Of a stretch of DNA of 64,000 bases, positions 1 through 64,000 are shown piece by piece. Under the pieces are notes generated by a model. That model had not been told where the DNA came from. It saw only the letters and a program-made list of their open reading frames with translations, and ran no database searches. Numbering within the stretch: position 1 is the stretch's first letter; every line of letters starts with the position of its first letter. Both the position numbers and the translations under genes were made by a program. Source of the stretch: Scenedesmus sp. PABB004 (taxonomy: Eukaryota); contig JABVCE010000035.1 in the NCBI GenBank assembly GCA_014905635.1, positions 1 through 64,000 of the forward strand, in the 5' to 3' direction.

Positions 1-17
1 CCGTCCCCCAACTGCAG

Positions 18-3000
18 GTGTCGACGCTGGAGGGCACCGACACGTGGCTGCGCGTCGTCGCGGCTGAGAAGCAGGGGCTCATCAAGGCCAGCCTCACGTG
101 GCCGCCGGAGCACCTCGAGGCGCGCGCACACCGCCCGCGCGCGCACGGCGCGGCGGGGGCCGGCCGGGGCTGCGCCCCGGCCCCTCCTGTGCGGCTCTTG
201 GTCCGCTCTCGGCGCGCTCGGAGCGCACATCTACACGCGCTCGTAACGTTATAACATAATGTGACACCCGCCCGCCTGCTCGCCTCCCCCTCTCAACCCC
301 AAACCCCCGCAGGCGTGCCTGAACGACCTCAACGAGCTCTTCCTCAGCGATAACGTGGCCGAGGTGGCGGAGAAGTGGAACGAGTGGCGCCGCTCCGTCA
401 TGGCCGCCGCGCTCACCGGCCGCCTGCTGCCCGTGATGCTGGCCGAGCTGCGCGCGCGCCTCACCGCGTCGGCGACCGAGACGGTGCTGGGGCAGGTCCA
501 GGACAGGTGCGGACGCGGCGCGCGCTCGCTCTCGCGCCCGCCGCGCCGCGCGCCCGCCGCCGCGCCCTCGGCCCCTCCCCTGCCGCCCGTGAACCCCTAA
601 ACCCTAAACCCTCGTCAACCCCCGCCCGCAGGTTTTGGGCGTTTGCGTCGCAGCCGCCCGTGCGCATCATGGAGGTACCGGACGAGCAGGACCAGGAGCC
701 CGTGCAGATGGAGGCGCCGCGGCTCATGGCCGCGGTCTGGGGCGCGGGCGCGCTCGGGGAGGGCCCCACCACCGTCGTGCAGCTCGACGGCCAGGGTGCG
801 TGCCGCGCGGGAGCAGTGCGGGCGGCGGCGCGCGGGCGGGCGCGGGCGCCCTCTGGGGCCGCCCTCGGCGCGCCGCCGCCCCGACGCGCTGCACCCCCTG
901 AACCCCAAAACCCCGACCCCCGCGGCGCCCCTCTGCACCCCACCAAACCCCTCCCTGCTGCCCCCCCCCGGCCTGCGGCGCAGGCAACCTGAAGGACCTG
1001 CTCACCGCCGCGCAGCTGAGCGGCAACGTGCCGCGCACCGTCAACAGCGGCACGCGCGAGAACCCCGTGTTTGACCCCGCGGCAGACCCCAAGAAGGTGC
1101 GTGCGTGCGCGCGTGCGCGCGTGCGTGTGCGTGTGCGTGCGTGTGTGTGTGTGTGTGTGTGGTGTGTGTGTGTGTGGTGTGTGTGTGTGTGTGTGTGTGT
1201 GGGTGTGGGTGTGGGTGTGTGTGTGTGTGTGGCGCGCCGCCGCGGCTGGCGCGCGCGGGGCGGCGTCTTGGGTGGTCGCGCGGGGCTCTGGGGTTGGCCA
1301 GCGCTCCCTCCCCTGACGCCAATGCCCGCGCCCGCCCGCGCCCGCCCGCGCCCGCTGGACAGTCGCGGGACAGCCACAAGCTGCGCGAGAAGCTGCTGGA
1401 GCACAAGCCCAATGCCGTGCTCGTGGCGACGTGCAGCCCGCAGGCGAAGCAGATCAAGGACGACATGGAGAAGATCAGCCAGTACACCGAGAGCGAGTGC
1501 GTTGGCGGTTTCTTTGCTGTGTGATGTTATGACATTGTTATGACGTCAAGACCCTCTTGTGTGTTGTTTTTGTTGAGCGGTGTTGTTGCCGTCGCCTGCG
1601 TCGTCTGTTTGGCCGGTGTTGCTTGCAACAGGTATGCTGTGCGCAACAGTCTGGCTGCTGCAAGCAACACCGCCCAAACAGACGACGCATACAAGCGTCT
1701 GGTTTGTGTTGATGCATGGCTTGCACGCCCCGCGCCCCGCGCCCACCCCGCCCACGCCCCCCGCCCGCCCGCGCAGCCCGCGGTTCAAGGACGACCTGCT
1801 GCCGCACCTTGAGAACAAGCGCGTGGAGGTGGTCTGGGCGGACGACCAGGTCGCAAACCTCTGGGCAGCCAGCGAGGCGGCGCGGGCTGAGTTCCCAGAC
1901 TACTCCTTCCTGGTGCGCGCCTGCTGGTCTTTGCTGTGTGTTGTTGCGTGCTTTTGTGTGTTGTCGTGTGTTGTTTGGTGGTGTCGCGTTTGGCGCTGCG
2001 TTGGGTGCCCGGCGCGCGCGCCGCGCGCCGCCGCCCTCCCCACGACCCGCGCTCGCTCCCGCTGCCTCACACTGCCTCCCCCCCTCACCCACCCACACCC
2101 ACCCACACGCACACACGCACACACGCACACACACACGCACGCAGGTGCGCAAGGCGGTCGGCCTCGGCCGCATGGCCCTCGACCCGCTCGCCATCGTCGC
2201 GGTGCTCTGCGGGCGGCGGCGCGAGGTGCTCTCGCTGCGCCTGCACGACCTGCAGGCCCTGCTGCCGCGCGAGGCGCTGGAGCAGCGCCTCGAGCAGGCG
2301 CGCACGGGGGGGGGGGGGGGGGGGGGGGCGGGCTCGCGCGCGCGGCGGCGCGCCAGTGCCGGCGCACGCACGCGGCGCCCGCGCCTGCTACAGCTCTGCC
2401 GCTGGCTCCCCCTCCTCCGGCCCCCGCCCCGGCACCTCACCAAGCGCCCTAAACCACCACTCTCCGCCTGTCCAAACACACCACCAAACACACGCACACA
2501 CAAGCGCAGACGCTCATCACCGCGGTGGCCCAGGTCGGCGTGGACCTCAACGCCGTCGCCGCCAACCCCTGGCGCGCGGCGCCGCTCGCGTTTGTGCCCG
2601 GCCTCGGCCCCCGCAAGGCGCGCGCGCTGCTCGCGGCGATCAGCGCGAACGACAACCACGTCAAGCAGCGCACCGACCTGCTGCACACGGTGCGAGGCAG
2701 GCTAGAGGCAGGCCGCGGGGGAGCAGGGCGCCGGGGGGGGGGGGGGGGGCGTGGCTCGAGCCGGCGGCGCGAGCCGGCGGTGGTGCGGCGAGCGGGCGGG
2801 CGCACGAGCCTGACGCTGCCGGGGCCTGCTCACCGCCCCGCCCCGCCCGCGCCACGCGCCACGCGCCGCCCCGGCCGCGCGCAGCCCAACGACGCCGACA
2901 TCTTTGGCGGCGCGCCGCCGAGCGACCTGCAGCAGCTCTCGCCGGTCGTGTTCCGCAACGCCGCGCCCTGCCTGCGCGTGCGGCGCGGCGAGGTCGCAGC

Positions 3001-6000
3001 GCTGCAGAACGAGGAGGAGTTTGACGCCCTCGACGACGCGCGGATCCACCCGGAGAACGAGGCGCTGCTGCAGGCGCGCGGCGGGATGCCGGGCTGTGGA
3101 TGCCAGGCTGTGGATGTCCGGGAGGGGGGGGGCAGGCGCGGACGCGGGCGGGGCCGCGGCGTGGCGCGATGCGTGGCGCGGCGGCCGGCGCGCGCGCGCG
3201 CGGCGGCGGCCGCGGTCGCGGCGCGGCGCGTGGTGATGACCATGGTCACGGTGTTTGTGGCCGTCGTCATCACCACGCGCCGCGCCGCCGCCGCCGCCGC
3301 CCGCCCGCGCCGTGCCCCCCTTTGCGCGCGCCACCCCGCGCGCACGCGCGCCAACGCTCCCCCGCTCTCCCTCCACCCTGCGCCCCCCCCCCCCCACACA
3401 CACACACCTGTGCGCAGGTCATCCTGGAGGAGGCGTACCACGAGTCGGTGGAGGCCGGCACGGGCGTGGACGTGCGCGTGGCGATCGAAAACCCCATGCC
3501 GCTGCAGCAGGCGCGGCGCGGCGCGCGCCGGCTCGCTCGCCCGCCGCGCGCCGCCGCGCGCGCGCCCGCGCGCCCCGCGCCTCACCAGCCAACCCTCCCC
3601 TGCTCCGCCCGCGCGGCGCGCAGCTGGACCTGTTCAGCGTGGCCGAGGCCAACAAGGCCGACCACCGGCTGACCACGCTGGTCGACATGATGCAGGCGCG
3701 GCGGGGTGTAGGACTCGCCAGGCCGCCGGACGCCCGGGCCGCGCCCGCACGCGCACCCCCACGCGCGCCGCCAACGCCGCCACCGCCGCCGCCGCCACCG
3801 CGCCCGCCGCGCCCGCCGCGCCCGCCGCCCGGCGCGCAGGAGCTGCTGGCGCCGTACGGCGAGCTGCGGCTCGCGGGCGGCGCGCCGGACGACGAGGAGG
3901 CGTTCTACCTGCGCCACGGCGAGACGCCCGAGAGCCTGCGGGTGGGCGCGGCGGCGGGGCCTGTTTCACGGGCGGGGCCCGCCCTGGCCCCCGCCGCGGC
4001 CGCCCCCCGGCTCCGCCCCTTGCCGACCGCGCTGCAACGCCCGCCCTGCACGCCCGCGGCGCTGCCGCGGCGTCGCTTGCAGGAGGGCAAGCTGGTGGAG
4101 GCCAAGGTGGTGTGGGTGGGCGAGGCGGAGGTAAAGGTGGTCATACAGAGCAACAACATGGAGGCCCTCATCCCCCAGGCGCGCTGTTGTTTTGTGTGAC
4201 TGTTATGTTATGACTGTCAGTTTGACGTGTCGTGAGAGGTGGTTTGACTTGTTGTTGTGTGTGTCCGCCGGGAAGTCCGCGCCTCTTCAGCCGTCACACA
4301 TAACATAACAAGTCAAACCACCAGTCATGTCATGACGAGTGAAACAATGGTGGCCGCGCGATAGCTTGGCGCGCTGACGAGCGCCCGCCGACGCCGCCGA
4401 CCGCCCGCGCGCGCCGCGCGCGCCGCAGGTCTTTGCGTCGGACGAGCTCGGCGCGACGCCGCTCGGGCAGCGCTTCACCATGGGCCAGGTTTGCTCGCGC
4501 GCGCCGCCGCCGCCACGCGCCGCTCTGGCTGCCGCTCTGGCCGCCGCCGCCGCCGCTGCTGCCACACACGCACACGCACACGCACAAAGCCACGCGCACG
4601 CTCACCCGCGCGCGCGCGCGCAGGTCGTGACCGCGCGCATCAAGCGCGACGACCAGGCGTCAGAGGTGTACTACGATGACAACCAGCGCCGCCGGTGCGC
4701 CGCCCCCGCCCGCACGCGCGCCGCCCGCGCGCGCGCGCCGCCCGCCCGCGCGCCGCCGCGTCCGCCGCCCCCGCCGCGCGCGGGGAGATGCACCAAGGCA
4801 GCCATGGTCTGTCGGTGTGACGAAGCACGGCGGCGACAGCGTCGCGCGGCTCTGTCACATGGACAGACCATGGCGGCCTTGATGCATCTCCCCGCGCGCG
4901 GCGGCGGCCCCGCACGGCAGCCTGCTGCGTGCGCCGCCGCGGCACCGCGCGCGGGCCCCGCGGCGCGCCGCCGTGCCGCCCGCCGCCCCCGCCGCGCGGC
5001 CGCCTCGCGCGCCTCTGCCGCCGCCGCGCCTGCCGCGCGTGATGATGCGCGCCTCCCACGTCCTGTCACTGTGTTACTAACAGGTACACCATGACGCTCA
5101 CGACCGCGAGCAAGGACCTCAACGACTTTGCGCGCTGGGAGCGCGTGTACTGCATGGTGCGCCGCCGCCGCAACTGCAGGCAGCAGGCAGCAGGCCGCGC
5201 GCGCGGCGGGCGCAGCGCAGCACAGGCGGGCGGCGGGGGGCAGGCGCCGCGCGCGGCGCGCCAGGCGGCCGCGCTGAGCGCGCCGCTGCCGCCGCCGCCG
5301 CCGCCGCCGGCGCGTCTGCCGCCGGCAGGAGGAGGACAAGTCGTACAAGCCCCCGAGCCGCGCCGCCGCCGCCGCCGACGCCGCGGTCGCGGCCGGCGCG
5401 GCGACGCCGGGCGGCACGCGGCTGCCGAAGCCGCGCGGGCCGCTCGCGCGGCGGCCGATCAGCCACCCGCTGTGGCGCAACGCGCCCCTCGGCGAGGTGC
5501 GCCGCCGCGCCGCCGCGCCGCGCACTCGCCGCCTGCCGCCGGCGCCGCCCGCCCGGCCCACTCGCCGCGCTCCCCCTGCCCCGCCCCTCGCCCCCAGGTG
5601 GCTGAGGAGCTCACGGACGCGCCGCCGGGCGCGGTGCGCTTCCGGCCCGTGCGCGGCTCGCTCGCGGAGCAGCTGAGCCGCCTGTACGTGACGTTCAAGC
5701 TCGCCGACTTGTCCTCGGGTGCGCTTGCGATTTGGCCCGCCTGCGCGCGCGGCGTGCGGCGCTGCGCTGCGCTCGCAGCACGCCGGGCCCGGCGCGGCGC
5801 GCCCGCAGCACGCCCGGCGCGGCGCCGCCCACGCCCGTGCCCTCGGACCGCCGCCCACGCGCCGACCGCGCCCCGGCGCCGCGCGCTGCGCCGCCCCGCC
5901 GCGCCACAGGCCCGCTGCTCGCGAGCGTCAAGGCGCTGGAGCCGGCGGACAAGCCGGCCAAGTCGGCGGGCCTGGCGACGCCGCTGCGCATCGAGGTCCC

Positions 6001-7496
6001 GGGGCGCCCCGGGGGCGGCAAGTATGAGACGTACGACGACCTGGATGAGGTCATTGCGCGGTGAGAGGGGGGGGGGGGGGGGGGCGGAGGCAGGGCGGCG
6101 GAGGCAGGGCGGCGGAGGCAGCGGACGAGGGGAGCGAGGGAGGGAGGAGCGGGCGAGGAGGGAGGGGAGCGGGCGGCCCGCTCGGCGGGGCGGGGCGGGG
6201 CGGGGCGGGGCCGCGGGCTGGCGCGTGGGTCGGCAGCCGGGCGGCCGGGCGGCCGCGCTGACGGCTGTGCGGGCGGCGGCGCAGGTACGTGGAGCCCGTG
6301 GTCGAGCGCGCGACGGAGGTCGCGCACCACCGCAAGGCGGTCGCGGGCGACGAGGAGAAGATCAAGGCGAAGCTCACCGCGCAGCTCACGACGGCGGGCG
6401 CGGGCGCCGGTGCGCGCGGCGCGCCGCCGCGCCGCGCGCGCGCTCGGCGCGGCGCGGCGCCGCGCGCGCGCTCGGCGCCGCGCCGCGCGCCGCACACACA
6501 CACACTCACACACACACACACACACACTCACACACGCCCCGCGCCGCCAGGCGTGTACGCGGTCGCGCTCTCCGCGGCCAACGCTGGCCTCGGCGAGATC
6601 TGGTTTGGCAGCCAGGGGCGCGGCGCGACGGGCACCGTGTACCGCGAGCTCTTCACGCTCACGCCCTCCGGCTACGTCTTCCGCGGCGCGCTGCACCCGA
6701 CGCTGGAGCACGTGCTGTCAGCGTTCAAGGCAAACCCCAACTACGTGTGCGTGGCGCGGCGGCGTGGCGCTGCGGCGAGGGCGGCGGCGAGGGGCGGCGG
6801 CGAGGGGCGGCGGCGAGGGGCGGCGGCGCCGCGCTCACGCGCGCCGCGCCCGCGCGCGCCCGCCGCCGCCGCGCAGCAAGCAGGAGGCGCTGCGGCGCAG
6901 CGGGCAGGTGCCCGGCGGCGGCGCGGCGGCGGCGCGGGCTACGGCGCGCCGGCCGGCGGGCAGGGCGGCTACGGCGCGCAGCAGCCCAGCGGCGGCTACG
7001 GCGCGCAGCAGCAGCCCGTCGGCGGCTACGCCAGCGCGCAGCAGCCCGTTGGCGGCTACGGCGCGCCGCAGCCCGGCGGTGGCGGCTACGGCGGCGGCGG
7101 CTACGGCGGCGCGCCGCCGGCGGCCGCGGCGGCGGCGATGACGGCGGCCGCGGCGGCCGCGGCGGCGGCGGCGGCGGGCGGCGGCTACGGCGGCGGCGGC
7201 GGCGGCTACGGCGGCCCGCCCGGGGGCGGCTTCCGGCCGCCCGGCCCGCCCGGCCCGCCCGGCCCGCCCGGCCCGCCCGGCCCGCCCGGCGGCGGTGGGT
7301 ACGGCTACGGCGGCGGCCCGCCCGGCGGCGGCGGCTACGGCGGCCCGCCCGGCGGCGGCGGCTACGGCGGCGGCCCGCCGCTGCCGGGGCCGCCCGGCGG
7401 CGGCTACCAGGCCGCGCCGTACGGGGGGGCCCGCCGGGGCCGCCGGGCTACGCGCCGCCGCCGCCGCAGCAGCAGGCGTACGGCTACGGACGGTGA
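18..7496 (+). CDS. SPT6: Transcription elongation factor SPT6 (5'-partial, >20 exons)
   Basis: Spliced exons give SPT6 motifs in order: YqgF-like region ([16 protein letters not shown]), [22 protein letters not shown], Hh[38 protein letters not shown]1-like region ([17 protein letters not shown]), tandem SH2 ([35 protein letters not shown]) and a Gly/Tyr/Pro-rich tail ending YGYGR-stop at 7496. Two apparent frameshifts in the last exon. Confidence 0.93.
595..612. repeat. Short interstitial telomere-like tract (CCCTAAA)x2.5 in an SPT6 intron
   Basis: ccctaaaccctaaaccct about 20 nt upstream of the 3' splice site at 631. Confidence 0.6.
1098..1231. repeat. (GT)n/(GC)n microsatellite in SPT6 intron
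   Basis: Long interrupted gtgtgt run directly after the donor site. Confidence 0.9.
1597..1689 (+). ncRNA. Intronic fold-back hairpin (pre-miRNA-like) 1 in SPT6
   Basis: tgcgtcgtctgtttggccggtgttgcttgca (1597-1627) pairs with tgcaagcaacaccgcccaaacagacgacgca (1659-1689): 31 bp with 1 mismatch. The structure is seen; function is inferred. Confidence 0.5.
3218..3288 (+). ncRNA. Intronic fold-back hairpin 2 in SPT6
   Basis: 23-bp perfect stem (3218-3240 with 3266-3288) extended by catggtcac/gtggccgtc with G:U pairs and a 7-nt loop. Confidence 0.4.
4228..4332 (+). ncRNA. Intronic fold-back hairpin 3 in SPT6
   Basis: ggtggtttgacttgtt (from 4238) pairs perfectly with aacaagtcaaaccacc (to 4322), extendable on both sides; unusually AT-rich for this genome. 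Confidence 0.4.
4771..4904 (+). ncRNA. Intronic fold-back hairpin 4 in SPT6
   Basis: 51-nt arms (4771-4821 and 4854-4904) are reverse complements except at about 4 positions. Confidence 0.55.
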
Positions 7497-7824
7497 CCGC
7501 GCGCGCGGGCGGGGCGAGGTCGCGCGGGGCGCGGGGCGGGCTCGGACTTGGTGGCGCGGGGCGCGGGGCGGGCTCGGACCTGCGCTGCGTTGGTTGGTGG
7601 GTAACCAGCGCGCATGCGGTCGCGGGAACAACGGTGGCGGCCGCTGAACCACCGCGGGCATTCTTTTTTTGAACGCACGCTCGCGACGCGGCGCCGCCGA
7701 CACCGCGGCGTGTTCTCCGCGCGCCTCGACCGGCTCTCGCGCCATGGCGCGCCCAGCGACCCGGCGGCGCGGCCCGGCCTGAGCGCGCGAGCAGCGAGCG
7801 CTGCCGCTGCCCCGCACGCACGCC

Positions 7825-8889
7825 ATGCTGCGCCTGGTGGCCGGGCCGGCTCCGGGGCAGGTGCACCTGGCTCCTGGGGACGCGGTGGAGCACGAGCCGG
7901 GCGCGTTGCGCTTCGGCCCGGACGCGGCGGCGGCGCACGGCGGCGGCGCGCTGCCGCTCGCCGCTGCCTTCAGCGCCTCCCCCGCGCTCGGGCAGCAGCT
8001 GCACGCGTCGTTCCAGGCGCTGCTGGGTGAGTCGGGCACGCGGCAGCAGGGGCGCGTTGGGCCGCGCCGCCCGGCTGCGCGGCGATGAGTGCGCGCTGTC
8101 GCCGCCGCGCACGGCGCCGCCGACGCCGGCCGCCCCCGTGCCGCCCCCGCGCCGCTCCGCAGCCCAGCTGCAGCCATGTAGCGCGCTGGCCCTCGCCGCG
8201 GCGTTCGATGGGCGGGCGGAGCAAGCGGCGGGCGCTGCGGTCGTGCTCGCGGTGGCGGCGACGGAGCCGCCCGACGCGACGGAGCTGTCCTGCGAGGCGG
8301 ACGCCACGCAGGCGACTGCCGACGAGGGCGGCGCGGCGCCGCCTGCGCCTGCGGCCGCGGAAGCGGCGGTGCGCACGCCAGGCGCGCCAGCAGCGGGCGC
8401 GGGCGCCGGCGTGGGCAGCGCCTCGCTGCTGCCCTCGATGGTGCCTGAGACCTGCCTGGAGCTGCTGCCCCCTGAGCCGGAGGCGGCGGCAGCCCCCGGC
8501 GCCGCACTCGGCGCCGAGCGGGCGCCGGCCGAGCAGGGGTGGGCGCCCGCGGCGCAGCAGCCGTGCGAGGTGCCGGTCGATGCAAGCATACCGGCGACGC
8601 CGCTGGAGGAGGAGGTGCAGCAGCTGCTGCAGCAGGCGCAGCAGCGAGAGGCGCCGATGCAGGAGCAGGCGGGCCTCGAACCGCGGCCCGCGCCAGAGAG
8701 CGGCGAGCAGCCGCCGGCGCCGCAGCAGCGGCAGCCGCTGGCGCCCGCCGACCAGAACCAGCAGCCGCTCGCGCAACGCCAGCCCACCTCGGCCGGCAAG
8801 TTCGCGGGGCGGCTGCTGGAGCAGCTGGCGGCGCTGCCAGCGCAGCCGCCGGCACAGTCTGGCGCCGATGCGGCTGCGCCGCCGCCGCC

Positions 8890-8952
<63 letters not shown>

Positions 8953-11052
8953 CTGGCCGCCGCCAGTGCCCTGGCAGCAGCACCAGCAGCACCAGCAGCC
9001 CGCCTGGCAGCAGCAGCAGCCGTGGCAGCAGCAGCTGCAGCCGCCGCCCTGGCAGCCAGCAGCCGCTCCGCACGCCGGTGGCATGCAGCCGCCCGTGCGC
9101 CCTGGCCCGCAGCAGGCGGCAGGGGCCAGCGGGCACTCAACGCCGTGGGCGCCCTCGGCAGCAGCGAGGGCTTACCGGCAGACCAAGCCCTTCAGCGCTC
9201 CTCGCCCTGCGCGGCCTGGCGCCCCGCCGGCAGCGGGCTCAGCAGCAGCAGCGGGCACGCCCAAACCCGACGCCCGCCCGCCCGCCGCGCCCGCGGCTAG
9301 CGCCGGCGGCTTCCGCGTGCCCCGCTCAGCGGCTGAGACCGCCGCAACAGCGGCAGCGGCGGTGGCAGCTGCCCTCGCAGCGCTCGGCGCCGTCGGCGGC
9401 GCGGCAGACGGGAGTGCCTGGTCACGGCCGCCGCAGATGCCTGACGTGGCAGCGCCGGCACAGGCCGCGGCCGCCCCTGCAGCAGCTGGCTTCAGCACAG
9501 GCGCTGGCCGCAGCATCCAGGTGTCGGCGGCGGCCATGGCACGCGCGGCGGCGCTGCTCAAGGACGAGCTGGGGCCGGACGCAGCCCAGCAGGATGGTGG
9601 CGCGCCAGTGGCAGCAGCGCAGCCGCCAGCGGTGCAGCCGCCAGGCGCGCAGCAGGCAGCGACTGGCTTCAGCACGGGCGCCGGCCGCGGCCTCCAGGTG
9701 TCGGCGGCGGCCATGGCGCGCGCGGCGGCGCTGCTCAACGACGAGCTGGGGCCGGACGCAGCCCAGCAGGATGGTGGCGCGCCAGTGGCAGCAGCGCAGC
9801 CGCCAGCGGTGCAGCCGCCAGGCGCGCAGCAGGCAGCGACTGGCTTCAGCACGGGCGCCGGCCGCGGCCTCCAGGTGTCGGCGGCGGCCATGGCGCGCGC
9901 GGCGGCGCTGCTCAAGGACGAGCTGGGGCCGGACGCAGCCGAGCAGGATGGCGGCGCGCCAGTGGCAGCAGCGCAGCCGCCAGCGGTGCAGCCGCAAGTG
10001 CAGCCAGCAGCTGGCGGGCGCGCGGGCGCGGCGCAGGACAAGCCGCAGCAGGGTGAGGAGGAGGACCCGCTGCTGGCGGCCATGCAGGCGGCCGCGGCGG
10101 CGGCGGGCAGCGGTGGCTTTGTGACAGCCGGCGCCAGCCGCGTGACCGTGTCGGTGGCGGCCCAGGCACGCGCGCGCGGCCTCCGGCTGTTCGACGACCC
10201 GGACACAGAGCGCGGCGGCGGCGACCTCGCGGCGGCGCCCGCCGAGGGCGCTGGGCCGCCCTGCCTGCCGCGCCAGGCGCAGCAGCCGTGCTTCTTCAAA
10301 GCCTTCAAGCTCCAGCCTGGCGACGGCGCCGGCAGCGGCGGCCGCGTCGCCCAGGTGAGCCGGCCAGGCGGCGGCGGCAGCGGAGGCGGCTTCAAGCCCC
10401 CCAGGCCGGCGGCCAAGCAGCCGGCGGCACCGCCGCCAGCAGCGCAGCAGGCGGCACCATCGCCGGGCGCTGCAGCGGCTGAGGAGCCGCGCGCCAGCGG
10501 CCTGCTGTCCTTGGACGAGGCGGCCGCCCTGGACCTGATCCTCGCGGCAGCCGACAGGTACGCCGCAGGAGCGGCGGCGGTCGCCGCCGCGGCCGAGCCG
10601 CCTGGCGACGGCGCCCCGCCGCCCGGGGGCGTCGGGCAGAGAGCAGCGCAGGGCTCGGCGCCGCCGCTGGCCGCAGACGGGCTGCCGGCTGCGCACGCAG
10701 CAGCGGCGCCCGGCGATGCAGCACCCAGTGATGCGGCAGCGCTCGCCCACGCGCCCGGCGACACCACGGCCGCAGCGGCAGGGCAAGCCTCTGCCGCCGC
10801 TTGGCAAGCCGCCTGCGCGACGTTTGCCAGCGAAGAGGGGCTGCCCAGCCCGCAGGGCAGCGGCGAGAGCCTCGGCTCCCTGCTGTCTGGTACCATCAGC
10901 TCAGACAGCGACCTGGGCAGCCCGCCGCCGCGAGGCAGTCCCGGCGCCGCAGCGCACGGCACAGCAGGCGCCGACCACGGCGCGCACGAGCCGCCGCCGC
11001 CTCAGCCTAGCGGGGCAGACGGCGGCGGCCAGGGGCTGGGTGCCAACGTGGC

Positions 11053-11097
<45 letters not shown>

Positions 11098-14000
11098 GCA
11101 GCAGGAGGACGAGCCGAGGCCGGACGGGGCGGAGTCGGAGCCCGCAGCTGCAGCAGCAGCGGCGGCACCCGCGGAGCAGGAGGAGCCGCCGGCGGCGCAG
11201 GAGCGGGAGCCAGCGGCGCCGAAAGCCCAGCAGCCGGCGCCTGCCGACGCTGAGCGGGAGTCGAGCGCAGCGCAGCAGCAGCTGACGCGGCTGCGCCGCG
11301 CGTTGTGCGTGGTTGACCACCGCGTGGACGCCTCGGCAGCGTGCTGCTTTGCTGGCATGCAGTGGGCAAGCGGCGACGCGGTGCTGGTGGCGGCGCCCGC
11401 GGCGGCGCGCGGCGCTGCGTTTGCGCAGGCCCTGCGCGAGCGCGGGCTGCTGCCGCCGGCCGCGGGCGCGGCTGACGTGACGGCGGCGGCAGCGGGCTGC
11501 GGCTGCTGCGCGCGCCAGCTGCTGCTGGCAGAGCTCGCAGTGGACGGCAGCGGCGGCGGTGTGCGGCTGCTGTTGGCGCCGCTGCCAGACGCCTCGGAGT
11601 CGGTCGCTTCAGCGACGCCGCCGGCGGCGGGCGCGTGCGGCAGCGGCCTGTGGCGGGGGCTCGCCGGCGCCAAGCGCCGGCACGCGCCAGAGGACGCAGC
11701 GGCGGAGCAGCGCGCGGCGGCGCCGCGAGTGCTCGCGGCCAGCCCGGCGGCTGAACGAGCCACGCCGGCAGCCGCCGGCGGGCGGCAGGGCTGGGGCACG
11801 CCCGCGGGCGACGTCGTACCGGCCACGCCGTCGTCCGCCGCCGCGTCGGGCGCGAGCGGCGGCGCGGCCGGCACGCCGCTCAGCAGGCTGGCAGCCTCCT
11901 GGCCCGCGCGGCTCGCGGCGGCGGCAACGCCGGCGGCGGCGGCGCCGTCAGAGGTGGCAGTCGTGCCGGCCACGCCATGCGCCGGCGCGACCGCAGAGGC
12001 GAGCGCGCCGGCCGACGGCTGCCACCCGCCGCAGGCGGTGCAGGACACGGTGGCCTGGAGCGAGCCGGCATTCGAGCTGGCGCCGCGCCCGCCGCCGGCT
12101 GAGCAGGAGCAGCAGCATGCGGCGGGCGCGCCGGCGCTGGAGCAGGAGCAGCCGGGCCGAGCAGCGGAGCGGGCGGCAGAACCGGGGGCAGCGGAAGCAG
12201 CAACAGCAGCGGCAGCGGGGCAGGCCGTGGACGAGCTGGCGCCCACGCTGGTCATCGACCAGGCCGTGTTTGACTTGCCAGGAAACGGTGAGGCAGCGGC
12301 AACGCGCAACGCCCTGGCGCAGCAGACGCCCGCAGCGGTGCAGCAGGAGGAGCCGGCGGGGGCAGCCGCAGCGGGCGCGCAAGACCCGGAGCCGGCGGCC
12401 GGCGACACGCTGGCGCTAGACGATCTGTGGGGGCCGCCACCCGCGGTGCCAGCTGCGCCCGAGGCGTGCGGCGACACGCTGCCGATCGACTGCTGGCTGG
12501 CGCCGCCGCCGGCGCCTCCGGCGCTGCAGCGCCCGGCGGGCGGGGGTGGCGCGGTGGAGCAGGTGCCGCCGGCACCGCCGGACGCGGGCGGCGGCTCTGG
12601 CCCTGCTGCGGCCTCGGGCGGCTCTGGCTGTGACTACAGCCAGCTGCCCGAGTTTTGCACGGCCGAGCTGCGCGCGGAGCTGGCCGGCGACCGCGCGGCA
12701 ACGGCGGCGGCGGCGGATGGCGCACGGGGCCTCAAGCGCAAGTCTGGCGGCCACGGGCAGCTGCCGCCGCCAGCCGCCGACGCCGCGGCCAGCCCGCCCG
12801 CCAAGCGGCGCAGCTGCTCGCCGGCCGCGCCGGCGCCGGGCGGCGGCCTGGCGCTGCAGACCGCCGGCGGCCGGCAGGTGGCGCAGGACCCGGCAGCCCT
12901 GGCCGCCTTCCAGCGCCGCATGGGCTGGGCGGCGCCAGAGCCCGAGCCGGAGCCGGGGCCGGCGCGGCAGCCCCCGCAGCAGCATGAGTCGGTCGCTGAC
13001 ACGGCGCCGACCGGCGGCGGCCTCGCGCTGCAGACCGCCGGCGGCCGGCAGGTGGCGCAGGACCCAGAAGCCCTGGCGGCGTTCAGGCGCCGCATGGGCT
13101 GGGCGGAGCCTGAGGACCAGCAGCAGCAGCAGCAGCAGCAGCCGGGCGAGCGGCAGCAGCAGGACCAGCAGCAGCCAGCTGCTGCGCGCGGCGGGGGTGC
13201 TGCGGCAGCAGCAGCTGCCGCGGCAGTGCCAGCGCGTGAGGCGTCGCCCGCGCCCGCGGCGCGCGCGGACCCGCCGCCACCCGCGCCCGCGCGCCCCTCC
13301 GCCGAGCCGCCCGCGCCCGCGGCGGCGGCGGCGCCCAAGCTGGCGCCCCGCATCCTGCCGCGCAAGCGCCAGCCCGGCGGCCAGCAGCCGGCGCCGGCGG
13401 CGGAGCAGGGCCAGGGGCTGCGCAAGTCGGGGCGCAAGGCCGCGTTCAAAGCCCCCGCGATGGCGGCCGGCCCCGGCCGCGGCAAGGCGCCGCGCGCCAG
13501 CGGCGGCGCCTCGCCCGGCGCTGCGGCGCGGGCGCAGCAGGGCGCCGCCGGCGCGGGAGCCGGCGGCGAGCAGCAGCCGCAGCAGAGGGCGGTGGAGGAC
13601 TCTCAGCCCAAGCTCCCCCTGGCTGCATACTTCGAGCTCGCGCGTGCTCAGGCGGCGTCGGGGTCCGGCGCCCGCGCCGGCGGCCCCGCGGGCGCCGAGC
13701 CGCCCGGCGCCGCCGACGTGGGCTGCTGGGCCGCCACGTGGCTGCCCGCCACGCCTGAGCAGGCGGCGAGCTTCAGCTTTGCCCCCGCGCCGGCCGGCCA
13801 GCAGCCGCCGGCGGCGCAGCCGGCCGACGGCGCGGCGGGCGGGGCGGCGCCGGCGCCGGCGCCGGCGGCGGCGGGCTGGGGCGCCGCGGAGGCGCGCGCC
13901 GCGCTGCTCGCGGGCGGGGCAGACCCGGGCAAGGCGTCGCCCGCGTGGGTTGCCAACCACTACAAGTGGGTGGTGTGGAAGCTGGCGGCATACGACCGCA

Positions 14001-16721
14001 AGCTGCTGCCGCCGCGGGGTCCCGGCGGGGGCGCCTGCCTGCGCGCGGGCGCCGTGCTGGCGCAGCTGCGGCGCCGCTACGCGCGCGAGGTCGGCGGCGG
14101 GGAGCGCTCGGTGCTCAAAAAGATCCTAGAGCAGGACCTGCCCGCCGGCGTGCCGATCGTGCTGTGCGTGAGCGCGGTGCGCGCGAGCGGCGGCGGCGCG
14201 GAGCGGCGCGGCAGCGGCGGCGGCGGCGGCGACGGCGACGGCGGCGGCGCCGCGCCCGCCGGCGGCGGCGCCGCGCCCGCCGGCGGCGCGCCCGGCGGCC
14301 CGCGCCGGCGCAGCGACGACGACGGCGGCGGCGGCGGCGGCGGCGGCGGCGCGCCCGCGGCGGGCGGCGGCGGCGAGGTGCTGGGCGTGCAGCTGACCGA
14401 CGGCTGGTACGGCGTCAACGCCACGGTGGACGGCCCGCTGGCAGAGCTCATCGCGCGCGGCCGCATCCAGGTCGGCGTGAAGCTGCGCGTCGTGGGCGCG
14501 GAGCTGCGCTCGGACCGCCCCGGCGAGCCGCTCGAGGCGGCGCGCTGGGCGAGCCTGCGGCTGTGGGCCAACGGCGTCAGCCCCGCGCCCTGGGACGCGC
14601 GCCTGGGGCCGGTGCCCGAGGGCCAGACCCTGCGGTGCGCGCGCGGCGGCCGGGGCGGACGCCCGCGCGGACGCCGGCCAGCGTCGCTGCGCTTGCCGCC
14701 GACCGCCGCGCCGCCGCCGCCGCCGCCGCCGCCGGCCGCCGCAGGGCGCTGTCGCTGGTGCACCCCGCGGGCGGGCTCGTGCCGCGCCTGCTGCTGCTGG
14801 TGCAGCGGTGTTATCCGCTGCAGTTTTACTGCCGCGCGAGCCGCACGTACTACACCGAGCGGTCCATGGCGGCAGCGCGGCGGCGCGCCGAGGCGAAGCA
14901 GGAGCAGGTGCGGCCGGCGTGCGTTGGAGGCGGCAGGGGCGCCGTCTCGACCCGCGCGCTGCGCACGCGCGCGCGCCGCGCTCACGCGCCCGCCGTCGCG
15001 CCGCGCAGCTCAATGCGGCGGCCGCGGCGGCGGTGCGGAGTTCGGAGCTGGCGCAGTGCAAGGCCTGGGCGGCGGCCGCCGGCGCGGGCGCCGTGGAGCG
15101 CGCGTACGCGGCGGCCGTGCTGGCCGGCGGCGGCGACGGCTGGGACGGCGGCGGCGGCGGCGCGTGCGGCGTGGGCGCCGGCGAGCTCGCGGCGTTCCGG
15201 GCGGCGCGGGAGACGCAGATGGAGGCGCAGCGCGGGCAGCGCCTCGCCGCGCTGTCGGCGGCGGCGACGGCCGACGCGGAGGCCGCGGCCGCGCGCGGCG
15301 ACAGCGACGCGGCGGCCGCGGCGGCGGCGCTGCTGCTCGCGCTGGAGTCGTCGCTCGCGATCAAGCGCTTCCGCGTAACCGGCGTGCTGCCGCGGGGCTG
15401 CGGCGGCGCCGCCGCCACGCGCGGCCACGGCGCGGCGCTGGTCAAGGTCTGGCGCGCGAGCGAGGCGCTGCAGGGGCTGGACGAGGGCCTCGTGCTGCTG
15501 GCCACGGGGCTGTCGGCCGGAATGGACGGCCGCAGCGCGACGGCCGACCTCGGCGGCCTCGGCGGCGGCGGGCTGCTGGAGCTGAGCTCGGGCAAGAGCA
15601 CGAGGTGAGCCGCGCCGCGGACGCAGCCAGCGGCAGCGGCCCGGCGCTCGCACCGGCTCGGCTCGCGGCGGCGGCGGCGGGCCGCCCACGCGACGCCGCC
15701 GCGCCCGCCCGCGCCCGCCCGCGCCCGCGGCAGCTGGGAGGTGCTCGGCGCGGCGGGGCAGCTCGCCGGCCGGCTGGGCCTCGGCCCCGCGTGGCAGCCG
15801 CGGCGCAGGGCGAGCCTGCACGAGCTGCACGAGGGCCTGCTGCGGACAGAGTTTGACTGCGCCGGCGTGCTGCTCTGGGCCGGCGAGGTCATGCAGAGTG
15901 CGTGGCGAGGCCGCGGCGCCGCCGCCGCCGCCGCGGCTGGCCGCGCCGATCGCGTTCAACGCCCGGGCCCCGCGCGCGCGCGCGCGCGGGCTCACGCGCG
16001 CCGCCGCCGCCGCCGCCGCCGCCGCTGGCGCCGCCGCTGCGCATGCAGGCGGGCGCGAGCGCTTCCAGTGGGTGTTCCTCGCGGGCGGCGGGCCGCCCGC
16101 GCCGGGGGCAGACGCGGAGCGCGGCGGCGCCGGCGCGGCGGCGCCGCCGGGCCCCTGCCTGCTGGCGGTGCGGCTGGCGGGCAACAGCCTCACGTGCGTG
16201 GACTGGCTCGAGCCGAGCAGGGCGAGCGCTGGCGGCGGCGCGCCCGGCGGCGCGGCGGCGACGCCCGCGCCCCCGCCGCGGCCGCCCGCCGCCGGCGGCG
16301 GCCGCCGCGCGAGCACGCCCGGCCCCGGCCCCGGCAGCGCGGCCAAGCCCGGTGGCGCGGCCACGCCGGCGGCGGTCGGCGCCATGCCCGGGGGCGCGGG
16401 CGGGGGCGCGCGCCGCGCCGCGCGTCGGCGGTCGTCACGCCCGCGAGCGCGCCCGCTCCGGGCCGGCGCGAACAGCTCGTCGTGTGCACGAACCTGGTGC
16501 TGCAGAGCCGGGACCGCGCCAACGGCATGTGGGTCGCCGCCGCGCCCGACACGGCCGCGCTGGCCGTGCTGTCCGCGACGGGCGCGGCGGGCCGCGCCGG
16601 CGCGGCCGGCGGCGGCGGCGGCGCGGCCGCCGAGGCGGCGGCCTGGGCGGCGCGCGAGGCGGGCGCAGTGGCGGCGCTGCGCGAGCGCGCGCGGGCGCTG
16701 GTCGAGGGCGCCGGCGCGTGA
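7825..16721 (+). CDS. BRCA2: BRCA2-like DNA repair protein (multi-exon, giant exon about 8163-14634)
   Basis: BRC-type repeats GFSTGAGRxxQVSAAAMARAAALL x3, GFVTAGASRVTVS, LQTAGGRQV x2; helical domain WVANHYKWVVWKLAAYDR; OB1 IVLCVS...QLTDGWYGVNATVDGPLAELIARGRIQVGVKLRVVGAEL...LRLWANG; later LLVQRCYP and OB3-like EFDCAGVLL. ATG 7825 splices in frame via the intron at 8027-8162. Confidence 0.9.
9488..9995 (+). repeat. Coding tandem repeat, 3 x 177 bp (59 aa), each carrying one BRC repeat
   Basis: ggcttcagcac units start at 9488, 9665 and 9842 and are nearly identical at DNA level. Confidence 0.95.
12841..13104 (+). repeat. Duplicated divergent BRC-like unit, 174-bp spacing
   Basis: GGGLALQTAGGRQVAQDPxALAAFxRRMGWA occurs twice (ctgcagacc at 12854 and 13028). 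Confidence 0.85.
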
Positions 16722-17059
16722 GCGGCGCGCGCGGTAAAGCGCGCGCGCGTTGACCGGCGCTGCGGCAGGCAGCGGCCGCGACGGCGGGGGCGCGCGCTGG
16801 GATCACTTTGCGCGGCTCACTGGCGACCGCGAGAGCGCTGAGCCCTGCTGCTTGGGCGGCTCACTGCGACCGCCAAGCCCTGCACTGCTCGGGGGCCCTG
16901 GGCTCGTCGCCCCGCGCGGTCTGCGTCCCCCGGCACTTCCGGATCGATCGCGGGGCCAACGCGAGCCAGCACAGCCGCGCGGAGGCGCCCTTCCACCGCC
17001 CACAGCGTGCACGTCGCTCGGCCCGCCACCGCCCGCCAACGCGCCGCGGGGCCCCACGC

Positions 17060-18545
17060 ATGGCGGGGGTGCCGGAGGCGCCGGGAGGCGGCCATGGCGC
17101 GCCCGGCAGCAGCGACGGCGCACACCACGCCGCCGTGAAGCTCTGCCTCGAGCCTGCTGAGATATACGCGCACGTGGCAGATGGCGGTGCGTGCTCCAGC
17201 GCCCCAGCAACGCGCACGTGCGCGCACGGCGTCCCGGGACCGCGTGGCGCGCCGACGGCCGGCGGCGACAGCAGCGGCAGCGCCGGCCGCTCCGGCGCGG
17301 CCGGCGGCGGCTGTTGCCGCCAGCGCGCGCCCCCGCGCGCCGGCCTGGCTGACGCCCCTGCCGCTCACGCGCACCGCCGCCGCGCCGCGCGCAGGCGCGG
17401 CCAAGCCGCGCAACAGCCTGCTGCGCGAGACGGTACTCGGCGTGCTGGCGGGCGCCTTCATCGGCTTTGGCTTCAGCACCTGCATGATTGCGGGTGCGCG
17501 CGCCGCACGCGCCCCGGGGTGCCCCGGGCCCGCAGCCGCGCTGGCGTGCGCGCGCCCCCCGCCGCCGCCGCCGCCGCCGCGCGCTCGCTGAACCGCCCGC
17601 CGCCCGCCCGCCCGCCGCGTCCAACAGCGGGGCAGCTGAGCCCCGAGTACCGCAAGGCCGAGCCGGGGATGTTCAACCTGCTCTTTGGCGCGTACGGCTT
17701 CCCCGTGGGCCTCAGCATGTGCGTCATCAACGGCGCGAGCCTCTTCACCTCCAACATCGCCTACATGACCGTCGCCGCGATGCAGCGCCGCGCCAGCCTG
17801 CCCCAGGTCGCCTACATCTTGGTGTGGAGCTACCTCACAAACCTCGCGGGTGCGCGCGCCGCGCCCGTGCGGCGGCGGCGCCGCGGCGGCGGCGGCGGCA
17901 GCGGCGGCAGCCGCTGACGCGTGCGCCGCCCGCGCTGCGCCGCCCTCGTCGTGCCGCCCAGGCGCGCTGCTGCTGGGGCAGCTGATGGTCGCGGGCCACG
18001 TGTTTGAGCACCGCGAGGCGTTCACGATCGAGCTGGCGCTCAAAAAGTGCAGCCACTCGTTCAGCGCGACGGTGGCCAAGGGCGTGCTGTGCAACTGGCT
18101 GGTCTGCATCGCCGTGTGGCAGGCCAACGCGGCGCAGGACATCACGGGCAAGCTGCTGGGCGTGTGGTTCCCCATCTCCGCGTTTGTGACGATGGGCTTT
18201 GAGCACTGCATCGCCAACCAGTTCATCATTCCCCTCGGCATGCGCCTCGGCGCGCCCATCACCGTCGGCCGCTTCCTCACCGCCAACCTCATCCCCGCCA
18301 CGATCGGCAACCTGCTCGGCGGCGGCCTCGCCGTCGCGACCGCGTACGGCCTCGCGTACGGCGACTGGGAGCGCAGCGTCACCGCCGCGGGGCGCCGCGC
18401 GCTCGGCCGCGTGCTGCCCGCGGGCTGGCTCGCGCCGGACGCCGGCGCCGACGGCGCCAGCCTGAGCCCCAACAGCAGCGCGGACAGCCTGGCTCTGCCG
18501 CACAAGAGCGCAGCCTACGTGCCCTGCCGCTCGCCCGGCGTGTGA
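17060..18545 (+). CDS. NAR1: Formate/nitrite transporter family protein (NAR1-like), 4 exons
   Basis: EPAEIYAHVA, LGVLAGAFIGFG, FPVGLSMCVINGASLFTSN, KGVLCNWLVCIAVW, WFPISAFVTMGFEHCIANQFIIPLG, NLIPATIGNLLGG are diagnostic FNT motifs. The paralog cannot be assigned. Confidence 0.93.
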
Positions 18546-19377
18546 GCCAAACGCAGCGGGTGGGCGCGCAGCGCCGCCGCGCATTGCGTGCGGCCGTGAG
18601 CGCGCGCGCGCGTCGACTCGAATTTGGGCGCCCCGCTGCGCCCCCTCTCTCTCTCGCTCTCTCTTGTGCCATATTGTGTTCAACAAACGCTGCCTGGGCG
18701 GGAGGCGGACCACAGGGGCGCGGCGAGCAGCCTGCCCGGCCCGCGGCCGGGGCAGCGCTGCTCTGATTCTTTGCGCGCCCCCAGCGCCGCGCGCGGCGAC
18801 CACTGGGCGGAGGGGACTTGACTCGGCCGCCGCACGCGGCCGCCGGCGCACTGCACTTGCCGCTCAACTGGGGCAGCCGCACGAACGGCGGGCGCACAGG
18901 TGTTCTGTTGTGTTGTCATCGCACGGCGGGCGGCCGCTGCGCGCACTGCTGCAGGGGCGGCGGGCTGTGATATAGATCTGTGGGGACTCAGCAGCAGGCG
19001 CCCGCACGGCGGGCGGCGCTGCGGTTCTGCGGGGGACGCATCACACACTCTCTGTCGCTGCAGGCGGCGGCGCTCGCGCCGCGACGGCCGCTCAGCCGGG
19101 GTGTCAGGCCCGCTGGTTACGCTCGCGTGTCGTGCCCAGCTCAGTCCCCTCCCCGGCTCAACGCCCCCGTCCTGTACAGCCCCTCGCGGCCCAGAGCCAG
19201 CCGCCCCGCGTCACAGTGCCCCGGTCGATGCGTGTGTGGCCGCCGTCAGCCCCCACGGTCACCCCGCGCGCGCGCCAGGAGCGCCGCCGCCGCAGTCCTT
19301 GCCCCGCCCCCGCCCAGCGCCGGCGGGCGCGCGTGGTCGCGGGCCCCTCGCCTCGCGCCACGCATCAGCACATCACA

Positions 19378-22300
19378 TCACTCGCTGTTCAGGACGTCCC
19401 GGATGGCCACGACGTCGGGGTGGCTCGGCCCCAGCGCCGCCTCCTGGATTGCGAGCGCGCGCTCCAGCAGCGGCCGGCCGACCGCGTCGTGCCCCTGCGC
19501 GCGGCGGCGGTGGCGCGCGGGCCGGGGCCGTCAGGCGCGGCCGTCGGCGGCGCGCGGCGGGGCGGCGCGCGGCGGGGCGGGGCGGGGCGCGGCGGCGCGC
19601 GGCGGGGCGCGCTGGCGCTGGCGCCGCCGCAGCGGGACCCGCGCCGCGCGCCGCCGCCGCGCCTGCTCCAGGTGCAGCACGGCGAGGTCGGTGAGCGTGT
19701 GCGCGACCTCCTGGTGGTGCCGGCCGTACGTGGCCTCGTAGATCGCCAGCGCGCGCTCATACAGCGGCTGTGCCGCCCTGCGGGGCGCCACGGGGGCCAC
19801 GGCAGGGCGCGGGCGGGCGCGTGGGCACGGCCGGCGGCTCGCCCCGCGCCGTGCGGCGGGCGCGGCACCGCGCCCGGCCGCCCGCGGCGCCGCGGCGGCG
19901 CGCCCCCATGTCGTGTCTGCCGGCGCGCCGCGCCGCCGCCGCACCCGTAGTCGCCGGCCTGGTTGTACAGGATCGCCAGGTTGCTGCACGACTCGGCGAC
20001 CGCGGGGTGGCTGGGCCCGTACTGCCGCTCGCGTGCGGCGAGCTCGGCAGCAAACGGCGCGGGGTCCTCGCCGTCCGGCGGCGGCGCCGCAGCCGCCGCG
20101 GCCGCCGCGGCCTGGCGGTTGGGGTGGCCCGACGCGGCGGCGCCGCCGCCGCCGCCGCGGCCGCCGTGCGCGCCCGCCGCCGGCGTGGACGCGGGCTTGC
20201 CCGCCGCGCGCGCGCCGCCGCTGCTGCCGGTGTTGAGCGCGCCGGAGCGCGCCTTGGCCGGCGGCGGCGTGTGCTGCGCGGGCGCTGCGCGGGCGGCGGG
20301 GCGCGGCGGGCCGTTGGCAGGGCGCGACCGGAGGCGCACCGCCAGGCATGCAGCGCCCCGCAGCACGTCGCCGCGCCGCGCCGCGCGCGCCCACCTGGCG
20401 TGCCGCCGCCCAGCGCGCCGTCGCCGCCCGGCAGGCCGAGCGCTGCGTCCGCCTGCTCCCGCAGCTTGGGGTTGAGGTCACGCGGCAGCAGGCGCCGCAC
20501 GGCGCCCGCGCCGCCGCCCGCCACGCCCGCGACCGCGACCGCGACGCGCAGCGCGGCGGCGCGCACGTCGGCGTTGGCGCTGCTCAGCGCGCGGCCGACA
20601 TAATCCATGGTCTCACCCAGGTCGAAGCCGCCGTCGCCACCGCCGGCCGAGGCGCGCGCGCCCGGCGCGCCCGCGGCGCCGGCGAGGCCCAGCAGCGGCA
20701 CGAGGTCCTGCAGCAGCTGCGGCGCGACCGGGCGGGCGCGCGGGCGGGCGGGCGGGCGGGCTGGCAAAGCGTCGGGCGGCGGCGGTCTCTGCACGCACTG
20801 CCGAGCGCAGCAAGCAGGCCGCGCGGCGACGGCCCCGCACCTGCAGCATCGCGAGCACCGGCCGCCACGCCGCCTGCGTCTTGGGCGGCCGCGTGAGGTG
20901 CCCGGTCAGGCCGCGCAGAGCGCCGCGGCCCTCCGGCTCCTGCGCGAGCGCGACGAGCGCGTCGCGCGCGCTGTCGCGCATGCGCGGGTTGCTGTCGCTC
21001 AGGCGCTCGAGCAGCACCGGCAGCGCCGTCTCGATCGCGCTCGACGCGTCGCGCCCGCCGCCGCCAGCGGCCAGCGCCGTCAGCAGCGCCTGCGCGGCGG
21101 CGGCGTGCGCGGGCGCGGCGGCGTGCGCGGGCGCGGCGGCGTGCGCGGGCGCGGCGGCGTGCGGGCGCGGCGGCGTGGGCGGGTGCGCGGTGGTGTGGGC
21201 GGGCAGCCCCCGCACGCGCAGGCCCGCGGCCGCACCTGCAGCAGGCCGAGGCAGCTGCTGTAGACCTGCGGGACCTTGTCCCGCAGCCCCCGCACCGCGA
21301 GCCGCACGAGCCCGCGCGCGAGGTCGCGCCGCTCGCCGCTGGGGCCGCCCGCGAGCCGGCCGTTGCCGACCAGGTCCGCCAGCCACGCCGCGGCGGCGTC
21401 GCGGAGCTGCCAGTTGCGGCTGAAAAAGGCGGCCGCCACGTACTCGCCAGCGACCTCCAGCACCGGCGCGGCGTCGCTCGCGGCGCTCGGGGAGAGCGCC
21501 TCCGGCGGCGGCAGGTCGCCCGGCCAGCCGCCGGGCGCGGGCGCGCCGCACGTCGGGCCGCCGCCGGCGCTGCTGCCGCCGCCGCCGCCGGGCGCCCGCG
21601 CCCCGCCGCCGCCGCCGGGGAAGCCGCCGCCGCCGCCGCCGGCGCCGCCGCCGCCGGCGCTCGGCGCGCCGCCGCCAAAGCCGCCCGCGCTGCTGCCGCC
21701 GCGGGCGCCGAACAGCGCGGCCGCCGACACGGTCGAGGGGTCGGCCCGGATGAGCGTCTCGTCGTCCATGCCCAGCCCCTCGCCCTGCCCCAGGTACGCG
21801 GCCTTGGCCACCGCGGGCCGGTCCTCATACGCCTGGTACGTGTGCACCACGCCGCCGGGCGCGCCGTCGTAGCCGCCGCCGGCGCGGAAGCTGCCGCCGC
21901 CGCCGCTCGGCGGCGCGGCGCGGCCGCCGAGCGGCTCGCCGAGCGGCGCGTCGCCGCCGCCGGCGCTGTCGGCGTAGCTGCCGCGCCCCTGCGGCGGCGC
22001 CGCCGCCGCCGCGCCGTCGCTGTAGCGCGGCCCGCCGTCGCCGGGGCTCGCCGACGGCTCATGCGCGTAGCCGCCGCCGCTGCCGCCCGCCGCGCCGCCG
22101 TCCGAGTCCAGCGCGAACGACGCGACGCCGCCTGCGCGCCGCGCCGCGCGGCCGGCCGCGCGTCAGCGCGCCTCCTCCCGCGCCCGCAGCGCGCGCGCCT
22201 CCGCCAGCGCCGCGCCCCGCGCGCACGCACCCCCGCCGACCGCGGCCGCCTCGCCCGCGGCGCGCAGCTTGTCAATGTCCGCCTTGAGCGCCTTGGCGAG

Positions 22301-23891
22301 GTCATAGTCCTCCCGCTCCACCGCGGACCGCTTGCGCGCCTCCAGCTGCGCGACCTTGCCGCCCACGGCCTGCGCGCGCGCGGGCGGCGTGCTGCGTCAG
22401 CGCCCGGCTGAGCGGCCGTCCGCGGGCCCGCCGCCGCTGGCGCCGCCGCGCGCCCGCGTGCCCTCCAGCGGCGCGCGCACCTTGAGGCGCTCGATGCTGC
22501 CCTTGATGCGCTTGGCCTCGTCATAGTCCTCCGCAGCGACCGCCGCGTCCTTCAGCCGCACCAGCTCCTGCGGCGGCCGGCCGGCCGGCCAACGCGCGTC
22601 GCGCTGCCGCCGCTGCCGTCCCACCGCCGCCGCCGCCGCCGCCGCCGGCCCTGCCCCCCGCCGCGCGCGCTGCTCGCCCGCACCTTGATGCGCGCCGCGG
22701 TCTGGCTGTCGACGTGCAAGTCCAGGCTCAGGTCGGCGACCTGCGCCGCCGCGCGGTTGACGTACGCGAGCTCGTGGCTCACCGGCCCCCCGACGTCGAG
22801 GTACGGCGCCGGCCCGGGCGGCGCCGGCGCGAGCGGCTCGCCGATGAGGTTCAGCGCGACGATGCCGACCTGCGGCGAGCGAGGCCGGCGAGCGAGGTCG
22901 GCCGGTCGGCGCGCGGGGCCGGCGGCGGGCGGGGGCCGCCGCGCGGCGGCGCCCTGCCCCTGGGGACGCTGCGGCGCCACGGCGGCGTTGCGTGGGCTGC
23001 GTGTCTGACCGCCGCGGTCCGCGCCTGGTTGTAGATGTTGAGCTTGTTCACGTGGCAGCGGTGGATGAGCAGGCGCACGAGCTGCGCCTCAACGGACACG
23101 TGCACGCTCTTGAGCTCGCGCGCCTGGTGCCCGCTGCGCTCGTTGCAGTCAAAGCTGAGGTATCCGAGCCGGCGCAGCCCCGCGGCGTCGGGCGCGCCGT
23201 CGGGCTCGCCGTCGGCCGCGCCCGCGGGCGGGAAGCCGACAAAGACCTCGATCTTGGTGGGAATCTGCGGCCGCGGCGGGCGGGGGGGGGGGGGGGCGGC
23301 GGCGGCAAGAGAGGAGAGGCGTGAGGGGCGTGCCGCGCCGCGCCCGGCCGCGGCTGCTTTCGCTCCTGCTGCTCCTACTGCTCCTGCTGCTCCCGCTGCT
23401 CTGCTGCTGCTGCTGCCAGCGCTGCTGCTGCTGGTCGCTGCTGCGCGCCCGCGCCGGCCGCTGCTCGCGCCCTTTCGCGCAGCGCCGCGCCTTGTACTCG
23501 TGCGCCAGGATCTGGATCTGCTGTATCTTGCAAGGCCGCTCCAGGCGCAGCACAAACTCCTGCGGGAACTTGCAGAACCTGCGCGCGCCGCCGCGCGGAC
23601 GGCGGGCGGCGTGGGCGCCGGCGCTCGCGCGCGGCGCGGCGCCGCGCGGCCGCGCCGCGCGGCGCCGCACCGCGGCGACTGCCATCCCCGCGTCTGCGGG
23701 CTGTGGTACAGCAGCTCCCGGACGGGGTAGTCGGCGTCCTGCGGCGCCGCCGGCGCGGCGGCGGGGGCGGCGCGCGCTCGAACGCGAGCAGCGCGCGGCG
23801 CTGTCCGGTGCTGTCTCCCGGGGGGCAGCACCTCGCCGCTGCAGGCCGCGACCGTGAAGCGCAGCTTCTGGGGAGCGTGCACGGCCTTCAT
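19378..23891 (-). CDS. CEP104: CEP104/FAP256-like protein with C-terminal kinesin-light-chain-type TPRs (multi-exon)
   Basis: N-terminal GWQSPRFCKFPQEFVLRL..IQILAHEYKIPTKIEVFVG..LGYLSFDCNERSGHQARELKSVHV..HVNKLNIYNQVGIVALNLIGEP; coiled coils AVAAEDYDEAKRIK and AVEREDYDLAKALK; TOG-like FSRNWQLRDAA, LLERLSDSNPRMRD; then TPRs ending DVLNSE-stop at 19378. Confidence 0.88.
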
Positions 23892-24695
23892 GGCCGCCGC
23901 ATCCGGCGGGCCGGCCGCGTTGTTGCGCTCGCTGGGCGGGAGCGGGCCTGCGATCGCGACGAGGCAGCGAGGGGCCCGGGGGCGACGCTCCTGTGACGGC
24001 CCGGGAGCGCGTTTATTCGCTGGCGCTGGCTCTGCGTTCGCCCTTGCGGAGCGGGGTCGGGACGGGCGATAATGTTACTCGGCGGTGCCGCGCCGCGCTG
24101 CGCCGAGCACGCCGGCCCCGGTCACGCCCAGCCCGCCGCCCCCGGCGCCCCGCACACTCTTTCGCCGCGCGAGCCCGACCCAGCGCCCCGACAGCAGCGC
24201 CTGACAGCAGCGCCACAGTGCGCTCACCAACGCGGCGCCGGCGCCCCTGCCGCGCTGCTGGAGCCGTCGTGCGCGTGTTCACGAGCAGCCAGCCGCCCCT
24301 CGCGGCGCCGTCAGCAGCGCCAGAGCCGCGCCCCTGCGAGGGCTGCGGCCGCGCACCGTGCACGGCCGGGCCAGGTGCGTGGCGTCAGTGCTCACGGCCG
24401 ATTGCGCAGCACGCTGGCGCGGGCGTGGGCCCGCCGCGCCGCCCGGGGGCGCGCCCGCCGCGGGCATCTGGGCGCAGCTTCTTGACCCGCCGCCCCGCGC
24501 GCGTGGGGCGCCGCGGGGCCGCCCCGAGGCCCGGGGCGGCCGTTTAAGCGCGCACCGCGCTGCCGGCGCCGGCGTGGCGGCAGCGCGCCGCCGCGCGGCG
24601 GCGCGGGCCGCGGCCGAACAGCTGGCGGCGGCCGCGGCGCTGTTTCCGCGCGCCGCCCACCGCCGACCGCCGCCGCCGCCGCCCCCGCAGGCCCC

Positions 24696-27236
24696 ATGAG
24701 GAGCCGGCCGGCCAGCGCGCCGCGGCGGCGCGGCGGCAGCCGCGGGCTGCTGCTGCTCCTCCTCGTCGCGGCGCCGGCTGGCCTGCGCCTCGGGCCCGCG
24801 CCCGCGGCCGGCGCGGGCGCGCCGGGCCAGCAGCAGCACCTCGCGGCGGCGCCGGGCGCGCAGCGCGCGCAGCAGCGCGCGCAGGAGCCAGCGGCCGCGC
24901 CGCCGCGCACGGCGGCGGCGCCCTCGGGCGCCGCGCAGCAGCTGCAGGCGCAGCGGCAGACGGCGCAGGAGCAGCAGGCGGTGGCGCCCCCGGCCACCCA
25001 GGCGGCGCGGGAGCGGCAGCAGCAGCCGGAGCAGCAGCAGCAGGCGCTGCCGCAGGCGCCGGCGGCGGCGGCGGCGGTCATCGTGCCGCACGCGCCCGGC
25101 GCGGCGCCCGCTCAGCCGCAGCGGCAGCAGCAGCAGTCGGCGGCGCTGGCCGCGGAGCTGCAGCGGGCGGCGGAGCAGACCGCGGCGGCGCAGCGCGCGG
25201 CGGCGGCGCCGCTCATCGTGCCGCACGCGCCGGAGCTCGCGCAGCGCGCGCCGCGCCCGCTGCGCGGCGCCGGGCTGGTGGTGCCCGGCGCCGCGGTGGC
25301 GGCGGCGGCGGCTGCCTCGGCCGCGGGCGGCGCCGCGTCGGCCGCGTCGGCCGTGTCGGCGCCGGCGCCGCCGCGCCGCGTGTGGGCGCGCGCGCCGCCG
25401 GGCGTGCCGGAGCTGCGCGGCTACACGTTTGGGTCGGCGAAGGACACGTTTGAGCTCTGCCACGAGACGAGCGGGCTGCGGCGCGACATCCCGCTCGAGG
25501 AGCTGCTCCCCGTGTTTGGCCTGCCCGGCAACCTCACGCAGCGCCCGACGACGACGCTGGCCGAGTTTGTGGCGATGGTGGCGGCGATCCAGCCGAGCTT
25601 CCGCGTCGTGTCGGCGCCGATGCTCTTCGGAGAGGCAGACCTGGGCGGCCTGCTCGCGCCCGCGGGCGGGCTGCCGCGCCTCGTGCACTTCACGGTGCGC
25701 GACAAGGACGCGCTGAAGCCGCACCAGGTCGTGAGCATGGCGTCGTGGGCGGCGCACAACCCGGGGCACGCGCTCATGCTCTTTGACGACGCCGACGTGC
25801 GCGAGTTCATGTCCAGCTACTACCCAGACCTGCTGCCCACGTTTGACGGGCTCGGCTCGAGCGTCGAGCGCACCGACCTGTGGCGCTACCTCGTGCTCTG
25901 CCGCTTCGGCGGCGTGTACGCCGACAGCGACGTCGTGTCGGCGCGGCCGATCGCGGGCTGGGCGGCCGACGCGGGGCTGCTGGTGGGCATCGAGAACGTG
26001 TTCACGACGCCCGAGGAGGCGAAGCGCCGCGACTACACGCGCCAGGTGCAGATGGTGCAGTGGGCGATCGCGGCGCGGCCGGGGCACCCCGTCGTGTGCC
26101 GCATGGGGCGCTACGTCGCGGCGCACGTGGCCGAGGAGGCGGCGGGGCGGTACGTCGACCCCGACCGCGACCACGCGATCCTCGAGCGCACCGGGCCCGG
26201 CATCTGGTCGAGCAGCGTGCACGACTACATCGCGGCCGCGGGCGGCGACGTCGCGTCGCTCGTCGCCGGCGGCGTCGTCGGCGACGTGCGCGTGCTGCCG
26301 CAGCCCGTGTTTGGCTGCGCGAGCGCGACGTTCAACCCCGCCGCCGACAGCCTGCCCTACGTGTACCACATGTTCAAGGGCAGCTGGCGCAGCCCGCCGC
26401 CGAGCAAGCTCGCGGCGGCGCTCGGCCGCCTGCGCGCGGCGCTGCGCCTCGGCGGCGGCGGCCCGCCGTCGCGGCGCGGCCGCGGCGCGGCCGACAGCCC
26501 CGCGCACGACGCCGCGCTCGCCGCGGCGGCGGCGGCGGCGGCCGAGGCGGCCGAGTTTGCGCGCGCCGCGGCGGCGCGGCCCGCGCCGGGCGCCGACGCG
26601 GCGCCGGCGGTGGCGGTGCCGCCCGGCGGGCGCAGCGCGGCGCTGTCGCCGCACCCGCGCCTGCCGGTGCTGGACGAGCAGATCCTGGAGCACAAGCGCG
26701 CCGCGCTGCTGGCCGCCGGCGCCGCCGGCGGCGCCGCGGCGCCGCTCGCGGCGCCCGACACGCGAAAGCTGCGCTCCTCGCAGGCGCTGCTCGTGCGCGG
26801 CGCGGTGGTCAGCCCCGCCGGCGCGCCCGGCGCGCCGGGCGGCGAGCCCGAGCTGCCCAGCAGCGCGCTGAGCGGCGTGCCCAGCCTGACGGTGCTGGTG
26901 CTGGTCGGGCTGGCGTGCGCGGTGTACAAGCAGCAGCAGGGCGCGGCGCTCGTGGGCACCTGGGCGGGCCGCGGGCGCGGCCTGTGCGTGAGCGCGCGCA
27001 CGAGCAGCGCCGGCGGCCCGCTCACCCGCGCGGCGAGCCGGCTCGCGCTGTCGGGCGCCGGCGCGGCGCTCGGCGGCGCCGGCGCGGCGCGGCCGCCGCT
27101 GCCGGAGCGCAGCAGCCCGCGCGGCGGCCTGGGCGAGGCGGAGGTCTGCTACGCCAGCAGCCAGCAGAACGGGCACCCGCACCGCCACAAGCGCAGCTGG
27201 GGCAGCAGCTCGTTCGCCAACTTCCAGCAGCTCTGA
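24696..27236 (+). CDS. Glycosyltransferase family 32 (OCH1/SUR1-like DXD) protein, single exon, 846 aa
   Basis: LPRLVHFT, SWAAHNPGH, ERTDLWRYLVLCRFGGVYADSDV, QWAIAARPGHPV, ERTGPGIWS, HMFKGSWR; hydrophobic segments near both termini. Confidence 0.9.
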   Translation: MRSRPASAPRRRGGSRGLLLLLLVAAPAGLRLGPAPAAGAGAPGQQQHLAAAPGAQRAQQRAQEPAAAPPRTAAAPSGAAQQLQAQRQTAQEQQAVAPPATQAARERQQQPEQQQQALPQAPAAAAAVIVPHAPGAAPAQPQRQQQQSAALAAELQRAAEQTAAAQRAAAAPLIVPHAPELAQRAPRPLRGAGLVVPGAAVAAAAAASAAGGAASAASAVSAPAPPRRVWARAPPGVPELRGYTFGSAKDTFELCHETSGLRRDIPLEELLPVFGLPGNLTQRPTTTLAEFVAMVAAIQPSFRVVSAPMLFGEADLGGLLAPAGGLPRLVHFTVRDKDALKPHQVVSMASWAAHNPGHALMLFDDADVREFMSSYYPDLLPTFDGLGSSVERTDLWRYLVLCRFGGVYADSDVVSARPIAGWAADAGLLVGIENVFTTPEEAKRRDYTRQVQMVQWAIAARPGHPVVCRMGRYVAAHVAEEAAGRYVDPDRDHAILERTGPGIWSSSVHDYIAAAGGDVASLVAGGVVGDVRVLPQPVFGCASATFNPAADSLPYVYHMFKGSWRSPPPSKLAAALGRLRAALRLGGGGPPSRRGRGAADSPAHDAALAAAAAAAAEAAEFARAAAARPAPGADAAPAVAVPPGGRSAALSPHPRLPVLDEQILEHKRAALLAAGAAGGAAAPLAAPDTRKLRSSQALLVRGAVVSPAGAPGAPGGEPELPSSALSGVPSLTVLVLVGLACAVYKQQQGAALVGTWAGRGRGLCVSARTSSAGGPLTRAASRLALSGAGAALGGAGAARPPLPERSSPRGGLGEAEVCYASSQQNGHPHRHKRSWGSSSFANFQQL

Positions 27237-28083
27237 GCGCGGCGCCCCGGCCGCCCGCGCGGCGCGGCATGTACACCAGCAGCAGCTCTGAGCCGCGGCG
27301 CACCGCGCGCGCGGCGCGCCGGCGAGCCAGCCAGCTGGCCGCCCCGCGCCGCGCGCCGCGGCGCCGCCACTGCCGACTGCAGGCTTAGCGGGGCCCGGCC
27401 GCCGTGATTGCGCCCCTCGTGCCCAGCACTCTTTTGCTTCGCTTTGACTTTTGACGCGCGGCGCGCGTTGCTTTCGTTGGACGGCGTGCGAGCGGGATAG
27501 AGGGACGACGGGCCTCTCTGGCGAGGCGAGAGCGAGCGTGCATGGGTGTGTGTGCTGCTGCTGCTCCGACCGCGACCGAATTGGGCACGGCGCGCCGCGG
27601 AAACGCCGGCGCGCCCCTCCATCCGTGTGCCCGCGCCGCCTGCGTTGCTCCACGAGCACGGCGGCCGCGGGCGGCGGGCTTGTGCGGCGGCGGCAGGGCG
27701 GCGACGCGGCTGCCGCGCCTTCTCTCGCTCTCCCCTCTGCAGAACTGTTCACGCCCGCACACGTGCACGCACGCGCGCACGTGCAGGCGGCCCTGGGCGG
27801 CTGCCGCTCGCGCGCGCCAGCGGGCGCTTGGCGGCCGGCGCGGCGCGGCCAATTGGGCGCCCGCGCCGGCCCGGCCGCATGCGGGGCGGCGGCCTCGAGC
27901 TGGCGGCGGCACTGCGGTGGGATGGATCGATCGATCGACGCCCCTATACACAACACGCGCAGCAGCGGCTTGTGGTGGGGGCCACCGGCTGGGGGGAATG
28001 AATGCCGTTTCATCGGCGGGGCGGGGAGTTAACCCGCGGGAGCCGCGGCGCCCGTGCAGCCCGCCCGCTCGCCTTGCGCGCGG

Positions 28084-30330
28084 TCACTCGAACAGCGGCG
28101 AGCCCCAGGCGTCGGCCGCCAGCATCTCCCCCCGCACCGCGCCGCGCCCGATGGGTCCAAAGGGCTTCGGCAGCACCGACGCGCGCGGCACGCACACGCG
28201 CGGCGCGGCGCCGTCGGCCCCCGCGCCGGCGCCCCCGACGCCCTGCTGCGCGTTGAGCGTGCGCAGCTCCTGCGTGAGCTTCCAGATGTCAATCTGCGGC
28301 GACAGCGGCGGCGGGCGCGGGCTGTGTGGCCGGCGGCCGCGCGGGCACGCCACCGCGGCCGCGGGCGCGCCGCGCTCCGCTGCGCTGCGCTCCGCGCGCG
28401 CGCGCGCGCGCGCCTCGGCGAGGGAGGGGCGGCAGAAGTGCAGGCAGTCGATGCCGCCGAGGATGCTCTGCTCGCGCGTGATGTGGCCGTCGTGCAGCGA
28501 CATGCTGAGGTTGTACGAGTCCACCACAGGGACGCCGTACCTGGCGGGGCGTGACGTGTCGCATGGCGACGCGGCATCGCGCGTCGCAACGGCGGCGGTG
28601 GGCGCGGTGGGCCGGGGCTTTGGCGACGGCGGCGCGGCGGCGCGGGTGCGCGGGGCGGGGGGCGCACCTGCCGAGCACGGCGTGCGCGAGGCGCGGCAGC
28701 TCGAGGCCGGTCGCGAGGTCGTAGCCGCCCTGGCTTGCAGGGAGGCAGGCGGGCACGTCAAAGTCGAGCGCGCCGCCGGTGCACTTGGTGTGGTCGTGCG
28801 GCGCGACGCCAAACACCAGCGGCGGGAACGAGCCCGCGTTGGCCTGCCCCGCCCGGGGCGGGTCAGGGCGGGGCGGGGCGGGGTTGGCCGGCGGCGCCCG
28901 CGGCGGCGGCCGCGCGCGGTGCTCTGGCGGGCCAGCTGCAGCTGCGGCGCCGCGCACCTGGGCGTACGCGCCGATCTTCTCCAGCGAAGCAGCGTAGGAG
29001 GGGTGCGTCCCCTCGCCTGCCACGCGCGGCGCGGCGCGGGTCGCGGCAGCGGGCGAGGCAGCACGCGGCGCAGCGCGGCGGTGCGGCGCACGGCGCGGCG
29101 CGACAGCGCTCACAGTTGTTCGCGTGCCATCGCCCGATGCTGACATACACGGCGTCTTCGGGGGTGGTGAAGTTGGCGTGCAGCAGCTGCAGCGTTCCCG
29201 GGCTCTGCGGGGCGCCGCCGCGCGTGCGGCCTCGGCGCGCCGCGACGCATCCCAGCGCATCCGCGCGCGCGTGCGGTGGAGCCTCCGCTCCATGCCCCGA
29301 GGATCCGAGGGTTGAGGACCCTCGACACACACGCGCCGCGCACCTGGGAGTCAGCCGAGACGTGGTAGTCGCCGATGGGGCTGTGCACCAGGCAGATGCG
29401 GCCGCGGCTGCCGCGCATGTGCAGGCAGCTTGGCGGCGTGTTGTAGGGATGACCCTGCGGTCATGGTTAGGAGCGGCGGGCATGGGCAGGGGCGGCGGTG
29501 GGCAGGCGTGTGGTCGCCGCGCGAGCGCGGGGCGGCATGTCGTGGGCCGGCTGCGCGCGCGGCGGCGGGGCCCGCCCGCGCCCCGGGGCACGCCCGCGGC
29601 GGCGGCGGCACGGCGCGCCTGCGCGGTGACGAGCTCGAGCTGCTTCTGCAGGCCGGCGTCGGCGCTCGCGTCGCACTCGCCGACCGCCTGGTCCCACAGG
29701 TCAAAGGCAAAGCAGCGCAGCGAGGCGTAGAGACCCTTCACATGCGAGTCGCTGCACGGCAGCAGCGCCGGCGGCGCCGGCGGCGGCGGCGGCGGCGGCG
29801 GGGCGCGTGCGTGAGCGGCCGGCCGGCGCGGGGCTGCTCAGCTGCTGCCCAGCTGAGCCGGGCCGTCGCCAGCAGGGGGCGAGCTGGCCTCCCCCTCACC
29901 CGATGAGCCAGAGCGTGCGGTCGCCGAGCGCGGCGTGCAGGTCGCAGGGGCTGAACGTCCCCGCCTCGGCCCCCGCGACGGCCGCCGCGAGCGCCGCCGC
30001 GTGCGGGCGCTGCCAGGCCTCGCACACGCCCCAGATGGCGAAGGCGGCGGGGTCCAGCTTGCACACCGCCCCCCTGCGCCGCGGCGCGGCGTGAGGGCCA
30101 GCGGCGGCAGCAGCAGCGCCCGCGGCCAGCGCTGGCTGCGGGCGCCAGCGCGCGGCCGCCCGCGCTCACCACGCGCCGTCGCGCGGCTGGCAGCCGCTTG
30201 TGCAGGACGAGTGAACGCCGCCCATGAGCAGGCTCGGACCCGTGCCATCGCGCGCGTAGGCGGCGGGGCAGCCCGCCCTCGCCAAGATGGGCAGCATCAG
30301 GAGCGCAGCCCCCGCTAGAATGCGCGCCAT
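28084..30330 (-). CDS. Secreted SGNH-fold / trichome-birefringence-like (PC-esterase) protein, multi-exon
   Basis: Signal peptide MARILAGAALLMLPILARA; spliced RTLWLIGDSH (GDS motif) and C-terminal GGIDCLHFCRP (DxxH motif). Confidence 0.7.
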
Positions 30331-30739
30331 GGGTTTGCAGGGCGCCAATAAGGTAAAACTAGTTAATTTGAGCTCCCTGGATTGGACGGCGGGCTCGGAG
30401 CAGCTCGGCGGTGCGAGCCGGAGCCCGGCGCGAGTTCGCGAGCTCGCTCCGCGCGCGGCCTGGGGCCGGACCTATCGCGCGCCTGGTCGATCGAGCTGCC
30501 TGGTCGGTCGATCGGCCGATGGCGGTCTTGCCCGACGGCGCCGGGGTTCGGGGGGCGCGGCGGCCGGCCGCGCGCGTCAGCGGTCCCAGCGGCGGGCGGG
30601 CGGCGGCGGCGCCCCGCCAGCCCGAGCCCGAGCGCTGGCGGCGCGCCCCGCCAGCCCGAGCCCGAGCGCTGGCGCGGCGCCGCGGCGCGCGGGCGCGGCG
30701 CCCGACCCGATCGCGGCGGCGCGCACGCGGCTCGGCGCT

Positions 30740-31242
30740 ATGGACGGCGAGACGAGTGTCGATCTGCTCGCGAGCGAGGTCCTGCGCGCCGCCGGCGTGC
30801 GCCTGCCCACGCTGTGCGCCCCGCCGCCGCGCGCCGCGCCGCGCCGCGCCGCCACGCCCCCCGCTGCAGCGCGCTGCGCGCCGCGCCGCCACGCCCCTGC
30901 TGCACCGCGCGCGGCGCAGGGTCGTCATCGAGGCGGGCTGCGACGAGCTGCGCGAGTGCCTGGCCGGCTGCGCCGCGCTCACGCCTGCCCAGCTGGGCGC
31001 GCTGGCCAGCGCGCTGGCCAGCGCCCATGGGCGCGGCGCTGCGGGCGAGCGTCCGGCGCGCCGCCGCCGGGGGCGGCCTGGAGCAGCGCGGCGAGGCGTC
31101 CGAGGTTTTCCGGCAGGACGTCGCGCTGCTCCTGGCGGCCGCGCACACGCAGCAGCCGGCGCGCTTCCCGCTGCTGCTGGTGCAAGGCCTCCGCGGCGCA
31201 GAAGCTGCGGCGCCGGCGGGGCCGCCCGGCCCGGGCGGCTGA
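30740..31242 (+). CDS. Small hypothetical protein (2 exons, probable frameshift near 31020)
   Basis: MDGETSVDLLASEVLRAAG, intron, VVIEAGCDELRECLAGC, then a different frame gives EVFRQDVALLLAAAHTQQPARFPLLLVQGL; coding-like composition only. Confidence 0.4.
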
Positions 31243-31341
31243 CGGGGCGGGAGGCGCGCGCGCGGGAGTGCACAAGAGTTGGCGCCACGGCAACCGAGTT
31301 GCTCCGAGAGTCACACGACTCACGCAGGGCTCAGGCCAATC

Positions 31342-31405
31342 GAAACCAGGACTGAAACCAGGACTGATATCGATATCAGTCCTGGTTTCCATCAGACCTG
31401 GTTCC
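31342..31405. repeat. Perfect 36-bp palindrome with flanking extra arm copies
   Basis: gaaaccaggactgatatc|gatatcagtcctggtttc at 31354-31389, a direct copy gaaaccaggact at 31342-31353 and a degenerate copy at 31392-31405. Confidence 0.95.
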
Positions 31406-33279
31406 AGAACGCGAGCACCTGTGAGGGCGCGCGCGCGGTCAGAGCGGCGGGGCGGGCGCGCGGAGCTGCGCGGGCGCGCCAGCGAGCGGCGGCTGCCGCC
31501 CGCCGCCCACGGCGCCGCGCGCACCTGCTCCAGCGTCTCGCCCGCGCGCAGCAGCGTCAGCGCGACGCCGCCGCCGCCCGCGTCCTCCCCGGGCGCGGCG
31601 CCGCGGTAGCCGTACACCGGCGGCGAGCAGCGCGAGTTGTAGCTGCGGCGACGGCGGCGGCGGCGGCCGCGGCGAACGGGCGTCGGCGCGCTGCCGCGCG
31701 CGCCAGCAGCCGCCACGCCCCCAGCCGCCGCGCCCTCGGCCGCCGCGGCCTCGGCCGCCCGGCCGGCCTCACCGTGAGAACATGGCGAGCGTGTACGCCC
31801 CCGCGTCGGCCACGACCACCCAGTCCCCGGGCGACGCGCGCGGCATGGTCGCGCCGACCGCGAGCCGGTCGCCCTGGAAGCACAGCGGCCCCGCCACGTC
31901 CTGCGGCCGCGCGGCGGCAGCGGCGGCGGCGGCGGCGCGCGTCCCCGCGGCGGCCACGGAGACGGCGCCGCGCGTCGCGCAGCCGCCGCGGCGCGCGCGC
32001 GCGCGCCTGCACCACGGCCTCCGCGCCGGGCGCGCCCTCCCGCGGCGCGCCGGCGGCGTCGCAGAGGAACACGCGGAGGCCGTAGGTGCTCGGCAGGTAG
32101 CAGGCGCGCATGCACAGGTCAGCGCCGACGTGGCAGACGGCGATGTGCCGCCCGCCGCTGGACTTGGTGTACTCGACGCGGCTCACGATGCAGCCCGCCT
32201 TGGCGAGCAGGGAGCGCCCGTTCTCGGTCACGATGCGCGTGCGGCAGCCGGGGGCGAAGAGCGCGGGCAGCGCCGCGCGCAGCAGGCGCGCCTGCGCCGC
32301 AAACGCGCTCTCCTGCGCCGCGCGCGCGCGGCGGCGGCCGCCGCTCGGCGCGGGCGGCGGCGCAGGCTCGGCGGCGCGGGCGCGGCGGCGCGGCGGCGCG
32401 GGCCACCTCGGGCGGGTCGTCGCTGGCAAAGTCCACGCTGAGCCCGCCGCCGATGTCGAGCAGCGCCACGCGGCCCGGCGCTGTCGCGGCCTCGACCTCC
32501 AGCAGCAGCCCCCACACCGCCTCGACGCCCGCCACCGTGACCTGCGGGCGCGGCGCTCGCGCGGGTGCGCGCCGCCCTGCAGCGCGCTGCGCCGCCGCCG
32601 CCGCCGCCGCTTCACTGCTGCCGCCGGCGCCGCCGCGCCAGCGGCGGCGCCGCACCTCGAGCGGCACGCCCTGGGAGCCGACGTGCAGGTGCAGCATGTC
32701 CAGCCAGGGGTGCTCCGCGAACGCCGCGACCAGCTCCGCCCGACATTCCTGGAGCGGGAACCCGAACTTGGACACGGCCCCGCCCGTCGACAGCGCGGCG
32801 ATGCTGCCCTCGCCGACCTGGCGGGCGCGCGCGCGCGGGCGGGGCGTGTCAGCGCGGCGCCGCGGGCCGCGCGCGCCGCCGCGCCGCGCGCGCGGCCCGC
32901 GCGGCCCGCGGCCGGCGCCGCGCCCCGCGCGCCTGCGGATTGATGCGCAGGCCGACGTGCTGCCCGGGGCGCAGCAGGCCGGGCTCGGCGGCGAGCAGCG
33001 CCGCGGCGCGCTGCAGCTCCTGCCAGTTGTCAAGATTGACCGCGACGCCAGACGCGAGCGCAAACCTGGCGCAGCGACCGCGCAGCGGTCAGCGAGCGCG
33101 GCGCGAGCGCGTCGGGGGGCTGGCTGCCGCCGCCACGGCCGTCCTGCAGCCCCCCCCCCCCCTTCCCCGAGCGCGCCTGAGCTCGCCGAGCGTCTTGGCG
33201 GGCGAGTCGAACACGATGCGGTCGGGCGCAAACCCGACACGCAGCGCCTGCTGCAGCTCACCCAGCGACGCGGCCTGGC

Positions 33280-33312
<33 letters not shown>

Positions 33313-33615
33313 GTGAGGGGGCGCCCGCGCAGCGGCGAGCCCGGCCGCAGCTGTGCGCGCGCCGCGCCGCGCCTCTGCGCCGAGGCCCGCGTCGCGCAGC
33401 GCGGCCAGGACGCCGCCGATGGGGTTGGCCTTCACAGCCACCGTGTGCAGGGCGGAGCTCGGGAAGCCCGCGCCGCGCTGCACGTGCGCCGCGGCGGCGT
33501 CGAGCGCGTCGAGGTCCATCAGCACCGCGCTGTGCCGCTCGGCGCCGTCGAGCTCGCCGCCCGCCAGCGCTGCCGTCAGCGCCGCGCAGCGCCGGCGGTG
33601 CGCGGCGCCGGCCAT
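31392..33615 (-). CDS. lysA: Diaminopimelate-decarboxylase-like PLP-dependent group IV decarboxylase (multi-exon)
   Basis: AVKANP (PLP lysine), AASLGEL, IVFDSPAKT, GLRINPQ, SKFG, LHLHVGSQG, LDIGGG, TENGRSL, VAGPLCFQGD, DAGAY..SRYNSR, ending ETLEQVLAFWNQV-stop. The substrate is not certain. Confidence 0.85.
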
Positions 33616-33945
33616 CGCGGTCCGCGCGCTGTGGCGGCAGCGGCGCTGCTGTCGCCGCGGGCGGCGGGACGGTGGCGGCAGCGGCGGCGGGAGCGGCGGC
33701 GGGGACGGCAGCGTGGGTGTGCTCACATCGCTCGAGCGACAGTCGGCGCCCCCGCCGCCGCGATCGCCGCGCGTTCGTCAGTCGGCGCTGCGCCCTGAGC
33801 TGCCGCCGCTCCGGCGCCTGCATCCCGCGGCGCACGGCACTGACCGCCCGTGCTCCGCCCGCCGCCTCTTGGGCGCGCTGCTCCCCGCTGCCGCGAGGGA
33901 CTGCTGTCGACGTCGATCTCTTGCTTCGCTGCCAGCCAGCGCGCC

Positions 33946-34619
33946 ATGGGCCGCGCCATCGCGGCTGCGCCGCCGGTGAGGGGACGCCGACGCGTTCCTC
34001 CAGCGCGTGGAGTCCGCCTCGCCGCGCCGCGAGCCCCTCAGCGCGCGAGCGAGCGGGCGCGCGGCCGACAGCAAGCGCCCGCAGCGCGCAACCGGCGCCC
34101 CTGCCGGCGCGTCCTGCCCCTCAGCGACGGCTGGCGGTGCACGGATCCCGGAGCTGCGGGCGCCTCACCGCAGCCGCCGCGCCCGCCCGCGCACGCCGCC
34201 GCTGTCGCCGCGCGCCGCGCCGCCGCCGCAGGCCCATGCGCGCGCAGCCCACCAGCACACCCACCTGCACGCCGCGCCCCGCCGCAGGCGCACCCGACGG
34301 GCTTCCACCAGGAGGTCAACGCCTCCATGATGGAGGAGCTCTGGCGCTCCCTGGCGGCGGCGGCGGCGGCGCCCGGCGCGCGCGCGGGCAGCGCGCCGCT
34401 CGACGAGGTCTTCGGCCTCCTCCGCTCCACAACGTGGGCTGACTTCTGGACCGCGTTCCCCTACGAGCTGCGCGAGCACGGCAGCTTCCTGGACGAGCTT
34501 GACGCGCTCGGCCTGCTGCTCGCGTCGCCGGCGGCAAAGGCGCGGTTCGAGCGCCACTTCGAGCACCTCGCCGCGCCCGCCGGCGGCGCGGGCGCGGGCG
34601 CCGCGCCGCCGCCCGAGGC

Positions 34620-34652
<33 letters not shown>

Positions 34653-36609
34653 CCACGCGGACGCGCAGGCGTGCCCGCTGCGCCTCGGGCTGCGCCTGCT
34701 CGGCCCCGGCGAGCTGCCGCCGGCCGGCGCGGCGGGCGGCGCGCCGCAGCAGGCGCAGCAGCAGGAGCTCCCCGTGCGGCGGCGGGGGCAGCAGGCGCAG
34801 CAGGCGCAGCAGCACGCGCAGCAGGCGCAGCAGCTGGCGTTCCACCTGCGCACCCACCAGCAGGCCCCCGGCGTGATGTACGTCTCCCCCGCCGCGCCGG
34901 GGCGCCTGCTGGCGGCGACGCAGGCGGGCGGCGCGGCGCCGCCGCCGCCGCCGCCGCCCGCGCCGCCGCCGCTGCCGCTGCCGCCGCCGCCGCCGGGGCC
35001 GGCGGCGGGCGCGCACCCGCTGGGCCTCGTGGGCGTGATGATGCGCGCGTTTGGGCTCGACCCCGCCGCCGCGGGCAGCTTCAGGGCGGCCGCCGCGGCC
35101 GCGGCCGGGCTGGAGGGCGCGCCCGCCGCGGGCGCCGGCGGCAGCAGGGCCGGCGCCGGCGGCGGCCGGCTCACCGGGCGGCGGCGCTCCTGGGCCGAGG
35201 CGTGCGACGTGGACGGCCGCCCGCTGGCGGCGGGCCCGCAGCAGGCGCAGCAGGCGCAGCAGCCAGGCGCCGGCGGCGCGGGGAGCTCCGCTGCGGCGGC
35301 GGCGGCGGCGGCGCCGGCGGTGGACAACAGCCACATGTGGCGCGCCGTGCACGAGTACCTGACGAGCGATGACGAGGCGCTGCTGGCGATCGTGGGCCGG
35401 CTCTGCCCGTACAGTTTCGCGGGGCAGCTGCGCGAGGAGGGCGACACGCGGCGCCAGCTCGCGGCGCTCGCGGGCAGCCGCGCCGTGCCGCAGAAGGTGA
35501 CCCGGCGCCGGCGCCGCCGCGGCGGGCGGGGCGGGCGCGCGCTGCGCGGCTCGCCCAGGCGGCGCGCCTCGCCCACCGCTGCCGCCGCCGCCTCGACCGC
35601 CGCCGCGCGTGCGCTCGCTGCGCAGGTGGTGCAGTCCATCGCCGACCGCCTGCGCCCCGGCAGCAGCACGCAGCTGCTGCGCCTCACCGCGAGCAGCGGC
35701 TACAGCCGGCGCGCCGCCGCGGCCGCGGCGGCGCTCGCGTGCGCGGGCCGCACGCCGCTGCTCGTGCCGCTCGCGGGCTGCAGCAGCGAGGAGGAGGTGG
35801 AGGCAGCGGTTATGCGAGGCATCTTTGCCCACGCCGACGCGCAGCACGCGGAGCAGGCGCAGCAGGCGCCGACGGAGCAGGCGCCCGCGGAGCAGGCGGC
35901 GCAGCAGGCGCCCGCGGAGCAGGCGGCGCAGCAGGCGCCGACGGAGCAGGCGGCGCAGCGGGCGCCGACGGAGCAGGCGGCGCAGCAGGCGCCGGCGCGG
36001 GGGGCGCGGCGGGCGCAGCACGGTGCGCTCGCTGACTACGAGAGCAGCGGCGACGACGACGAGGGGCCGCCGCCCGAGGGCGGCGGCGAGGACGACTACG
36101 ACATGGGCGGGCCGTTTGACGACGGCGACGACGACGACGCGATGGACGACGACGGCGTGGCGGAGGAGGACTTTTACGCCGACCTGCGCGACGCGCGCGC
36201 GCCCGGCGACGGCCGCGCCGCGCGGCGCGGCGGCGCGCGGCGGCGCGGCGCCGGCAGCGGCGGCGGCGGCGCCGGCGGCCCGCGCTGCAGCGAGCAGCTG
36301 GGCGCGCACCTCGCGCTGCTCGGCGCGTGCGGCGGCGCGCCGCTGCTGCTGGTGCTGGACGAGGGCGACGCCGCGGCGCTGCCCGGCGGCGGCGCGCCGC
36401 TGCGCGCGCTGCTGCTGCGCCTGCTTTGCCAGCTCCCGCAGGCCGCGGTGCTGCTGACAGGCAGCTTTGAGCCGGACGCGTTTGCCGAGCCGAGCGTGCT
36501 GCGGCGCGAGGGCGCGCCTGCGCGCTACGCGCTGCCCGACGGCGAGCTGAGCATTTCTGCGTTCCGCGTGCCCCGCCCGCTCTACTACCACTGCCTGCAC
36601 TGCTTCTGA
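33946..36609 (+). CDS. Hypothetical protein with a degenerate P-loop/STAND-like C-terminal domain (about 3 exons)
   Basis: Introns at about 33976-34287 and 35497-35625 preserve the frame; ordered segments TWADFWTAFPYEL, MWRAVHEYL, LLLVLDEGD; the rest is low complexity. Confidence 0.7.
35850..35995 (+). repeat. Coding tandem repeat EQAAQQAP[A/T], about 27-bp units
   Basis: ggagcaggcggcgcagcaggcgcc repeated about 5 times. Confidence 0.85.
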
Positions 36610-36825
36610 TACCGGGCCAGCGCCGAGACCACAGTAACAGCGGTTGAGTTGCCACGCTGGCGCCGCCGAGACCGCCGTAACAGCGGTTGCGCTGGGCTCT
36701 CACCGCCAGACCGCCGCCGCTGCCCCGCGGCCCGCAGCTGCCACACGACCCTATCCGCTTGCCCAATCCCTTGTCCGCCTCGCGGGGCGATCGGCGCGGC
36801 AGCAGCGGCGGCGGCAGCAGCAGCA

Positions 36826-37851
36826 ATGTGCGGCGGCAGCGTGCACGCGGCGCTCACCGCGCTGCGGGAGGGCCGCTGCGTCGCGATACTCGACGGCAGG
36901 TGCGCTCAAGCGGCCCAGAGCCGCCGCTTGAGCCTGCGCCGCCGCCGCCGCTGCCTGCGCCGCCGCTGCCGCCGCTGAGCCCGCGCCGGCGCCGCTGAGC
37001 CGGCGCAGGCTGCCGACTGAGCCGGCGCCGCTGCCGCCGCTGCCGCCGCCGCTGCACGCAGGGCGCGCGAGGCGGAGGTCGACCTTTTCTTCCCGGCCGC
37101 CGCCACGCACCCGCAGCAGCTCCGCTTTCTGCGTACGCAGGCGGGCGGCGAGCTGTTCATCGCCATCGGGCACGAAGTCGCGGCGACGTTTGGGCTCCCG
37201 TTCGCTGGCGCCGCGCTCGGCGGCGGCGCGGCCGCGCAGTGGCCCGTGCTCGCCCGCATGGCCAAGGCCGACGGCGAGATGTGCCAGGGCGGCTGCAGCG
37301 TGGGCGTGTCTCTTGACCACCGATCGACCAAGACGGGCGCGCCCGACGACGAGCGCAGCGTCACCGTGCGCCGGCTGGCCGCGCTGTACGACGAGGCCGC
37401 CGCGGCGCAGCTCGACCCCGCGGTGGCGGGCGAGCGCCTCGGCGCCGAATTCCACCTGCCGGGCCATATCTTTCTGTGCCAGGAGAACCCCAAGGGCCTC
37501 GCCGCGCGCCGCGGCCACACGGGTGCGCCGCCCCGCCGCGCGCCGGCCGCCCCGCCGCGCGCCGCGCGCCGACCGCCGCTTGCCGCGCGCCGCCGACCGC
37601 CCCGCCCTGCAGAGCTGTCCGTCGCGCTGGCCAAGGCCGCGGGCATCACCCCCGTGCTGGTCGGCTGCGTAATGCTGAGCAACTCGGGCGACGACTTCGG
37701 GGCGCTCGGGCCCGACGCCGCGGCGGCGTGGGCGGCGGGCGCCGGCGTGCCTCTCGTCGAGGGCGCGGACGTCGTCGCCCACGTGCTCGGCCCCGCGGCG
37801 GCGGCGGCGGCGGCGCCGGGCGCGGCCAACGGCACCGGCTGCGCCGCGTGA
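36826..37851 (+). CDS. ribB: Stand-alone 3,4-dihydroxy-2-butanone-4-phosphate synthase-like protein (archaeal-type RibB), 3 exons
   Basis: VHAALTALREGRCVAILDGRAREAEVDL, LRTQAGG, SLDHRSTKTGAPDDERSVTV, EFHLPGHIFL, RRGHTELSVALAKAAGITP; introns at about 36900-37061 and 37523-37612. Confidence 0.85.
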
Positions 37852-38413
37852 GCGGCGGGCCGCGTCGCGGCGCGCGCGCGCGCGCGCGCGCAGACGTGCT
37901 CGGAGTTTTTGGCGAGGGTCGGTTCGGCGGGACCTGCCGGCTTGCGGCGCGCAGCCAGTGCTGCGCACCGAAAAAGGAGGTGGGGTTGCATCTTGCTCGT
38001 TTGCGGCCGCGTCGCATCTCGTCGTTGTGCGCGTCTGTGCTTGAGCATGCGCTGGCGGCGCGCGCGCGCACCGCCCCTGCGTGCGCGCGCCGCGCCGCCG
38101 CCGCTCGCAGCGGCGCGATCTAGGTGTCACATGATCTCGTCGGACGGGCCGGGCGGCGCTTCGCGCGTTACGTGACGCGCTCCACTCCACTCGCGCGGCG
38201 GCCGCGACCGGTGCCGCGCTCGGGGGTCTGTCGTCCCCCGGTTTTGTACAGCCCTGCCCAACTGTGTGAGGCGACAGATGCCCCCCTGCCCGCTAAACTG
38301 CAACACCGACAATGACAGGCCGCTCGTGCGACGGCTGGCCGCTCTGCATGATGCATGCCCCGCTCTGCGCGCGCCCGAGCCGGCCCGGCCGCCGCCAGCC
38401 TCGGCCGCGCGCC

Positions 38414-41400
38414 TCACGCCCCCGGCAGCAGCACGTCGCTCAGCGACAGCCCCACGCCAAGCGCGGGCGCGCCGTCCTGCGCGACGGGCGGCACGCCGCC
38501 GCCCGCCGCGGCGCCGCCGGGGCTCAGCCGGCACCCGCACACGAGGCAGGCCGGCGGGCAGGGCTGGCGCGCGAGCGCCGCGCCCGGCGCGTCGCCCTCG
38601 ACCAGCCCCGCGCACGGCAGCGCGTCGTAGCGCCGGCCGCAGCTGGCGCAGCCCCACGCGGCGCCCGCGCCCGCGGCCGCGGAGCAGAGCAGCAGGCTCG
38701 CGGCGCAGCGCGGCCACGCGGCGCGCTCGTCCGCCGGCCCCGCGCCGCCCTCGTCGCCGCCTGGCGCGCGCGCGCCCGCCGCGACGTCCGCCGCCGCCAG
38801 GCCGCCGCCGGCGCCGCCGGCCACGCCCACGGGCGGCAGCGCGGCGGCGTCGAGCGGGTTGGGCTCGCGCGGCGCGACGAGCCCCGCCCGGCTGCTCGCG
38901 CACAGGCGGAGCGCCGCGTACGCCGCCGCCGCGGGGCGCGTCACCTCCAGCGCGAGCGCGGGGTGCTGCACGTTCAGCGTCACCCAGTCGGCCATGAGCA
39001 GCTCGCTCACTGGGAAGCGACGCAGCCCGCCCACGCCGGCGGCGGCGCCGCCGTCGCAGGCACCGCCCGCAGCGGCGGCGGCGGCGGCCGCGGCGGCGTC
39101 GGCCGGCGCCGGCAGCACCAGGCCCGGCCGCGGCGCCGCGGCCGCGGCGGCGAGCGCGGCCGCCTGCGCGGCCGCGAGGGCGGTTGCGGTGGGGGCGTCG
39201 AGGGCGTACGCGAGCCCACGCGTCAGCGCGGCGTGCAGGTGGCGCTGCAGCAGCTGCAGCTCCCAGCCGTCCAGCTGCGCCGGCAGCTCGCCCGCGAGCG
39301 CCGCCGCGGCCGGGCACTCGGCGACCACGGCCGCCGCCTGCGGGGCCGCCCACAGGCTCAGCACGCGCCGCGCAAGGAAGGCAGCGACCTGCAGCCCCCG
39401 CCACGCGACCGCCGGCACGTGCGGCCGGAAGCTGGCGCCGCCGTCACCGGCGCCGTGGCCGCCAGCGGCGCCGCCGCCGGCCGCCTCCCAGGGCGCGGTG
39501 AGCGCGGCCAGCACGTCCTGCAGCAGCGCCGCCTGCAGCTCCACCTCGCGCCGCTGCTTGTGCGCAAGCCTGGCCAGCAGCTCGCCGCGCACGTCGCCGC
39601 TGGGCGCGGGCGAGGCGCCGGCGGTGCAGGCAGCACTGGCGGTCGACGGCCGGCCGCGCCGCCGCGCGTTGGGCGAGGCGCCGGCCGCCGCCCCAGCCGA
39701 AGATGCTGCCGCTGCCGCCGCCGCGGCCGCGGGGTCGCTGCCGCCGCCGCTCGGTGCCGCATCGGCCGCGGCCCGCGGCGGCGCGAGGCTCTGCCACCCG
39801 CAGCGCGCGACCGCGGCTGCGACGTCCCACAGCGCGCCCGCCGACAGCACCGGCTGGCGCGCGCCCGCCGTGAGCAGCGCCGGCAGCAGGCGCGCGCGGA
39901 GCACGTCCTGCAGCGCCGGCAGGTCGCCGGGCGCGAACCGGCTCAGCAGCTGCAGCGCGCCCTGCGTGAGCCGCTGCCAGGCGCTCGCGTTGAGGCGCAC
40001 GCCGCCGCCGCCGCCGCCGCCGCCCGAGGCGTCGAGGTCGCCCGCGGCGGAGGTGACGTGCCAGTCGCGCGCGGTCGCGAGCAGCAGGCGGCCGCCGCTG
40101 CCGGCGAGGCCGGTGAGCGGCGCGACGGCGCGGCGCGCCGGCGTGAGCGCGCTCGCGGGCGCGGGGCGCAGCCACTGGCGGTTGAAGCGGCACGGCGGCC
40201 GCGCGGGGTCCAGGCCGTCGGCGCCCCAGCTCCACGTCAGCACCTGGCCGTCCGCGCCCGCAGTGGCGAGCTGCTGCTCCCAGGGGCTCCACACCACGCC
40301 CGTCACAAAGCCCGCGCCGTGGCAGCGCCGGCTGCACCCCGCGCCGGCCATGACCGCCGCCGAGAGCGCCTGCCGGCTGAAGCGCGGCGCCGGCGCGCCC
40401 GCGGCGGGGGCGGGCACGAGCACGCCGCTGCGCCAGGCGGTGACGCGGCCGAGGGGCTTGCCGGCCGCCACCAGGAGCTGCCAGCCGGCCGCGGCGCCGC
40501 CGCCGGCGGGCGCCGCGACGACCGCAGTGTCGAGCACCAGCGCCGACTGCTGGTCCGGCAGCAGCGCCGAGCCCAGCCGCGTGAGCAGCGGCGCGGGCGC
40601 GCCTGCGTCGCCGCCGGCGCCGCCGCTCGGCGCGGCGGCCGACCACAGCGTCACGTCGCCGGAGCTCGTGCCTGCGGGGCAGCGCGCGCGGGGCGGGCGG
40701 GCAGGCTCGCTCGGCGCGCTGCGTCGCGCCGGCGCTTGCCCCGCAGCGGCACCCGCCGGCGGCGGCCAGCCCGCCACGCACCGACGGCCAGCAGCAGCGC
40801 GTCACCGGCGCGCTGCCGCACCACCGCGCCGGGCAGCACCGCGCAGCTGCACCGCGCCGCCGCGCCGCCGCCGCCGCCGGGCGCCGCCGCGGGGAGGGTC
40901 GCCCAGGAGAGGGAGGTGACGTAGGCGCCGGGGGCCACCGCGACCGCGCCGAGGTAGCGCAGCCGCTGCTGCTGCGCCTGCGGCGCCTGCTCCTGACCCT
41001 CCTCGCCCCCGTCCTCGTCCCCCGCCTCGTCCTCCTCCTCCCGCTGCCGCGCTACGCCGTAGTGCCGCGGCATGTCCAGCCGCCAGAGCTGCAGGCAGCC
41101 CGCCTTGCAGCCGACCGCGAGCAGCGCGCCGCGCCGCTCGCCGCCGCCGGCGACGCAGGCGGGCGACCACGCGGCGACGGTGGCCGCCATGAACGTCCGC
41201 CGCGCCTCCCACGCCGCCGCGGCGATGGTCGGGCAGCGCAGCGCCGCGAGGCTGCTGTGCTCGTACGCGGCGGCGGGCTGGGCGCGGGCGGGCGGTGCGG
41301 CGCGGCGGTGAGCGCGGCGGCGGGGCCCCTGGCAGCGGCACGCGAGGCCCGCGGCAAGCCGCACCAGGTAGGTTGCGCTGTAGTCCAGCTCATGCCCCAG

Positions 41401-42161
41401 GGGGCACTCGAAGCGCAGCCGCAGGCTCGGCCCCTGCGCCGCGCACGCGGCGAGGTGCAGCTCCACGCCCGGCGCCTGCTCCACCACCAGCTGCCCCACG
41501 CTGCGGCGGCGGCGCACGGCGCGGCGGCCGTGAGCGCCGCCGCCGGCGGGCCGGCGCCGCCGCCGCCGCTGGCCGCCGCCCAGCGCGCCCCGGCCGCACC
41601 CGACCGACATCCCGTCCACGCACGCCTCCACCGCGCGGCTGGGCGGGCCGTACGCGCCGTCGGCGCGCGCCGCCGCGATCACCGCGCCGCGCAGCGCGCC
41701 GCCGTCCAGCGCGCCGCGCCCGCGCCCGCGCCCGCCGCCGCCGCCGCCGCGGCTGCGCCCCGGCCCTGCCCCCGGCCGCGCCCGGCGCCGCCGCCGCCAG
41801 CCGCCGCGAGCGCGGCGGCCGCCGCCGCCGGGGCGTCGTCGCGGCCCAGCGCCGCGGCGAGCATCGCCGCCGGCAGCTGGCCCGCGCCCGGCGGCGGCGC
41901 GCCGTCGGCGAGCCCGCGGCCGCCGCCGCCGCCGCGGGGCATGTAGCCGCGCGAGAGGTACGCTGAGCTGGCGGTCTCGCGGACATACGGGCTGAAGCTC
42001 TGAATGATGCTCTGCCGTATCGCGGCCTTGCACTTGGTCACGAGCGCCTTGGCCGTGATTAACCCCTGCGCCTCGAGCGCGCCGCCGTGCAGCGCGAGCA
42101 GCTCGGCCCACACCTGCGCGCCACGCGCGCGGCGCGCGGCCGGCGCGCGGCCGGCGTGAGC

Positions 42162-42192
<31 letters not shown>

Positions 42193-45100
42193 GGCGGGGC
42201 GCGGGCGCGGCGGCGGGCCGCACCCGCGTCCAGAGCCGCAGGTCGGCCTTGCGCAGGTGCTGGCCCTTCTGATACCGAGGCAGCTGCGCGGCGGCGGCCG
42301 CGCGGCAGCGTCGGGCGGCAGCGGGCAGCGCGCGGCGCGCCGCGCGGCGGCGAGCCGCCCGCACCGCCCCGCCGCTCGCGCCGCCGCCGCACGCACGCGC
42401 TTGCGCGGCACGCCCTCGCGCAGCGCGGCAAAGCGCGCCATGACCGCGCGCGGCAGCGCCCTGCTCCAGTCGCTCTCGGTCGCGAGCGCGGCGGCGTCGG
42501 CGGGCAGCAGGCTGGTGAAGGTCGCGGCGTCCAGGTCGTCCGGGACCTGCAGGACAACAGGCGGCGGCGCCCGCGTCGGCGGGCGGCGCGGGCGCGCGCT
42601 GGTGTCGCGGGGCCAGCGGAGCCCTGGCACCAAGCCGCCCCGCACCTCGTACGCGGCTTCCGGGTCCCCCGACTCGTCCTCCGTCTCACCCGCCTCGCCG
42701 TCCGTGCTGGCCTCGCCCTGCCCCTCCTCGCTGGCCGCCGCCGCGGCCGCGGCCGCCTCCGCCGCGCGCCGCCGCCGCCCCGCGGCCGCCAGCGGGCCGC
42801 GCACCGGCTCACCCTCCTCCTGCTCCACCGCCCGCTCCTCGGCCGCCGCATCCTCGCCGCCGCCGTCGCCGCCGTGACGGCCGGGCGCAGCGGCGGGCGG
42901 CAGCGGGCGCTTGCGCGGCCGGCCACGCGGGCTCGAGCCGGGCGGCCGCGACGGCGACGCCACGACGGGCAGCCTGCCCGCTGCCGCCGCCTCTGCCGCT
43001 GCGATGGCCGCCTGCGCCAGGCCCAGGCCCATGGGCAGCGGCGTCGCTGCCGCCGCCGCCGCACGCGCACCCGCCGCCACGCGCCCGGCCGGCGCGCCGC
43101 CCCGGCCGCGGCCAGGCAAGGCGCCCACAAGCCGCGCGCTTCCCGGTGCCAGCCCCCGGCCGCGTCCGCGCCCCCGCCCGCGGCCTCGCGCACTGCCGAC
43201 GACCGCGCGCGAGCCTGCGGCGCGCGCGCGCGCGGCGCGCGGTCGGCAGGCAGGGGCGCCCCGCCGGCCCGCCCGCGCGGTGCCACGCAGCGCGCACTGC
43301 GCCGCCACCCGTGCGCCCGCAGCGCCGCGCCGCGCCGCACCCGAGCCGTCGCTGCCGCCGTCCGAGTCGGGCGTGTGCTCGTCGTCCTCCTCCGCCGCGC
43401 TGCTGATCTCGTGGTCCCCATCGCTCTCGCTGTCCGAGCCCCCGCCCAGTCAGAGGCGCTGTCGGAGCCGGAGCCGCCGCCGCGGCGGCGCTTGCGCCGG
43501 CCGCCGCGGCCCCGCCCGCGCCCGCGGCCCGCTGCGCCGTCGTCGCTGCTGGAGAGGTCGCTCAGGTGCGTGACAAAGTCGTCAACCCACCGGCCCCTCG
43601 GCGCCGGGGCGCCGCGCCCGCGCCCGCGCCCGCGCCCGCCGGCCCCGCGCCCGCCGGCCCCGCGGCCGCGGCTGGGGCCGGCCGCCGCAGCCGGCGCGCC
43701 GCCGTCGGCCGCCGCCGCCGCCGCCGCCGCCATCGCCTCGGCAACCTTCTGGGACATTGGCTCGGCGCTCGTGCCCGGCGGCAGCTGCGTGCCCGGCGGG
43801 ACGAGCCGACCATAGTCCCAGATGCCGGTGTCGGGCTCCCACAGCACCAGCCGCCGCACGAGTCCGGGCTGCGCCGCGGCCGCGGGGGAGCGCGGCGCGG
43901 CGTCAGCGCGCGGCGCGGCGCGCGGGCGCCGCGGCGCCGTGCGCGAGCGGCGCGGCCCCGCGGCCGGGCGCCGGTCCCCCGTCCCTCCAGCACACCCCCT
44001 CCCTCTCCCGCGCCCACCTTGAGCTCGGCGCTGGCCATGTTGCGCGCGTCGCCGACCGGCGCGGTGATGCTGCCGCCGCCCACGGTCGCGACCGGGCAGC
44101 GCCACCAGGCGTCGTCCAGCCAGAGCTCCACGCCCTCGCCCACGCGCGGGACGAAGTCACCAAGCGACACGAGCTGCGGCGCGTGAAGCGCGCGGCGCAC
44201 GGCATGGCGGCGCGCGCGGCGCGGCGCGCGGCTTGGCGCGCAGCGCGCGCGGTCGCTCGGGAGCGGCAGGCCGCGTGCGCGGCGCGGCACGGCGCGGCGC
44301 GCACCTCGGGTGGCGGGAGCGGGCGCAGCATGTTGGACAGCTCGGTGTGCAGCAGCTGCCCGCCCGCGGCGGCCGCGGCGCCCGCGGCGGCCGCGTCGCG
44401 GCGCGGCCCCGGGCCCGGCACGGGAAACCACTCGCGCACGGGCGTGCTGCCCGCCTCGTCCTCAAACAGAGCGGCGTACTCCACCAGAGCAAAGCCGTGC
44501 GCGAGGCGCACGACCCTGCGCGCGCAGCGGGCGGGGCCGCGCGCGTCGGCGGCGGCGGCGCGGACCGCGCGGGGCGCGCCGCGCGCGGCGTGCCCGCGGC
44601 GGCGCCGCGTGCCGCACACAGGCGCGCGCCCGCACCTGCCCGCCCACCACGCGCCGCGCAGGCCGTCCTCGTCATTCATCACCTCCACCTCGGCGCCCTC
44701 GGTAAAGGCGGCCGCGCCGGGGCGCGTGCGCGGCAGGTGCGCAAACGGGTCGGCGGGCGGGCGGCCGCGCTTGCCCGCGCTCGGCGGCGGCTCGCCGGGC
44801 GGCCGCGGCTTGGGCGGCCGGCCGCGCTTGCGCTTCTGCGGCGCCGCCGCTGCGGCGCCGCCCGCGTCGGCCGCTGCCGCGCCAGCGCCGGCCGGCGGCT
44901 CAGCGGGCGGCTCAGCCGGCGGCCCTGCTGGCGGCTCCGCCGGCGGCTCAGCCGGCGGCTCCTCCTCCGCGGCAGCCGCCGCCCGCCGCCCGGCCTTGGG
45001 CTCCGGCGCCGCCGCCGAGCTGCGCCGCTGGCGCTTGGCGGGTGGGCTGGCGGCGGCAGCCTCGGCTGCCTCCTGCTTCTCATCGGTGCTTGCAACGGCA

Positions 45101-46039
45101 GGCGGCGGTTGCTGCGGCGGCTGCTGCTGCTGCTGCGCCTGCTGCTGCGACGGCTGCTGCGCCTGCTGCGCCTGCTGCTGCGACGGCTGCTGCGCCTGCT
45201 GCTGCGACGGCTGTGGGGCATGCGAGCGGCCGTTGCGCCGCGCGCCGCCGGAGCCACCGCCCCGCAGCCGCAGGACGTCGCCGTCGCCGCCGGCCGCCAT
45301 GCGTTCGGCGTCCTGCGAGCGGGGCAGCGACGGCGGCACCACGGTCAGCTTCGGCGGGGCGCAGGCCCGCGCCGCGCTGCCCCACCGCGCGACGCGCACC
45401 TGCCAGCCGGTGGCGGCCATGCGCTGCTGCAGCTCGGCCGACAGATCGGCCAGCAGCTCCCAGCGGCTGGCCAGCGGCGCGCGCGGCGGCTCGAACACTT
45501 GGACCTGCGGTGCGCGGCGCGGGCGGCGGCGCGGCGCGTGAGCCTCACGGCCGGCTGCGCTGCGGAGCAGCTGCTGCCGCTGCCGCCGCCGCCGTCGCCC
45601 GCCGTCGCCCGCCGCCGCCCGCCGCGTGCCGGCGACGCCGGCGGCCTCGCGCCGCGCTCACCATGCCGTCGCTGCTGACGAGCGTGAGCAGGCACGCGCC
45701 GCTGCGCGCCGCGCCCGCGGGCGACCACGCGAGCCCGCGCACGGCCGGCCCGCCGCCGGCGGGCGCCGTCTCGGCGAGGCAGGCCAGCCCCAGCGCCACG
45801 CTGTGCTCGTAGGCGTCGGGCTTGGCGCCGAGCAGGGCCTGGGGCGAGGGCGTCGGCGCGAGCGCCGCGAAGCCGCGCGCCCCGGCCAGGTCGGGGGCGG
45901 CGGCGATGACGGCCATGCGCCCCGCGGCCACGGCCAGCAGGTTGTCCTCACTCCACTTGACGCCGTCCAGGGGCGCCGGCGCGTGGGAGAGCTCCAGCTG
46001 GTCGGCCATCTGGCGCGGCGCGCCGCCGCTGCTGCCCAT
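38414..46039 (-). CDS. TFIIIC delta/GTF3C4 (Tau60)-like WD40 protein with inserted AT-hooks and Agenet/Tudor domains (multi-exon)
   Basis: N-terminal VKWSEDNLLAVAAG...LAWSPAG...CLLTLVSSDG; WD repeats (VAAWSP, LLAVGCKAGCLQLW, VGTSSGDVTLW, HGAGFVTGVVWSP, LATAGADGQVLTW); C-terminal Cys cluster WPRCAASL..WGCASCGRRY..PACLVCG. Start at ATG 46039 or 46009. Confidence 0.65.
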
Positions 46040-46483
46040 GCCGCCCGCGCCGCACGCGCGCCGGGCGGCGCCGCCGGCCCCCGGGAGCGCTGTGCTAGAA
46101 GCGGGCAGCCTCAGGGCGCGGCCCGGGGCGCTGCCGCGACCATGCTGCGCCCGCTGCTGCTGCCGGCCGGGCGGCGCGGCGCGCGGCGGGGGCGCGCCAC
46201 GGAGGTGTGGGGCGCCGCGATCGGGCCGTCGCGACGTCGCCGCGGCCGCGCAGGCCACAGGTCGGGGCCGGCCGCGGTTTGGGGCTCTGCGGGCAGGAGG
46301 CGCCGCCCCCGCGCCTTGTGCGGCGCGCCCGCGCGCCCTCGCCCTCTTTCCGCAGCGGCCTCGCGTGTGTGCCAGGTGCGGGAGGGCGCCTGGGGGCGCG
46401 CCGCCGCCCGGCAGCCGGGCGCGGGCTGATTTGGCTGCTGCCGCGCCCGGCGCCGCCGCCGCAGGCCCGCGCCGGTGGCCACC

Positions 46484-48285
46484 ATGGCGCTCACCCAGAA
46501 GGAGCTGGACATCCAGATGCTGCTGGCGGCGGGGTGCCACCTTGGCACCAAGAACTGCAACTATCAGATGGAGCGCTACGTCCACGGCCGGCGCCAGGAC
46601 GGCATCTACGTCATCAACCTCGAGAAGACGTGGGAGAAGCTGCAGATGGCGGCGCGCATCATCGTGGCCATCGAGAACCCGCAGGACGTCGTCGTGCTGT
46701 CGGCGCGCCCCTACGGCCAGCGCGCGGTCTTCAAGTTTGCGCAGTACATCGGCGCCAAGTCCCTCGCGGGCCGGCACACGCCCGGCACGTTCACCAACCA
46801 GATCCAGAAGCAGTTTGAGGAGCCGCGCCTGCTCGTGCTGACCGACCCGCGCACCGACCACCAGCCGATCAAGGAGTCTGCCTACATGAACATTCCGGCC
46901 ATCGCGTTCTGCGACACCGACTCGGCGCTCACGCACGTCGACGTGGCCATCCCCGCCAACAACAAGGGCAAGCACAGCATCGGCGTGCTCTACTACCTGC
47001 TCGCGCGCATGGTGCTGCAGATGCGCGGCACCGTGTCGGCGGCGAGCCCGTGGGACGTCATGGTGCGGCGCCGCCGCGGCGCGCCGGCGCGGCGCGGGGG
47101 CCGGACGGGGGCAGCAGCAGACGCGCGGGGCAGGGCGGCGGCGGCGGAGGGCCGGGGAAGGGCGGGGCGGGGCAGAGAGCGGCAGCGGCGGCTGCAGCAG
47201 CGGCAGCAGCAGCAGCAGCAGCGAGCGCGCGCGCGCGGCGGCTGCGGCCCGCCGCGCCGCACCGCGCGGCCCGGGCGGCGCCCACGGCGCTCAGGGAGGC
47301 CGCGGGCGGCGGCGGGCCGGCAGGCGGGGCGCGCGCAGCCACCGGAGCGCCGGCGGCGGCTGGAGCAGCGCTGGCGGCTGGCGGCTGGCAGCAGCGGCGG
47401 CTGGCGGCAGCAGCGCCGGCGCCGGCTGGCGGCGGCGCGCGTCGCCACGCCCGGCACGCCCGGCACAGCCTGCTGGCAGCAGGAGGGCAGCGATCTGGGC
47501 GTCGCCGGCGAGGCGGGGCCGGCAGGCTGGCACGCCCGCGCGCAGCAGCAGCAGCAGCAGCAGCAGTGGCAGCAGCCGCCGGCTGGAGAGCTGAGCGGGC
47601 GGCGACCGCTGCGGCTCACCGCAGCAGCGGCGCCAGCGATGGCTGCTGTCTGCCTCGCTCTGCGCTTTGCTCCTCGCATGCAGCGACGCCGGCAGCAGCC
47701 GTCGCTGGCGCCGGCGGCAGCGGCGCCAGCAGCAGCGGCAGCAGGGCGTGGCCGGGCGGGCGAGCGGCAGCGCGCTCCCCGCACCTCCCGCTCGATGCCC
47801 CTCCACCGCGCCTGCGCTGCCCCTCCACCTGCTCGACCCTGGATCGCGGCCCCGCTGAACCGCTCGCCCCGCTCCGCCCCGCTAAACCCCAGGTCGACCT
47901 CTTCTTCTACCGCGAGCCGGAGGAGACGGAGAAGCCCGCCGACGAGGCCGCCGACTTTGGCGCGCCGACCGGCGAGTTTGGCGGCGCGCTGCCGGCGCCG
48001 AGCGCGCAGGACCAGTGGGCCGCGCCCGCCGCGCCCGCCGAGTTTGGCGCCGCGGGCGCGCCCGGCTTCGAGGCGGCGACCGGTGAGCGCCGCGCCGCGC
48101 CGCGCTGCGCTGCGCCGCAGCGGCGCCGCGCGCAGCAGCCCGCGCGCGCCGGCCGCCGCTCACACCCCCGCCTCGCGCCGCGCCGCGCAGGCTTCGAGGC
48201 GGCCACCGGCTTTGAGGCCGCGGCGGCGCCCGCGCCCGAGGCCGTGGCGTACGCCGCGCCGGAGGCGTTTGGCGACAAGTTCTGA
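46484..48285 (+). CDS. RPSA: 40S ribosomal protein SA (uS2), 3 exons
   Basis: [83 protein letters not shown]; exons 46484-47062, 47893-48082, 48191-48285. Confidence 0.98.
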
Positions 48286-48710
48286 GCGCCCCGCGCGCTC
48301 GGGCTTGGCCGTGCGCTCGCGCGGAGCGCAGGCGCGGACGAGAGGTGGAGCAGAGGCGCGGAGGTGCAGTCGGGCGGGGTGTGTTGGGTCGCGCGTGCGG
48401 TGCCGGGCGCGCCGCCGGCCCGCCGCGCGGGGCGCGCGCGGTCGCGGGGAGCCCCCGCGCCGCGGCGCCTGCAGGCCAGGGTAACACGCGGCGCGTGCGA
48501 GCCACCAGGCGCGGTCGCGGCAGCCTTTACATCCCGCGGCGTGCCAGCGAGCACGGGTCCCGCGCAGCGCAGCGGCACCGGCGCCCGATCCGCCGCGGCG
48601 CCGCGCTCGCAGCCTGGGCCCGCCGCTGCGCGCTGCGCGCCGGCTGGGCTCGTCGCACGCGCTGCGCCTGGTGCCAGCTGCGGCGCCAGCTGCAGCTGAC
48701 CGGCCCGCCG

Positions 48711-49732
48711 TCAGTCGTCGTCCTTGAAGGGGAACGCCTCGTCGCGGTGCGCCTTGAGCCGCAGGCGCAGCTCGTAGCAGTCGGCGCCCTTGAGCATGTC
48801 GGCCGCAAACGTGCAGTCGACGTCGATGTTGACCTGCCGGCGCCGGCGCGCGCGTGCGTCGGCGCGGGCGTGCGTCGGCGCGGCGAGTGCCGGCGCGGCG
48901 CCAGCGCTGCAGGGCCCGCGGCGCGGTCGGCGCGGTCCGCCGCACCATCTCGAGCGCGCCGCGGATGACGCCGGGGAGGAGGTTGGAGTAGCGCAGCGCG
49001 CGGTACTCGTCCGGCAGCTCCACAAAGTCGGCGAGCGGGTTGTCGGTGAGGACCTGCGGCGCGGCGGCGCGGCGTGTGCGAGCGGCGCGACGGGGCGCGC
49101 GACCACGGCGTGCGAGCGGCGCAGCAACGCAGGCCGTGCTGCTGCCGCGCGCCGGCGCACCAGGCTGCACTCGCTGCCGTCGGCGCTCCAGTTGGTCACG
49201 GTCGCCGAGACGTTGAGGAACATCGGCAGCGCCTGCCGCGCGACGACCTCGGCCGCCTCGCGGAAGCTCCCGCACCGCCCCGCGCGCGACTTTGACAAAA
49301 ACTCCTCGACCAGGCGCACGCCGATGTTGTAGCCCCTGGCGCCGCGGCGGCGGGCGCAGCGGCGTCGGCGGCGGCACGGCGGCGCTCGCCCGCGCACGCG
49401 CGGGCGAGGGCGCGAGAGAGAAGGAGCGGGCGCGCCGCGGGGCTGAAGCGCTCGGGCGCGCTGCGGCGGCCTCGCTCACATCTTGTCAAGCTGCGTGTTG
49501 ACCTCCTCCAGGTCCTCGCAGTCCGCGATCAGCTGCCGCACGATCGAGCCGTATGTTAGGGTGAAGATCTCGGCGCTCTGCGGGCAAGAGCGGCAGACAG
49601 CCCCGCGGCGCGGGCGCGGCGCGCGGTCGGCGGCGGCGGCTTGCAGCGTGCGTGCGCGCCGGCGGCGCGCGTGCGCGCGGCGCGCGGCGCGCGCACGATC
49701 TGCTCCAGCTGCGGCGGCGCCCGGGGCGGCAT
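48711..49732 (-). CDS. BET3: TRAPP complex subunit BET3/TRAPPC3 (5 exons)
   Basis: SAEIFTLTYGSIVRQLIADCEDLEEVNTQLDKMGYNIGVRLVEEFLSKS, DNPLADFVELP, LRYSNLLPGVIRGALEMV, ending PFKDDD-stop. Confidence 0.96.
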
Positions 49733-50544
49733 CGCGGCGGCGCGGCGGGGCGCGCGCGTGCGCGCAGCGGCCGAGCGCCTAGCTCCTGCGCTCGCGGCGG
49801 GCGCTGCCGGCCGGCGCGGCTGGCATGGCCCCACGGGGCGGCACTGGATGGAGAGCGGCTGTGGGCAGGGCTGGGAGCTGGATGGAGCGGCGGCGAGGGC
49901 TGCGCAGCGGCGCGCGAGCAGCGGCGGCGTGCGCGTGCGTTTGCTGGGCAGGCCGGGGACGCGTCGTGGGCCACCTGGCGAGCGGGGCGGGTCTGGAGCC
50001 GCACGCCGGGGCGCGCTGGGGGGCCTGCAGAGCGCCAGGGCGAGCGTCTGCGCCCTTGAATCGCGGCCATCACGCTGCCCTGCCTCTGCAAGCCCGGGCC
50101 AGCGCCGCCCGCAGCAGACCGCCCACGCCGCCAGTCCGGTGATCGTCAGAACGCCCGTGATCGCCCGCCCGGCCGCCGAGTGCTGCTGCCTCCGAGACGC
50201 GCGAGCGCGCCCGGGCTCCTCCGCTGCCTCAGGCGCCCCGCAGATCTCATGGTGAGCCGGGAGCCGGCCCATGGGCGCCGAATGCGCGCCGTTGGCGCCG
50301 CGGGCGTCGCGTGGGCGCGGCCCACCATCTCGGCAGCGGTTGCGGGCCCGTGCGCGCAGCCGGCGACCCGCTCGCGCCCGGCGTCCGGCGCCCCGGCCGA
50401 AACGGGTCCCGGGCCGCACTCAGCCGCGCCGGGAGCGCGCCAGGCCGTGCGGGCGGCGTGGGGGCGGGCCGCGCGCGCGTGCGCCGCTGCTGCGCGGCGC
50501 TCGCCGCCGATCGGCGCGGCGCGCGGCCGCGGGCGGCGCGCCCA

Positions 50545-50973
50545 ATGGCGTGCCCTCACGCGACGCGCCGCCGGCTCCGCGCGAGCGCAGGCGGCCCAGC
50601 TCGCGACCTTCTCCAGCCGCGCGGCGGCCGCGCCGGCGCGCCCGAGCCGGACGCGCGCGGTTGCGGCCGCCGCAAGCGCCGACGTGGCGCCCAACGTGGC
50701 CGAGGCGCGCGCCTGGATCGCGGCGTGGCGCGCCAAGCAGGGCGGCGCGCCCGCGCCCGCGCCCGCGCGCGCGCGGCGGGCGGCGGCAACGGCAAGGGCG
50801 CCAAGGGCAAGGCCAAGGGCGGCGCGCCCGCGGCGGCGCCCACGGCGGCGCCCGCGGCAGCGCCCGCGCCCAGCGCCCGCGCCGGCGCCGCGGCGGCCGA
50901 CGGCACGCTCGTGTTCACGGCGGAGCAGCTGCAGGCGGTCAAGTGGAGCGACGTGAAGCTCACGCAGAAGTGA
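50545..50973 (+). CDS. Small putative plastid-targeted low-complexity protein (two compensating frameshifts likely)
   Basis: ATG 50545 and stop 50973 are in frame, but the middle reads better in another frame (transit-peptide-like QLATFSSRAAAAPARPSRTRAVAAAA, then PNVAEARAWIAAWRAKQ); C-terminus DGTLVFTAEQLQAVKWSDVKLTQK. Confidence 0.55.
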   Translation: MACPHATRRRLRASAGGPARDLLQPRGGRAGAPEPDARGCGRRKRRRGAQRGRGARLDRGVARQAGRRARARARARAAGGGNGKGAKGKAKGGAPAAAPTAAPAAAPAPSARAGAAAADGTLVFTAEQLQAVKWSDVKLTQK

Positions 50974-51907
50974 GCCGCGCGGCGGCGGCTGGGGCGCCGC
51001 CGCGCGCGCCTGCATCGGCCCGCGCGACGACGCACTGCACACGCACGCGGCGGCCGCGCGCAGCCGCGCGGGCGCACAGCGGTCTGGTCTAGTCTTTGTT
51101 CTTGCTGCTAGCGGCGCCGCGCAGCGGGCAGCGGCGCCGCGTGGGCCGCCGCGATTTTGGCTGCAGCGGCGGCCGGGCCCGCGTGAGGCTGCGCCTGTGT
51201 CGGTGGTGGTGAGCCTGAGCTGAGCTGAGCGTGCGTGGACGAGGAAACCTGGCTGTTCTCGTTGCCTCAAGGCCCGCGACTCCTCGCCCTCAAACCCCCG
51301 CAGCTTATTCCACACGGGGCCCGCCCTGCCGACCTCGACGACCACACGCCCCCGCCGCTCTACCAAGCGTTGCCGTCTCTAGAATACACAGCAGCAGGGG
51401 CGGGGCGCGCAGCGCAGCGCGTGCGCCGCTGCCGCCGCCCCCGCCCCTCCCCCGGCCACGCCGCCGCGCCGCCGGTCGTGTCGCGGCCGCGGCCGCAGGC
51501 GCAAGGCATCATCATCAGCCGCGCGCGACTACCAGCCCCGCAGCAGCGCGAGGTGGGGACTTGCGCAGTCCGCCGCGTTTCACAACGCGCGTGCGACGAG
51601 CAGGGAATGTGTGGGTGGCGCGGGCGCGTCGCTCACGCCCAGCGCCTGCACAGGGCAACGGCGGGCCCCCGTTGCCGGGGCTGCACACAACCGCCGCCCC
51701 CACCGAACCCGGGCCGCCGCTCGCCCCCAACGCGGATCACGGCGCGCGCGGGCGGGCATCAACGAAATGCGCAGGACTGACCGTGCGCCCCGCCCGCCGC
51801 GGCGGCACTTGCAATCGCGCGCGAGCGCGCATGCGCCCAGCGCCGCAGCGCCGCGCCGCCCGGCGCGCCGCGCGCGCGGGGGCTGCCAGCTGGCCGCCGC
51901 CGCCCCC

Positions 51908-53182
51908 TCACAGGGGCTTGAGGTGCGTCTCCAGCTGCTTGAGGTACTTGCTGTTGGTGATGTTGGAGCACAGCGGGTCCGCCAGCGGCGCCACCACGGG
52001 GTAGCCGACCTGCGCACAGCGCGCACAGCGCGGGCGCGACGGGGCGCGGCGCGGCGTCGGCCGCCGCCGCGCTCGCTGCCGTGCGCGGCGCGCGCCGCGG
52101 CGGGCGGCGGCGGCGGCGCGCCGCAGCTCGCGTGCGCGCACCTCCATGAACTTCTTGGCGGGCCAGCTCTCCTGCAGCGTGCTGCTGGTGGACCACACGA
52201 GCTCCCACAGCTTCTTGTACACCGGCAGGGCCTGCGCGGCGGCCGGGCGGGCGGGCGGCCTCAGCGTGGCGCCAGCGGCGGCGCGCTGCGCCGCCCACCG
52301 CGCCGCCCAGCGCGCCGCCGGCCCGCCGCGCCGCCCGGGGCTGCCCGGGCCCGGCGCGCGTGCGCGTCGCGGCCGCGGGGCGCGGGGGGCGGGCGCACCA
52401 CGACGGTATCGTGCACGCTGCCATATGTCTTGAAAGACGTCTTGATCAGCGGGTCTGCCGCCTTCACGACGGTCGGGACTGCGTCGCCGGGCGACGGGGC
52501 GCGTCGTGGGCGGGCGCGCGGGCCCCCGCGCTGCGCGGCGCGAGCGTTATGGGCGCGGCGCGGCCATGCGGCAGCCCCACCTGGCCCGAACGCCGCGACC
52601 TTGCCCGCGGCCGCCACGCCGCTGTCCACGATCTTGTCGGGGTCGGCCCAGTACTCCACCTTGCCGGACGCCCACTGCACGTAGGGCGCGGGGTCGAGGG
52701 CGGCCTTGAGCTTGTCCACGCTGCCCGCCACCAGGCCGTAGTACTGCTCCTTGGCGCCCTGGTAGGTGGACATGTTCTTGTCGTGCAGCTCCCGGCTGTA
52801 GGCCAGCAGGCCCGCCAGGCTCGCCAGCCCGGCGTCCACCTGGGGGGCGCGCGGCAGCAGCGGTTGTGATGCGCGCCGCCGCGCCGCGCCGCCGGGGCGC
52901 CGCGCCGCGCCGCCCGCCCGCCGTGCGCCGCGGGCGCCCGGCGCTGGGGCCGGGGCCGCCCCGCACCTGGCCGTCCACGCCCGCCAGCAGCTTGCCGGCC
53001 GAGTCCTGGGCCTTGGCCAGGTAGGGCGCGCCCAGGCGCAGCGCGGTCTCCTCCGCCTGCGAGGCGTACGCCTCCGCGAAGCCGGGGACGAAGCCGCGGG
53101 CCCGGCGGTAGATGCCCTCCGCCAGCTGCGAGGCCTGGCTCGCGTAGGCGGGCACGAACTGGAGGCGCTTGAGGTCGGCCAT
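51908..53182 (-). CDS. MLDP: Major lipid droplet protein (green-algal MLDP), 5 exons
   Basis: MADLKRLQFVPAYA..EGIYRRARGFVP..AEETAL..KLLAGVDGQVD..YYGLV..ADPD..HDTVV..YPVVAPLADP..SKYL is colinear with recalled chlorophyte MLDP sequences. Confidence 0.88.
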
Positions 53183-53433
53183 GGCGGCGAGCGTGCGGGT
53201 GCTGAGAGCGGGCGGGAACCTCTGCGGGCCGGAGGCGGGCCGGGAGCGCGTGGAGGCGGCCGCGGGGCGCTGTGATGGCCAAGACCTCGACCCCGACTGA
53301 CAGCGTCGCAGGCGTCGCCCCCGGCCCGATCGGGCATCAATCCCGCCCCGCGCCAGCGCCCGCACCTGGCCGGCCCGCCCGCCCGCCCGCAGCGAGCGGC
53401 GGCGAGCGCGGCGCCCCGCCGCTGCCGGCGAGA

Positions 53434-54464
53434 ATGCGCCAGCTCGCGCCGCTGGCGGGCCGCGCGGCCCCCGCGTCCCCCAGCAGGCGGCCAGTGCGCA
53501 CGACCCGGGCCGGCGGCGGCGCGGCGCGCAGCTGCGGCCCCGCGCGCGCCGCGGCGGCGCCGAGCAGCGGCGCCGCCCCTGGCCGGCGGTGGCCGGCCCG
53601 CTGCGCCGCCGCGCCGCCGGCCGCCGGCGCGGCGGCGGCGGCGGCGGCGCCAGAGCCGCAGGCGCCGCGGCGAGGCGCGGCTGCGCGCGCCGCGAGCAGC
53701 AGCGAGGCGCCGGACGCGGGGCCGCCGCCGCAGCCCGAGGCGGCGCCGGAGGGCCCGCAGGCGGCGGGCGGCGGCGTGTTCGACCCCGCCGCGCTGCCCA
53801 TCGCCGACCGCGTCAAGTTCTTGCGCAACCGCATCGCCGCGCGCGCGCGGCGCCCGCCCGGCGCTGCCGCGCCCGGCGCCGCCGCGCCGCACCGCGTCGG
53901 CGTCACGGCGGGGCAGCTGAGCGCGCAGGTCCACGCGGCCGCCGCGGCCGCGGGGCTCGCGCACGCGGCCGCGGGGCACCTGCTGAACCACGTGGCCACG
54001 TCGCGCGTGAGCGGACACCCGGACTCGCTGGCCGCCTTTCTTGAAGCCTACGCCCGCCTCGCTGCGCGCTACGGCGCCGGCACCGCGCAGGAGTGGCTCA
54101 AGCGCACGCCGCCCGTCATCCGCAACGAGGCCGAGGCGCGGCGGGGCCGCCGCCGCCGCCGCCGCGCGGGCCGGGAGGGGGCGGGGCGGGGGAGCGGCGG
54201 CGCGGCGGGCGGCGCGACGCGCGGCGCGGCGGGCGGCGGCGCCGCTGACGCTGGCGCGCGCGCGCGCGGCGCCGTGCCGCGCGCGCAGGTGCCGGCGCGG
54301 CTCGCGCGCCTGGGCGAGCTCCTGGGTGGCGCGCCCGAGGCGACGGTGCTCGCGCTCACGCGGCGCTGCCCCAACGTGCTGGGCGTGGAGGCCGCGCTGC
54401 TGGGGCCGCGCCTCGAGGCCATCTGCCGCCTGCTCCGGCGCGACCCGGCGGCAGAGGTGCGCCA

Positions 54465-54499
<35 letters not shown>

Positions 54500-54511
54500 A
54501 GCGCCCGCGCG

Positions 54512-54565
<54 letters not shown>

Positions 54566-54976
54566 AGCGCCCGCGCGCGCGCCGCGGCGCCCGCCGCCGC
54601 CGCCAGCTGCGGCTGCGGCTGCCGCTGCCGCCGCCCCACGCCGCCCCGCGCCGCGCCGCAGCAGGGCGCGCGCGTCCTCGCCGCCGCGCCCGCGCTGCTG
54701 GCGATGTCGCCGGCGAGCCTGCGCGTCAAGGTGGCGCGGCTGGAGGGCCTCGCGGCGCGCCACCCGCGCTGGGCGGCCGCGTACGGCCGCGCGTCGCCGG
54801 GCTCGCTCGCGGTGCTGCTGACGTACAGCCTGCAGCGGCAGTTGCGCCTCGTGTACCTCGCCCAGCTCGGCGGCGGCACGGGCGGCAAGGGCGGCATGTC
54901 AATGGCCACGGCGATGGCCATCAGCTCGAGCCGCATGCGCGACCTGCACCCCGGGTTTGACGCCTGGGCGGCCGCC

Positions 54977-55010
<34 letters not shown>

Positions 55011-55480
55011 AGGGCGCGGGCGACGGCCAGGCGCGAGCGCCGGAGTCGGCGCAGCTCGCGCAGGAGGCGCTGGCGCAGCAGGCGGCGCAGGGACAGCAGG
55101 TGGCGCAGCAGCCGGAGCAGCAGCGAGTGCAGCAACAACTGCAGCAACAGCTGCAGCAGCAGGCGCAGCCGTCGTTGCAGCAGCCGCCGCTGCTGCCGCC
55201 GCTGGCGCCTCGCCCAGTGCGGCAGACACAGGCGAGGGAGGCGCTGGACGGCGCCGCCGCGCCCGCACCGCAGGCGCGCGCTGCCGAGCCTGCAGCGGCA
55301 GGCAGGAGCAGAAGGTCCAGCAGCAGCAGCAGCAGCAGCGCCAACGCCAACGCCAGCGCCGCGAGCCTATCGGGCGCCGCGGGGGAGCGCTCGGCGGCCG
55401 ACGCGCTGCGCGCGCGGCTGGCAGCGGCGCGGCGGTCGGCCTCGGGCGTGGCGGCTGCGACGGCGGTGCTGGGGCGCTAG
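53434..55480 (+). CDS. mTERF-like organellar helical-repeat protein (3 exons)
   Basis: Transit-peptide-like N-terminus; repeats LTRRCPNVLGVEAALLGPRLEAI and VLAAAPALLAMSPASLRVKVARL; LAVLLTYSLQRQLRLVYL. Confidence 0.6.
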
Positions 55481-57559
55481 CGGTCGCGCGAGATTTCAAG
55501 TAACCGCGCCGCTCTCTGCGCCGCTCTCTCTGCGTTGCCGCCGGGTTCCAGGGTCAAGCCCCGCCGCCGCCCGTACGACCACCAGCACACCGCCCACTGT
55601 TCCCGGCGGCAGCAGGGCGGGCGACGCGCCGGCGCAGGCGGCGCGCCGGCGCGCGGCCGTGGGCGCGGCCGCGCGCCGGCGGGCTGCTGGCCGGCTGCAG
55701 AGCCGGCCGGCCAGCGCCAGTGGCGCGGCGCGCCGCCGTGCCTCTGGAGCCTGCCGCTCCCACGCGGCGTCCGTTGGGTCTCAACACAGACAGGCTCACT
55801 CTCTGTGTGCTGGCATCACCCCCACCAGGCAGGGCGGCGGGAGCTCGACAAGCGCAGCGCGAGTCTAGGTCAGGCGTTCAATGTCGGCGGCGCCCAGGCC
55901 CGCCCGCCGCCGCGGCGGCGGGCGCGCCGTGGGCCCGCGGCGCGAGTGGCGTGCCGGCGTGCGCTCTCCCCGGCGGCGCCCCCCCCCCCTGTGCAGCCAG
56001 CCAATCCCCGCCCGCCCGGCACGCACACCCTGCACCAGGCACCAGACGTGACACATCAGACACCGATCGCCCCGTGCTGGTTGCGCGCCGTGAGGCAGCT
56101 CATGTGAATCAATCACGGGTCAAGCGGGGACGCGCGCGAGATGCTTCTCAACAGGACCGAGCCCCAGACCGAGTGCGCTCCGCGGCCGCGCCGCCGCGCG
56201 GGCGGCGTTTGGTGCGGCCGCGGCGGGGAAAGCAGCAGGTGATCGGACGACCGTTCAAGCTTGGCAGTGCGGCGGCGGCGGCGCATGCGGCAACCGCGCG
56301 TGCTGCAACAAAGAACAGCAGTGGTGTCTCGCACACATCGTTGTTAGTAATGTCCGCCAAAGCGGCGACGCAAACTTCAATCAGCCGGCGGCGACCCGCG
56401 CGGCGTGCGGGCGCGTCTTGTTGTCCCAGCTCGCTGCCGCCTGCGCCGCGGCGGCGTCGGCGCTGCGGCCAGTCCCTGGCTTCACCATCCTGTGTGCGGA
56501 AGCTGCACCAGGAAGCGGGGGGCGGTGCGGCGGCGGCGGCGGCGGGGGGTGAGCGCGGCGCGCCCGCTGCTGCGTCGGCGCGGCGCGCTGCTCGCGTCGC
56601 AGCCCCGTCGCCTCACCAGCTGGCGCGTCCGTCGTCGGCGGCCCTGCTGGCCGCTCACGAGCACCCGGGGGACGCAACGCGGAGCACGCGTGTCCCGCCA
56701 GCCTGGCTTGCGCTCTCCGACACTGCTCGCCGGCCTGGTCAGGGCGCGCACGCGGTCGGCCACGGCGGCTGTAGGTTGGCCGCCCGACGGCGTCACGGCG
56801 GAGCACGCGTCGCCGCGGTGGCCGCGGCCCGCCGAGCCGGAACGGCCCTCGCCAGCATCGCGGCAGGCGGGGCGCGGGCCCGCTGCGCGCGCCCCGACCC
56901 CAGCCCGCCCTGGAGTGCCTGATTGGCGACCACCCGAGCTCACCGGCATCAGGGGCCAACCCGGACGCGGCGTGCTGTCGCGATTGCCTCGACCCGCTGC
57001 TCGCCGCGCGGCGGGCGCCCCAGGGGCGCCCGGCGACCGCCGTGGTGTCGGGCGGCTCTCACCAGTGGTGCTGCCGCAAGAGCCCCAGGGGGGGGGGGCG
57101 CCAGAGAACCGCAGCGACTGACGACGTCGCCGCACGCAGCGCAGGCGCCGTGTGGCCCCTGCGCACTCCTCCACCGGCACGTGCGACCTGCCCCGCGCGC
57201 CAGCGCGCCGTGGGGATCCGCCCCCGACACCGGGCTCGCCGCCTGCCCGCGCGTGCTTGCGGCGCGGCGGCCGCCGCCGCGCGCTGTGCCGCCGCGCCCC
57301 CGCCCGCCCGCCCGCCCGCGCGCGCAGGGCCGTGCCCACCACCAAGCCCGCACGCGCCCGCGACTGGCCGCCGCCGCGGCCTGCCGCGACCGCCTGCTGC
57401 GCCCCGTGAGCCGCGCGCCGCCGCCGCCTCCCTCAGCCCTGCACGCGCCCGCGACTGAGCCGGCTGCTCCGTAGCCGCGGCCCTGCGCCGCCGCGCCGCC
57501 CGCCCGCCCGCCCGCGCGCGCAGCCAGCCAGGAACCCTGGGTCGGCGCCAGCGCCGACG

Positions 57560-60143
57560 CCGCGCTGGGTCGTCAACGCGGGCTCCCGTGCGGGGGAGCC
57601 CGAGTTGACAACCCATGCGTGGGGCCCCGCGCATGCACGGCCACGACGTCCGCGGAACGCGCGCGCGCCGCGCGGCACTCATGACATGAACGCCGCACAG
57701 CCCGCCGGCGTCGCGGCCGTGCATGCGGCCGCGCGCGACGCGGCGCGCCTGCCGTGACGACACACGAGCGCGGCGTTTTGTGCTGCGGCGCGGCGGCCAG
57801 GCCCCGCAACATGGGGGGGGGGGGGGGGCTGCGCGGCGGCGCTGATCGCGCCCATTTTGGCTGAGCCGCCCGCGGGTCCTGGAGGGGGTTGGAGCTGGTG
57901 GGCGTTGGCCGGCGCGGGGCGGCGGTCGCCGCGGGCCACGGCCCCGCGCGCGACGCCCAGCCGGCGCACGCCGGCCCCGGAGTGTTGAGTCCACAGAGTC
58001 TCCACTAGCCGCCCTGCACGGCCTACTCGCGTCTACCGGTCATCCTTCCCCAAGCTCCTAACATTCGGTGCACCACGTCGCAGGGGGCGCGACTCTGCGA
58101 GTGACGGCCGGCGGGGCGCGGCGCGGCGCGGCGTGTGCTGCGTGTGCGCCTGGGCGGGCTTGCCGCGGTTGGTGTGTGGTGCCCCTGCTGGTGGCGGCCT
58201 GCCCCACGTCGTTTGCGTGAGATGAGGCGGGGTTTGCGCTGGTTTTCCCCCGCTGCCCCTGTGGCCCGGTAGGGCCTGCGTGGCGTGGTTGCACGGGTCA
58301 AGAGGACCAGCTACCGTCCTTAAAAAGGGGCGCGGGCCCGATGTGCGCGAGCATACAGGGTAAATGACCTTGACCTTGACCCATGAACGTACGTTGGTGT
58401 TCGTGCCGCGGGTCAGCGCCGCCGCGCAGCCCCCTGCTGGGGGGCCAGCGGCCCGAGCATCTGCCTGCTGCGCCACCACCCTCTAACGCCGACCAACACC
58501 GACCATGGGCAGCCTGCGAACGCCGGCGCTCGCAGGCTGCGCATGTTCGGTGTTGGCGGCGCGCGCGGCGCGCGCGGCGCGCGCGGCGCGCGCGCGCGGC
58601 GGTGTCAGCATGGCCGCCGCTGGCGCGGTGTGTCTGGCCCCGCGCCCGACGCGACGGCGCCGTCGCGCGCTCGGCCTGGCCGTGGTTGACCGCCATGCCC
58701 GCCAACCACGCGCAAGGCGGCGGCGGCCGGCGCGGTGAGGCGGTGGCAGTGGCACTGCGGCGGCCGGCGTGGCGAGGCGGTGGCAGTGGCACACTGTGGG
58801 CGCCGGCACCCTCAACGCCGACCGACACCGACCGCGGGCAGCCTGCACACACCGGGAGCAGCCTCGAGCTCCGACGTCCGGCGAGCGCCGGAGCTCGAGG
58901 TTGCTCCCGGCGCTTGCAGGCTGCCCGCGGTCGGTGTTGGCCGCGGCGGCGCGCGCGCGTGCGGCGCTGTCAGCCAGCCGTCTACGCACGGGCGTGGTCG
59001 GGGGAAGGGGGGCACCGCACGCCGAGCCGGCGGGAAGTTAACAAGCCCATTCCTGAGCCGGCGCTCGCACACGCAGCACACGCGCGCCCCACAGCCGCCG
59101 CTCACCCCGCGCGCGCCCGCAGCTCACGCACGCCCCGCTGCGTCGGGGCGGCCCTCGGCAGGTCCGGGGCCAGGTGGGGCAGACTGCTGCTGGCGGTAGT
59201 TGGTGTCGGCCACGACGTGCGCTGGCGGCGTCGCCATGCCAGACAACGTCCAGGTCGACACCAACCATCGCCAGCAGCAGCAGTCCGCTGGCGCGCGCCG
59301 ACGCCCGCGCCCTCGCAACCCAGCAGGGCAGCGCCAGCGGCCCCAGCCGCCCCAGCGCGCCAGCGCCAGCGGCCACCGCCGGCCCCAGCGCGCCGCCGCC
59401 GCCGTTGCTCGGGGGGCGCCCGGGCCGCGCCCCGCGAGTCTCGCAGCAGCAGCTTCTGCTGACCGTTCCGCGTCACGCGGTGCCGACGCGTGACGGTTAG
59501 CAGAAGCTGCTGCGCGACAGCCGAGCGGCGCCTCGCGCCCCAGCCCCCCTTCGGAGCGGCGCGCCCGTGGGCCTGCACCCGGCGCTGGCAGCCGCAGGTC
59601 TGGAAGGCCACGGGCGCGCCGCTCTGCCAGGCGGGCGCGGGCGGTCCGCGCGCCGACCGCGGCTGCGCAGCGCACGCGCGCGCCCCACAGCCGCCGCGCC
59701 CCGATCGCCGCGTGCGGCGCGCCGGCTGCTCCGTGGCCGCGCGCCTGCGCCGCAGCGCGCGGCCCGCTCGCCCCGCGCGCGGGCGCGCGGGGCCCGCGCC
59801 ACGATCAAGCCGCGACCCCGAGGCTGCCGCCCACCTGGCAGGCCGGAGCAGCGGCGCGAGGCGTGACGGTTGTGTGTGGTTGCGGGCCGCCACGAAACCT
59901 TCACGCCTCGCGCCGCTGCGGCCTGTTCGGTGTTGGGGGCGCCGGCGCGCGCGGCTCTGGCAGCGCCGCGCGCGCCGCGCCCGCTGCGTCAGGGCGGCCC
60001 TCGGCAGGTCCAGACCCGTGGGCAGACCGCTGCTGGCGATAGCTGGCGTCGGCCACGACGTGCGCTGGCGGCGTCGCCATGCAAGGGCACGTGGAGGTCG
60101 ACACCAACCGTCGCCAGCAGCAGTCCGCCGGCGCGCGCCGACG
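57560..60143. ncRNA. Cluster of at least 9 long fold-back hairpins (candidate polycistronic pre-miRNA/hairpin RNA locus)
   Basis: Inverted repeats at 57566-57615, 57630-57727, about 58329-58408, 58487-58561, 58822-58940, 59179-59288, 59441-59517, 59848-59919 and 60022-60128, with no credible coding exon in the region. Confidence 0.55.
59134..60143. repeat. Dispersed direct duplication (about 170 bp) carrying paralogous hairpins
   Basis: About 59134-59305 matches about 59980-60143 (cgctgcgtcRgggcggccctcggcaggtcc...ggtcgacaccaaccRtcgccagcagcag). Confidence 0.9.
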
Positions 60144-60932
60144 GCCTCGCGCTGCATGGCGCCGCCCGCGCCCACCACCTCCGCCCCGCGCGCGCTGGCG
60201 ACCCGCTGTCACGACACGCCGCAGCGGCCCGGCGGCGCAGCAGCAGCAGCAACGCGGCCGCCGGTGCAGCTGGCGCGCCGCCCGCGCAGCGGCCCCGCAC
60301 GGCGCGCGCGGCCGCGGCGGCTGCGGCGCAGCGAAAAAGCCGTGTCGGGCGGGGCTGGCGGGCGCGGGCGCGGAGCGGCAGAGCGGCAGAGCGGCCGCGC
60401 GCGGCGCGCTGTGCAGCGGCGGCGCGGCGCTGCGGACGCGCTGCTGGCGCTTTCGGCGGTGCCGGGCGCGCGCGAGGAGCAGGGCGGCAGCCGCGCGGGG
60501 GCGATCTGGGCGCGGGGAGCGCGTGGGCGCGCAGCAGGGATGGCGCGGCCGCGTCATTCGGGCTCAAGGAGCCAGCGCCGCGTTTTCATGCCGGGCGCCC
60601 CTCCCAGTCGCTCAGTATCTAGATCAACCAACCGCTGGACCACGCGCCCAGCCGCGCCGACAGCGCCACTCGCTCCGGCAGCTCCCGGCAGAACAGCAGC
60701 AGCAGGTGCGCCGAGGAGCGCCCCGCGGGCGGCCGCCCCCGCCCACCCACGCGCGCCGACACGGCCACCGGGACCGCCTGGCGTCGCTGCGCGCCGCCCG
60801 GCCGCGCTGGCGCCACCAGCGCTGCCGCCGACCGCGCCGCGCCGCCGCAGGCGCCGGCGCGCCCGGATCCGCGGACCGGCGGCGGCGGCGGCGGCCTCCC
60901 TCGACGCCCCGTCGCCCGGGCAGGGCGCAGGC

Positions 60933-63153
<2,221 letters not shown>

Positions 63154-63592
63154 GCGCCCGCAGCGCCGAGCGCGTGCAGTGCTGCGCGCGGGCGCGCGGC
63201 GCGCGGGGTGGTGCGGCGGTGGTGGGGCGGCGGGAGGGTCGAGCAGGACCGCCAGGCATTCTTTTTTCATCCCTAGCAAAACTGATGGGGCGGCGGGCTG
63301 CGGGTGGCGTCGGCGTCGTGGCGGCGCGAAGTTGGGCGGTCGCGGGAGTTGTGCACCGCCGCCGCCGCCGCCGCCGCGAGAGCGCCAGGCCGCGCCTGGC
63401 GTCGGGCCTGGGTAACTGCGAGCTGCCCACGAGCGCGCTGGGCGCGTGGGGACTCGCTCGCGCGCTGGCGCAGCTCGGGCGGGGCGTCTTGGACCGGCTT
63501 GCGCGCCGGGCGGGCGCGGGCTTCCCACGTGGTCGCCCAGCGGCCGCGAGCGCGCGCCCACGCGCTCGGCACACCACCCCCAGCGCGCTCAA

Positions 63593-64000
63593 ATGCAGGC
63601 GCAGGGCGACGGCGGGCCGCCGGAGCCGGCGCGGGCGCCGCCGCGCGGGCGGTCGGGGCCCAAGCCCAAACTCTCCGGCTTCGTGGGGGTCAGCCAATAC
63701 AAGAGGACGAAGCGCTGGGAGGCGCGTGGCCCGGCGCGGCGCGCGCCCGCAGCCCGGCCGCCCCGGGCCTCTCCTGCAAGCGCGCCACGCCGCGCGCGCG
63801 CCGCGCGCCCGGCAGGCGCACATCTGGAGCTCATCCAGCTCGGGCGGCGCCTCGCGCAAGGGCGGCAAGGGCAAGCAGCTGCACCTCGGCAGCTTTGCAA
63901 GCGCCGAGCAGGCGGCGCGGGTGCGGCGGCGGGCCGCGGCGCGCGGCGCGGCGGCGGCGCGCGCGCGCGCGCGCTGACCGCTCCCCGCCGCCCCGCCGCA
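63593..64000 (+). CDS. AP2/ERF-domain transcription factor (3'-partial)
   Basis: Spliced SGFVGVSQYKRTKRWE|AHIW...KGKQLHLGSFASAEQAAR is the AP2 domain pattern; the intron starts with a GC donor at about 63722. Confidence 0.88.
   Translation, partial: MQAQGDGGPPEPARAPPRGRSGPKPKLSGFVGVSQYKRTKRWEARGPARRAPAARPPRASPASAPRRARAARPAGAHLELIQLGRRLAQGRQGQAAAPRQLCKRRAGGAGAAAGRGARRGGGARARALTAPRRPAA

Follow-up and report, generated by a model that had tools for sequence, protein, structure and literature searches.

Why does one gene of a green alga carry long hairpins in four of its introns, and what, if anything, might they produce? The question arises from a 64-kb window (the whole stretch of DNA analysed) of a sphaeroplealean alga with ~80% GC. 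The host gene is SPT6, as the initial annotation had it: Pfam HHH_7 matches exon 8 (E 1e-11), with weak additional matches to YqgF and SH2_2, and the exons are collinear with Tetradesmus obliquus SPT6 (P0008, by tblastn) across all four hairpin introns. Measured on the T. obliquus orthologue, the window covers everything from residue ~813 onwards and leaves out the 5′ part; in the last exon two frame changes have to be assumed inside a low-complexity tract. Intron numbers below follow the window. The gene, the host introns and the hairpins are as follows.

18 to 7496, + strand: 3′ half of SPT6 (gene model, Pfam, tblastn with P0008), of which the window includes 22 exons and 21 introns
1497 to 1776, + strand: SPT6 intron 5, host of hairpin 1 (gene model), 280 nt, 60% GC
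1597 to 1689, + strand: hairpin 1 (folding), 93 nt, 40 pairs, one mismatch across the 31 positions of the outer stem, core GC 0.58
3074 to 3417, + strand: SPT6 intron 9, host of hairpin 2 (gene model), 344 nt, GC-AG
3196 to 3310, + strand: hairpin 2 (folding), 23 perfect pairs, another 9 on the loop side and an extension made of GC repeat
4179 to 4428, + strand: SPT6 intron 13, host of hairpin 3 (gene model), 250 nt, GC-AG, 60% GC
4226 to 4334, + strand: hairpin 3 (folding), a 26-pair core (4238-4263 with 4295-4322) with a 2-nt bulge, core GC 0.43
4695 to 5083, + strand: SPT6 intron 15, host of hairpin 4 (gene model), 389 nt
4767 to 4908, + strand: hairpin 4 (folding), 60 pairs, a bulge-free stem with five symmetric mismatches, a 4-nt loop

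The four hairpins span 90-140 nt with 33-60 pairs, MFEI values of -1.0 to -1.3 and stem cores of 43-66% GC, and their stems fall within 3.3 kb. The outer stem of hairpin 1 has 30 pairs and one C-C mismatch over its 31 positions, and the 23 pairs of hairpin 2 (3218-3240 with 3266-3288) are all Watson-Crick, 13 of them within a GC-only low-complexity tract. Hairpin 3 pairs more weakly on either side of its core, sits within a three-copy local repeat and, in its minimum free energy form, folds back from the donor at 4179 to ~4360. Hairpin 4 is the strongest stem in the window; three of its 60 pairs are G-U and its mismatches are five 1x1 positions. The outer stems of hairpins 1, 2 and 4 are free of bulges. 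Against 200 dinucleotide shuffles each, the folding z scores are -9.7 (1590-1700), -10.6 (3196-3310), -6.8 (4190-4335) and -16.2 (4765-4910), none of the 200 shuffles being as stable in any of the four cases, so that all four stems stand, beyond chance, where the initial annotation had placed them; its pair counts are also right for the stems, except that hairpin 4, with its 60 pairs, is longer than it had reported. The core stems begin 59-138 nt past the donor and end 87-179 nt short of the acceptor, clear of the exons. The stems are mutually unrelated, as had been claimed, since pairwise comparison of the 5′ arms gives longest common words of 5-8 nt (shuffle p of at least 0.075). An 8-nt word was considered as a common seed of hairpins 2 and 4 and was rejected (p=0.075).

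How unusual such stems are was assessed against 70 introns of 13 genes, which were taken from our own gene-finder predictions and represent some of the window's genes; the stem scan included two HADH introns whose boundaries were off by some bases. The window-wide scan returned 13 stems with a score of at least 45, among which the SPT6 hairpins score 96, 73, 70 and 52 (ranks 1, 3, 4 and joint 8). Twenty block-shuffled windows together gave three stems of at least 45 with a maximum of 52, which makes hairpin 3 the weakest of the four. Stems are borne by 4/21 SPT6 introns versus 1/49 predicted introns outside SPT6 (p=0.026 by Fisher's test, post hoc), and the chance of finding four among 21 ranges from 0.0008 to 0.19 across plausible background rates, the SPT6 excess being a post hoc observation. 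The intron scores are bimodal, five introns lying at 52-96 and the remaining 65 at 38 or below, with no half-decayed series between. Two comparators were found elsewhere in the window.

47624 to 47718, + strand: comparator hairpin in RPSA intron 1 (47063-47892), stem scan score 52
58487 to 60129, no strand assigned: intergenic cluster of six hairpins of like size, including two paralogous pairs (stem scan, folding)

The RPSA stem contradicts the earlier statement that nothing comparable occurs in introns of other genes. The two refuting checks named in the initial annotation, on background rate and on MITE families, covered this 64-kb window only. The intergenic cluster at 58.5-60.1 kb had been overlooked. 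Its members c1 and c2 differ by a two-pair compensatory change, and between c3 and c6 four stem pairs are altered on one side with pairing still intact on the minus strand.

Shape and placement suggest that the hairpins are young, lineage-specific Dicer substrates, either pre-miRNAs or precursors of hairpin siRNAs, of the type of the Chlamydomonas intronic miRNAs and derived from local inverted duplication, a reading to which we give a probability of about 0.5. Each hairpin is a fold-back able to yield 21-nt duplexes with few mismatches. Plant miRNA annotation allows at most four unpaired and at most two asymmetric positions, and these thresholds were applied here. Each hairpin offers 10-19 candidate 21-mers with a 5′ U and at most four unpaired bases, a count of capacity rather than production. 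The hairpins lie mid-intron in a protein-coding gene, i.e., within a predicted transcribed region, and the locus is presumed to be transcribed because the gene is intact and conserved. In hairpins 1 and 3 it is the surrounding TG-rich tract that folds back on itself. Each hairpin would have originated where intron sequence was duplicated locally in inverted orientation, and not by insertion of one common element. A DCL3-like enzyme may then act on the pre-mRNA, or on the intron once excised, and release ~21-nt duplexes, a step that would need no splicing, as for cre-miR1157. SPT6 would serve as a constitutive host transcript, its own mRNA being little affected, and targets, if any, would lie elsewhere in the genome. 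The initial annotation had proposed either intronic small-RNA precursors or regulation by SPT6 of its own splicing or elongation; the former fits the hairpin anatomy and the Chlamydomonas precedent, an argument from shape, and discrete small RNAs are expected from at least two of the four hairpins. Also counted for the precursor reading were the capacity of the same genome to build the intergenic six-hairpin cluster with its paralogous pairs, the stem-core GC content, which compares with a mean of 86% in non-SPT6 introns, and the bimodal intron stem scores. Several results weigh against this reading, among them the missing G-U bias, the relatives without a hairpin signal (both below) and the post hoc nature of the SPT6 excess. 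Rfam, too, gave no match to the hairpins at gathering score; with 29 bits the best sub-threshold miRNA match falls short of its cut-off of 110. Plant-type targets of the arms across the 64 kb were none better than penalty 3.5, the matches being mostly GC-rich.

The same structures could have a neutral origin, in which template-switch inverted duplications were retained in long, tolerant SPT6 introns and arm-to-arm conversion maintained the match, with at most a leak of heterogeneous siRNAs. SPT6 introns are longer than the others (median 191 versus 120 nt, p=7e-5) and AT-richer (21% versus 14% AT), so the gene may gather insertions in general; hairpin 3, in its three-copy repeat, bears a sign of slippage, and the compensatory changes in the cluster could equally stem from gene conversion. 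Furthermore, the stems carry no strand bias: an excess of G-U over A-C, which would mark the transcribed strand, is absent across all 12 hairpins (15 vs 13, p=0.85), and the four SPT6 stems alone (5 vs 3) have too few mismatches to be informative. Nor was a hairpin signal found in two relatives (see below). Against this origin, four events, independent of one another and all similarly little decayed, would have to fall within 3.3 kb, no intermediate stems occur among the other 65 introns, and three of the four outer stems lack bulges. We regard it as somewhat unlikely.

It is rather improbable that the hairpins are remnants of MITEs or fold-back transposons from four different families. Short, AT-richer inverted repeats in lengthened introns would suit such elements, the extended hairpin 3 lies between copies of a 5-nt direct repeat (given here without a chance control), and the search for copies spanned 64 kb only. 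By contrast, every SPT6 hairpin arm is single-copy within the window, a convincing target-site duplication was seen at none of the four, hairpin 1 having no flanking direct repeat and hairpins 2 and 4 only 3-5-nt repeats of GC runs, hairpins 1 and 3 have arms whose composition carries on that of the flanking sequence, and no termini are common to the four. An assembly artefact from fold-back reads is scarcely credible: the two frame changes in the last exon imply that the assembly may hold indel errors, but substitutions and bulges set the arms apart, the loops are distinct, the exons flanking the hairpins are collinear with the orthologue, and the paralogous hairpins elsewhere in the window have diverged.

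Control of SPT6 in cis was also considered, in which the stems would act on the nascent transcript, either through Dicer cleavage in competition with splicing or through pairing that slows the use of splice sites, and the elongation rate would feed back on the dose of an elongation factor. Four stems within one elongation-factor gene are suggestive of such control, the splice-site pair of intron 15 ranks last in strength among the 67 introns scored (three HADH introns were omitted from the 70), the intron 5 donor is weak, and the intron 13 fold-back takes in its own donor. Precedents given in PMC4817775 are the destabilization by DCL3 of Chlamydomonas mRNAs with UTR hairpins and the cutting by Arabidopsis DCL1 of its own intron-14 precursor. 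The same text reports that intronic miRNAs leave the host mRNA unaltered in Chlamydomonas (PMC4817775). In addition, cryptic sites are not enriched in the hairpin introns (their 1,263 nt hold 22 donors and 3 acceptors, versus 178 and 72 in 9,269 nt), splice-site strength in these introns shows no significant deficit relative to the remaining SPT6 introns (p=0.41), the sequenced part of SPT6 offers no good target to any arm, and an essential feedback should be conserved, whereas two relatives give no hairpin signal. The self-regulation suggested earlier therefore finds no support here, and cis control is considered unlikely. A poison exon in intron 13 and a recursive splice site in hairpin 1 were rejected, as their sites score 0.3-2.7 (the joint range of both) against 10th percentiles of 5.7 and 6.4 for true sites.

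A broader version makes SPT6 a dedicated multi-intron host of unrelated small RNAs, comparable to a snoRNA host, in which Dicer would race splicing and the elongation rate would set both the dose of the factor and the four outputs; we consider it doubtful. The words GTYATRAC and DTGAC, which are concentrated in these SPT6 introns, could be a common handle for such control.

1526 to 1544, no strand assigned: two copies of the palindromic motif GTYATRAC, 5′ of hairpin 1 (motif scan)

Further copies lie at 248, 4207 and 4329, giving five matches versus 0.21 expected, all within SPT6 introns, for a motif that was defined from the same sites.

Several other identities were rejected. The hairpins are no mirtrons, because their ends lie off the splice sites; the one fold that extends to a donor is the weak outer one in intron 13. 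Box C/D or H/ACA snoRNAs were rejected on near-perfect stems without a pocket, Rfam snoRNA scores being at most 17.5 bits and the boxes judged by eye. The Chlamydomonas AGO1 type of locus for small RNAs of >26 nt consists of one repeat family, whereas the four stems are mutually unrelated; a 13-nt look-alike of that family's core on the loop side of hairpin 3 was matched in 5/100 shuffles. A tandem-repeat origin of the stem cores was tested and rejected, as was a zygotic response element, whose motif (PMC4889651) matches at 4324-4332, one of four matches in the window.

A metagenome scan with an exon-8 alignment returned 13 loci and no close algal SPT6, the best (L001) being 32-37% identical to P0008, and a viral-contig scan with SPT6 exon 9 gave no match. 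Conservation was accordingly tested only through back-translation of the relatives' intron read-through peptides, an approach that detected 9/12 positives from the window and called 0/5 negatives. None of 19 peptides passed. Seven derive from introns 9 or 13, no usable one covers introns 5 or 15, and only two are long enough to include the hairpin position, P0004 in intron 9 (80 aa) and P0083 in intron 13 (70 aa), both without a hairpin signal. A further intron-13 peptide, P0093 (36 aa), did not pass, P0095 (36 aa) fell outside the test, and P0043 lacks intron 13 altogether. At the peptide level, similarity to the hairpin introns was low-complexity noise among the matches listed. Exact searches of viral contigs with 19-20-nt arm patterns found nothing for three of the four; the fourth hit three loci (L014-L016) with identical flanks and no extension, taken as chance, and a viral origin or target was rejected. 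Missing homologues are expected, as Chlamydomonas miRNAs are not conserved even in Volvocaceae (PMC5511227).

Comparison with known systems places the SPT6 stems closest in form to algal intronic miRNAs. PMC4817775 counts 9/18 high-confidence and 7/24 medium-confidence Chlamydomonas miRNAs as intronic and describes them as requiring DCL3 but not splicing and as leaving the host mRNA unaffected. Like C. reinhardtii cre-miR1157 (intron 22 of Cre12.g537671), the SPT6 hairpins are long mid-intron stem-loops on the sense strand of a protein-coding gene and not mirtrons; DCL3 processing was shown there (PMC4817775) and is a prediction for the SPT6 stems. No Chlamydomonas counterpart of four unrelated stems in four introns of one gene was seen in the parts of PMC4817775 considered, although its locus table could show a host gene with several miRNAs. 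The FRA2/BolA-like 2 gene (Cre03.g164550) likewise is a chlorophyte host of several lineage-restricted intronic hairpin small-RNA loci in an enlarged intron; these are five related repeat copies in one intron that yield AGO1-bound RNAs of >26 nt from imperfect 60-80-nt precursors, independently of Dicer, and the host 3′ UTR contains a target (PMC10226591). The SPT6 stems, by contrast, are unrelated, near-perfect, longer, in separate introns and without a self-target in the sequenced part. [quoted passage not shown] The Arabidopsis DCL1 intron-14 miRNA precursor resembles the SPT6 case as an intronic hairpin in a gene of the nuclear RNA machinery and is the model for cis feedback; it is a single hairpin whose host is Dicer itself, with cleavage of the host transcript demonstrated (cited in PMC4817775). 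No small-RNA study of Sphaeropleales and no report on hairpins in algal SPT6 introns was found in the literature.

If the hairpins are not processed, the stems are ordinary fold-backs. If they are, the Chlamydomonas pattern of intron-borne miRNAs would extend to a second chlorophycean order, and SPT6 would become a compact example of a single host gene in which miRNAs have arisen repeatedly, with a separate clustered locus alongside. Two questions would then become testable: why certain host genes gather hairpins, and whether an elongation factor may be controlled through them.

Four SPT6 introns each carry a long hairpin, and these hairpins are a real feature of the window. The host introns of our gene model and the comparator hairpins returned by the stem scan are as follows:

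1497-1776, + strand: SPT6 intron 5 (hairpin 1)
3074-3417, + strand: SPT6 intron 9 (hairpin 2)
4179-4428, + strand: SPT6 intron 13 (hairpin 3)
4695-5083, + strand: SPT6 intron 15 (hairpin 4)
47624-47718, + strand: hairpin in RPSA (uS2) intron 1
58487-58561, no strand assigned: intergenic cluster hairpin c1
58819-58943, no strand assigned: intergenic cluster hairpin c2
59184-59280, no strand assigned: intergenic cluster hairpin c3
59441-59517, no strand assigned: intergenic cluster hairpin c4
59848-59919, no strand assigned: intergenic cluster hairpin c5
60021-60129, no strand assigned: intergenic cluster hairpin c6

The folding z-scores of the four SPT6 stems are -9.7, -10.6, -6.8, and -16.2, with 0/200 shuffles as stable in each case, and the base-pair counts of the initial annotation are correct or too low. 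The stems rank first, third, fourth, and joint eighth among the 13 window stems scoring at least 45, and 20 block-shuffled windows yielded three such stems in total (maximum 52); that they arose as an assembly artefact is extremely improbable. Pairwise comparison bears out the claim that the four sequences are unrelated. By contrast, the claim that nothing comparable occurs in other introns fails on the RPSA stem, which lies in an 830-nt first intron, by far the longest predicted in the window; six further stems lie outside genes (58487-60129). Among 70 introns from 13 predicted genes, a stem score of at least 40 is attained by 4/21 in SPT6 and 1/49 in the other genes (Fisher p=0.026); this result is post hoc, SPT6 having been singled out because of its stems. 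The probability of 4/21 is 0.0008 at a background rate of 2% and 0.19 at 11%, and for both reasons the clustering is suggestive, not established.

The exons of the window's first gene are 52-92% identical to SPT6 of Tetradesmus obliquus (P0008), and the source of the window (GC ~80%) is, by sequence, a sphaeroplealean green alga. Our gene prediction comprises 22 exons and 21 introns (18 to 7496), with Pfam HHH_7 on exon 8 (E 1e-11) and weak matches to the SPT6 YqgF and SH2 models on exons 5-6 and 20-21. The spliced protein is gapless over introns 5, 9, 13, and 15; the hairpins are therefore intronic and no exon is hidden. The four host introns are old, because the read-through ORFs of relatives depart from the SPT6 protein at the same positions; intron 13 is absent in the relative P0043. 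GC-AG introns are very common in the window (6/21 in SPT6), and telomere-like CCCTAAA words occupy branch-point positions at 595-612. The last exon (6877-7496), encoding a Gly/Tyr/Pro-rich tail free of Trp-Gly Argonaute-hook repeats, requires two frame changes before the stop (7494-7496), owing to either sequencing indels or unmodelled introns. A few hundred bases beyond this stop begins BRCA2 (7673-15856; BRC repeats, helical and OB1 domains), a very long ORF almost without introns. TGTAA, which usually serves as the poly(A) signal in chlorophytes, occurs 0 times on the + strand and once on the - strand; GTAAC lies 3′ of the SPT6, RPSA, and 3-hydroxyacyl-CoA dehydrogenase (HADH) ends (7601, 48481, and 63412 on +) and stands at 19120, 24078, and 38171 on -, with a sense copy within SPT6 intron 1 (243). 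Possibly, then, the alga relies on a variant of the signal.

Conservation was assessed by the inverted-repeat compatibility of the relatives' intron read-through peptides, a test that detected 9/12 window positives and 0/5 negatives. None of the 19 peptides passed, and only two cover a hairpin position: an 80-aa peptide of P0004 at intron 9, whose ORF is close to exon 9 of the window, and a 70-aa peptide of P0083 at intron 13. With no passing peptide and two at the right place, the stems look lineage-specific. Chlorophyte miRNAs have no counterparts even in Volvocaceae (PMC5511227), and such specificity fits them and, equally, neutral fold-backs. The latter origin is possible if rather doubtful: of the five longest introns in SPT6, four hold a hairpin, and SPT6 introns are longer and AT-richer than the other predicted introns, which by itself raises the chance of insertions, but neutral birth and decay should leave half-decayed stems, and intron stem scores are bimodal (52-96 versus <=38), with none between. 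Self-regulation of SPT6 in cis, also proposed initially, drew no support from splice-site tests and is unlikely. Cryptic splice sites are not in excess in the hairpin introns, and true sites are not significantly weaker (p=0.41 compared with other SPT6 introns; p=0.096 when all five hairpin introns are set against the rest), although the two lowest-scoring splice-site pairs of 67 belong to intron 15 and RPSA intron 1. Lineage-specific stems also count against an old feedback circuit. At the 3′ end of intron 15 (5074-5083), a perfect branch-point-like heptamer abuts the AG, the acceptor score is the lowest of 67, and use of a downstream AG at 5110 would remove nine codons in frame.

The four stems span 90-140 nt (MFEI -1.0 to -1.3; cores 43-66% GC), and each could yield numerous 5′-U duplexes of 21 nt. 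The TG-rich 5′ arms of hairpins 1 and 3 continue the TG-rich tract following the donor, so that each 3′ arm is apparently local sequence duplicated in inverse orientation. In intron 13, the fold of which is predicted to extend to the donor, the 3′ arm also pairs with an upstream third copy (-20.8 versus -26.7 kcal/mol for its own arm). Derivation from MITEs is improbable; no convincing target-site duplication flanks the four hairpins, and the 64-kb window holds no second copy of any. Stem mismatches show no strand asymmetry, the arms have no good target within the 64-kb window, and no Rfam family matches; mirtrons, snoRNAs, and known Rfam families were rejected as assignments. The + strand has three copies of the 8-mer GACCATGG (3238, 4866, 58501), all inside hairpins (SPT6 introns 9 and 15; c1), with pairwise p of 0.055-0.075. 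The loop side of hairpin 3 (4263-4275) resembles the core of Chlamydomonas AGO1 >26-nt small RNAs (PMC10226591), probably by chance (equalled in 5/100 shuffles).

The palindrome GTYATRAC, defined post hoc, occurs five times in the window (248, 1526, 1537, 4207, 4329; 0.21 expected), always in SPT6 introns (1, 5, 13). SPT6 introns contain 20 DTGAC half-sites, of which the four hairpin introns account for 18, versus 4 in other introns; counted as far as each loop, there are 10 (3.1 expected from shuffles), and three (0.7 expected) in introns 9 and 15, which were not used for motif definition. These motifs may form a binding site, or may be incidental to the TG-rich repeats. A perfect CRE-like palindrome lies in intron 5 (1541-1548), and 4324-4332 in intron 13 matches ZYRE. 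A 21-nt stretch 5′ of hairpin 3 could pair with SPT6 intron 1 (-21.9 kcal/mol; 0/300 shuffles), and one unrelated window site scores better.

The intergenic cluster, upstream of HADH (ATG 60933), resembles a precursor locus for small RNAs, duplicated and polycistronic, and demonstrates that non-coding transcripts of this genome retain hairpins of the same class as well. It contains two paralogous pairs: c1/c2 have both arms in common, differing by a two-pair compensatory change and by an extra inner stem in c2, and c3/c6 share flanks and loop, with four stem pairs altered on one side and pairing kept on the minus strand. The minus-strand fold is better for c1, c2, and c6. Arm-to-arm conversion could also produce the compensatory pattern, and a comparison of two sequences is not proof of selection. 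In and beside c1 (58514-58610, -), a branch-point word is accompanied by an acceptor-like site (score 10), and splicing might compete with hairpin folding there. Between two convergent genes, an AT-rich hairpin (31336-31410) has a palindrome at its center and contains a direct repeat.

The most probable reading, at about 0.5, is that a DCL3-like enzyme excises the stems from the pre-mRNA or the intron of SPT6 whether or not splicing takes place, leaving SPT6 mRNA largely unaffected. Location and fold are observed, transcription through the hairpin introns follows because the stems lie within the gene, and processing, loading, and targets we infer. PMC4817775 describes cre-miR1157 as cut from its host by DCL3 without need of splicing, the host mRNA being little altered. 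If processed, the SPT6 stems, known here from location and fold, would work like chlorophyte intronic pre-miRNAs. FRA2/BolA-like 2 of Chlamydomonas likewise hosts several hairpins for small RNAs in intronic sequence (PMC10226591), but its copies are related and all in one intron, unlike the unrelated SPT6 stems in four introns. The literature covered, largely outside subscription journals, held no report of SPT6 intron hairpins or miRNA in Chlamydomonas or green algae, nor of Sphaeropleales miRNA, Argonaute, or Dicer, and this case was absent among the matches listed for Scenedesmus/Tetradesmus small RNAs and SPT6 autoregulation. The SPT6 hairpins are probably a further instance of the already known chlorophyte intronic small-RNA hairpins, in an unusual arrangement: four unrelated stems spread over four introns of one gene, of which the excess over the genome background is suggestive.

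What the first reader, a model, noticed from the sequence alone, without database searches (positions are those of the whole stretch)
57560..60143. Gene-free region packed with long fold-back hairpins: candidate polycistronic microRNA cluster
Seen: the 5.4-kb gap between the mTERF-like and hbd genes, in an otherwise gene-dense window, holds at least nine separate inverted repeats with 20-55 bp imperfect stems and non-low-complexity arms, 50-120 nt long and tens to hundreds of bases apart. Known: Chlamydomonas and Volvox miRNAs are lineage-specific, come from long hairpins and are sometimes clustered. Inference: one non-coding transcript processed into several small RNAs, probably unannotated. 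Foldback/MITE remnants are the alternative.
Basis: partly seen in the sequence, partly recalled or inferred. Interest (0 to 1): 0.8.

Follow-up and report, generated by a model that had tools for sequence, protein, structure and literature searches.

The report
Fanzor transposon relic turned into hairpins
The hairpin cluster in this green alga is real and is built, at least in part, from a decayed copy of the alga's own Fanzor (RNA-guided nuclease) transposon, so it may make small RNAs that silence that transposon, but no RNA data exist to show that it does.

Summary
The hairpins are real: 8 of the window's 15 strong fold-backs lie in 57566-60129, against 8 in 200 kb of background. They are not MITEs (single copy) and match no Rfam family. 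Three of ten (58487-58561, 58816-58945, 59839-59927), with their flanks, are diverged pieces of the 3' non-coding end (presumed guide-RNA region) of a young, about 8.5-kb Fanzor/TnpB transposon of this genome. One arm holds a 21-mer perfectly antisense to it. A second locus (G000:C1:124.7-126.7 kb) shows the same thing on the Fanzor coding region: nine serial fold-backs, each replacing native sequence in place, as template switching does. A young SINE-like element (57855-58381) has split a tenth hairpin. Best reading: a transposon relic converted into a hairpin array that works like maize Mu killer, a possible source of anti-Fanzor small RNAs. Origin is well supported; function is not. There is no G-U strand bias, no favoured antisense arm, one stem is decaying, seven hairpins have no proven source, and expression could not be tested. 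An inert mutational hotspot is nearly as likely.

The parts
57566..57615 (.). Hairpin H1, about 23 bp stem; single copy, source unknown
   Evidence: z -8.6; no other match in genome; no significant match to the Fanzor element
57630..57727 (.). Hairpin H2, weak; 3' arm possibly from the Fanzor coding region
   Evidence: z -2.3/-3.7; 1 of 40 background stretches scored as high, suggestive only
57824..58434 (.). Hairpin H0, split by the SINE-like insertion; outer arms 57824-57845 and 58413-58434
   Evidence: 22 of 22 complementary; the two flanks fold into one long stem, -78.6 kcal/mol over 97 nt
57855..58381 (+). 5'-truncated copy of a young, about 0.8-kb non-coding SINE-like repeat with a (TGACCT)n tail and a probable 4-bp target duplication
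   Evidence: 97-98% identical to five full-length matches, 85% to a second subfamily; short duplications at other copies, longest frame 150 aa
58462..58612 (+). Unit A1: hairpin 58487-58561 plus flank, relic of the Fanzor 3' non-coding region; 5' arm holds a 21-mer perfectly antisense to it
   Evidence: z -9.7; nhmmer E 4e-6; penalty 0; this fold-back form occurs once in the genome
58792..58990 (+). Unit A2: diverged duplicate of A1, hairpin 58816-58945 with a second, nested fold-back in its loop
   Evidence: z -15.0; 84% identical to A1 over 57 nt; nhmmer E 4e-6
59118..59402 (+). Unit B1: Fanzor-like lead-in, then hairpin 59177-59290 of unknown source
   Evidence: z -9.0; 78% identical to 59964-60238; no other genomic copy
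59427..59531 (.). Hairpin C; 3' arm possibly from the last codons of the Fanzor ORF
   Evidence: z -7.2; single copy; 1 of 40 background stretches scored as high, suggestive only
59549..59629 (.). Hairpin D, source unknown
   Evidence: z -4.0; single copy
59839..60005 (+). Unit E: hairpin 59839-59927 (antisense arm first), then collinear Fanzor 3' region with a 33-nt deletion, ending about 92 nt short of the element's right end
   Evidence: z -6.9; nhmmer E 5e-10, model positions 160-327; best 21-mer penalty 0.5
60019..60131 (.). Hairpin B2, duplicate of B1 with three outer-stem pairs broken
   Evidence: z -5.4; pair-by-pair comparison

Best explanation
The region is a decayed, locally duplicated relic of the genome's own Fanzor transposon, in which short-range template switching has repeatedly copied one stretch onto its neighbour in reverse, making a row of 20-60 bp fold-backs. 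Shown: the hairpins, their enrichment, the Fanzor origin of three, and the same conversion at a second locus. Inferred: template switching as the cause, and a shared origin for the other seven hairpins. Inferred and untested: the array is transcribed, Dicer-like enzymes cut the stems, and Argonaute uses the antisense arms to silence Fanzor RNA, including its presumed guide-RNA scaffold. It would work like maize Mu killer or fly hairpin-RNA loci, but as many small hairpins instead of one long one. Confidence in origin about 0.8; the value given is for origin plus silencing role.
For: Fanzor identity of the element: PF07282 E 1.2e-9, full TnpB/Fanzor motif, 17 of 19 genome matches over the cut-off, copies 90-98% identical with a shared right end. 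A1, A2 and E outscore all of about 275 natural background windows, are the top 3 nhmmer hits in 264 kb and beat 40 of 40 background stretches. Best 21-mer penalties 0, 3.0 and 0.5 on the + strand against 3-7 for four control hairpins. Second locus: 9 fold-backs in 1.9 kb, all from Fanzor sequence, antisense arm first, each replacing native sequence in place. Six young near-full copies have no call above threshold in 49.6 kb (5 calls at exactly 20), and another old relic has none in 7 kb. At the second locus 6 of 9 stems carry changes shared by both arms and arm mismatch is uneven (P 0.03), which suggests stepwise gain or later homogenisation. Argonaute and RNase III genes are present.
Against: G-U against A-C mismatches in the window stems 13:19, P 0.38: no strand signal. 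Antisense arms are no closer to the active element than sense arms (27 vs 30 edits over 12 hairpins, summed; 3 vs 3 private changes at the second locus). B2 has lost 3 outer pairs and kept pairing at 2 changed sites. A young insertion broke H0. The two double changes between A1 and A2 are adjacent and fit arm-to-arm copying of a native 9-bp helix of the element. Seven of ten hairpins have no significant source or target. Similar fold-backs occur about once per 25 kb genome-wide, and a third cluster lies in a SPT6-like gene with no detected transposon source for the two hairpins searched.
Confidence: 0.45

Rival explanations
1. Inert mutational hotspot: same Fanzor-relic origin, but the fold-backs pile up because hairpins stall replication and provoke more template switches, or arose in error-prone copying; any small RNA is incidental.
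For: Nested fold-backs (A2; C1 locus 2323-2474); uniform polarity within the C1 locus; single fold-backs at matching places in independent copies L011 and L139; no strand or arm asymmetry; decay of B2 and insertion into H0; background of 8 per 200 kb.
Against: Two dense clusters sit on relics of the one Fanzor family found, while young copies and another old relic have none above threshold; at C1, 8 of 9 fold-backs fall in the A/T-richer half (29% vs 17% A/T), though easier melting would also explain that.
Confidence: 0.35
2. Host polycistronic microRNA cluster: one non-coding transcript gives several microRNAs that regulate host mRNAs; the transposon origin of some arms is only history.
For: Stem size and stability; machinery present; seven hairpins have no detectable transposon match; Chlamydomonas microRNAs often come from introns and UTRs (PMC4817775, passages).
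Against: No Rfam family at gathering score; E-value hits are 37-75 bits below cut-off or weaker, generic hairpin matches. No extended host target for the B arm among 20 of 27 seed matches examined. No G-U bias.
Confidence: 0.12
3. Array of stand-alone ('ghost') Fanzor guide RNAs, each a scaffold followed by its own guide.
For: Three segments are homologous to the presumed guide-RNA region; ghost loci exist in fungi (PMC10432273, passages) and extra fRNA copies in Chlamydomonas (PMC10530073, passages).
Against: No segment reaches the last 90 nt or the right end, where the guide must start; the predicted native multi-branch fold is deleted or overwritten.
Confidence: 0.04
4. MITE or foldback-transposon remnants, or an assembly artefact of fold-back reads.
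For: Dispersed repeats do occur inside the region.
Against: The hairpins themselves are single copy; arms differ at 58 of 370 aligned positions and duplicated units have diverged, which read artefacts would not give.
Confidence: 0.04

Closest known systems
Mu killer of maize (PMC3440606, abstract and outline seen)
   Same: Rearranged transposon copy with an inverted duplication, proposed to give hairpin RNA and siRNAs against the active family.
   Different: One hairpin of about 4 kb there; here about ten separate 20-60 bp stems, at two loci; the target is an RNA-guided nuclease element; silencing is not shown here.
Template-switch-born microRNA hairpins (PMC10710096, abstract and outline seen)
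   Same: A single event writes a perfect short hairpin by replacing native sequence with the reverse complement of a neighbour, as seen at the C1 locus.
   Different: Described as scattered and apparently random in primates; here serial, clustered and on transposon relics.
Drosophila hairpin RNA (hpRNA) loci (PMC10317233, abstract and outline seen)
   Same: Young hairpins derived from their targets, suppressing selfish genes.
   Different: Targets are drive genes, not a transposon nuclease; expression and genetics are shown there, not here.
Chlamydomonas Fanzor1 elements CRe-1/2/3 and their fRNA (PMC3627910, PMC10530073, passages seen)
   Same: The source element has the TnpB/Fanzor motif, frequent 5' truncation, intact 3' ends, a variable target duplication (21 bp in 1 of 6 copies checked) and a conserved structured 3' non-coding region.
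   Different: Fanzor subtype and Helitron2 ends were not established; this element carries a SAE2/CtIP C-terminal domain; no close protein relative was found.
Chlamydomonas microRNAs and clustered AGO1 small-RNA hairpins (PMC4817775, PMC10226591, passages seen)
   Same: Lineage-specific hairpins, sometimes several in one intron, with transposon-like traits.
   Different: No sequence family shared; here the source element is identified.

Membership tests
microRNA cluster (criteria recalled, no call) | Stable single-strand hairpin precursors | tested here: met
   8 of 11 candidates z <= -4; enrichment
microRNA cluster (criteria recalled, no call) | Precisely excised miRNA/miRNA* duplex with 2-nt 3' overhangs in small-RNA reads | not testable with these tools
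   No reads could be laid on the locus
microRNA cluster (criteria recalled, no call) | One transcript spanning several hairpins | not testable with these tools
   No reads; strand not indicated by G-U/A-C counts 13:19
microRNA cluster (criteria recalled, no call) | Dicer-like and Argonaute genes in the genome | tested here: met
   PF02171 at three loci, PF00636 at three loci, one with two domains
known Rfam RNA family | Score at or above gathering threshold | tested here: not met
   0 matches in 64 kb; 6 sub-threshold microRNA-model hits
Mu killer / hpRNA-type silencer locus | Inverted duplication of sequence from the target element | tested here: met
   A1, A2, E; 9 of 9 at the C1 locus; not shown for 7 of 10 window hairpins
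Mu killer / hpRNA-type silencer locus | Arm complementary enough to target the active element | tested here: met
   21-mer penalties 0 (A1), 0.5 (E), 3.0 (A2) on the + strand
Mu killer / hpRNA-type silencer locus | Produces siRNAs and represses the element in trans | not testable with these tools
   Needs small-RNA data and a deletion
Mu killer / hpRNA-type silencer locus | Selection on RNA pairing or on the antisense arm | tested here: inconclusive
   No strand bias, no arm asymmetry, small counts
MITE | Many dispersed near-identical copies with terminal inverted repeats and target duplications | tested here: not met
   H1/H2, B, C/D and the A1 fold-back form have no dispersed copies; searches give lower bounds
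Fanzor ghost omegaRNA | Scaffold running to the element's right end, guide directly after | tested here: not met
   Homology stops about 92 nt before the right end
Fanzor/TnpB (source element) | D-X(125,275)-[TS][TS]XX-C4 finger-X(5,50)-RD motif (PMC3627910) | tested here: met
   Read: about 229 residues from D to TS, four cysteines, RD five residues on; PF07282 over cut-off
Fanzor/TnpB (source element) | Guide RNA expressed from the 3' non-coding end; RNA-guided cleavage | not testable with these tools
   Only a predicted fold; 2 of 103 pairs show double changes
Helitron2-type Fanzor1 element | Asymmetric terminal inverted repeats, terminal hairpins, Fanzor1 clade placement | not tested
   No tree or terminal analysis; no close homologue found

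The most novel reading that the evidence does not exclude
The alga keeps dedicated anti-Fanzor loci: relics of an RNA-guided-nuclease transposon that gain hairpin after hairpin under selection, one array covering the nuclease coding region (C1) and this one the guide-RNA scaffold, a home-made memory of a transposon read out as small RNAs.
Probability: 0.25. Interest if true: 0.82.

Novelty: new variant of a known kind. Interest (0 to 1): 0.58.

Why it matters
How eukaryotic hosts restrain Fanzor nucleases is open; four full-text searches listed no paper whose title or abstract start describes host hairpins against a Fanzor, within a library that lacks most subscription papers and without supplements. 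Two arrays with a known donor give direct tests: named 21-mers, a named target, and loci to delete. Even if inert, the C1 locus is an unusually clear record of serial template-switch hairpin birth, the step proposed for new microRNA genes.

Tried and rejected
RNA run search: no RNA holder listed; this says nothing on expression, and no reads were laid. Earlier scan findings were not available. Unweighted inverted-repeat scans were swamped by GC repeats; replaced by an A/T-weighted scan, which favours A/T-rich arms. Rfam: nothing. A second Fanzor family as source of B, C, D: only one family found. Relatives of the element elsewhere: none among 8000 scored candidates of 306-975 aa; 18 metagenome loci at 30-49% identity over short stretches, not followed up; the A1 arm pattern had 0 hits in viral contigs. 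Targets for the B arm: 27 seed matches against 17 for the control pattern, none of 20 examined extended. Chlamydomonas-type polyadenylation signal: one occurrence in 64 kb, uninformative. The automatic A1/A2 pair count misaligned the 3' arm and was dropped; A1/A2 differences were read. The window rows used too loose an allele pool and were dropped; only the nine C1 rows are used. PMC9977147 and PMC10288648 (passages) gave no direct precedent.

Full report
Setting. The window is G000:C30:1-64000 of a 40-Mb, 80-contig genome, about 79% G+C. Intron-rich genes suggest a chlorophyte green alga (inference, not tested). The finding lies in a 5.4-kb gap without Pfam domains (34 of 36 frames empty; the other two run into the dehydrogenase gene). 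The upstream gene's 'mTERF-like' label was not confirmed.

An inverted-repeat scan weighted for A/T pairs gave 15 calls in 64 kb, 8 of them in 57566-60129; ten simulated windows gave 0-3. Twenty arbitrary 10-kb stretches gave 8 calls in 200 kb, so the cluster is about 75-fold denser than background (P about 3e-13). Eight of 11 candidate stems fold at z -4.0 to -15.0, one is marginal, two fail. No Rfam family reaches its threshold.

Anatomy. Self-comparison shows two duplicated units, A1/A2 (84% over 57 nt) and B1/B2 (78% over 291 columns), and a tenth hairpin whose outer arms (22 of 22 complementary) are separated by an insertion. That insertion, 57855-58381, is a 5'-truncated copy of a young repeat, 97-98% identical to five full-length matches, with a (TGACCT)n tail, short target duplications and no long frame: SINE-like. 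Its two flanks fold into one long stem, so the hairpin is older than the insertion and was broken by it.

Source of the hairpins. A1, A2 and E matched the common right-hand end of a second dispersed family. That family is about 8.5 kb long, 90-98% identical among long copies, often 5'-truncated, with a 21-bp target duplication in 1 of 6 copies checked. It ends in an ORF with the TnpB/Fanzor motif, PF07282 E 1.2e-9 and weak TnpB-type structure hits (best E 0.0025); 17 of 19 genome matches pass the Pfam cut-off. This resembles the Chlamydomonas elements CRe-1/2/3 (PMC3627910, passages), whose 3' untranslated region yields the fRNA (PMC10530073, passages). The 3' region here is therefore the presumed guide-RNA scaffold (inference). 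A1, A2 and E outscore all of about 275 natural background windows; the other six intact hairpins and five control hairpins do not. A profile of 17 natural 3' ends ranks the three window segments first in 264 kb (E 5e-10, 4e-6, 4e-6; next 1e-4, low complexity). With a composition-aware matrix 0 of 40 background stretches reach them; C and H2 reach the 1-of-40 level among 17 pieces tested, which is only suggestive. The A1 5' arm contains a 21-mer with no mismatch to the element, E one with a penalty of 0.5. Homology stops about 92 nt short of the right end, so these are not ghost guide RNAs of the kind in PMC10432273 (passages). The fold-back forms are single copy, so they are not MITEs; these searches give lower bounds.

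A second locus shows the process. Scanning the fetched loci (545 kb with overlaps) revealed G000:C1:124.7-126.7 kb, a shrunken Fanzor relic with nine fold-backs in 1.9 kb. In all nine, the 3' arm is native Fanzor sequence and the 5' arm its reverse complement. The upstream flank stays collinear with the element up to or just into the new arm, which replaces native sequence in place. This is the pattern of short-range template switching (PMC10710096, abstract). Single fold-backs of the same polarity occur in two other copies, one over the same segment as E and one over the same segment as a C1 hairpin, with different loops. Six young near-full copies have no call above threshold in 49.6 kb, and another old relic none in 7 kb. 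At C1, 6 of 9 stems have changes shared by both arms and arm mismatch is uneven (P 0.03), suggesting stepwise gain or later homogenisation. Hairpin A is special: the element has a predicted native 9-bp helix at this place, and A1 and A2 look like that helix perfected in opposite directions, which explains their two adjacent double changes without selection.

Function. The genome has three Argonaute-like and three RNase III loci. If transcribed, the array should give small RNAs antisense to Fanzor RNA from either strand, as proposed for Mu killer (PMC3440606, abstract) and shown for fly hairpin RNAs (PMC10317233, abstract). Against a selected role: G-U versus A-C is 13:19 in the window (P 0.38) and 11:7 at C1, whereas the SPT6-gene hairpins give 16:6 (P 0.052); antisense arms are no closer to the active element than sense arms (27 vs 30 edits, summed); B2 has three broken outer pairs; H0 was disrupted; seven of ten hairpins have no proven source; and fold-backs are common in this genome. 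Expression is untested.

Verdict. Origin from a Fanzor relic by template switching: about 0.8 for the three assigned hairpins, inferred for the rest. Silencer role 0.45, inert hotspot 0.35, ordinary host microRNA cluster 0.12, ghost guide array 0.04, MITE or artefact 0.04. It works like a Mu killer or hairpin-RNA locus; membership needs small-RNA and deletion data. Searches listed no description of host hairpins against a Fanzor (listings and abstract starts only; supplements not read; searches served for background). New variant of a known kind; interest 0.58.

Noticed in passing
G000:C1:124043-126771 (L065, L137, L138): Shrunken Fanzor relic with nine serial fold-backs covering the coding region, including both RuvC motif regions; lies between TSSC4-like and GATA-finger-like frames and is flanked by an 815-bp duplication 98.4% identical. 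A clearer case than the window itself.
   Followed up: yes
L031:432-1400 (G000:C15, 5' part of the Fanzor element): The Fanzor element carries a SAE2/CtIP C-terminal domain (PF08573, E 1.7e-9), shared by other copies. A captured end-resection factor beside an RNA-guided nuclease could favour homologous repair; a cysteine-protease-like motif further on is recalled, not confirmed by Pfam.
   Followed up: partly
window 1597-1689, 3205-3301, 4140-4200, 4233-4327, 4771-4904: Five strong fold-backs in a SPT6-like gene, four apparently inside introns (read from the sequence); G-U 16 vs A-C 6 on the coding strand; the two cores searched are single copy. Better candidates for intronic microRNAs than the finding.
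   Followed up: partly
window 57855-58381; L002-L010, L036-L040: Young non-coding SINE-like family of about 0.8 kb with a (TGACCT)n tail and two subfamilies; copies also sit inside Fanzor copies L011 and L012. Autonomous partner not sought.
   Followed up: partly
L011:2001-2090, L139:4593-4674, 5' junction of the C35 copy (L090): Single fold-backs in otherwise ordinary Fanzor copies, all with the antisense arm first, at segments also hit in the two arrays.
   Followed up: partly
window 31354-31389 and 47628-47713: A perfect 36-bp A/T-rich palindrome and an isolated 86-nt fold-back.
   Followed up: no
L148, L152, L155, L163, L003:2901-3161: Isolated long fold-backs, some nested, in arbitrary genome stretches: about one per 25 kb, so fold-back formation is common in this genome.
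   Followed up: no
window 1-6500 and 60930-63200: Many introns appear to begin with GC rather than GT (read, no transcript check).
   Followed up: no
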